A stretch of DNA of 64,000 nucleotides from Podarcis bocagei (lineage: Eukaryota): the NCBI GenBank assembly GCA_964188305.1, contig OZ076901.1. One strand, written 5' to 3'. The notes under the pieces were generated by a model. That model saw only the letters and a program-made list of their open reading frames with translations, searched no databases and was not told where the DNA came from. Position 1 is the stretch's first letter. The number at the start of each line of letters is the position of its first letter. A program made the position numbers and the translations under genes. Of this stretch, positions 1-64,000 are shown piece after piece.

Positions 1-797
1 ATGGCTTTCTGGGACCTAGCTGCAGCCTCTCGCTGTCTTACGTGCCTCTCTTCCAAGTGTTATAGGGGCCTAGGAGACAGATGGATTTTTAGCTCTTAAA
101 TAGGATGCTGGAATGGTGGGTGATAGGGGACCCCCACAGGGGTTCTGTTTTCTCATTGCTATCAATGTATGTGGAGTTAACAAAGGAGTATAAGAATTGG
201 CCCACATGAACACAATTCATACTACTGGGTGAGTTAAACTAATTTGCTTTATTTAGAGAACTGTGTTGTAATTATTAGATCAAGCCTCTCAAAGCAGTAT
301 ACATAAAATTTTGAAAACACCAGTCTTTCAAAGGTGCAATGCTGGATAAATAGGGTTGCATAGCAAAAAAACAGAACTAAAACTCAGATGAAATGGGACA
401 GGTGTGGCAAGTGGAGCATAGCTGCGCATCCCATGGTCACTCTTACAGAGGGTACATGCAGCTCCCACCTTGCCAATGAAACAGTTTTTTGACATCAGTC
501 AGGGTGCAGGTCCAGATGCTACATCACTTGGTAACTCGTTAGAAGGAGAGTTCATAACTCACATATATTCTTGCCTGTTCATTCTGAGGGAATGTTTGTG
601 TCCAGAGTTCCCTTTGGGATCAAGATACCCTTTTCAGAGCCTTTTACATAACCTCAGAACATAGGCAAGAGAGAGAGGAGGGAGGAAAAAGAGTAAAACA
701 GAAAGTGGGTTGTTTGTTCTCCAGTGAACACCACCAGGTTCTGGAAAATCTAAAGGTGGTCTGTAAGGTGGCTCTTACCTCTCTGCGCACCCCAGGA

Positions 798-966
798 AAG
801 GCTGTGGCTTAGTGGTGGAGCACCTGATTTGCATGCACAAGATCCTGAGTTCACATGCAGAGTGGAAAACACTCCCTGCCTGGAAGCCCTGGCTAGCCGA
901 AGGCTGGTAAGGGCAGGCAATACTGAGCAAGGTGCACCAAGGGTTAACCTGGTATAAGGCAGCTGC
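798..966 (+). mobile_element. Old tRNA-derived squamate SINE (Squam3-like)
   Basis: Head GGCTGTGGCTTAGTGGTGGAGCACCTG.TTTGCATGCA.AAG; tail GGTATAAGGCAGCT. Confidence 0.55.
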
Positions 967-1151
967 CACTCCACTTTCAGGCTGAAGCTCACAGCCTTGG
1001 AAGCTAGAAGGCTGTGAATGGAGTGCTTTGCGCTGACCTCTGTGGCCCTGTGGTGGGTGCAGAGCTTCTGGTGGCAATTGAGAGAGACAGAATGAACTCC
1101 TCCTTCAGCTATTCCTGGCAATGCTTAGATCTCACTCCTCTTCTCATCTAG

Positions 1152-4086
1152 GGAGCAGCATCCCCCAAGGAGTTTTACGCCAGAAATTCCCGGTGGACGG
1201 AGGGGCTGATTTCTGCCTCCAAGGCTGTCGGCTGGGGAGCAACTGTGCTGGTGTAAGTGTTTGGGGGAGAAAAGGCAGCAGACATCCCTGGGGTTACTTC
1301 ATAGCCTGCTGTTGGCCTGCGAGCTAGGCAGTGCTGCGATGAGGGGCTGCAGCTTGTAGCCCTGGAGTGTGAGGGGTGGCACTCTAACATCCCTTTCGCA
1401 TCATTCCCTAGAGATGCTGCTGACCTCGTGGTTCAAGGCAAGGGGAAGTTTGAGGAGCTCATGGTCTGCTCGCATGAAATTGCAGCAAGCACAGCCCAAC
1501 TAGTTGCTGCTTCAAAGGTAGGGACTGCCTTGTGATACCTCCTTAGAACCATAGAATTGGAAGAGGTCCAAAGGGTCATCTAGTCCAACCCCCTGCTGCA
1601 GGAATGTTGAGCTGAGTGCCTGAGCAAGTGGCCAACAGCCAGTCATACAAGGAATGAATAAGCTTAATAGGCTTTCCTGGGCAGTCAGGATGCCAACAGC
1701 TGTTTGACTGGCAGTGTCCTGCTCCATTTGCCACCAGCACTTTCTCATCTGCTGTCAGTGGCAAAGCAACTGAGCCAGTAGGATCCATTTGTGACCTGGT
1801 GATGTTTCCTCATCAAAATGATCCATGGCTTCCTTCCAGCTTAAGTACAGCTGCAGCTGGAACCCCATCACAAATCAGTTGTTAAAGCTTCCCACTTTGG
1901 GTGCTCCTCCTGCATAGACAATCATCCAAAGGCTTTTCTGGAAAACCCAGTTTAATGTCTCAGGATCCCACTTCCAAAAGAGTTTCTAAAAGTTTGATCT
2001 GTGAAGTAGGGAGAAGAAACTAATAAGGGGCTTTGGGTGGGCAAGAGTGCATTTCATGAGTGTTTTGCTCCTGGGGATATAGTCTAGGACCACCCGTGGT
2101 GCCTGGTGTTTGAGCTTTTCTTCTAGGATGGCATTAGAGTGGCACTGGGGGCCTTTGCTTGCTCTCTTCCCAACCAGCAGGGGATCTTCCCTTTCCTTTT
2201 TGTAACATCTGGAGCAGCACGTTGCAGATCACTTGCTTTGTCCACCACATGTGGCACGTAGAATCCTTTTCTCCCACCTGCAAAGAAGCCACTGATTCTC
2301 CTCTTTGATCCACCAGGTGAAAGCAGATAAAGACAGCACAAACCTCAGCAAGCTCCAGACTGCCTCCCGGGGAGTCAACCAGGCGACAGCCAGGGTGGTG
2401 GCTACCACCAAGTCAGGAATGTCACAAATTCAGGAGACAGGTCAGTTTCTGAATCTGAAGTTGGAGGTCCCTTTTCCCTCCTGTTGTTGTTGTTTAGTTG
2501 TGTCCAATTCTTCGTGACCCCATGGACCAGAGCACACCAGGCACTCCTGTCTTCCACTGCCTCCCACAGTTTGGTCAAACTCATGCTGGCAGCTTCGAGA
2601 ACACTGTCCAACCATCTCATCCTCTGTCGTCCCCTTCTCCTTGTGCCCTCAATCTTCCCAACATCAGGGTCTTTTCCAGGGAGTCTTCTCTTCTCATGAG
2701 GTGGCCAAAGTATTGGAGCCTCAGCTTCAGGATCTGTCCTTCCAGTGAGCACTCAGGGTTGATTTCCCTAAGAATGGAGAGGTTTGATCTTCTTGCAGTC
2801 CATGGGACTCTCTAGAGTCTCCTCCAGCACCACAATTCAAAAGCATCAATTCTTCGGCGATCAGCCTTCTTTATGGTCCAGCTCTCACTTCTATACATAA
2901 CTGGGAAAACCATAGCTTTAACTATACGGACCTTTGTCGGCAAGGTGATGTCTCTGCTTTTTAAGATGCTGTCTAGGTAGACACCTCCTGTAGGCACCTG
3001 TTTCTCTAAGGCAGAGGGGTAGCGGTCTCTGTTTTTCATTCAGTTCAGTTACAGCCTCTCTCTTACTTTTTTGACTTATTCATCTGGCTGCTTGAGTCCC
3101 ACAGGAAGCACAGCTGGGCTCACCAGCTGCCAGGCAGTTCTCAGCACAATGTGGGAAGGGATGAGTCCTGCACTTCCATGCTTCCATTAATGAGAGTAAA
3201 CTTATGTGTTCTCCCCCTGCAGACAGCATGGACTTCTCCGCCATAACGCTAACACAGATGAAGCGTCAAGAAATGGATTCCCAGGTATTTGGGAGAGGGA
3301 GGGAGAAAAGAGAGTAAAAAATGCCAGGCAGAGCAGAAGGAAGAGGCATTGCAGCCTGACTCCAGAAGTCTTTCTCCTCCCTCCTAGGTGCGAGTCCTGG
3401 AGCTGGAGAACCAGTTGCAGAAGGAACGCCAGCGCCTGGGAGAGCTGCGGAAGAAGCACTACGAACTGGCAGGGGTGGCTGAAGGCTGGGATGAGAATGG
3501 TGAGTCTGATAGCCTGTTGGCTTCTATGTTGGCCTCTGGGCCACAGCAGGTTCTGGGCATGCTGGCCTAGCCACAATTCTCCCAACTTGGGCCTGTAGCC
3601 TCCTTCCTGCTAAGACACGGAGGACCAGCAAAGGGAAAGGAACCACAGTTGAAGGCCCTTTCATCTCAATTCCCAACACCTTGAGTTAGTGCTGCAACCA
3701 CCGAAAGGGCAAAATTACATTTGTGGAGCACCCATGCCAAAAATAATAATAATCTTGGGTCAAGGAAAGCCTTACCTTATAGCAGTGGTAAGGAAATAGC
3801 CCACCCTCCTCTGATAGGCCACATTTGGAAGGTAAGCGGAGCTGCCTACCTGTCAATCACTTGCCACCAGCTGTCAAACATCAAAGGAAGAAACGGAAGC
3901 ATGCTCTTGAGTGAGCTCCCAATTATTTTGTTGTTCCTTCCTTTGCAACCCCAGCTGGAGCCATAGCTGAGGTTTGAATCCAAACTGTGCTTGAAAGATT
4001 TATTCCAAAAGCAGGTTAGTTATGGGTTGTATTCACACATATACACCAATACCTTGACTTCCCTAGTTGCCTATACCTGACAAAGA

Positions 4087-4140
<54 letters not shown>

Positions 4141-4163
4141 CAGGTGCTAATCTAGCCCCCTGA
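1152..4163 (+). CDS. HIP1: Huntingtin-interacting protein 1, 3' part (THATCH/I-LWEQ domain and latch). Coding exons 1152-1252, 1412-1517, 2317-2440, 3223-3284, 3388-3499, 4144-4163 (TGA 4161-4163). Upstream exons lie outside the window.
   Basis: Spliced translation GAASPKEFYARNSRWTEGLISASKAVGWGATVLV-DAADLVVQGKGKFEELMVCSHEIAASTAQLVAASK-VKADKDSTNLSKLQTASRGVNQAT...-DSMDFSAITLTQMKRQEMDSQ-VRVLELENQLQKERQRLGELRKKHYELAGVAEGWDEN-GANLAP*. All introns GT-AG with matching phases. DAADLVVQG/FEELMVC is HIP1-type rather than HIP1R-type. The last 20-nt coding exon is the least certain. Confidence 0.95.
1545..1605 (-). mobile_element. CR1 3'-terminal fragment
   Basis: CATAGAATTGGAAGAGGTCCAAAGGGTCATCTAGTCCAACCCCCTG is a typical reverse-complemented CR1 3' end. 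Confidence 0.6.
2482..2977 (-). mobile_element. RTE-BovB LINE, 5'-truncated 3' fragment in a HIP1 intron
   Basis: Minus-strand translations LDSILKSRDITLPTKVRIVKAMVFPV...WTIKKADRRRIDAFELWCWRRL and GKIEGTRRRGRQRMRWLD...[11 protein letters not shown] match the BovB ORF C-terminus (frameshifted). (CAA)n tail. Confidence 0.92.
4091..4136. repeat. (TC)23 microsatellite
   Basis: Direct reading. Confidence 0.95.
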
Positions 4164-4667
4164 GGAGACAGCTGGAGAAGAGGCACCATCCATTGGTGCA
4201 GCTCCTTCCAAACACGAATTATAAACTCCTTTGGAACATACCGCAAAGCCTGTGCTCACCACGAAGACATTCCTCTCTCTCTTGGGCCAGCCAGGGCGCC
4301 CTGCTGGTCAAGAAGATAGTAGCAGCCATGGCAGAGGGGCACAGGGAGAGGAGGTGAGGAGCCTCCCCAGCACCATAGCAGCAACAGTAGCAGCATCCAT
4401 ATGCACTGCCTGCCATAGCCCACAAAGCCCACACTGGCCTCATGGGCATTGTTCTAGCTTTGCAGCCTCTCTGCAAAAGTCGTACTCCATCTCTCTCTCC
4501 TCCACCACCTTCAGTTCACTTCCTTATTTGCACAACCTCCGAGCTGCCAGTCTTGGCCTTCGACCCACACCAGGGCCCGTGGTGACATCTCTCTGCTCAT
4601 GCTGCTTCTCTTTGTCTGCCACCTCTTGTCCTCAGAACCAAGAGGGTGGCAGGACCTGCTGAAACTG

Positions 4668-4670
<3 letters not shown>

Positions 4671-4712
<42 letters not shown>
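4671..4712. repeat. (TG)21 microsatellite
   Basis: Direct reading. Confidence 0.95.
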
Positions 4713-4715
<3 letters not shown>

Positions 4716-5340
4716 ACTTGACCACCCTGCGATGACAGGGCTGGAGGGCCTTCAGTACAAACAGACCATGGTGCCCATAGAAGGGATGGATTAGGTCCAT
4801 CCCGGAGGTGGGTGGCAGCCATCTTCTCACAGGCCATCCCATAACAGGCAGGAAACGCTTCTTGGCCTCACAGCCCCTCTCTTCTCTGGCTCCGCTGCCC
4901 GCTCCAACAAAGCAGGCCTTTCTGCTGCTTGAGAGCAGCCCACTGTGTGTTGAGCCAGCAATAAACAGCTGAGAATCTCGGAGCGGGAAGAGCTGGCGAG
5001 GGTCTGATGGGGCCAGAGCAGCTGCTTTCATGTTGGGCTCTGTGAGAGACTCCACCTGCTCATACATAGACCTGGCCAGTTGCCCTTTTCTCACACGGAG
5101 TCCATTAGCACAACCCATCAGCCCTCCCTGGACCGAACGGAGTCTGAAATAGCCAGCAACGCAAGGCAATGTGGATCCTGTTGTAGACTTGGCTTCTGCC
5201 CCACCCAACTGATGCTGCCTTCCATGACTGGCTGCCTCAGGCACCTTGTGATCACTGTGAGTCATTAGCCATACAGCAGTGGAAACATCTGGGCAGCAAC
5301 ACTTCACTGTCCTCGTTCATGATAGAGGAGTAGGTTTGCG

Positions 5341-5341
5341 C

Positions 5342-5377
<36 letters not shown>

Positions 5378-5388
5378 ACATACACACA
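5341..5388. repeat. Compound (CT)n(CA)n microsatellite
   Basis: Direct reading. Confidence 0.9.
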
Positions 5389-7160
5389 AGCATGGATACA
5401 CCTGTACACCCTAGATTAAAACCTGCCACTGGGGGGCAATCCAATCTGTGCCTGCTCCTCGCTCCAGCTGGGGCATTCACTCGGAAGCAGAGAACCTCCC
5501 TGCTGCATCGGGTGGGACTGCCCTGTGCCTGGTATTTGCCAGCAGGCCAACCTGTTTCAACTTGAGGGCGGGAGGGTTCAAGCTACAATCCAAACAAAGG
5601 TGACCATCATGTAACATTCTTCCTGGGTCATCTGAAAAGGCCCCAAGGGCTGCCAAAGAGTCTGGGAACTTTGGAAGCTCTAACAATGGAGTGGGTAGTT
5701 GGACTGGGCCCAGGATCAGCCTTTGACAAGGCAAAACAGGGAAATTTGTGAGTCTGACTTGTGGCGCTGTGTCCCACAGTGTGCCTGGGCCCGTTCCAGA
5801 CTCTCCTCCTTGCCCTCAAGTCACTCAAGATCAGTCTGTCTTTCGCACACTGCCATTGGGGTGCAGGGGCTGGAGGGACCCACAGATGAGCCAGGGTTTC
5901 TTGCTCTCCACGTTGGGAATTACTCCGACTTGCCTACCCCTCTCCAGTTCTTCTGAAGAAGTCGTTGCTTAGACCAACAGCCTCTCCAAGTGGTGCCTGT
6001 TAATGCCCCCAGCCTTCCTGCCATCTGGGTGGCAGCAGCCCAAGAACCAAATAGCCCTCTCTTCCCACCGCCAGCTTGAATGAGGCCACTCAGCTGCCTG
6101 TCTCTGTCTCCAAAGCAGCAGGAACAGCCTTGCTGCCACAGCACATGATAGGAGAAGGGGCTCCATATGGCACTGAACTACCCTTACGCAACCCCTTCTG
6201 CCCTCCGCCCCCTCCCCCCCAACTACCTCAGGTTTTCAGGCTGATGGGCCACCCATGTTGGGGACAAAACAGAAGAAGACTGCCTGCCAGGGTGATGTCT
6301 TGAGCCTGGCAGAAAGGCCATTTTGTCTCACTAGTAAAGTGACTTCCTCAGTGCTCGCTCTTTCTCCTCTATTTTTTAAACGTTTCCTAAATTGGGGTGA
6401 GGGGTGTCAAACAAAAACTTCCATTAGAGCAGTTTCCCTTAAGTGACTAAAATCACTCACCACAGGTCTGGGGCCAGGTTACCAGTTGACCCAGGTGCCA
6501 GCTCTCTTTTTAATTATTGTATTAAATACAAGATTCCCCCCCCCCCTTTGTATGATATGTTGAATGTGTGTTTTCAATTTTTAAATAAATATTTCAACCC
6601 GGTTCTGTTGGCTTTGTAATTTGTAAGAGGGAGATCCAGGATTCACAGTGTTCCCTTTGGCAGACTTACTTTTCCAGCTTACTGGATGTGATCAGGTGAA
6701 CCCAACAATCTAGCCAGACCAACACCCAAAGTAGAGTTGGTTGACCTATAGCAGCCTTCCTCAACCCAGTGGCCTCCAGCTTGGGGCTGATGAGAGTTGC
6801 AGTTCAAAATAATATGTGGGGTGCTGGGTTGGGCTAAAGGCAGAGAGAGAGTAGCATGCTGACCGTCCTCCTGCCTTTGGGGTCAGAATAACACAAAAAT
6901 ATGCATGTCTGACATTGTGGAAGGCTAGAATTTAACAATGGCCCCCTTAGGCCATGACACAGAGAGAAGGGTAGTGGTTAGGGAGAACAGGGCCAGAGCT
7001 TTTGGAATGACTCAATATGAAGTATATAGAACTTATAGAAGCTGCATTGAGCTCAAGGATTAAGCATCCTTGATCCCAGCTTTCAACACCCTGATAACCC
7101 CTTGAGGCACTTCGTATCACCACATTCATTCCTGCACCTTTGTCCACACCATTGTTCATT

Positions 7161-7297
7161 GTATCTGAAGAAGTGTGCATGCACACGAAAGCTCATACCA
7201 AGAACTAACTTAGTTGGTCTTTAAGGTGCTACTGGAAGGAATTTTTTTATTTTGACTATGGCAGACCAACACGGCTACCTATCTGCAACTGGAACCA
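7161..7297 (+). mobile_element. Penelope-like element (Neptune-type pseudo-LTR) fragment with a minimal hammerhead motif
   Basis: GTATCTGAAGAAGTGTGCATGCACACGAAAGCTCATAC...TTGGTCTTTAAGGTGCTACTGG...AGACCAACACGGCTAC. Flanking duplication ACCATT(G/A)TTCATTGT at 7148-7162 and 7294-7308. Family assigned from memory. Confidence 0.75.
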
Positions 7298-7995
7298 TTA
7301 TTCATTGTTTGTTTTAAACATTTATACCCTGCTTTCTTCCTCCACAAGCGAGTTGCTCAAAGCAGCTTGCAGAGTGCCGGCTGGGTTGGGTCTCAGTGAA
7401 ATTCACTCATTGGATCTTTTCTTCTAGCCCAGCCTTCTGGTACTTAATTTCTTATGAAAGTCCCAGCTGTCAAATGTAGAAGAGCTTCTGACACCCTTCA
7501 GGAGTTCTGTTCAGTAAACCCTGTGCTATAATGGCCCTTGGCCTTTTGTACAACAGTCCTCATTGGGGTGTCTCACCTGAGCAAATGAAAAATGCTGTTT
7601 TATTTCTGTAAGGCACTGCTTAAGGAGCAAGGACCTGATTTCCCTACCCTGGGCAATTGTACTTAAAACCTTTGTTTTTACTCTGCACTTCAGTGGAAAA
7701 GGCAACCAAAGTCCTTTGGGAAAGGACTGAACCTCAATAGCAGACCATCCACTTTGCATGCAGAAGCTCCCAGTTTCAATTCCCAGCATTTTCCAAACTG
7801 CTGCCACTCAGTGAATACTAAGGTTGATGGATCTATGCCCTGACTTGATAGGAGATAGCTTCCTAAAGTGACGTACAAAGATAAATAATAATACAAGCCT
7901 CATGCTACAATTCATAATCTAAAAGACCTTAAAGGAAAAAGGAGAAAAAAACAGCAAACTGGCACTAGTTCTTATTGGTTACAGAGTTCTCATTA

Positions 7996-8214
7996 CAGTG
8001 GTACCTTGGGTTAAGTACTTCGTTCCGGAGGTCCGTTCTTAACCTGAAACTGTTCTTAACCTGAAGCACACTTTAGCTAATGGAGCCTCCAGCTGCCGCC
8101 GTGCCGCCAGAGCACGATTTCTGTTCTCATCCTGAAGCAAAGTTCTTAACCCGAGGTACTATTTCTGGGTTAGCAGTCTGTAGCCTGAAGCGTATGTAAT
8201 CTGAGGTACCACTG
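7996..8214. mobile_element. Tc1/mariner (Tigger-like) MITE, copy 1
   Basis: Terminal inverted repeats CAGTGGTACCT...AGGTACCACTG, TA duplications on both sides, internal TAACCTGAAG repeats. Same family as 46839 and 48460. Confidence 0.88.
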
Positions 8215-8236
8215 TAGAACCAAGTGTGATGGAAAC

Positions 8237-8761
8237 TGTTATGGTAAAATCTGGGTGCGAGGCTGCTCTGCCACCCAGTTCGTCGGACTAAGTCCGCGGG
8301 TCCCTGCAGAGGAAAATGAGCTCAGCCGGAGACAGGAGCAAACTGCAGAAGATCCAAGTTTATTGCGCAACAGGTTCAAGGTGAGATTGAACAGCGAGAA
8401 AGGGGTGACATGAACTTTTGAAACTTCCCTCCATGTCCCAGAATACAGTGCAGAATACATCCCAGTTACATAATGAATACATTAAGAAGAGGTTGGGTTA
8501 ACACAGATTACATCATGAATACATTAAGAAGAGGTTGGGTTACACAGGATTAACATATGGAGGAGGGAGGGGGGAATATGCAGAGCTGGAGATATTGCGC
8601 AGATAAGCACATCCTGAGTACCGGTGATGAGAAGACAATGGTCCATGTATGCATAGCCTGCCACCTGGCCTTGCCCGGAGGAAAGGCTTGGCAGAGTGAT
8701 TTGACAGGATTAGGGTCTTGACACCTTGCTTGAGGGATTATGGAGGACAGGGGAGGTGTCA
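8237..8761 (-). mobile_element. Possible solo LTR fragment containing a 42-bp tandem duplication
   Basis: Begins TGTTA; minus-strand AATAAA at ~8358-8363; tandem units 8466-8507 and 8508-8549. No TSD found and the right end is uncertain. Confidence 0.35.
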
Positions 8762-8909
8762 TGGAGTCCTAGGGAAATTGAGCAAATTGGCACGTTGATT
8801 TTCTATGAATTTTATAGATTTTAGTCCCTTTTGACATTGACAATTGGAAATAAATGGATATATTGTAGCAAAGAAGAAGGTGAAGAAGACATGCCCCCCC
8901 TTCCGTATC

Positions 8910-9056
8910 CAGTGGCGTAGCATGGGGGGTGCAGGGGGGGCCGGCCGCACTGGGCGCAACATCTGGGGGTTAGGGTTAGGGGGCACAAATCCACGGGTTA
9001 GGGGGCGCAAATTACTTGCCTTGCCCCAGGTGCTGACAACCCACGCTACGCCACTG
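8910..9056. mobile_element. hAT-superfamily MITE (147 bp)
   Basis: TIR CAGTGGCGTAGC...GCTACGCCACTG; perfect 8-bp TSD TCCGTATC at 8902-8909 and 9057-9064. Confidence 0.88.
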
Positions 9057-10049
9057 TCCGTATCAAAACCATTGTGGAAGAAAAGGAGCTGAGATTTGTT
9101 GGTCTGCTTGAACCGGTGCAGCATCTCTGCTTCCCATCTAGCCTCATTGGATGGTTGCACCCAAGTGATGGTTGATAATGGGTGCCATGCCAGAGGGTAG
9201 TAATGATTTATATATAGCCAAAGAAGTACCCCATATTTAACCCTCTTATTTTAAAAGGGTAAAAAATAGATCTATTTTCAAGCTGTGTTTTGCTGCGTCT
9301 GGAGAGCTCCCCTTCACAGAACTAGTTTTTCCTGAAGAGGAAGGATAATCCTTAAACTGGTTTAAGGCTGCAATCCAATATACATGGTTACTGGGCCACA
9401 TCAGAGTGGGCTGCTCTAACAAGAGGTGGAGGACGTATGTGGGGAGCTCAGGTGTTGCTGGACTCCTGCTCCCATCAACCTTTGCCATTGGCAATGTTGG
9501 CTAGGGCTGATGGCGGCTGGGAGTCTTGTAGCAACATCCTAAAAGCGCCATGTTGACTACTCATGGCTGAGGTGCAGGACAGGTGCTGAGTCTACCAGCA
9601 CTGCCTTTCCCCTCCTTGGATCTTAACCCAGGGCAGCTGATCGGAGGATTTTAATTTACTTAGTCCTACTCCGAGTGGACCCACTGAAATGAATATCATA
9701 ATCATTGGTGAATTCATTCCAACGGGCAGCCCACTGGGAGGACTTGCTTGGCTGCAGCCTCAGAACCTCCAAGCGCCACCGCAGTCTACCTCCGTGAGGG
9801 GATTGTTGCCCCCGTGTGCGTTGTTTTTCTTACTGATACGTGTTAGTAATTTATTTCTATTACTGTTTCTACTTTATTCTTATTTATTCGCGTAATTCGT
9901 GCTTTTTGTTTCCCCCTTTTTGTGACTGTAACCAGTCACAAACATCTCTTCAGCTCCTTCTGTGGCCAGACATTTTCTATGACCTGTTAGCCGGGCTCCT
10001 CTTCTCCTCATGGCCAATTCGGGGACACTTGCGAGGGAGACCATTTTGA

Positions 10050-10900
10050 ATCCCCGCCTGCCCAGGGGTCAACCCAGGCTGGGAAGAGCGAGAGAGAGAG
10101 CGACTCAGATTCACCTCAGCGCTTCAGGCGCCCCGCCCCACTTTCCTTCCTTCCCGCCTTTCTTCCCTCCCCTCCGCCTCGCAGAAAGAGGCCTCTCGTT
10201 CTCTCCAGGCCACGCCCATTCCCTCCCTCCTCCTCCCCCGTGCCGACGAGATCCACGGACCACGCCCCCTTGTTCCTCGGGCGCGCGCGGGCGCGCGGTG
10301 CATGCCGGGCACGGGAAAGGGAAGAGCGCGAGTGGCTGAGGCGGCCGTGGCGGCTGCGGCGCGTCGGGGCCTCGATGTCTCGGGGCGGCGGCGCGTCGGG
10401 GCCCGGCTGGGGCTGGTGGCCTCCGTCGCGGCGGCGGAATCCTCGCGAGCGAGAGCAGCAGCAGCGGGGCCGGCGGAGAGGCGGAGGGTCGTCTGAGGGC
10501 GGCCGGGCTTGGGCCTTCCCCGCGGCCGCGGCGGCAGCGGCCGCGGCGTCGCTGTCGCTGCTGGTACTGCTGCTGGGCCTGTCCGGGGCGGCGCTCTCGC
10601 TGGCCGTGGCGGCGGCGGCCGGGGGAGCCTGGGCGGCCGCCTCGTCCTCTGCGGGAGGAGGAGGCTTCGGGAAGGAGATGAAGGGGCCGTCGTCGCTGCC
10701 CCACCGCGCCTTCTCCCCTGCCGTGGCCAACGGGGGCCCTGCCATGGGGGGCGGATGCTGCTACGCCTCACCGGCCCCGGTCCTGCCCGAAAGGAAGCGG
10801 CGGCAGTTGCAGCAGCAGCATCAAAGAGGGAGCTGCGGGTAAGAAGAGGGCGACGGGTAGTCCTCTCTCCACGCCCCCCACCCAAGAGCGCTCGGAAGAA
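10050..10900. promoter_or_regulatory. CpG island / promoter and first exon of POM121
   Basis: Very GC- and CpG-rich; GC boxes; NRF1-like GCGGTGCATGCC near 10295-10306. Confidence 0.85.
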
Positions 10901-13900
10901 AGGAGGAGCGCCCTTCTGCACTCTGCACATGTTTCGGGGGCAGAAGCTTGTCACACTCCTCTCTCCACAACCTCCACCCATGCTCGGAGGAAGAGAGGAG
11001 CGCTCTTTTGCACTCTGTACATGCGGGGTGGTGGGTTGTGGCGAGGAAAGACGCCTGCTGCTTGTGCCATAAGCAGGGCCTCCGGCAGAGCACATGCCCA
11101 TTTATTGGAGATGGGAAAGCAAACCGAAGAGAAGCTGACCCTGTCCATTATTCTTCCTGCTCCACTGGTTGTCTTCAGGTTGTCTAGGGAGCTCCTTCTT
11201 CATCTTTGGGCACGTGGATGTGCAAAATAAAGCTCCCTCAACCATCCACATGTTCACTTCCCACACCTTGAACCCAGCCTTCCTTCCTTCTCCAACACAC
11301 ACCCCTCTCACTTGCATGTGGGCAGGACACTCCTCCTGCCTGCTGTTGAGCTCCTGCCTAAAAGTGCAGTTTCTGTTCCCCAGGGTTTAGCCTTTTGTAT
11401 TGAGGCAGCTTCTGTAGCTATGATGGTTCCAGGATAACTTTGGAAGAAGAGAGTGATTTTGCTAGAGGGGTCTCTAGGGGGCCCTTGGTAAAGATCTTAT
11501 GGGGGACCAAGGGAGCTTAGGGCAGATTAGGACACTTGGTTTCAGGCAAGACCTTTCCCCCAGCATGGCCTGGAGGAGCATGTGGGCTGCAACCTCTCCT
11601 GCCCACCTCACTGCATTCCTCCCACTTCCTGTTGCTCTTTCTGCTCTGCATCATTTTCCACTCTTGGCCCTGGTTGCAATTAGTCACAATAACTTGCCTG
11701 GCCAGGCTTTTCATTTGACAGTGCACTGGAGTGTCATTCAGCTTTTGTCTTTTTACTCCCTTCTCATTAAATTATTTTAGTATCAGATCCTGGACTTCTT
11801 TATCCTTCCAAGTTCCCCATCTATTGCTGCTCTTCTTCTAGAGCTCCTGTCTTACTCCTCTTGGGGCTTCCAACACAGAAAAGCTCAGGTTTCCTTTCCC
11901 CTCCCTCCTGTTTCACTTTCATTCAAAGCCTTGGAACATTTAATCACCCTGCTGTGTGGTGCTAATCCAGGTGCTTTAGTTGAAAGCAGTGGGTGCTGAA
12001 TGTCCTGAGGGAGCCCCGTCACTGCCTAGAGACCAGCCAGGCTTTTTTCTCAAGGCTGAATGTGCCAGTTTGGGATCAACAGTTGTGCTTGCTGCCAGAC
12101 TGTGTTGAGAGAGATTCTGTTGTTTGTTCTTTATCAGCTTTACCATTGTATTTTAAAAAGGGCAGGTTAGACACTTCGAGTGATGTTGGTTTCAGCCAGA
12201 ATAGTTAGGTGTGTAAATGGTCTAAACAATAAAGAAAAAGACCCAACTCAGGCGTGTGTCCTTTTGCTGGCAGTAGCTTTCCTGTGAGGGGTAGGGCTGT
12301 GTCCCAGTGGTAGGACAGAGTCCTAGAAAGAATCTCCAGGAAGGGCTGAGAGTGTCCCCTGCTGAAGACCCTGGAGAGCCTCTGCCAATCAATACAGACA
12401 GTACTAAGCTAGCTGGACCAGTTTGGTCCAAGCTCTATGTAGGACAGCTTCTTGTGTTCTAAAAGGCTAATGTATTGGAGGCTTTTTTGTTTAGCAGCAA
12501 ATAACACTACTAAGGTAGGGACTAGATAGATGCTTAAGAAATTACACATGGCGTATAGGAAATGGTGAGATTATATGGAGACTTCCTTCCACCATAAGAC
12601 TGGAACCTCAGGTGGCTGATTACTTTGATTGCCAGTAGACAAGAAAATGCTTCTTCCTATAGGCAGGATTAATCCATGGGGCTTGCTTACTGCAAGCTGT
12701 AGTGTTGGCCTCTGGCTTAGATGGCATGTTCAGAGGAGGAGGAGGGTTGTTGATGGCTGAATGGAACCTTCAGACATCTTCAGGGGCAGCTTCCCTCTGA
12801 ATCAGATGCTGGGAAGGGTTGCTGCCCCTTCCCCCCTGTTTGGGGGCTTCCCAGAGGCACCAGGATGGCTAATGTGAGAAGCATCAGGATGCAGGGTGTG
12901 GTGGTTCTTGTAGCTGCAGTGTGATCTGCTTGTTTCCTCACAGAGGATTGGATTCTCAGCATCATTCCAGTCCCTTGTGTGGAAGTGGCTTGTCCAAAAC
13001 TTTCTGCATTGTGATGAGTTCAGAGATGGCAAGTCCAGGAAATGTGTGCTGTGAAGAGAGAAATACCTTTTTGTCTTCTGCAGGAAATTGTCTTACATAA
13101 AGGCATCCCTGAAGTCATAGAAGGCCTGAATGTTGATGTGCTTGCCTTGCATTAAGGAATTAAGGAAAGCATTCCATCATATCCCTCTCCTGTCTTGAGA
13201 GGCTGCTGGGGCAGGACTTTTCCTTACAAAGTAGGTGGGGAGCCCATTTCGGCACCTCATTTCTTTGAACATGAATCAGCCAACTTTAAACTGTTAGAGG
13301 AGACCCTCTCTCCTTCCACAAGCTCATGTGGGTGTTCAATAGAATGCCATACATTTGATGTGATGTATCTGAGCTTCACAACCTCCATATGTGTGTGTTT
13401 GTTAGGTTAGGTGATTGTAACAGCTCAGCAGTGATTTTAATTAGATGGAGATTGTTTGATGTATATCTTTCAGATGAATAACAGAAGCCTTCCACACTTG
13501 AATCCAGCCACTGCTGCACTAGTGTTCAGGTTGGTGTAGTGAGGAGTGTGTCTGCCAAGTATTTTGCCAGGGCAGTAAAGCAACCGGCGGTATAAACTGA
13601 TGGATCATGTGTCTTCCTATTTGTGGCTGAGGTTATTGACACTCAGAGCGCCATCAGTCCTCAGCTTTTGAGCGTGTGTAGTTTCCCCCAGGTTCTTCTT
13701 ACAAAGTGGATCATGGCTGTGAAAAGAAACCCCTTGTAGTGGCCAAGAAGAGAACTTGCCTGTTCAGTTTGAGGGTTTCCTTTTCTAGCTTGTACTTTTT
13801 GAGGAAAGGCCAGCTACTCTTTGGGCATCTTCTTTCCCCTTGTCTTGACTGACCCGTGTTCTTTTCTCTCTTCAGGGACCACCTCTCTGCATCACCTCAT

Positions 13901-16900
13901 TTTATGCTTTCCCCTCGACGGCGCTACCCCATCCAGCAGGCACAGTACGCCTCTCTGGGGACCCTGCCCTCAATCTGCTGGGATGGATATCGGCGTAAAA
14001 ACAGGCTGTCTGTCCACAACTCCAGCCTGGCCCGGAGCCCTGTGACGGTGAAGATTGCTCGACCAGACAGCAGCCTCTGCCGTTCCCCACTGTAAGTCTC
14101 TGGCTAGGATCTGTCCCAAGCCAAGCAATTCCTTCGTGGGTTTATTTTTTATTTTTTAATAATCAAAAGATTAACAAAAGCAACAAACAGTAAGCATAAC
14201 AAAATGCAACAAGACAAAACAAAAAACCCAAGCACTTTAAAAAAAACAGACTAAAACACAATTCCAATAAATGTTTAAAATGACTGGGTAGAGCTAGGAG
14301 AAATTGGGAAGATCCCTTCTGGTGGATTTTGATTTTGTAAAATTGGGGTGTATACACAGCCTAAATCTCACTTGGCCCTGTTGCCTCATTAGGCCAGTCC
14401 TGATTGGTTGGTGTGAGCGGCCAAGCCTCTCTTCCTCCTCTTCAGCTGATGGCCCTAGAATGACTTCTTAATCAGCATCAGCTTGCTGCCCTAGAAGAGC
14501 TTTGTGAGGTCATGAGCAAGCCCTCAGGCTGATGTGGAGAGAGACTCCTTGCAGCCATAACTCTTGCCAACAAGATCTCACTGGATTCAGGCGGGTGGGG
14601 ACACCTCGCCTCCTGAGGGAGAGCATATTGTTGGGGTGCGGGAGAGCTCCGATTCCTTATGACTACTGTTTCTTCCTATTAACAGGTTGGAGCAGCTGGC
14701 TTCCCCCGTGGCTTTCTCTGCAACGCCCAACAGTACCCTGGACCCATGCGCCAAAGAGACGGTCTTGAGCGCTCTCAGGGAGAGCCGAAAGAGGGCCGTG
14801 GAGGAGGAGGAGGAGGGAGAGGAGGACCGGAATGTCCCAGGTGGCCAGGAGAGCAAGAGGAGGTAAAAGCCAGCAGTGGCCTGTCTGGTTGCCAGCAGCA
14901 TCCGTTAGGGCACAAAGGGGCTGAGATCCTGGGACTGAAGATGTCTGCCCACTGATGCTTAATCACTGAGAAAAGGCAGAAACAACCCAAGTCGTACCTT
15001 GCCCCTATCAAGGCTGGAGTGGGTTCTTGGTGACATAGTGAGCCTCAGGTTCCTACATGTTGTTGGAGCTCTCTGTATCCCCCAAGTCTCTTAAGTGAGG
15101 GAACTACACGGTTGTTTAAGGGACCTGTGCACAAGTGCTTGAGTATTCAGGTGCTTGCAGGTGCTTTTCCTCCTCCCTGGGCCTCCAACTGGGCTTGTGG
15201 TTGCATGGGGGAGACAAATCCCAAGCCCGTATTGCTACGGGTCATACGGGTTGCACAGCCAGGAAGAGGAGTGTGGCAATCATGATTCTCACTCTACACC
15301 CACACATTCTCAGCCTCATGCTCAATTACGGTTTGGCTTTGCTTTGCTTCCAAACTGGACCATGGCACTGTTGCAATGTGGCTTTGTGGGGGTGAGAGGC
15401 TGCTGAGATGGACTTCAGTTTCAATTAGCTGAAAAATCTAAAAGACCAAGACCCCTCTCTCAAAACCATTTGACTAATTTCTGAATAGCCCCCTTCAAAA
15501 ATGAATGAAATGGTAAACCACCAGCCCCTTGCATCACCTGCTAAGTTGCACCAAGATTTAAACTGGGGTCTTCCAAGGTTGTTGGCATCCGCCACCGTGC
15601 CATCCCTTGCCTTGCCAGGCTGAGAGCTGAGTTGGCCTTGCTCAGTATCGTAATGAGCTGGATCCATGCTTGTGACAGCTACCCTCTTACGTTTTCTGAA
15701 GACCTTTTTTCCCTTTTCTCTCCCCCCTTCCAGGCGCCATGATAGCAGCGGGAGTGGACAGTCTGCCTTTGAGCCCTTGGTGGCCAACGGCGCCCCAGCA
15801 TCTTTGGTCCCCAAGTAAGTACTGAGAGCTTTGCCTGGAAAAAGGCTTCCTCCTAATAATGGTATTAACAAATAATGGTGGAGTGTAGGGGAGCAGTGCT
15901 CATTACACCAATCAAGTTCAGAGGCCTGACCTCCATCCTCTCCCCTCCCCTCACCTGCATTGAAGTATTTTTAAAAAGAGAGAAACCACAGTTGGATCTG
16001 CTTCATCATGTGTCCTTTGGCCCTGTCGAAGGTGGCTCACTGTGCTACTGCCATCTCTGCCTCTTGCCCCTAGGCCTGGCTCCCTGAAGCGCTGCCTCCT
16101 CTTGTCCCACTGCCTGGAAGAAGGCTCCTCCAAGAGGTCGCGTACCTCCTCCCTCAGCTCCATCAACAGCCTGCCTGTAGGGGGCATCCCTAGCTCCATC
16201 CGCAATGCCATCGCCAGCTCCTACAGTTCCACCCGGGGCCTCTCACAGGTACGTGCCAGTCCCTTGGCTTCTTTTCCCCATGGTCAGGGAGGCTGGAGAT
16301 ATTTAGCATCACAAGTCATGATATATCAACTGAGCGGCAATCCCTTTGTGTAAATTAATAAGAAAATCAGTAGTTCTAAATCCAGTGTTACAATAGTTGT
16401 TTTTCAATGGTCTTCATCATAAATGTTTAAACTGTTTTTCTCATATTTAAAAAAAACCAAAAGTTTATACCTGAGAAGTCAAGCTTAGGTCCCCCCCCCC
16501 TTACTGTTAGAGATTATACATTTTCAACTGGTATAATTCATAGCATGTTGACTGGAACTGATGAGTCATAGTCCAAAACATCTGGAGCCCAGTTTGCAGA
16601 AGGCTGCCCTAGTTCTAGATAAAATTGAACATGGGGATGGCAAAGCCACACTGGACAATTGAGATGCCCCTGAGAGTTCCTACTTGTAGAAGGGCCAGCT
16701 GACAGCATATAGCTTTAGTTAATCTTTGAAAGTTATCCCTGAAATGAAATGCCTTTAGGACACGGAACATGAAAGGCCTCTCAGAGTTCCAAAAATATTT
16801 TCATCTCCTAGGAACATTGTTGCTCCGTGTCTTGACTTCTTGCATCATCGTACTTCATCTTATTTTATATTCTAATTCTCTGGGTTGGCCTGTTGGCCCT

Positions 16901-19900
16901 TCACCCAGCTACCTGGCGGACATGAAGCCAGTCTGGGTTTGGTCAGTGCTTGAATTGGAAGCCCCCATGAAAGCACTTTCATCTTGAATTATATGCGAGA
17001 ACAGCAGGGTGTGAACATGCTTACAAAGTGTGTTACTTCATCTGTTGGTAAATATAGAAGGCAAGATTTAGTAATTGCATTACTCTGATCTTGCTGTGAC
17101 TTTTGCCGTGTTCCAGGATTTCGTTCATTTTATATCTGTTAAGACAGGGGGCATCTGTGGTGCCCTCCAGATGCTGTTAGACTCTAGCAGCCCATCCAGG
17201 CAGGACGACGAATGGTCAGGGTGATGGGGGTTCCAGTCAGCAATGCCTCGAATGCTGCCATAGGTTCTCCATTCTTGGATTAAATCATCTGGCTGGAGCT
17301 GATGGGCACTGTAGCCCAGCAACATCCAAAGGGCCTCAGGTTGGCTGAGGCTGTGCTAAGTGGTTTCACTAGAGCTCCAGCTAAGAGGTGTGTGATGCTG
17401 CCATCTTACTCTGCCTCTGCTGTCCTCTTTCCTTCCCTCCTCCAGGTATGGAAGAGGAGCGGCCCAAGCACCTCTCCTCTCTCCAGCCCAGCATCCTCCC
17501 GTTCTCAGACACCTGAGAGGCCGAACAAAAAAGCAAGATACCCCAATGCCAGCCTCACGTGAGTGCACCTTCTCCCTTCCTGCTTCTGGCAGTGTGGGGC
17601 CAAGGCCGGGAAGGGCCAGGAGGCCGGCTGGAGGGGGGTTCAAGGACTCCCCCCTTCCCCATGGTTCCCATCCAGAGCAACACCTCCCTTTCCTTTCACA
17701 TTGCCACAGCTTTCCTATGTTGATGCGCCCTCTGGAAAAGAGTGCTGTTTCTGAGTGAAAGCATTAGAGGTCTTGTACAAGACCAACTTTGCCTTTGAAT
17801 AGGTGGAAGGCTTCTGTGAAATGGGAAAGCTGACTCCTTAATGTGGGTGTTTTCGGACAGCACAAGGTACATTTTATAGCAAGGGTCCTCCAAGGCATCC
17901 GTTTCCTTAGCTACACCCCTTCACCTGCCAGAGTATTGAGAGCAATGAGTCCTCAAGAGTCAGGTCTCACTGGCTTTCTCCTTTTGCTCCAGGGATGATG
18001 AGTCTCACCAGTCTATCAACTCCACACCTGTGAGGACAGACAAGGAGGTGCCAGCAGAGAAGAATGAGTGTGAGTAGGCAGGTGGAGGGGGCCAGGGATG
18101 CTTTGCTAATAAAAAGGTGGACATACCTGGAGCAGGAACCAGAATTGATGTGGCATTGGTTCTGTTGTGATGATCTTAAAGGAAAAAACGAACAAATGCA
18201 AAACTCTTGGTGGGTGGAGCGGGCGGGTGGGCAGAATGTTTATCTCAATACAGGCTAGTTGGGAAGACTTTAGAATGGCCGGAGGCAGGGGATGTATCTT
18301 AACGTGTAGCAATCCAGATCTCCCTGGAGCTTCCACTATCCCTGGCCGTCAGCCACACTGGCTGTCAGGAGTGAGGGGAGTTGTCAGCAGCATTTGGAGG
18401 GCTGGATGCTACACGTCTCAGCAACCCCATTTTAGAAGGTTTTTCCTCTCACTTCCCATGTTCACATTATGTCCACCTGGGATTTATTAGAAGCTTAAAG
18501 TGACAGTATTTAGAAACAGGCCACCAGTGCTGCAGAATCCCAAGCCTCCTTTGGCTGGGCAGGGCCTCATGCATAAAACCGCGGGCTTACCAACTCTGGC
18601 CTCTTCTTCTTGCAGCAGCAGAGATGCCCCTGCGGAGCAGGCACAGCTCACCAGTGTCGCCACCTTCATCAGGCAGCACTGGCAAGCGCAAGCGGAAGAT
18701 CCAGTTGCTCTCCACTCGGCGGGAAGATAATTTCACCATGGTACGCTCCTTCTGTTCCTTTTTCTGGACTTAGTTGGCCTTGAGGACAAGGTTGGAGTGA
18801 GAGAGAATGAGTGCCAACCTCTTGACTCACTGCCTTTTGCCTTGACTGAGTCAAAGGTTGCTGACCACTTTGACTGCCCCTGGTGTAAACAAGGCTGAGC
18901 CAGGTAGACTGTCTTGGTGTCAGGCTGCTGCCTCTGCTGCCCCTTGGAGGGCTTTCCCTCCTTCCTCTGGGGGCCCACTGGACTGCCATGCTCACCTGAA
19001 GCAAGCAATGTCCCTCCTCTTCTCTCCACAGCCTCTTCCGCCTCAGCTGGGCTATTCTGTCACTTCTGCTGACCTGGATGCAGAAAAGAAGGCTGCTCTG
19101 CAGTGGTTCAACAGAGTCCTGGAGGACAAGACTGGTAGGAGCACCCTCTCCCCTCTGTGTATGAACTGCCTCAAGTTTAGGGAGGGGAGGGCATTGGAAT
19201 AAGGGGCTTGCAGAGTAAAATAAAACAGAAAACAGGGATTTTTGGATCTCCTCAAGAAGGTCCCTTTAGTGGCTCTCAGGAATAGCAGGTCTATCAATTG
19301 GCTTTGTACATTTGGTTGCCTCCTTGGTTGTTGTGTTTGGGTGCCCCTGGGTTTATTCTGCATTTATATCCTGCTTAATACATTTTTTTAAAGCCCTAAG
19401 CACTCTGCTCCTTACATGCTGGTCCTCCCCAACAGATTCCACTCCCAGACTCTCAGCGCCGATGACCTCACCACCCAGCACCCTGTCTTTCGGGACAATA
19501 CCTAACAAGTCCACTGCTGTGTCGCTGGCTGTCACAGCTGCCAGCACCAACCCCCTCCTGGAGAGCCTGAAGAAGATGCAAGATGGGCAGAGCTCCTCAG
19601 GGCTAGCTGGTGAGTGGTTTGGGGAGGCCTTGGGGGATGACAGTAGCTTGGCTATGATGTGATTGAGGGTGCAGCTCTTCCCAATGGCGTTCTGCCTTCC
19701 TGCTGCAGAAACCTAGCCATGCTGGTTTGGAAAGGGGTGTGGGAGGGAGATTCCAGAGGGGTTTTTATCTGGTGGAGGGCACCTGATGACCCTGGGGGCT
19801 AAAGGACCTGAGTTACTTAGTTTCTTTAAGGCATCATAACATTAAAAGCTGATCAATTGCAGTTTTTCAAGGGGGCACAAAAAATAGCTTGGGTGACACT

Positions 19901-22900
19901 TCCTTTCAAAGAGTCGGAATTTCCTACCTTACCTTGGGAGCTTCTCTAATTTGGAGTGCCTACTTGCAGGAGAACCTCTTCCAGGGTTGCCAGCCTGATG
20001 TTGATTTCTACCACCTCCCCCAGCCAACCACAGCCAGTCACTAGGCATGATGGGAGCTGTAGTCCAACTACATGTGGGGAGAGGGCGCTGCCTTGGCTGC
20101 CCCTACTCTACCTCTGTGTGCTCTGTAAGGCATGTTTCCCTTTCTGGGACTGCAGCTCCTATCAGCCGCAGCCAGCAGTGCTGTATGATGTTGGGACTGG
20201 AGGGAGCTGAGCAGTATTAGCCCACAGCTGGTGGGAGTTTCCGTTTCAGGTAGCTGTTCTTAAGGTGGTCTGTGGAATCCCCGCTCCTGTGTGCAGTAGA
20301 CTTGCTTGTAGCTTCATGAAGAGTCTTCCTTGAGGAATGTCCAGTCTTGTTAAGATCAGGGAGACCTTAAGTCTCAGGTCAAAACCAGCTGGTTACTCTA
20401 AGCCACTTTCCAGGGATTAATGGACAAAGTTAACTACATCAGAGGAGGTGGGGAGAGAGAGGTTGGCACAGTATTCTGGAATTCCTGACAAGTTTCTTGA
20501 GGGCACAGACTCCCCTCCCCCACAATTTGCTTCTTTGCCGTGTGCAGATGTTAGTTTCTGTCAAGACAGATGAGTTAAGTCTCAGCCCTCTTCAACCTCC
20601 CTGTATGTAATCACAGCTGGGGTGGCTGAAGGAGAATATACAAGTTGCAGGATTTCTCATTTGACATTGCATCTTAAAGGCAAGCTGAGGACTGATATCT
20701 GATGAAGGAGGAGGCCGGGGGGCATTGAGAGAAAATAGTGGTTGTCTGATGCAAAACAGAGAACTGTTGTTGATGAGCTTTCCCTGTTGAGCAGCATTTC
20801 CTCTCTGATATAGTGACAATGCTCTTCCTCCCCTGCTATTCCAGGTCCTGGGTCTGCTGCAGAGATCCCTCCGCTGTCAGCCGCTTCTCCTTCCCTGGAT
20901 TTGGGATCTTCCATGCCCATGAGCTCCCCTGAGGTGACCAAGGCCCCACTGCTGTCACTCGGTGTCCCAGCGCCCCTGGCTACTACAGCACTGTCTTCTT
21001 CCTCCAGTGCTGCCCAGCCTGCCAGCAGCACCTGCAGCCCAATGGCTGCCTCCACTTCTGAGCTGGGCCAGACTCCAGCACGGCCTGCCTCTGCCCCGAA
21101 GCCCAGCACCCTCTTTGGGATTCTTACTAGCCCTCCTGCAGCCCCTGTGTCAACAACAACAACAACTGCCTCTCCTGCACCTGAGGCAGCACCCATGTTC
21201 AAGCCTGTCTTTGGCAGCCTGGTGAAGAGCGAGGGGCTGGGTTTCTCCATGAGTAGCACCACCACGACTGGGCCTGCCCCGGCTACTGGGACTCTGCCCT
21301 CCTCCTTGGCTGCTCCTCCTGTCACCTCCAGCAGCACTTTCAAGCCCGTATTTGGGGCTCCGCCCCCACCAGCCACCTCAGCTCTTCCTGCAACAGTGGC
21401 AGCTGCCTCGCCGTTCACCTTCCAGCCGGCGCCCGTGCCCACCCTGCCCGCCAGCAGCTCCACCACCACAGCTACGCCTGGGTTCCCCATTCCCCTGGAA
21501 GCCACTGTGACCACCACTGCAGCATCTCTGCTCTCCACCACAGCCAACTCCATAGCTGTCTCCTCAAGCAAGGCAGTCTTTGGCTTTGGGCCCACCATGC
21601 CGGCCTCCACAGCTGCACCTAGCAGCACCTCTGCCACCGCACCAGCATCATCCCAGCATCCCTCGCTCTTTGGGGCCCCATCCACTAGCGGCACTGCTCC
21701 CCTTTTCCAATTTGGCAAGCAGGTTGCCCCTACAGGTCCCACTCTCAGCCCCTTGGTGAGCTCTGCCTTCAGCCAGGCACCCTCCTGCAACACAGAGGCG
21801 GCTCCCAGCACCACCACCACCACGGCAGGCTTCAGCCTCTTCGGCAACAGCGGTGCCACAACGGCCCCTTCGGCCACAACACAGCCTCCCTTGATGTTTG
21901 GGTCCGGCACCTCTGCATTCACAGGGGGCTTTGGCACGGCTTCCAAGCCACCGCCTCCATACCCAACGGACACCAGCCAGCTGGCTTTGGACACAACAGT
22001 TGCCGAGAGTCAACAGGCAACCACCAAGCCATCTGCAGGGCCTGTGAGCTTTGAATCTCATTTCAACTTCTCCCAGCCAGCGGCCCAACCAGCTTTTGGC
22101 AGCCCCTCACAGACACCCTTCAGTGGGACTGGGGCCCTACCATCCTTTGGTGCAAAAAGCACCACCCAGCCAGCATTTGGAGCTACCACCTCTGTCTTCT
22201 CCTTTGGGACGGCCACGACCTCCACCACGTCAGGCTTTGGGTCCAACACTCAGACCACGAGCAGCAACAGCAGTGCAGGAGGCCCGGTGTTTGGGAGCTC
22301 AGCTCCCACTCCCTTCAGCTTTGGGGCAGCCAACCAGGCCCCTGGAGCAGTCAATGCCTTTGGCATGGGTGCAGCTGCTGCTGCTGGCACTGCAAATCCC
22401 GGAGCGGCTCCCGTGAGCTTTAGCTTTGGCAGTGGACAGATTGGGGCAGCAGGGGCAGCAGCAGCGGCAACACCCTTTGGATCTTCTTTGGCACAAAACC
22501 CTCTGGGAGCCCAGAGCCAGAGCTCTGGTTTCGCTTTCAACATCCCTGGCACGCAAGAGAGCAAGCCAGCCTTTGGAGGTGAGTCGTTCCTCAACCTGAG
22601 ATGGACACATACCTGGGTCCTGGGCAAGGGAGGTGGAGGGCAGGGTGGGTCTGCTGCAGCCATGCCCCTAGCTCCTTTCTCTCCAGGGTTGGCCGCCTTT
22701 AAAAAACAGGTTGTAAATACAACTGCGTTTGCCCACTGTCACCATTCTTCATCCTCTTCTCTTTGCAAAGCCTGAGAATTTGAGAGACATTGTCAGGTAC
22801 AATCTGTTAAACGTAGGGGAAGGGAGGAGAGAAACGCTTTCCCTGCCACATGGAGGTTCTGTGTACACTCACTCCCCTGGATCCAGGTCTTACATCCATG

Positions 22901-23821
22901 CTCCTCCCTCCTCCTTATTTCCTTCCCTTTTCCTCCACTCCTAGTCTAAAGTTTTAGATCTTCCCAAAGCCTGGATTTTGACAGCAGAATAAATCATGCA
23001 AAGTCTATGGGTGTGCACAGATGCCAAGGTTTTTATGCTTTGCTGGACTCGCTCTGCCTTCCTGCTAGGGAGCTTTAGAGCATGAAGCTTCAGTCCTTCA
23101 TGTCAGTGACAGACTGAGGCATGTTGAGAGAGGAGGGGGACATTTCTCCCTTGGCTGGGAGACAGGCGGGTCCAGACTGACCTGCCTCATTCTGTCCCAT
23201 TGGGCTTGCATTGTCTTGCAAAGGCAGAGAAGGACTGGCTCTTTTACTCCCAGTCCCATGCAGTAAAGCGCAGAGACTAGCATCTTGGCTTTGTTTCCCC
23301 TTGGGTGCATGTCCCTACTCTGGTGGGCCGCTCATTTCACCACCTTTTGGTCTTCTAGGAGCTCCACCACCCACATTTGGGCAGAGCTCGCCAGCACCAG
23401 GAGCGGGCACAGTGGGGGGCAGCACCCTTTCCTTTGGAACATCCATCACCCCCACCTTTGGAAGTGCCGGACCTCCTTTTGGTAAGAGTCTGGGAAGATG
23501 AGCAGAGTTTTATGGGACAGGATTTCTGTCTGCTTCCTTGCTCCCATGAACTTGAGGGGGTTGGGTGTATGGTGGGGGGGGGCTGTGGGATACCCCAGCA
23601 TACATTTCCCCCTTATCCATCCGGCCCTGCGTGGCAGAAGGGGCTGTTGCTGTGAGCCCTCTGACCTCGGTCTATGTAGCCAAGACTGATATGGGGGCTT
23701 CTTGTTGCTTCTGTCTTTCCCTGCAGGACCCCCAGCCCCCACCTTCTCCATCGGGGCAGGATCCAAGACTGGCTCCCGCCAGCGGCTACAAGCCCGGAGG
23801 CAGCACACCCGCAAGAAGTAG
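10375..23821 (+). CDS. POM121: Nuclear envelope pore membrane protein POM121, ~1218 aa. Exons 10375-10838, 13876-14091, 14686-14862, 15734-15814, 16074-16248, 17446-17558, 17993-18069, 18616-18740, 19032-19134, 19436-19609, 20845-22578, 23359-23481, 23727-23821.
   Basis: N-terminal hydrophobic segment [27 protein letters not shown]121 motifs [87 protein letters not shown] and [12 protein letters not shown]. Ser/Thr/Pro-rich FG-repeat exon (1734 nt). C-terminus [14 protein letters not shown]. Total 3657 nt, phases consistent, all GT-AG. Confidence 0.96.
12292..12460 (+). mobile_element. Old tRNA-derived squamate SINE (Squam3-like)
   Basis: CTGAAGACCCTGGAGAGCC.CTGCCA.TCA...GACAGTACT.AGCTAG.TGGACCA...CAGCTTC. 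Confidence 0.55.
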
Positions 23822-26165
23822 CCAAGAGAGACTTCCTGGCTGGGCTCCAGCTCCCGGCCAACCTGCTGTCGGGCCCAGACTGGCCTGGGCACAGCACCTG
23901 CCCGACGGAGGCTGCTGCTTCTACAGCTCACCCTCAGCAGGACTGACTGGCCTAGGGGCCACGTTGTCTGTGACGTCCGCAGGAAGTTACCCAGAGCATT
24001 TTTTACCCCCTCAAACGGGACAGGAGAAACCAAGCCCTTTTTACTTGAACAGTCCATGACTGAGTCTGGATTAAATTTTGTACATATCGGCTACTTTCCC
24101 TTTCCCCATGTGAGCAGCCCCCTGTGGATCCCTCTTCCCTCCCATCCACCTTCTTGCCTTACCTCAACCTTTTCTGGCTGCCAAGGGAGGGCAGTGTGCC
24201 GGGAGGAGGCCAGCAGCGGTGTGCCAGTTTCCACCTGGAGCCCCCTCCCCTCTTCCTGGAGACAAGTGGCAGAAGGTTCTCCTGATCCAGGGCAGAGGCC
24301 CCCCACACCAAGGGCTTGGGGTCCTTTTCCGATGATGCTGTGGCCCACACCTCGCGCTCGCACCACCTTCAGAGCCCCTTTGCAGCTGGCAAAACCACCT
24401 TGCCGAGGCTCCATGGTTGCAGTCACTGTGCTGGGGGCCCTTCGCCGAAACACTAATCACTGTTCCTCCGTGGCTGGGACTCCCTCCGCAGTCAGGGAGA
24501 TGCTGGGGTGGAAGAGGTAGCTCCCCACCTCACCCCCTTGCTGCTGCTGCTTCACTTGAGCCCCTGCCCTCTTCCATCTCCCCCCCCCAAATCATCCGTC
24601 TGTCTGTTCTGCTCACAGAATGTGTTCTTTCTTTCCCTTTCCTTTTTTTTTCTCAATTGCTCTGTGAATCGAGTTTGGAGGAAGAATTTAATTGTATGTG
24701 TGGCGGCATGTTGGTAATGCCGGACTTGCTGTAAACATTTCTTTTGGGGGGTGGCTGTCTTGTCTCCAAGGGAGACGAACCCCGCCGAATTGGGTGTGGA
24801 CGTGGCTACGTGTGCCGAGTGGAGCCAAGCACTCGGGAGTTTTCAGACTGGGAGGCTGGCAGTGCTAAGCAGGGGGCGGCTCTGTGTGCATCATCTGGGA
24901 GGAGGAGAGAGGGGTGAAGCAAGGCCGCCCTCCCTAGCAGGGCTGCACAGCTCCAGTGCCTTTGACTCCCTGCACTGGATTTTGGTGGGAGAGAAGAGGC
25001 TCCAAGAGGGTTGCCATGGCACAACGTTGGCTGCCCTACTACACAGCACTGCTTGCAAGAGGCTCCAGCAAGCAAAAGAGCACCCCCTCCTCTTCTAAGG
25101 AGCTCCCTTCATTTTGGGACAGAACACCCCAGCTCCTCTCCCCCCCCCCCCGCCGCCTCCCTCTTGAAGTGCGAAAGCCCAGTGTCTGCCAGCTTTTTTC
25201 ATACAGTGGAGACAACGGTGTGAGAGTGTGTGCGTGAGCCTGCCTAATTCTAAATTTAAGAAAAAATATTTAAACATTTTTTAACAAAATGAAACTTTAT
25301 TTTTGTATTTAAGCTAAATTGCCTTTGAATTCCTTCAAGCTTGGTTCATAGAAGTGTGTGAAAGTGCAAAGCTGTTCATTAGGAAATTAGCTGGGGTGGG
25401 GAGCTCTGAGGAGCGGGAGGTGGCCGGCCTGCAACAGTCTCAGGCTGGGAGCCCCTCGCCTGCCTCTCCCCCCCCCATCCCATTCCATGTTCTTTTATAA
25501 TGTGGATGTGGCTTTGTCTGTCCTGTAATGCTTGAGAGCTCTTGCACATTTAGAGGGTGCCTGGCATGGGGAGTGAGTGTTTTGTCTGGGCCATTGGAGG
25601 GGCAGTAGCCAAAAGCTTCCATCCAACCCCTGGATGTGGGGTGGGGGAAGTTTCTAAAAGAACGAGGCTTCCACAGATCGCTGCCTTGTGCATAAATGAC
25701 ATTGGCATGCTGGTTAGTAAGCGGAGCAGTGCCTTGCTATGGGAATGGTGCTGTCTTTAAGAACCCCCTTTGTATCCCTCCCCCCCCCAAAAGAAACCCA
25801 ATTCTGTGAAAGTGGAGACAACAGGTGCTTCCTGAGCTCGGGCTGCCTCTCTCCCTTTACCTCAGTCACGTCTCTGCCCAGCCAGGTAGCCACCACATCC
25901 TGAGCTTGCTAAGGGAAACAGCTTGGGACCCTCCCCGCCACCCCAGGCTGCATCCTTTCCATTGATTGCGTGCAGAGTGCCAGCGTCAACTGTGTGAGTG
26001 GGATGACGTCTGTGAGGATGGGGAGAATGATTGACTTTTTTAAAAAAAGAAAACGTCGCAATGAAGACTTGGATCATTCCTGTTGAGGGTTTTAGCGTGA
26101 ATGTGCAATTTCTTTTCCTTGCTTATGTTGATTTAAAATAAAAACAAAACTGCTTGAGATGGAGA
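23822..26165 (+). other. Probable POM121 3' UTR with AATAAA at 26137-26142 and Pumilio-type element TGTACATA at 24079-24086
   Basis: Follows the TAG stop. AATAAA is followed by GU/U-rich sequence. Confidence 0.6.
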
Positions 26166-26705
26166 GTGTCTTTCTGTTTTAGCGGGAGGTATTTCCCAAA
26201 GGCGGCAACAGCCAACTCACCCCCGGGTTTTCCTGAATGATGGAGGGAGGCCTGCCCACTTCAGATGGATCTGCATAGCACAAAATTATTTCCTTATTTA
26301 TACTCCAGCAAAGGCAACACGCATGTCATTCCCAAGCAGGTAATAGGCCACTGACCTTGCTTAGCTTCAGTGAGGTTGGGTCTGTACCTGCAGACTGCAT
26401 GTTCTGGGCAGACAGAAGTAGCAAAGACCAGTAGTTTCAAGACAGCTCCTTCCCAGAGTAGAATTAAACAGTGCAGGGTGGGTGCCTTTTAAGTTACAGC
26501 ACCCACCACCCCAATAATGACCAGTCCATCTACCAACATCCTGTCATGATTCACAACACTCTGGAATAAATTGGAGAAGGGGGGAGAATAGCACTTCTGT
26601 GCAAGCTTTTATTCCAGAGCCTGCAAAGTTCTCTGGTGCCGACTTCCTATAGCAGAGTCTGTGTTGTCTTGTGATGGTCTTTACAAGTCAGTCCTGCAAG
26701 GCTTC

Positions 26706-33309
<6,604 letters not shown>

Positions 33310-35184
33310 GGCGCCAAGCTCTGAATACGCATGCGCAGGGAAAGGGAGCCGCGCATGCTCGCGGGTGGGTTAGCGGAGATGCTCGTAGAGCTGCGAATCT
33401 TAGACGTTCGTCGCTCGGCGAGTTTCCGGGTTCGATGTGGCATTCTTCACAGCCGCTAGCGCTTCCCAAAAAAATCCTCGGAGAGAAATCAAAGGCTTCG
33501 GCAGCACGCCGGCTTCAAGCTCCTCATCCCAATGCAGAACGATACGCAGTGTAACGCAGTGGTACGTGTCTACTTGGAATAACGGGGCTCCATTGAGTTC
33601 AGTGGCTCTTACTCCCAGGGAAGTATGTGTAGGGCTGCAGCCTGAAAAGACTTGTACTGTATACCGCTTTCAGCCTCAAAAGGCTCAATAAGTGGCTCAG
33701 TTATATAATCAGATTTCTTATCTGTGCCCCTGCCTTTACCATCAGGCCACACAGGTAAGACAGGACCATAAAGCAAGAAAAGTGCAAAAACGATTATAAA
33801 CAGTTCTATAGGTAAATTGAGAACAATTCTGTGTATAAAAACTATTCCAACGGTGACCAAAAAAACGTCTCAAATAAAACCAGGCACAGGACTTGAAATT
33901 CCCTGCTGACTTCCTAGGGAAGAAGGATAATCCAGGCAAAGTTGCAGCAAACAAGATTTTGGGGTTGAGCAACTGGAAGTCCCCCAAGCCCCTGCAGGAA
34001 GGAACTTGTCCCTTGGTGGGAATTGCTGACAGGGAGCAGCTCTGACCCCACTACACACACATCTGTCAAAGGCAGAGCCGGTCCTGGCACAAGGCCTACT
34101 TTCTAAGGGTCAGCACAACCAGGACCCTCAGCAGATAGCTGAGATGAAACTCTTTTTGAAAAATGCCCAGCAGAGACAGAGACAGAGACCTAGCTAGCTC
34201 CCACCAAACAGGTATCAGCCCAACACCTCTTGCTCACCCTCCCATTACTCCCTCATTTTCTTTTTGCAATTTTGGTGGCCATCAAGGAAACTTGGGGTTC
34301 ACTGAACCCCGAAAGGTCAGCAAGGCTGCTTTTGTACAACTTTATTTCTCTTCTCAGGAACATCAACATTGGAGACTTCAAGTCTACCCTGCAACAATAA
34401 GGCTGGAAAAAAGTAATGTCTGAGCCAGAAGTCTTATCTGTTGCCAGTTAGTCGGTAAGCGTAAAGAAGTCTTTGGCGCCTGATGGACAAATAAATTAGT
34501 GCCAGGCGTGGCCAAGCCAGGGTGTGTGGGGAGGAGAACAAATGTTTTGCAAGGTGAACATTCAAGGTAAATGTGCAGACGCATGAATGGGTGGATGTGC
34601 TGCTGACCTCTGATTTTTCACAGTAAGTTGTGTGGCTCGGAGTTCCCGCTTGGGGGACACATGGATTGATTTGAGGGGGTAGAAGTAGTTGACTCTTTGC
34701 GGACAGGAGCATTTCCCCAAAAGGAAGGGTCTCTGAATCCCAAGCCTTGGTGTTTTCTAAGCCCTGTGATTATGGGTGAAGGGCAAGTGAGCAAGGAAGG
34801 CGGAAAGCAAAAGGCAACTGAGCTGTGGAAGGTAAGGATGCTCTCCTTGGTCAACACAGGTTGGCAGCAATGACTTGCCAGGGCTTCAGATGGGGCTGCT
34901 CCCTGTCCTACCTGGAGATGCCAATGGGGATTGGACCAGGGACAGGTACTCTGCCACTGAGCAAAGGTCCTTCCCCAAGGTTGATGGGAGTCATCAGAGA
35001 CCAACCAACTCTGGAGGGCCACCACAGATTCACCATCTCTGCACTTAAGGGGGTTACAGTTCCTCTGTCACTCTAGCTTCCTCAGCATCTTTTAACTGTC
35101 CCTCTTCCACCACTGAAGAAAACACACACTATTCCCCTCTCAACTCTGTAATGCCATTCCCAAGCAAATTTGTTGCATCTCCTT

Positions 35185-40508
<5,324 letters not shown>

Positions 40509-41678
40509 GTGGGCAGTTCCTGCCTGCTGAGCTGCAGAGTGAGTGTCATTTTACTGCAGCTGCAGGGGAGAAAGGCACCAGCCACAGACTGCTCTGCTCC
40601 AAAGCATGGCAATCTGGACCAGAGAAATCCTGATCAAGGTGTAACTGGATTTGTATTCTCACAAGGGATCAGTCCTCACATATACAAGGTGGGCTCCAGA
40701 GGTCTGTTTGAGAACCTTTTGCCTTCAGCTCAGCTGATGGAGTCAGAACATAGCTGGTTAATCAAGGAGCCAAGTTAAGCATCTCAAGTGAGAGAGACAG
40801 CTCAATACCTTTTGGTGCCTGCTTTGAAGAAACCCAGTGATCCCCCAAGGAGGAGAACTTCCTTTTTTCTAGATGGCATGGTCCATGGATCAGCTCAGTC
40901 ATTCTCCCTGCTAACTGTCCTTGATGGCACTCTCAATCTGTTCAACCAACTCACCTTGCCTCTGGGCTGCCTCTAGGAAACATGCCAGTTAATTGATGCT
41001 TAAACTTCAAAGGCCCATTGCTTCCCTCTCTGCCTTTTAGTCTTCTTCACCAGGAAGTTTAAAGGCTAGATTTCATACAGCTTCCTGACACATTGCTACA
41101 ATCGTCCTGCATTTGCCAATGCCATGGGGCCACATTAAAAAGGGGGGAAGTTTAAAGGCTGAAACTGTCCTACCGATGTCTTTGAAAATGCTTTCCCATG
41201 ACATCCCTTTGGTCTGCCGCAAATGCACTTTAGAGGTTGCACCAGAGCATTATGTTTAATCCGTTTTAATGCACACTTTGCCAACATTGTGCCTTCAAGA
41301 TTACTTGGGCTAAAATGCCACAGCCAACTCAGCTCTATTATGCCTGTTTTGATGGGAGTACAGACATACTGGTCAGGACTGATGGCACTAGTTTGGGGAA
41401 GGCTGGTTATGGGTTGCTCTTAAGCAGGGGTGGAGAAGCTGTAGCCTTCCAGGTGTTTCCAAACCATAGCTCCCATCTTCTCCAGCCATTGGCCAAGCTT
41501 GCTGAGGCTGGTGGAAGCTGTAGTTCAGTAGCAACGGCAGCCCCATGGACTCCCCATGCCTGTTCTTAAGTGTTCTATCCTCCTTAGTCTGAAGCTTCCC
41601 TCTCTACCACTTCCTTTAGCACCTAAAAAGTGAGCTTTAGAAAGATTAAGAATTGACAGTCCCTACCTGCAGGCTGAA

Positions 41679-42034
41679 GGGACGCGGGTGGCACTGTGGG
41701 TTAAACCACAGAGCCTAGGACTTGCTGATCTGAAGGTTGGCAGTTTGAATCCCTGCGACGGGGTGAGCTGCCGTTGCTCGGTCCCTGCTCCTGCCAACCT
41801 AGCAGTTCGAAAGCATGTCAAAGTGCAAGTAGATAAATAGGTACCGCTCCGGCGGGAAGGTAAACGGCGTTTCCATGCGCTGCTCTGGTTTGCCAGAAGC
41901 AGCTTAGTCATGCTGGCCACATGACCCGGAAGCTGGATGCTGGCTCCCTCGGCCAATAAAGCGATATGAGCACCGCAACCCCAGAGTTGGTCACGACTGG
42001 ACCTAATGGTCAGGGGTCCCTTTACCTTTACCTT
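41679..42034 (+). mobile_element. Full-length Sauria SINE with (ACCTTT)n tail and 15-bp TSD
   Basis: Starts GGGACGCGGGTGGCACTGTGGGTTAAACC; tRNA-like head with B box; tail TTTACCTTTACCTT; TSD TACCTGCAGGCTGAA at 41664-41678 and 42035-42049. Confidence 0.9.
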
Positions 42035-42621
42035 TACCTGCAGGCTGAAAGGAACACAAGGAAAGGAGCCTAGAAATGGAAGAGGACCATTGAAGCAGTG
42101 GTTCCATCCATCCATCCAAGGAGCTTCAAGCAGCAAACATGAAGTTATCCAGATTTATTTTCCTCCTTTGTTTAGTAGACACCCAAAAAGTTTACCCAAG
42201 GTGGCTGAATTGTCCAGTTGTTTTTATACTAGCTTTGCTTCCCATGCTTTTGTAACATGTTCGATCAAGGGCTTTAAAAATTTTTGTATGTACCTAATTC
42301 TGCAGCCTCTAGGCAGTGTAGAAGGAGTAAACAAATATTCCTGTTGCAATTAAAGACTATTGTGATGCAGCCACGGTGCAACCTGACACAGTAGCAGAAT
42401 GGGAAATCCATTTTTATTCATCCTTCAGAAATACCGAGTTATTGCCAGCCTCCCGAACTACCAAAGAGTATCCACCACATGGTCCTTCCAGATGGTGAGG
42501 GATCTCACAGGGAGCAAATCCCACTGCTGGAAATGTCTGCTTTCTACTTGCAGTTTTTGTGCTTGTGCTCGAGGTGGGAAGAAGTCACTGAACGCACCAC
42601 CATCCATTCATGCTATACTTG

Positions 42622-42842
42622 GGTTGCTGATCCAAAGGTCAGCAGTTTGAATCCCCGTCACAGGGTGAACTCCCATTGCTCTGTCCCAGTTCCTGCCAAC
42701 CTAGTAGTTCGAAAGCAGACCATAGATAAATAGGTACCGCTGTGGTGGGAAGATGAGATAAGTGCCACACACTATAGTCTCCTTTGACTGGACTTAACCA
42801 TCCAGGGGTCCTTTACTTTTCACCTTTACCCTTTTACCTTAC
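42622..42842 (+). mobile_element. Older, internally deleted Sauria SINE copy
   Basis: Shares CAGTTTGAATCCC, CCTGCCAACCTAG, AGATAAATAGGTACCGCT and the ACCTT tail with the 41679 copy. Confidence 0.8.
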
Positions 42843-42981
42843 ATGTTGTTGGATTTTGTTGTTATTGTTTTGGCGGCTAATTTTTTATGATGACAAATGT
42901 TGTATTATGTAAACCAGTGTGCTTGTAAGCTATTTCAAGCTCCCCTGCCCCTCTTGCTGGACCAAAACGCATGAAATAAAC

Positions 42982-43067
42982 TTAGTTGGTCTTTAAGGTG
43001 CTACTGGAAGGAATTTTTTTATTTTGACTATGGCAGACCAACACGGCTACATATCTGTAACTGGAAC
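42982..43067 (+). mobile_element. Short Penelope-like fragment, same family as 7161
   Basis: Nearly identical to ~7210-7297. 12-bp TSD CATGAAATAAAC at 42970-42981 and 43068-43079. Confidence 0.75.
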
Positions 43068-43209
43068 CATGAAATAAACGAAGTTTAAGAATTGTCATGG
43101 TTTTGTGTCATGGAGAAAACTTTCTAAAAGATAGAACAGGGCAAAGTTTAAAATTTAAGTCAATGGGTAGCATCCAGTCTTAGTCACATTAGAGCAGGAT
43201 TCAAAAGAC

Positions 43210-43790
43210 ATGGCTAACTTTGGCGCATTAAATTTCTTTGGGCTTACTCTTGCAAGTTAATTGGGAGTAAAAAAACAAAAACAAAGCGACACCCACAGGG
43301 TATCTAGCATTAATGCCATGCCGTTATTATTAACTCGAGCTTCCTCGCGTTTAAAGCCGCTTCGGGAGCCCATTTTAGATGAAAAACGGGCGTGTCGGTA
43401 AATAAAAAAAACTCTGGGGGTGAGGACCCACTGCCCCATCATGCACCACGCTCGCTCCCCCCCCCCCCGCTCCACGGACGCTGCCGAGGGCACAGAATTG
43501 GCTCTGCCGCGGGGGCTGGGCGTGGCCTGGTTTGCGGCACGAGGCCTTGGCGGGGGCGTAGTCGGGAGGGGCGTACCGTGATTGGCCCGCGCGGTTTGGG
43601 CGGGAAGGCTGGGCCTCGCTGTGAGGATAAAAAAGGGCGACGGCGAGAGCAGCCGTTGCAGGATGAAGCCGAGAGGCGGTGGCCAGGAGGAGAGCTGGCA
43701 GGCGGGGGACGGGAGCGGCGCGGGGGGCTTCATGGTGAGCGTTGGTGTCTCTGGGCATGAGTAGAGTTCCTCCTGGCGCTCCCTCTACCC
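43210..43790 (+). promoter_or_regulatory. CpG-island promoter of FKBP6
   Basis: CpG-rich around exon 1. Inverted CCAAT boxes (ATTGG ~43497, 43581), GC boxes, E2F-type TTTGGCGC 43219-43226 and GGCGGGAA 43599-43606. Confidence 0.8.
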
Positions 43791-46700
43791 GAGAGGAGAA
43801 CAACAAAGGGATGGAACCTCTTTCCTTCAGCTTCTGCCTTCCCCCTTCGAAGATAGAGCCCAACTGATTGCTGAGTCTGAGCATGCGAGGAGTACATTTT
43901 CCCCTCAAAAAGAAAAGAGAAAGGGAAATTCCTCTTTTACTGCCTCAACCAACCTTAGCAGCTCAGGGCAACCTGAGGGGAGGCACCTGCTGAAATGAAA
44001 CGACAACAATAGGTGATACCTGCATTGCAGGGGGTTGGACTCAATGACCTTTGGTAGTCTCTTTCAACTGTAGGATTCAATGAAAAGCACAGCTTTGCTG
44101 TGAAAGAGAGGACTAGTAAAAAGCAAAACAAACCAATGCAGCAAAATATCAGTACCATAAGGACTGCCAAAGCCAGTGCAAATCAAGGTGTTCCCTTAAA
44201 AAAAAAAGCACTTATGCTACTGTTCATGTAGAATTAGCATGAACAATAAATATATCTTTAGGCAAGTCTCTTAATATATAATGTGTTGTATATATAGGTT
44301 TGCCTTTGGCAGTTTGGGCTAAATTTGAATTTATATAAGAGTCCAAAAAAGCCAAAGCTAGTTTACATAATACAGTATTTGCAAGTCTGTGCATCCATCA
44401 TAAATTTAAGGAAATGATCTACAGCCTTCTGTCTCCAATGTATGCCCTCTGCTTTCTTGGACTGGAGGTTTAATAACATTCTGTGACACGAGTGAGGCCA
44501 AGGATGTCTCCCAATGGCTGTCACTTATATGAGCACTGTGAGCACTTACTCACATTCTCCAGTTTCTGCAAGACTCATATTTGCAGGCATATATGTAATG
44601 GCCTCTGGCAACTGAGGAAAACAGTGGGCAAGTTCCAAAACCATTGGGAGATTTATGGGTGCTTCTGTTTTATTTTTAACATTTTTATAGCTAATTGTAG
44701 AGGGGTAGTGCATGATTTACACTTTGAGGGTGTATTATTTTTCTGTTTTATATATATCAGTCCATCAAATATATCAGAATGCTCCATTGTTTATTCTATG
44801 CTGTGGCTTTAAGCAATAGTTTCATTCATTAGGAAGTTGCCTTGTACTGAGTCAGAGTACTGCCAAGTGTTATCTAGGCTGGCTGATACTAGCTCTCCAG
44901 AGTTTCAGACTCGGAGGTCACTCCTCAACCCTGTCTGGAAGATCCTGTTGGGGATTGAACTTGGGAACTTCTACAAGCAAAGCAGGTCCTCTGCCACTGA
45001 GCTTTGACCCGATTTAAAAAGACATTTGAGGAAATCCATATTAATAATACAACATTAATGCTAATAATACAACAGAAGCCTGTCTTGGCATTAAGCAGTC
45101 CATAAATAACATTATGCTTTGCCATACCCTTTTTTCCAAAGTCTCCTTACCACCGGCTCGGTCAACGGATGCAGGATGTTACTGGAGACCATGGAGTGTT
45201 GAAAGAGATTATCCGTGCCGGCTCTGGTGAAACGGTGCCTCCTGATGCATCCATATTAGGTAAAAGAACCTTGTGCTGACAAGTCTATGGTTGTGGTGTT
45301 AAGCAGGCTTACCAAGGCAATGGGTAAGGCCCTCTAAATGCATAGTATTGCATTGAATAGCCACTGTCCCCTTTCCTGCTGTGGCCTGGATGTTAGTCCC
45401 TCCTCTTGCCAAAAGCTGCCTTGTGGTACCAATAGGAGCTGGGGTGTGAGAATGTGGGTCAGGACCATGTTGATGAAGGGGAAAGGATGAGCACTCTGCA
45501 CCACTGTTCTGTTTAAATGAGAAAAAAACTAGACATGTTCATGCCTAGTTTGGTCTTGGCGCAAATTAAAGTGGATTTTGTTCTTTTAACAAGCTAACTT
45601 GCCTTTTCAGTTGACATCTGCACCATCCAGTTTGACATTTGAATGGTGGTTTATACCACAAGTTATTGATTTCCATTAATTCCCTTTATAACCCCCCAAG
45701 AAGCACTTTAATGTGTGATTTAATATGGACTATGTGGAAGGATTCCCTGTGCACTTTCCCTCACAAGCTAATTCTAGCAATGTTGAGGGTGGCTTTCTGA
45801 ATCTGAATGTTAACATTTAAATAAGAGTGGTATTAGTACTTTAGCCAAGCATGGATTAAGTATTTAGCCAATGACCTAAAATCTCATGGGTGTACACTGT
45901 AGATTTTGTTTGTGGTTTCCATTTAATTGTTGTCGTTTAGTCGTGTCCGACTCTTCGTGACCCCATGAACCAGAGCACGCCAGGCACTTCTATCTTCCAC
46001 TGCCTCTCACAGTTTGGTCAAACTCATAAGCTGGTAGCTTCGAGAACACTGTCCAACCATCTCGTCCTCTGTCGTCCCCTTCTACTTGTGCCCTCCATCT
46101 TTCCCAACATCAGGGTCTTTTCCAGGGAGTCTTCTCTTCTCATGAGGTGGCCAAAGTATTGGAGCCTCAGCTTCAGGATCTGTCCTTGCAGTGAGCACTA
46201 AGGGCTGATTTCCTTAAGAATGGATAGGTTTCCATTTAATAAGCAACCCCAAACTCCCAGTTTGAAGCTGTTTTGTGCTTTTTAGCACCCAAAGAGTATG
46301 GTGGAAGTGAGCAGGTACTCTTTTGTCATACAGGTCCTTTAGACTTTAATGTAATATTCCCCAACTTGCTGCCCTTCGGGTGTTATGGACCACCATTCCT
46401 ATCAGTCCCATGGGACCCAGGCAGCAGGTTGGGAAAGACTGTTTTGCTGTGAGTAGCTTCTAAGGCTACTGGGGAGCCCTTAGGTTTTTGCCTTCAGGTT
46501 TTTAAATGAATGCAGGAAAATGTAGTTTGATGAATATTACAGAACCTGAAAAAGCATGAGCAAATGCTACACCATAATTCTAATTTTGCATTTTTTCCGT
46601 AATGGATGAAATTTATGTGCTCTCAGCAAGCTCCTGGGACAATACAGCATGGTTTATTGGAAACAAGGATTGCTAGTAGTTGTCTAGATTCAGGTAGGTG

Positions 46701-49700
46701 GCCATGTTGGTCTGATGCAGTCAATATATATATATATATAAACTAAAAAAAAGGCTCCAGTAGCACCTTAGAGACCAAATAAGTTTGTTCTTGGTATAAG
46801 CTTTCGTGTGCATTCACACTTCTTCAGATACACACATACAGTGGTACCTTGGGTTAGATACGCTTCAGGTTACATACGCTTCAGGTTACAGACTCCGCTA
46901 ACCCAGAAATAGTACCTCAGGTTAAGAACTTTGCTTCAGGATGAGAACAGAAATCGTGCGGTGCTGGCACGGCAGCAGCGGGAGGCCCCATTAGCTAAAG
47001 TGGTGCTTCAGGTTAAGAACAGTTTCAGGTTAAGAACGGACCTCCGGAACGAATTAAGTACGTAACCAGAGGTACCACTGTAGTAGTTGTCTGTTATGGA
47101 TAAAAATAGAAACTATGTTCAACCTTCCTAACTGAAACTGATTTACTCTCCTCTAACTTTTAACTTTTTCAGTGAAATTTTCAGGTTACCTGGAACACAT
47201 GGACAGACCCTTTGACACAAACTGCTACAGAAGGAATCATAGACTCATGAAACTTGGTGAAGGTAAGCTCAGAATGACCATGTGTTCCTAAGAGATAATA
47301 AAATAGTGTGTGTGCACTAGCACTTAAATATAAAAACTGGACTTGTTAGGTGCATTCATGCCTAGTTTCTATGATAGTAAGCAAACTATTTGGGATCCTT
47401 TAAGAGGGAGGCCAGGATAGCTCTCCAAATTTCATGTATCCAAAGATTTGATTTTTCTGGGGGCCTGAGTTGGGGCCAAATTGTCCTGGGTCAGGCCCAA
47501 TCTGAATTGCACCTTGGATCAATGAGGATGTCTTCCACTATAATTAATACTGCAGTGCATACATTTGAGAAATAAACCTTGCTCTTTTTTGCTTTCCCAG
47601 ACATCACTCTTGGAGGAATGGAGATTGGTCTGCTGACAATGAAGAAAGGAGAGCTGGCAAGATTTTTGTTCAAGCCAAGATACGCTTTTGGAGCTGCGGG
47701 CTGCCCTCCTTTGATCCCTCCCAATGCCACAGTCTTGTTTGAGATTGAGCTTCTGGACTTTCTGGACTCAGCAGAATCTGATGAGTTCTTTAATCTGACT
47801 CCTGTAAGTTTGCTAGTTTTTCTTTAGTTTTATTAAGAGACTTCTGTATCACTCTTCACCAAAGATGGTTACCGAGCAGTTTTTAAAAGATACTATAAAG
47901 CACCATACAACTCACTGGTGATTAGAAAGACAAAGGCCAGAATGGGGAGTGAGCTAGAAGCTTGGCTCCAAGCTAGGAGATCTATGCCTGCTTTCTATTT
48001 GAATCGAAGGCTGTGACTGAGAGAAGCAAAACTTCAAGGGTGTTATTGCTGTGAACCCCTCCATTGTAGGCTCAGATTGTATATATGTATAAATAAACCA
48101 TATATCATACAGACACCACATTCTCAGCTGTCCATTCTGAAGAAATCTGGAATCCCTGGAATATTGCAGCACTCAGAGATTCGGACGGTGTGCAACATTG
48201 GGGTGGCATGCAGCAATACTAACCTCCATGACCAGATTGTGGCTTCTCTTCACAGGAGCAACAGGCCCAGTTTCCACTGCAGAAAGTGCTGAAGGTGGCT
48301 GAAACCGAGCGGGAATTTGGCAATTACCTCTTCCGACAGAAGCACTTCATGGATGCCAGAGAAAGATACAAACGGGTAAGTAAAGCAAATGAGAAGGGTG
48401 GGGGCAAGTGAGTCACAAGTAATGCAAAAGGGAAATTTAATTTGGGCCTTTTGCAATTACAGTGGTACCTCAGGTTAAGTACTTAATTCGTTCCGGAGGC
48501 CATACTTAACCTGAAACTGTTCTTAACCTGAAGCACCATTTTAGCTAATGGGGCCTCCTGCTGCTGCCGCGCCGCCGGAGCACGATTTCTGTTCTCATCC
48601 TGAAGCAAAGCTCTTAACCTGAAGCACTATTTCTGGGTTAGCGGAGTCTGTAACCTGAAGTGTATGTAACCTGAAGCGTATGTAACCCGAGGTACCACTG
48701 TATTTTCCATTCCCCATCATGCTAGTATTTGTACCTTGGTAGTCCTTTCTGGTCAAGCAAAGGGCAGGGCTGGTCTCCAGAAGTCAGAGAACTTCTTTAG
48801 GTCAGCCTTCACCAGTCTGGTACCCTCCAGAGCTTTTGGGCTACAGCTCCCATCAGCCCTGCCCAGCACACTTAACTTTGCATATTATACTTATTTACTC
48901 GCTCCTTCACCCTGCTTCCTTTGTTAGCTGCCCAAGACAGAGTGTGCTGACTGGGCTGATGGGAGTTGTAGCTCAAAACATGTGGAGGACTGCCAGATTC
49001 ATGAAGTCTGCTGTAATGTGTTGCCCCCAAAGTGTGAGATGGGAATTGATCACCTCCTGGAATTATTTTGAAATATAAAATGAGAAAGGAGTGGGTGATC
49101 TGATGGAAGAGAATGTTTAGTTGAACAGTTTAAAAGCACTATATTGTCACTTAACCACCTTAATTGTTCATTGTAATCTTATTTCATGCTTTCCCATCAG
49201 AGTTGCTTTAGATTCCTAAAGTGAAAAAATACAGTTTTGCCCATATTTTTTTCAAAATCTACAATGTAAATATGTAACTGGCTCTCAAATGAGAGAATAT
49301 TTTTGCTTGATAGTGTTTTTCTTATGTGGAAATGTTTGTCTCCTAAGTCAATATCCACACAGCCCAGTGTGTATAACAATCAATATAAGTTTTATGTAAG
49401 ACTATAAAATGACAGCACTTGTTTGCGATCCCTGATTAGGCCTCTTCACTGCTGCACCGTGTGAATGCTGAAGAAGCTGAGCAAGTCAAAGTTGATGCTG
49501 CCAAGATTCTGGTCTTCCTGAACTTGTCTTTTACTTACCTGAAACTGGAGCAGCCAGCTCGGGCCCTTGCCTACGGAGAGAAGGCCTTGAAGCTGGATGA
49601 GAAGAATGCCAAAGCCCTCTTCAGGTGTGCTCAGGTGAGGAGGAGGAGGAGCAGCTGTGGACTTAGTCTTCCAAGTTTCAAATGCCTGATGGGGAGGTGT

Positions 49701-52430
49701 GGGCAATAAAAATAATGGACCTGAACCTGGAAGAAACCCCAGAGGCCACTTAGTCTAATGCAGGAGATGCAGTGTTCCCACTGCAGGTGTCCATCTAGCC
49801 TCTGCAAGCACTTTCTGCGGCAAAATCTTTTCTACTTTCAAACACTTCTGCAACTCCTTCCCATGAACATTTTGTTTATCATTGCCAGGCTGAGCACAGT
49901 ATCCCTTGCAGGATAAGACTGAGGCACACCTCCCACTCAAAACTCTACTTGAGCTCCCTTCTGCATGCATCATTCTATCTATGGGATGGCAGCCAGGATT
50001 TATTTAGGGCGGTCAGTTCAACAAGTTTAAAGTTTCCAGGTGCACATCTGACCATGCGCAGCTTTTCCTTTCCTGGGCTTTCTGTACATTGCTAGTACTG
50101 GTGAGTTTTCTCTTTGCCAGTTGTTAACTTTGTGGCCATGCTGAGATTTCCACCCCCCTGAGGAACAGCATACCAAATTAAACAATAATGATGATTCTTT
50201 TGTCTACTAGGCATGTTTCTCTCTGGCAGAGTATGAGAGAGCTCGAGATTTTTTGGTGAAAGCTCAGAAACAGCAGCCCTTCAACCATTGCATTAACAAT
50301 GAATTGAAGAAGCTGGCCAGGTGAGGGAGCTATTTCTTTACTGAAGTTAGGATAATCAGTTAGCTGTGAACTGCTTTCTCTGTATATAATTGTCCAGATT
50401 TATTTCTTGTGGTGTTGAAGCCTCTGTACTCTTATGTTTAAACTGTCTAGCAGACTGAGTAAGTGGGAGCACGGGAAGCTTTTAGGGGTATTGAATCCCA
50501 AACTCTGTAAACTGGTCAATGTCCTTGCAGTGGGGCAAGCGTCAGGTGCATGGGTACCACCCCCTTTCCACCTTTGGGAGCATCCTTGGGAGTTCTGTTT
50601 AATCCAGAAAAAAATGTGTGGTTATCAGAACCATGGCAGTGCTGTATGTAGAGTGTGAGGGAATAGAGTTCTCCTTCCATGGCAGTACTGGGAAGGGATA
50701 ACAAGGCAATTCCCTGGCTCTCCTTGAATGAATGCCTTATGGAGGCAACTAGCCTTTGTGGCTTTGCCTTGCCTGTCCTTTGACAGGCAGCCTTTCCCTG
50801 TTCTGTTAGGAGAGGTTTAGGCCATGTTTATCCTTCACTTAAGATGGCTTTCTTCATCGGCAAAAGACTGGCAAAACCTCTGCTTGCTGAGGCCACCTGT
50901 TCCTCTACTCCCTCATTTGTGTGCTTCCTTTCCCTGGACTGGGAAGTGTACAGGCCATGAGGGGGAATTCCTTGGTCCTCAAAAGCTGCCCCTCTGAAAC
51001 ATGCTTGGAAATAGAGCACCAGCAGATCTGTGAGCCTTGCTTTTCCTGAACACATGGATTTTTGGCAGTGTTTTAGTAAGAACAGCTCTGGCTTCCATAC
51101 TTGGCAGGTGTTCTGCATAGGTATAAACACAACTGAAAAGTATTGTGGGATTTCATGCATAAAGCAAGATCTCTCAGCTGCTGAGCTGCTCTGTTCATGA
51201 ATAACTATAACTTAAGTTTAATCATATTGGCCATGTTCTACAGTTGAGACTAAATGCTGGGTTTGACTTTTGTTTGGCGAAGCCTTTGTTTCAGACATCA
51301 CCAAAGCTGTGTACACGGTGAGCTATGCTGAAGGAGATGGGGGTTTTGAGCATTGAAACAAGGGCAAAAAGTGGCCAGATGCAGCTGCTGTGCTTGTGCT
51401 GGAACAGTTTGCCTCCTATTTCTGAGGAAGCACTCGAGTTCTGGGCAGGCTTAATTTCAAGACCTTGTTGTTTTTTAAACTCGGCTGGTGGACACCCTGT
51501 GATCATACAGTTTGCCCTGTTTTGCAGCTGTTACAGAAATTACATGCTGAAGGAGAAGGAAATGTGCTGCAGGATGTTTGGCCCCCTCAACTCTCCTTCA
51601 GCAGGAGAAAACCTGAAGGTAACAGGCTCTGAGCCTCTTCTGTTTCTCAGTTTCATCTTGGTGCTAAGCTCCCTCCTTGTGTTGTCTGAAGATTGTAGCA
51701 GGAGCATGTATGAACAGCAAGGCATTTAGTGGTAGGCAGGTGCCAAGGGAGTTGTCCTCTGAGACAACTGCACTCTGGAACTTGCTCTAGATTTTTGTAG
51801 GGCTTATGAGGCAGGACATGTCCTCTGCTACTCTCTCGCTTTTTTCACCCCTTGGATGTTGAGCAGAAATATGACTCTGTTGCCATGCACTGTATCTACC
51901 TCATCTTCCTACTACTTCCATAGTCCTTAACCACCCTGCCCAACTTTAGGGCAGCTGTTGCCAGCCTGCGGCCATCCAAAGATTTTGCACTACAACTCCC
52001 ATCACCTCCAGCATCATACAGTCATGTTTGCTGATGCTTATGAGGTTTGTAGTCCAAAGCATCAGGGACGGCACCAGGTTGTTGAGGCTATTTTATGGTA
52101 CTGTTCTTGGTAGATCTTGATAACGTCTTGGGCAGCTGCCTGTTCCTGCTAGATACAAATGCCAGTTCTCATGGTTCATTATAGCAGAATTCCACTGTAA
52201 ACAGGATACATGGTTGGCTAGTCCCCTCACCCTGCCCTGAAATGAGAATGTCTGTAAGTGGATGGTAACTTAAGTAATAGCTCTGCCTCCCTGACCTTTC
52301 TTCCTAGAACTATTGCAAACTGCTTCTCAGCTCCACTGCAAAAATACCCAACAGCTTCAAAATCAGCTTGCTGCATTGCGTGTGCTGTTCAAGAAACACA
52401 AGCACAGAGTCCTTTGCACTCTTAAAATGA
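43663..52430 (+). CDS. FKBP6: FKBP prolyl isomerase family member 6 (inactive PPIase + TPR; meiosis/piRNA cofactor). Exons 43663-43734, 45142-45259, 47173-47262, 47601-47803, 48256-48375, 49440-49634, 50211-50320, 51528-51618, 52308-52430 (last exon tentative).
   Basis: [87 protein letters not shown] repeats ([13 protein letters not shown]; [10 protein letters not shown]; [10 protein letters not shown]; [20 protein letters not shown]), then [17 protein letters not shown]. Phases consistent. The C-terminus depends on a possible 1-nt indel at 51608-51611. Confidence 0.93.
44830..45003 (-). mobile_element. Squam3-like SINE in FKBP6 intron 1
   Basis: AGGAAGTTGCCTTGTACTGAGTCAG...GGGATTGAAC.TGGGA...AAAGCAGG..CTCTGCCACTGAGC. 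Confidence 0.6.
45928..46226 (-). mobile_element. RTE-BovB 3' fragment in FKBP6 intron 2 with a 14-bp target-site duplication
   Basis: Highly similar to 2482-2780. Flanked by GGTTTCCATTTAAT at 45914-45927 and 46227-46240. Confidence 0.92.
46686..46836 (-). mobile_element. Penelope-like fragment, antisense in FKBP6 intron 2, with hammerhead motif
   Basis: Reverse complement of the 7161 family. Duplication TAGTAGTTGTCT at 46674-46685 and 47081-47092 encloses it together with MITE copy 2. Confidence 0.75.
46839..47080 (-). mobile_element. Tc1/mariner (Tigger-like) MITE, copy 2, inverted relative to copies 1 and 3
   Basis: Same TIRs and TA TSD; reverse complement of 48460-48700. Confidence 0.9.
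48460..48700 (+). mobile_element. Tc1/mariner (Tigger-like) MITE, copy 3
   Basis: TA|CAGTGGTACCTC...GAGGTACCACTG|TA. Confidence 0.9.
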
Positions 52431-55088
52431 GCTAGTCTTTTGAATCCTTGCCAGTGATGGCATGAACCCCTTTTAAAGACTGTAACATCGTGTAAATTTA
52501 CCTATCAGTAGCAGCCCTTATATTGTGCCACTCAACAATGCAGGATAAAATGTGACTTTCATTTATCAACAACCAGCTCTGAAAATACAGTGATTTAGAT
52601 AATGGTATTACAACAAAAAGCATCTGCATTTTTCACTGTCATTCCAGATTACATGGTTGGCTACCCTAGGTGAACAGAGCCTGCTTTCTGTTTTAGTCAC
52701 TGTTTTAGCAGGTGATAGGATAAGTGTTCAACGTTCATATTTGGTTGTTAAAAGCAGCTAGAGCAAAACCTGAACAACTTTATTATGAACAGGTGGGTTG
52801 GGGTTGCAGAATGATGGAATTCACTTTAAAACATGTATGCGTGTGATCTTAGAATGGGTTGGTAAGGATAAGATTATTTCAATTTGGAACGTGGTTGCTA
52901 GTGTAATTAGGTTAATTGTTCATGCAGATTTGTTGGCGAAAGCAGGAAATGTTTTTTTCAGCAGAATGTCCTAGTAGCTGCCTGCTGTTCTGGTACCTGC
53001 AGGAGCATCCTTTCTTTGAAGCTGATCCAGCCCATCTTATCTGTGCAGCCCCTCGAGCCTCTTTTTTGATTGTGTAGCCACTGGGTGGGAATGAAAGAGA
53101 CAAGACGATCAAATGCTACTCAGAATGGCTAAAGGGTTTCAGCTTGCCTACTTCTCTCTCTTTAATTAGCTCAGTGTAAAGACTTCTTTAGACATGGTGT
53201 ATTCAAAGAGGATGACAGAAGATTCTTGGCTGAACTCTTGTTTGCTTCTGAATGGGATTTCTTTGTGACTTCTGGGTGGTGTCAAGAGGAGGTGTGAAGC
53301 TGGCTGGGTGTTACATGATGGCACTTCAGTCACTTGCTATAGCAAGGTTCCTAAATGCTACACAATCTGTTTCTTTATGCACACCCACAGGCAGCAACAC
53401 ACTTGGCTTGCCAAACAGAGAATTGTAGGTTGCTGTGCCAACCAGGAACCCAACGGACAAGAGCCAAATCAAGTAACTGAGGCTCTGGACCAATCTAGGT
53501 GTTACTTGCTACCACCTGCAAATGCACCCCAACATCCCTTTTTTAGGCTGCAAAGCAGTTGGGGGGGGGGAGGTTGACTGAGAATGGAGGAGCAGTGATT
53601 GGAGAAGGGGGAAGCTATGCCTTTCCCCCATGGAGTTTCAGATATATATATATGTAGGTCGGTCCATACTAATATGAAAGCTATTGAAAGAGAGGAGTGG
53701 AAATACAGGGAGCTGAAAATGGTGGACTCTACTGAGCAAAGGAAAATGTGTTAACAGTGGCCCTTTGTGGTATGTATTAGGTGTAGATTTGGGGTATGGT
53801 ACTTGTTTGTAGCTCATTGGGTGTGAAGGTTTAAAGGTTAACCCTTGGTTTCCTATCTCAAAATTAGTACCTGTTTTAAGATTTCTGACCATTCTAGCCA
53901 TTACATTTCAATGATACAAGGGCTTGGGCCCTTTATAGCTCACTATCAATATAGGTCACTGTGTTATAATTGCTGTCATTTTTTAAAAGCGACCATGTCC
54001 TGACAAACTGAAATGCGTGGGTTTTTTTGAGTCATAATATGCTGGTCATTTCAGAATCCATCTATGCAGAAGGAAGAAACTTTTCTATAATGGGAAGGGA
54101 TCCCACTTCAGTACAGCCAACAACTGCCTTCTTGTTTTTGAAAATCCATATGGAAAAGACCTTCCTCATTCTGAGTACTTGGAGCTGAGAAGATTATATG
54201 GTTGTTTAATATATAAAAGCACAATTTGTATGTATACTTTGTTAGTGGCATTCTACTAAGTCAAGCCTACTAAGAGACTTCTTTTGAAAAGAAGGTATTT
54301 GCTCAGCATTCTCTCATTGTTTTGAAGGAACTCCTTTCTCTTGTTAGCCAGACACAGGTAACAGATTACTCTGATTGGATACAAATCAGTTTTCCTTAAC
54401 TTCCCTCATTGCCCTGGACTCAGGCTGGTGAAAGTAGGCGGCCATGGTTTTTGCTTATCTGAGAAGATGGTTAGAAATGTTGTTTTCCTAGTTGTAGAAA
54501 ATAAAACCAGTTTCTGAGCTGAAAATGTCAGCATGGCCGGTGTCCATTCATTGTGGATGATGAGTGTCTGTAGATGGAAGCCACTGTCCCCCATTTGCCT
54601 TGGTAGTGCGACCAATTTGGGTGTTGCTGCCTAGCAAGGCATCATCATCGCATTTCTGTATATGATTCTTAATGTTGATGCTCTGACTGATGTCCTGCCA
54701 GACGAAACCTATCTATCCTGTGTCTGTGGATTTGAGAACCTGTTTGGAGGATATGCCTGGCTCGCTCAGGCGAAATGGAGGGCAATAGAACACCCTCTCT
54801 TCACCGCAGAAAAGAAGCTTATTGTAAGATTGATGTTTCCTTGGTGCAGAATTTGGATTACCTGATTGCGAATTTACTGTTTGGGGCATTGTATTCAAAT
54901 CCCTGCTAAATAACTCACTATGCCAGGTGCTTTTTTTTGTCACGATGTTACATTCCTGCACTTTACTAGATATAATAAACTTTCCTTGCATGTATCACTG
55001 TGTGTGCAAGCTGAGCGAACAGATCCCTCTTCGTGCCGTGGTGGTGAGTGGGTTGCAGCCATCCTGTGGCTCTGAAGAACTGTATAAA

Positions 55089-55102
55089 CCAGCAGGTGGC
55101 GG
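55089..55102 (+). promoter_or_regulatory. CTCF core motif
   Basis: CCAGCAGGTGGCG matches CCASYAGRKGGCR exactly; binding is not shown. Confidence 0.5.
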
Positions 55103-55517
55103 CAGATCCTTTGATAACTTGCCTTAGCTATCAGTTTTATCTCTTTCCTCCACCTGCTTCATTTCAGTCAGGTTCTCTGTGCTCAAATCCAGGCACCCAT
55201 TTTCTTTAGGGCATATTGGTCAAAACTCCCTTAATTGGAATGAATTGTGCAGATTTGACATAACTGAATATGTCTACCTTGGTTTTCCTGCTTCAGGTTG
55301 ATTAGTTAATGGTATATTTTATTTTGAGGCACTGCGCTTTCATTTTGCACCATGTAGAATTTTAGGTCTGGGTGGTTTTGTAGCTCCACCAAGGACCTCA
55401 CTTCCTGCTCCTCCTCAGGGCTAAAAAGAAGCCAAAAGACCTCTCTTTCCCTATCTGAGCCAAACACACACACAACCTACAAGCTTTTCTCATCTAACTC
55501 CACCACTGTCAGCTCTA

Positions 55518-55656
55518 TTTTTTTTTTTATAAAATTTTTTATTGCGTTTCTTTCCATAGGTTGACAGATTTGTTTACATAACAACATGCAAGAAACATTT
55601 TTTTTTATATATGAGGAAAAATAAAAAAAAGAAGAAAAAGTTAAGTAACTTTCATA
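55518..55656 (-). mobile_element. Short polyadenylated retro-insertion (LINE 3' end or retrocopy remnant) with 13-bp TSD
   Basis: TSD ACTGTCAGCTCTA at 55505-55517 and 55657-55669. Poly(T) at the left end; TTTATT (minus-strand AATAAA) at ~55538. Confidence 0.75.
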
Positions 55657-58600
55657 ACTGTCAGCTCTAAAAAAGGTTCGAGGTTGTCTTAAATAACTCT
55701 GTCCATTTCCTTCTTTCTGCTTGTAATAATCTCCCAGAGCACCTCAGTGATGTGTTCTCCTCTTGCTGCAATTTATCGAACTCAGAACTTGCCTCCTTTT
55801 ATTTTTGAAAGGTCTTGTCTTAGTTCTTTAAGTCCTCAGACTACTTGAGGTCACATAGGCCACACACACACCATGTTGAACTTCTGGTGCTTACTGGATT
55901 CTTCTTCTAAAAACTCCAGCAGACTTTTAAATTGAATTCTGATTTTACAGTTTTAACTGCTTTCTAGCCCTTATTGTGTTGGGTCTTTTGTGCAACACTT
56001 AGAAATAGCTGTCATTAAACAGCATACAAATTGTTGGAAGTAAATGGGAAATAAATAAATAAAACCGAAATACGTCACTGCATTTATGCATAATTTCCAT
56101 TTCCCTCTCATTTGGCTGCCTCTTTATTTTATACTATCTGCCCTGTACTGTGTCACTATTGATGCTGCATTAAAAAACAAGTTGGCAGCCTAGCATCCCT
56201 GCCTCCACCCTATGGCAGGACTTAACAGAGATCAGCCACCCTGCTTACAACCTTGTAACTCCTACAGTCCTGTTAACTTTTTTAGCTATCCAGCATCTAA
56301 GAGGAAGCCCTGTGTATCAGGCCATCCAGTCCACAAGCAGTGGATAAAAGCTGTCCCTCAGCAACTGGTGTGTGTGTGTGTGTGTCCTTTAGCCAGTAAG
56401 ACTTAAGGCCATTAACAGGCTTGCATGGCAGTCTGCCCTGCCTCTCTTTCCTCCATCCGCAGTATGGGGGATGTTTATTCCTAACTTTAAAGGCTGATTG
56501 TGAGGATTAAAACTAGATGCCTGCGAGAACTTTGAGGATTGGAAGGTGCTGTCTGTGTAAATGTTAAGTACAACTAATTTACTAGATCTCGTCTTCCTCC
56601 TCTTCCATGAATTTGTCCGATTCAGTTTCAGAAGCACCAACGGCCATCAAGACCACCACTACATTTTGTGGCGGGGTAACATTTCATGTTTGTCAAGGTA
56701 GCCTGTCGTCCAGGGAAGCTTATACCATAATAATAATTATCCCTAAAATTATAAAGGTCGGTCTTTAAGATGCTTTGTTTCTGCTGCAACAGAGTTGCAC
56801 TCTGGAAATTACTCATTCTGAGCCAAGTTGAACCATACAGGGGAAGGGATTAAGCAGAATACGTCAGTGGCCCAATTTAACACAGGGAGGGAGAGAGTTC
56901 TTTCCTCACCCCAAACCAGAGTCCCCGCATTGAGGTGTCATTCTTCCGAATGGATCTTTCAAATCCATCTTCCACGCTTACTGTTCCCCACCACCACCCC
57001 ACCACCCCGAGCAGAATTGCATGGGTGCCTTTTCACAGCAAGGACTTCTCATCCTGCCTGACTGACAGCCTGTAGCAAAGGCGAATTAAGAAGTGCGGAG
57101 CAGGGCAACCTCCTCTTTATGGTTCCACTGCCATGTCTGGAGCTCAAAGCAGAGTCTGCTTGCTCTGTGGCGCCAGCAGAAGTGCGGCTCTGAAGCCTAT
57201 GGCTGGCACCTTCAGCCTTCCTGAGTTGTTATTATTTTTTATTTCCTGGTTGGGGAGAGGGGGAGAGTGAGAAGAGGGGAAGATGTTGGTTCAAATGTTC
57301 TCCTATGGCTGCCCCTGAGTTTATGTTGGCAGTGGCTGGGGAACGGAGCTGATTTAACTGGCAGTTGTTGTTTTGTGGCCAGGGCATTATGAAAAGGTTT
57401 TCTGTCTTTCCCCTCCAAGGTTAATGCTGAATGTTTTCCTTCTTAATATACTGTTCGCTTCATTATTAGCTGAAAGAGACTCTCTTTATATATTTTTTTT
57501 AAAAATTAACTTCTCCCATTCCCCCCCAATATATATATAGAGAGAGAGTCCCTTCATGCTGTTGCGTTCTGAGAGCCGGGAAGTCCTGTGGACAGGAAGT
57601 GAGAAACCTGATGGTTGGTGTGATTTATACAGAAATTCCTTTCTTCCCCAGTGAGCTGGAACAGTAGGCCGATGTGTCAGTTTGCGGCTGGCTGCCTGGC
57701 TGCAAGCGCCAACCATTGTTGCTCCTTTTGTCCTCCCGCCTCCATCTCCGGCAAGTGAGCCACTTCTGTTTAAAAGTGATGAATGAGGTGTTCTTCGAGC
57801 AGGGATTCAGGGGAGGCTCCTGAGGCAGCTTTACACCGCAGCGTCTTTCTTCCCTTTGCCAGCTTCAGGCCTTCCCTTGTTCTTCCTCAGATGGGATCCT
57901 TCTTTTGAGCAGCAGCAGCAGCAGCAGTACAATAGGTAGCTGCTGCTCCTGTTGCTGACTTAGCCCCCTTTGGGGGCACAGATTCCCCCCCCCTTCTCCG
58001 TTCTTGCTGATCATGCATGTCTCCAGGAAATCCCATGTGTGCTTCACCAAAATTACTCACCTACTTCATCTAGTTGGTGTTGAAGGCTTTCCCCTGCATC
58101 AGCAAAACTTAGGTGACACCAAATGTCCTGCAACCTTTTCTCATTAAAAAATTGTTCAAGAGAGAGAGATGGGGAAACTGACTTGTTTGCGGTATCTGTG
58201 GGGATTAGGTGGGGTGAAGCTCCATGGTGGAGCATATGTGTGCATATGAAAGATCCTGGTTTCAATTCCCTAATTGAAAAAAAAAATTGAAGTCCCTTAT
58301 CTAAGAAGACCTTGCAAGGGAGGTCCTTAAATTTACCCGAGAGGGTAGAGAGGAGAGGCTGAACTCAGCTTGGAAAGCTTATTTAAAGTGCATCAGCAGA
58401 GGGCTGATGAATGCATTTTAGTTTGTGGAAGTTGTAAGCATAATTCACAAATGCACATGTAGGCAGGAAGCGCTTGAGAAATGCATTCTCGGCACAAAAC
58501 AGATTAAAACTGTTTCAGCAGAATGTGCTTTGGATTGACAAATACAGTGGAACAGAGACAACATGGGGATGGCATTGTGTGTACAGCATCCCAAAAAGAT

Positions 58601-59059
58601 GCCTATCTGCAGCCTTGAATGCACATTATCACACAATGTATACTCACTCACAGTCTCTAGCCTCAAGGCTTATTGTCTAAAAAAGCATGACGCATAAGGA
58701 AAATGGGTTGGGGAGGGAGGAGGAAAATCCAAATCTGGGCACTGTTTCTTTAAATTAACAAAGTTATGGTAATGAGCAGCTAAAGCCAAAAGATTTCCAG
58801 GAGAGATGGTGCCAAAAGTTGCTGGTCTTTCCACAGCACTGATAGAGAGGCCCTGCAGTCCTCCTCCTCCTCTCCTGCAGCTCAGTGGAGAGGCTGCACC
58901 ACATACTCAAAACCCATGGTACACAAATGTATGCTGTAAAATGCAAAGTTTTAAATGAATCAAAATACACATTACAACATAGAAATGCTGGCATTAATGC
59001 TGTTAAAAGTTTCAGAAGAATGCCATAGATTCTGTGATCAAGGACTCACAGTTGCTGGA

Positions 59060-59525
59060 GCTGGTGGTGTCTGACCAGGAGCGAGACCTTGGAGTCACGA
59101 ATAGCTCAGTGAAGATGTTGACCCATCATGTGACAGCTGTAAAAAAGGCATATTGCATGCTAGGGATTGTTAGCAAAGGAATGGAAAATAAACTGCTGAT
59201 ATCATAATGCTGTCACAGAAAACGTGTGGTGCACTCACTTTGGAATAGTGTCTACGGTTCTGCTTGCCTCACCTCTAAAAGGGTACTGTAGTGTTGGAAA
59301 AGGGCAACCAGAATGATCAAGAGGGTGGAAGGATTCCCCAACAAGGAAAGATTGCAGTCTTTGTGGCTTTTTAGTTTAGAGAAAAGGCAAGTAAGAGGCA
59401 ACATGATAGAAGTGTATAAAAGTATGCATGGAATGCAGAAAGTGGATAGAGAAGAAAAGTTTTTTCCCCTATCATAACACTAGAACTTGGGAACATCCAA
59501 AGAAGCTGACTGAGGATTCAGAGCA
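59060..59525 (+). mobile_element. Degenerate CR1 LINE ORF2 3' fragment
   Basis: CR1-like GAGACCTTGGAGTC, TTGGAATAGTGT...GTTCTG, AGGGCAACCAGAATGATCAAG, TTTAGTTTAGAGAAAAGGCAAGTAAGAGGCAACATGATAGAAGT; no intact ORF. Confidence 0.75.
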
Positions 59526-60184
59526 GACCAATAATCACCCCCCCCCAATAGCCATAATGGGGAAAAAAGAAGATGAGGAGCTTCACAATTCTAACCTTTG
59601 ATGCTCTGGATTAGAAACAAACTTGTGGATATGTGGAAGAGGTGCATTGCTGGCTATTGTTTTCCTGAAACTTACCTAGAAAGTCTGCAAACATAAAGTT
59701 GCCAAGTCTTCCCCTGTTTCTGTGGTCTTAGCCCTGCTTTTTCTAACCAGTGTGCTCTCCATAGAGAGGATCAGATATTGTAGAAGGTCCGCTCTCTTGC
59801 ACTATGTAATTTGTGTCTCTCACTTCCAAGCTGCTGGGCTTGTTAACTCTGCAAGGCCAGTTCCTACTTGTAGGCCCTTTATCCTTTCTGGAGGGCTGAA
59901 TGGTCCAGTCCATGCAGCCTTTCCATTTCAGTTTAATGCCTCAAGGACGCTTACTTCAAAAGGTCCCTTCTGCTAACTACCACACTGACCCAACTCAGCT
60001 CCATTTTCCCCCTACCTGCAAACAACAGCAAGGCAGACTCTGCTATCGGATCCTTCTTGCTTATGGCCCATCCTGGCAGCACACCTCAGCTTGGAGCTTT
60101 GAACTCTCGCAAGGTTTCTCCAGAGTAAACAGCTCACAGTGGCAACAGTCAAGCTGCTCTCCATCTCGTGGACTTCTTCCAAAA

Positions 60185-60268
60185 GGGTAGCTGCGTTAGT
60201 CTGTTGCAGCAAAAACAAAAGAGTCTTCTGTCACCTTAAAGACTAACAAATTTGTTTTGGCAAAGCTC
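60185..60268 (-). mobile_element. Old Penelope-like fragment
   Basis: GGTAGCTGCGTTAGTCTG...CACCTTAAAGACTAACAAATTT resembles the same family, diverged. Confidence 0.55.
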
Positions 60269-61224
60269 TAGACCGCAAAAACCTGTGCCATTAAAAATCT
60301 CATGGGTGTGTGGCTATTCCTGGCTCTTAACCCAGCTCAGAATGCCGCTGCAGAGGGTCCTCTTTCTCCAGGATCCTGTTGTTCTCAAACTGGGCAAAGT
60401 GGAGAAGGCCAGGAAAGGCATGAAGCCAGCCAGGTTCTTGGCAGTTCCAGGTCACACTGTCTGTAGGCAATTACACCCACCTTCCTGCTCAAGTGCAGTG
60501 ATGTTTCAGACGATGGGGGGCGGGAGCAGCAAATTCTTGCCTTTAAACAAAGGGTCAGGTGCATCTGAGCTGCAGCACGCCTCTTCTCTGGATGAAAAAG
60601 GCCTCTCCCCACCTAGTTTGATAAAACAGAGTTGGAAGAATGCTGTATGTTTCTCCCCCCCATCCTCTTCACTCCCCCCCCATTACAGGATCCATTTGTT
60701 TTTCATGAGCTATATTTAGGTGGCACTGGCAGAACCCCCAAACTGCTGAGTCCTGTTAAATCAATATTTTTTTTCCTTAGAAGGCAGAGATCAGCATTAC
60801 CAAGTAAATGGTAAATAATATTTTGGTTTAGCATAGCTGAAGGTTTTTCCACTGCAAATTCCCTCATGTCCAGCCATGGTAAATTATTCAGGTGGTAGTG
60901 GTGGTGGTGGTGGTTAAAGCAAAAAAGATCCTCTGCATTTTTAGAGAAGTCAAATAAAATAATAAAGGGGTCTTTGAGAGTAGCTCTTCACCCAGTGTTT
61001 GTAAAGAGATGTCACTTTGAGGTGTTTCCACTGAGGTGGCAACAGGAGGGTCCACCCGATGCCCAGAGAGCTGGACATTAAAGTAGCTTGTGGTGGCAAG
61101 AGCAATGCATTTCTCTCTCAAACTTTATTTTGATGTAGGAAACTTGAAAGTGGGGATAGGGACAGAAAGATCCTGATGGAAGGGAAGACTCCCTCTTCCT
61201 CCCAGATAAGATCTGGATTGAATA

Positions 61225-61545
61225 TCCTAGGAGAAATGGTTAAAACATTTGCTGCTACTTAGTTTAGAAAAAAACAGGTCATGGTAGATGTGTATAAAAA
61301 GATGGGAAAGTGAATAGAGATAGGCTTTTCTCCCTCTCTCATAATATGTACTATCATCTCTTAATACTGTGGGGTCATCCAACGAAACTTCACACAGCGC
61401 ATAGTTAAAACTATGGAATTTGATCCTTCAAAAAAGGTAGCAATGATAAGCTTCTTGAGGCACAGTGGGAAACATGATGCTGAACTGGACTTTGTAGGTC
61501 TTTGGCCTGATCCAAGCAGCCAGGTCCTTTTTACATTCCTGCATT
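61225..61545 (+). mobile_element. Highly degenerate CR1 3' fragment
   Basis: TTAGTTTAGAAAAAA, TTTTCTCCCTCTCTCATAAT, ACTGGACT...TTGGCCTGATCCA. Confidence 0.5.
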
Positions 61546-64000
61546 AAGCTGAGGTGCAGTGAGCACACATTGGCTCGAGACAGTGATTCTCTTTTTCCTT
61601 GCACTTCTTTCGGAAGGAGTATCTGTCTTTGTTCGTGGCAGGTGTATGCTCATTCCATTCTCTTTTCCTTCTCATTCTCTTTTATCGTTGAAAGGGGATT
61701 CAACTGCTTCTGCAGACTTCTGCTGTGCTTTAGAAGAAACTGCTGACACTGGTGGTGCTTATCATCTTTCTTTCCACTCTCTCAAAGCCTGGCTCTAGCT
61801 GCAGGAGAGCAGCTATTCAGGGTGGGATCTGGGAATACAGAGAAGTGAGAGCAGGTGAGTTGCTGAATGCTGGAGAAGCTGAAGCTTTGTCCCATCAAGC
61901 ATCTCCCATTACTAAGTCCTTATTCCACTCCATTACACGGGTTCTGACCCGGCATCTGTTCTAGGGTGGCTAGAAGCTCAGGTTTAGCAATATTTCTCTT
62001 AATCTAAGGTAGCTGTTGGCTTTGCAAAGAGCTCTGCTTTGATGCAGTTGTTTTGCTAGTTTGTTTATACAAATAATGTATCTGGTCTTTCTCCCTTCGA
62101 AAGAATACTTCCAGTGTAAGAACAAACACAAAAATAAAATTAACAGCAACCCGCCCTCATTTAATGCCAACACAATTCAAGTCTAAAGCAGGGGGAAGGC
62201 AGGGCTAGCAATTAATAAAATTAAAGAGCAACGGAAGAAAAGTTTCCTTTAAAGAGAGCAACCTTCAAACACTGTCAGGAGCCGAGATGCTGGGAGTTGC
62301 AGACCAACAGCATATAAGGACCTGAGGTTGAAGAGCCCTGATAACTTCTGCAACACAGACAGGGCTCTGCGGCTGAGGAAGCCGTGTTGCATGTTGCCAC
62401 AAACCACACAGAGCAACAGAACACACTAATGGGCCACCACAGCTGCTCTTAAAGGATGCACAGATTCACATGGGAGGAGACGGTCCTTTGAAACTGATAA
62501 ACAGCACATTGAGTTGCACTTGCAAATGAACTTGCAGGCAGCACAGCTGATACTGCAGAGAGGTCAGGATTTTAGCAGCATAATTTATCACCGGTTGAAG
62601 CTTCCAAGAGATTTTTAGGAACAGCCCCACACAGAGCATGCTACAACTCAAATCAAGATGCAATTGGTGCATTCAGGATCACGTCCCTTGTAAATGGCAA
62701 TTGAAACTGAGCAGTGTAGCGGTCAAATACTAGTGTAAGGGTTTTCCTTCCCCGCTCCCCTCCTCTCTTGCCACATTTTCACTATGGCTGGGGCAGCTCC
62801 CCCAAAAAGGGCTGTGCCACCCAGGGTAAGTGACACTAGTAGTTACTCCCTCTAACTGGGAGTAACTCACTTGCTTTCCAGGGATGGTGGGGGAACCCTC
62901 TCAACAAGGCAATCTTGGGAGAAGAGGTATGGCAGCCAGTGGGCTGGCCTTGAGAAGACCTTCCACCCTGGAGGCATCCGCCAGACCAGCAGAATGTATA
63001 CAGGTCCTCACAAGTGCAAAACAGCTATGGTTTCTGCACCTCCAGTGTTGAGTCCCCAATAACTGTACATTGCATCCTTCTCCCCCTGCCCCCACAATAC
63101 AAAAATTATCCCTTACTGCATTTGGGGTTGAGGAAAGGGGGGCCACAAGATGTTGGAAGTGTGGAAACAGAGTGGACATTCTTCTCCTAGCTGAAACTAG
63201 TGCAGCAATTCTAAGCAGTGCCCACTAAGTAATCCATTTCGCTGGAAGCCCCCTTGTTCCCCTGGAACAGTAGTAGGTTGGGTCTGCCCCAGGAGGAGAC
63301 TCAGGCCAGAAGCGGCCCCACTTATCCATGTGGTGGTGCCCCTCAGCCCCTGTCACACTGGGCTTGTTTCTTGAGAACAGCCTCTGCAGCAAGCCCCAAG
63401 TTTTGCTCTGCTCAGGAGGCTCCAAGATGCCCTGCGTTTCTCTCCTATTTATTTATTTCTGTTGGGAATGTAATAAAACTCCGTCAGGAAATGGAGCTGG
63501 TTCCATGAAATTCTCCGCAGCCCACTGCTGGGAAGGCCAGACAAGGAGCCACTTTGTGTGAGGAGGAGGAAAGGCTTTGCTGCCAGGACCAGCCTCTAGG
63601 CTGGGAGTTATTGGGGGGAGGGCAGCAGCAGGGGGGGGATGTGGGGATAGGCAAAGAAAGAAGAATCTGTGCTGCTGAACTGTAGCCGAACCCCACCCCA
63701 ACTCCTCTTAACCCACCCCAGGCCTTACCACCGCGGCTGGATGAACCCCTGAGCAGGAGCTCAAGTCCGCAAGGTAGCAGCAGGGAAAGTTACAGTGAAC
63801 AGCCTTGTGTGAGGGGCCTTGGATATTTATGATGTCAAAAGCCAACCTGCTTGCCACTAGGGGAATTCCAGAGGGAAGGATAAGAGCCTGGCTGCCCCCT
63901 GGGTCGTCAAGCTGGCCAAAAGGGACTTGCGGCAAACGTCCGCCATGCAGATGCCACCAGAAATGGTGTCCCTGTGCCTAGCCCTCAGTCTCCATGCCCT

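Follow-up and report, generated by a model that had tools for sequence, protein, structure and literature searches.

The first exon of POM121 in the lizard Podarcis bocagei raises the question of whether one messenger can give rise to two proteins: a pore-anchored POM121 initiated at a weak first AUG, and a shorter product, initiated further downstream, that lacks the transmembrane (TM) segment. A first-pass annotation of the sequence had proposed such a two-isoform outcome by leaky scanning. The proposal was followed up on the window, that is, the whole stretch of 64,000 nucleotides of contig OZ076901.1 that was analysed, with the aid of RNA reads, transcript assemblies and orthologous loci.

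The POM121 locus and its first exon

The POM121 gene extends from approximately 10284 to 23818 on the + strand (Table 1). The exon at 19032-19133 matches the Pfam family PF15229 in a profile search (E=3.3e-12), a family present in all POM121 homologues retrieved, and the large open reading frame at 20901-22775 retrieves POM121 proteins of reptiles and birds. With four orthologues as tblastn queries, 11-12 POM121 exons were mapped from 13868 to 23818, and the basic clusters of the nuclear localization signal (NLS) region and the C-terminal FG exon align with POM121 orthologues. The translation of 10375-10836 agrees with model P0129, POM121 of Podarcis muralis, the first 148 codons being identical, and exon 1 shows 96% identity to Zootoca POM121; a Pfam search with the exon 1 translation matched no family. 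A Kyte-Doolittle scan of exon 1 in 19-residue windows, with a threshold of 1.6, found a sole hydrophobic segment at about residues 46-85, windows above the threshold beginning only at residues 46-67.

The window sequence has no N runs. Transcripts of organism A differ from it by three SNPs, all synonymous in the 10375 frame, and by two indels, both 3 nt long and in-frame: an additional GCG follows 10427 and an additional GCA, within a Gln run, follows 10808. Since the SNPs are all synonymous and the indels are of 3 nt, the 10375 open reading frame is regarded as being under coding constraint. The length of the Gln run also varies among Podarcis POM121 models.

Two transcript contigs, from runs X1 and X5 of different studies, have their 5' ends at 10284 and 10295, cross exon 1 to 10838 and continue through exons 2 and 3. 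First mates of the stranded raw reads lie on the - strand, the orientation that most stranded libraries give for + strand RNA, and read depth over intron 1 is zero. From 9000 onward, in the tissues sampled, the raw reads of two RNA runs and a pair of transcript assemblies contain only the joints 10838/13876 and 14091/14687 and no alternative first exon, so that a short form could arise only through translation, a point in favour of a selected two-isoform device. The stretch 10284-10838 is an ordinary POM121 first exon, comprising a CpG-island leader, the main start, a short N-terminal tail, the single TM anchor and the beginning of the pore-side part.

Further upstream, hundreds of RNA reads and many contigs, with flanks that mismatch the window, map to 9000-9056 and 9662-9694; these stretches are most likely pieces of dispersed repeats outside POM121. 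On the other side of the gene, the neighbours at 28177-28527 (- strand) and 35603-40508 (+ strand) are NSUN5-like and TRIM50-like (RING/B-box/SPRY), and in Tiliqua (L003, 1-1677) a HIP1-type gene with ANTH, HIP1R and I/LWEQ domains lies directly upstream of POM121. The order of NSUN5, TRIM50-like, HIP1-type and POM121 genes presumably recalls the Williams-Beuren region.

Table 1. Features of the POM121 locus in the window; contexts of start codons are given as the nucleotides at -3/+4.
Feature	Position	Strand	Remarks
POM121 exon 1	10284-10838	+	donor GT at 10839-10840; joint 10838/13876 (GT..AG) in RNA contigs and reads
POM121 exon 2	13876-14091	+	tblastn with orthologues; joints 10838/13876 and 14091/14687
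POM121 exon 3	14687-14863	+	tblastn with orthologues; RNA joints
POM121 large FG-repeat exon	20838-22580	+	protein matches and tblastn
Minimal transcribed 5' leader	10284-10374	+	contig 5' ends; transcription start at or upstream of 10284
Conserved promoter/leader motif	10293-10313	undefined	GCGCGGTGCATGCCGGG; holds the upstream ATG; squamate/turtle comparison
Predicted upstream open reading frame (uORF)	10302-10496	+	64 codons, out of frame, overlaps main start; stop TGA at 10494-10496
Single TM segment, coding sequence	10510-10629	+	residues 46-85; Kyte-Doolittle
ATG	10010	+	ctcctcATGg, C/G; out of frame with 10375
Upstream ATG	10302	+	cggtgcATGc, T/C; out of frame
Main start ATG	10375-10377	+	gcctcgATGt, T/T; block 10369-10378
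Second in-frame ATG (Met102)	10678-10680	+	aaggagATGa, G/A
Third in-frame ATG (Met124)	10744-10746	+	cctgccATGg, G/G
ATG	10755-10757	+	gggcggATGc, C/C; earliest out-of-frame ATG 3' of the main start

Start codons of exon 1 and their conservation

Listing the ATGs of the + strand from 10000 to 10900 with their contexts confirmed much of what the first-pass annotation had described. The start at 10375 has a poor context, with T at -3 and at +4; the roughly 300 nt from 10378 to 10677 contain no ATG in any frame; and both 10678 and 10744 are in frame and lie 3' of the only TM segment, as judged from the listing and the Kyte-Doolittle scan. The statement that 10375 is the first ATG has to be narrowed to its own frame, since AUG 10302 precedes it in the transcript contigs. 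A weak first AUG followed by a clean gap and by stronger in-frame AUGs beyond the TM segment speaks for a selected device, but the gap, taken as a feature beyond chance, did not withstand comparison with its own composition, which is 79% G+C and 8% A. Dinucleotide shuffles of the region contain 0.40 ATG on average, with P(0)=0.60, and synonymous resampling leaves it free of out-of-frame ATGs with a probability of 0.58 under the codon usage of the exon itself and of 0.32 under uniform codons. At 79% G+C a 300-nt ATG-free gap is to be expected.

The loci compared comprise 11 species, namely nine squamates with the window included (two lacertids, a boa, an elapid, a cordylid, a skink and three geckos), one turtle and one bird (Table 2). 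The main context reads GCCTSG-ATG-T in all nine squamates (gcctcgATGt or gcctggATGt); positions -6 to -3 and -1 are invariant among them, whereas each of the preceding 24 positions varies. In the turtle (gccgccATGt) and the bird (gcggcgATGg), one species each, G stands at -3. The protein start MS(R/P) is common to the turtles and mammals examined and to the coelacanth, and birds begin with MAG; mammals entered the comparison as database proteins only, with no human DNA compared. Searched exhaustively with HMMER, exon 1 gave two matches and no new species; 14 proteins matched the Podarcis N-terminus in a word-index search, none of them an iguanian or anguimorph protein with exon 1. The invariance in nine of nine squamates argues that the weak main context is maintained; this weak and invariant start context in the nine squamates examined is the new and solid point of the analysis, and it is also compatible with a selected ladder. 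The poor start context in every squamate examined points to selection on the translational output of POM121.

Table 2. Start-codon arrangement at the 11 loci compared; positions are relative to the main ATG, the frame of the upstream ATG is given in parentheses and contexts are -3/+4.
Species	Upstream ATG	Main context	Out-of-frame ATGs in the gap	In-frame ATGs beyond the TM segment
Podarcis (window)	-73 (2)	T/T	none	+303 G/A; +369 G/G
Zootoca	-73 (2)	T/T	none	+306 G/A; +372 G/G
Candoia	-69 (0)	T/T	+91 T/C	+369 T/A
Pseudonaja	-62 (1)	T/T	none	+372 T/A
Hemicordylus	-74 (1)	T/T	none	+237 T/G
Tiliqua	-64 (2)	T/T	none	none
Heteronotia	-90 (0)	T/T	+70 A/G; +103 G/G; +349 C/G	+363 G/A
Paroedura	-86 (1)	T/T	+139 G/G	none
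Sphaerodactylus	-92 (1)	T/T	+91 G/G; +328 C/G	none
Mauremys (turtle)	none; ACG in motif	G/T	none	+240 G/G
Pithys (bird)	none	G/G	none	+153 G/C

The weak-then-strong pattern proposed at the outset fared unevenly in the exon 1 alignment across squamates, turtle and bird: the weak first context was upheld in all nine squamates, but the full downstream ladder is confined to the Lacertidae, Podarcis and Zootoca having all of it, the snakes and Hemicordylus (with a different in-frame ATG, at +237) only part, and the three geckos and Tiliqua either none or a blocked version. Selection for a two-isoform device would gain from the same arrangement in Zootoca and from the retention of both Met102 and Met124 in four Podarcis models. 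Met102 occurs only in Podarcis spp. and Zootoca and is, on these alignments, a lacertid novelty. Elsewhere, out-of-frame ATGs interrupt the gap in four of the nine squamates, strong ones being found between +91 and +139 in the three geckos (aaggggATGg in all three; agcagcATGg in Heteronotia), and these would capture leaked ribosomes. No in-frame ATG beyond the TM segment is present within exon 1 of Tiliqua, Paroedura or Sphaerodactylus, and each snake has a single one, in a weak context (T at -3, A at +4), which counts against a selected ladder, as does the fact that geckos and skink keep the weak start but lack the in-frame target or carry strong traps. A weak start that is kept where there is no in-frame AUG, or where an out-of-frame trap intervenes, is best read as a damped start limiting POM121 output.

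Met124 has a different history. Give or take one alignment column, it coincides with the LMGSYL Met of pig and coelacanth, as well as with a Met of turtle, snake and Heteronotia, the motifs being FAMGGQLGR in turtle, LLMGSYLGK in pig and ALMGSYLSR in coelacanth. It is replaced by Leu in Hemicordylus, Paroedura and a dolphin and by Val in Sphaerodactylus, and it is absent from birds and Tiliqua. Met124 is an old constituent of the LMGSYL motif, and its exchange for the hydrophobic residues Leu and Val suits a position in a peptide motif better than a start codon under conservation, so that its presence can be accounted for by the motif rather than by a selected ladder.

The Met124 equivalent is also the start of several alligator/crocodilian, tuatara and possum (marsupial) models. 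RefSeq models that begin at the equivalents of Met102 or Met124 (python, geckos, alligator X3, old Zootoca) were considered as evidence of a short isoform and rejected, the simplest cause of such starts being that GC-rich 5' sequence was missing from older assemblies. In Zootoca the first RefSeq versions (P0212-P0214, 1114-1116 aa) had the counterpart of 10678 as their start Met, and the updated ones (P0130, P0210, P0211; 1216-1218 aa) begin at MSRGG; this shift is annotation history and no evidence of a short isoform. A product begun at 10744 would read MGGGCCY..., with Gly2 followed by Cys5 and Cys6, which resembles a motif for N-myristoylation and palmitoylation, and the protein might then be anchored by lipids instead of being soluble; a literature search for POM121 with myristoylation returned nothing relevant.

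Explanations for the weak start

The reading that we favour, with confidence somewhat better than even, is that of an ordinary exon 1 with a damped main start, in which a short form is a minor by-product and not a selected soluble isoform. Scanning 43S complexes would meet two weak AUGs, 10302 and then 10375, and some would pass both. Starts at 10302 would be lost to the overlapping uORF, most productive initiation would occur at 10375 and yield membrane-anchored POM121, and in lacertids the leaking fraction that reaches 10678 or 10744 would produce a TM-less protein devoid of residues 1-101 or 1-123, most likely a minor side product, the main start being deliberately damped. Ribosome profiling of mouse ES cells found a downstream truncation start site in 63% of the transcripts with U at -3 and no G at +4, a figure that would equally favour a selected ladder, and the start-site efficiencies of Noderer et al. 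cover a 12-fold range (PMC4299517). The supplements of Noderer 2014 do not hold these 11-mers and give no efficiency value for these contexts. Some leaky scanning at 10375 is plausible and a TM-less short form in lacertids is possible but unproven; a selected soluble POM121 isoform is unsupported. Two points weigh on the other side: a stable fold downstream could leave little leak from 10375, and the identical ladder and uninterrupted gap shared by two lacertid genera would also be in keeping with selection of the short form in that family. The damped squamate start is in any case a hypothesis open to simple reporter testing.

Somewhat unlikely, but the strongest of the alternatives, is that the GCCTSG-ATG-TCT block reflects a constraint on nucleotides unrelated to start strength, for instance a DNA element close to the promoter or an RNA structure, the stable fold then ensuring that essentially only full-length POM121 is made. 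Within 10369-10437, the codons GGC TGG GGC TGG TGG CCT CCG TCG CGG CGG CGG have near-invariant third positions in eight of the nine squamates, Tiliqua being without the block; the third positions differ in three instances only (CCC in Hemicordylus, CGC in two geckos) and even the T-ending codon CCT is kept, which suggests that the first ~20 codons may be constrained beyond the protein. For the 75 nt 3' of the AUG, folding energies lie between -34 and -53 kcal/mol in every species, and structure downstream of a weak AUG can, as Kozak reportedly found in 1990, make it efficient. Nevertheless, a special RNA structure at the start was rejected, the fold of leader plus start (10284-10500) being no better than that of shuffles (z=0.27); conservation 5' of the AUG is confined to -6 to -1, the classical context positions, and the block was matched to no known motif.

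It is less probable, and indeed unlikely, that the upstream AUG is operative, its uORF carrying ribosomes past 10375 and repressing the full-length protein, with re-initiation at 10678 or 10744 being possible. ATG 10302 lies 18 and 7 nt from the 5' ends of the two transcript contigs, an upstream ATG is kept in all nine squamates, and the lacertid uORF stops before the second in-frame ATG, 182 nt ahead of 10678 and 248 nt ahead of 10744. Its context is weak, though, its distance from the cap is maybe only ~18 nt, and re-initiation after 64 codons is generally inefficient. Moreover, its frame relative to the main ATG drifts among squamates (0, 1 or 2), falling in frame with the main ORF in Candoia and Heteronotia, and in several species the out-of-frame ORF extends past exon 1. 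The core GGNGCANGCCGGG lies 62-92 nt 5' of the main ATG in nine of nine squamates, where the motif around the upstream ATG reads GCGCGG(T/G)GCATGCCGGG; the turtle version, GGAGCACGCCGGG, has ACG and is without ATG. Frame drift together with the turtle ACG is the signature of a DNA motif and not of coding or uORF constraint; conservation of a DNA motif accounts for it better than conservation of a uORF does. Read in reverse complement, 10296-10313 gives nnCCCGGCATGCACCGCG; with CCCR in positions 3-6 and C in position 12 it carries the nucleotides that define the 18-bp ZNF143/Staf site, or SBS (PMC3082894), and is by sequence match a putative site of this kind.

The motif GCGCGGTGCATGCCGGG is located at or just inside the 5' ends of the transcript contigs. 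In Candoia (L001) and Heteronotia (L002), near 1932-2091, no stop separates the upstream ATG from the main ORF with which it is in frame, and an N-terminally extended POM121 of +23 or +30 residues is possible in these species; the Heteronotia POM121 model is annotated from the conserved upstream ATG.

Very little credence can be given to a broader scheme in which the damped squamate start, with U at -3 and +4 and an AUG in the leader, would act as a rheostat and supply a TM-less POM121 with its inner nuclear membrane (INM)-binding, NLS and FG parts in lacertids, perhaps also in snakes and cordylids. The original proposal, that the weak-then-strong ladder of in-frame ATGs is a selected device yielding a pore-anchored and a soluble nucleoplasmic POM121 as an analogue of the hominoid sPom121, is likewise very doubtful: of a two-isoform outcome reached by translation, the weak start and the in-frame ATGs beyond the TM segment stand, but the ladder is restricted to lacertids, geckos carry traps, the upstream AUG had been missed, the counterpart of the INM-binding region would be kept, so that a soluble nucleoplasmic location is not implied, and a literature search for POM121 with leaky scanning or alternative initiation returned nothing relevant that would link the two.

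Comparison with known systems

Several proteins with dual localisation are known to be produced by leaky scanning, and ELAC2, Pif1, JASON and the neuronal pentraxin receptor share with lizard POM121 a weak first AUG, a targeting signal in between and a stronger in-frame AUG downstream. For these proteins the downstream start was proven by reporters, mutagenesis or profiling, whereas the lizard one is predicted from sequence, in an arrangement conserved within a single lizard family. Repression of main or truncated proteoforms has been described for upstream ORFs that overlap the main start and for short ORFs inside the coding sequence (PMC13405301, PMC11933307). The 10302 ORF similarly overlaps the main start, and the out-of-frame AUGs within the gecko coding sequences resemble internal short ORFs; in contrast to those cases, the lizard ORFs are predicted only, and membership of a DNA motif is the more parsimonious explanation of the upstream AUG.

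Within POM121 itself, a paper on an N-terminally truncated POM121C was set aside, as the protein concerned is a cDNA fragment of residues 614-987 with no natural start. Among sauropsid database models, P0008-P0014, P0020, P0021 and P0028, from turtle, crocodilian and ratite and in some instances labelled isoform X2 or X3, begin with MV(H/R/Q)SPVTVKIA, the Met of which we take to be the start Met of the hominoid sPom121. TM-less POM121 transcripts made through alternative 5' exons may occur in sauropsids.

The hominoid sPom121 is the closest parallel. It is made from transcripts that begin at an alternative transcription start, carry new 5' exons and leave out the TM exon (Franks et al. 2016, PMC4888837); its first residue corresponds to rat aa 241, and convergent cases are reported in monkeys and cow (PMC4888837). 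The first-pass annotation had cited this background correctly but omitted the convergent cases. At the position of the sPom121 start Met (MVxSPVTV), lacertids have Leu, within a 15-residue stretch that is not spelled out here or within SSLTRSPVMVKIARP. The INM-binding region of human POM121 spans residues 137-265 (PMC3069009), and unlike sPom121 a product begun at Met102 or Met124 would retain its counterpart, which makes a location at the nuclear rim as likely as a nucleoplasmic one. The two also differ in that lizard RNA shows exon 1 to exon 2 splicing only. In common with sPom121, the lizard short form would lose the TM anchor and keep the NLS cluster and the FG repeats. If such a form were made, the lizard translational route would be independent of the mammalian alternative promoters, and off-pore POM121 would be a recurrent outcome reached by different molecular routes rather than a promoter-driven novelty of mammals.
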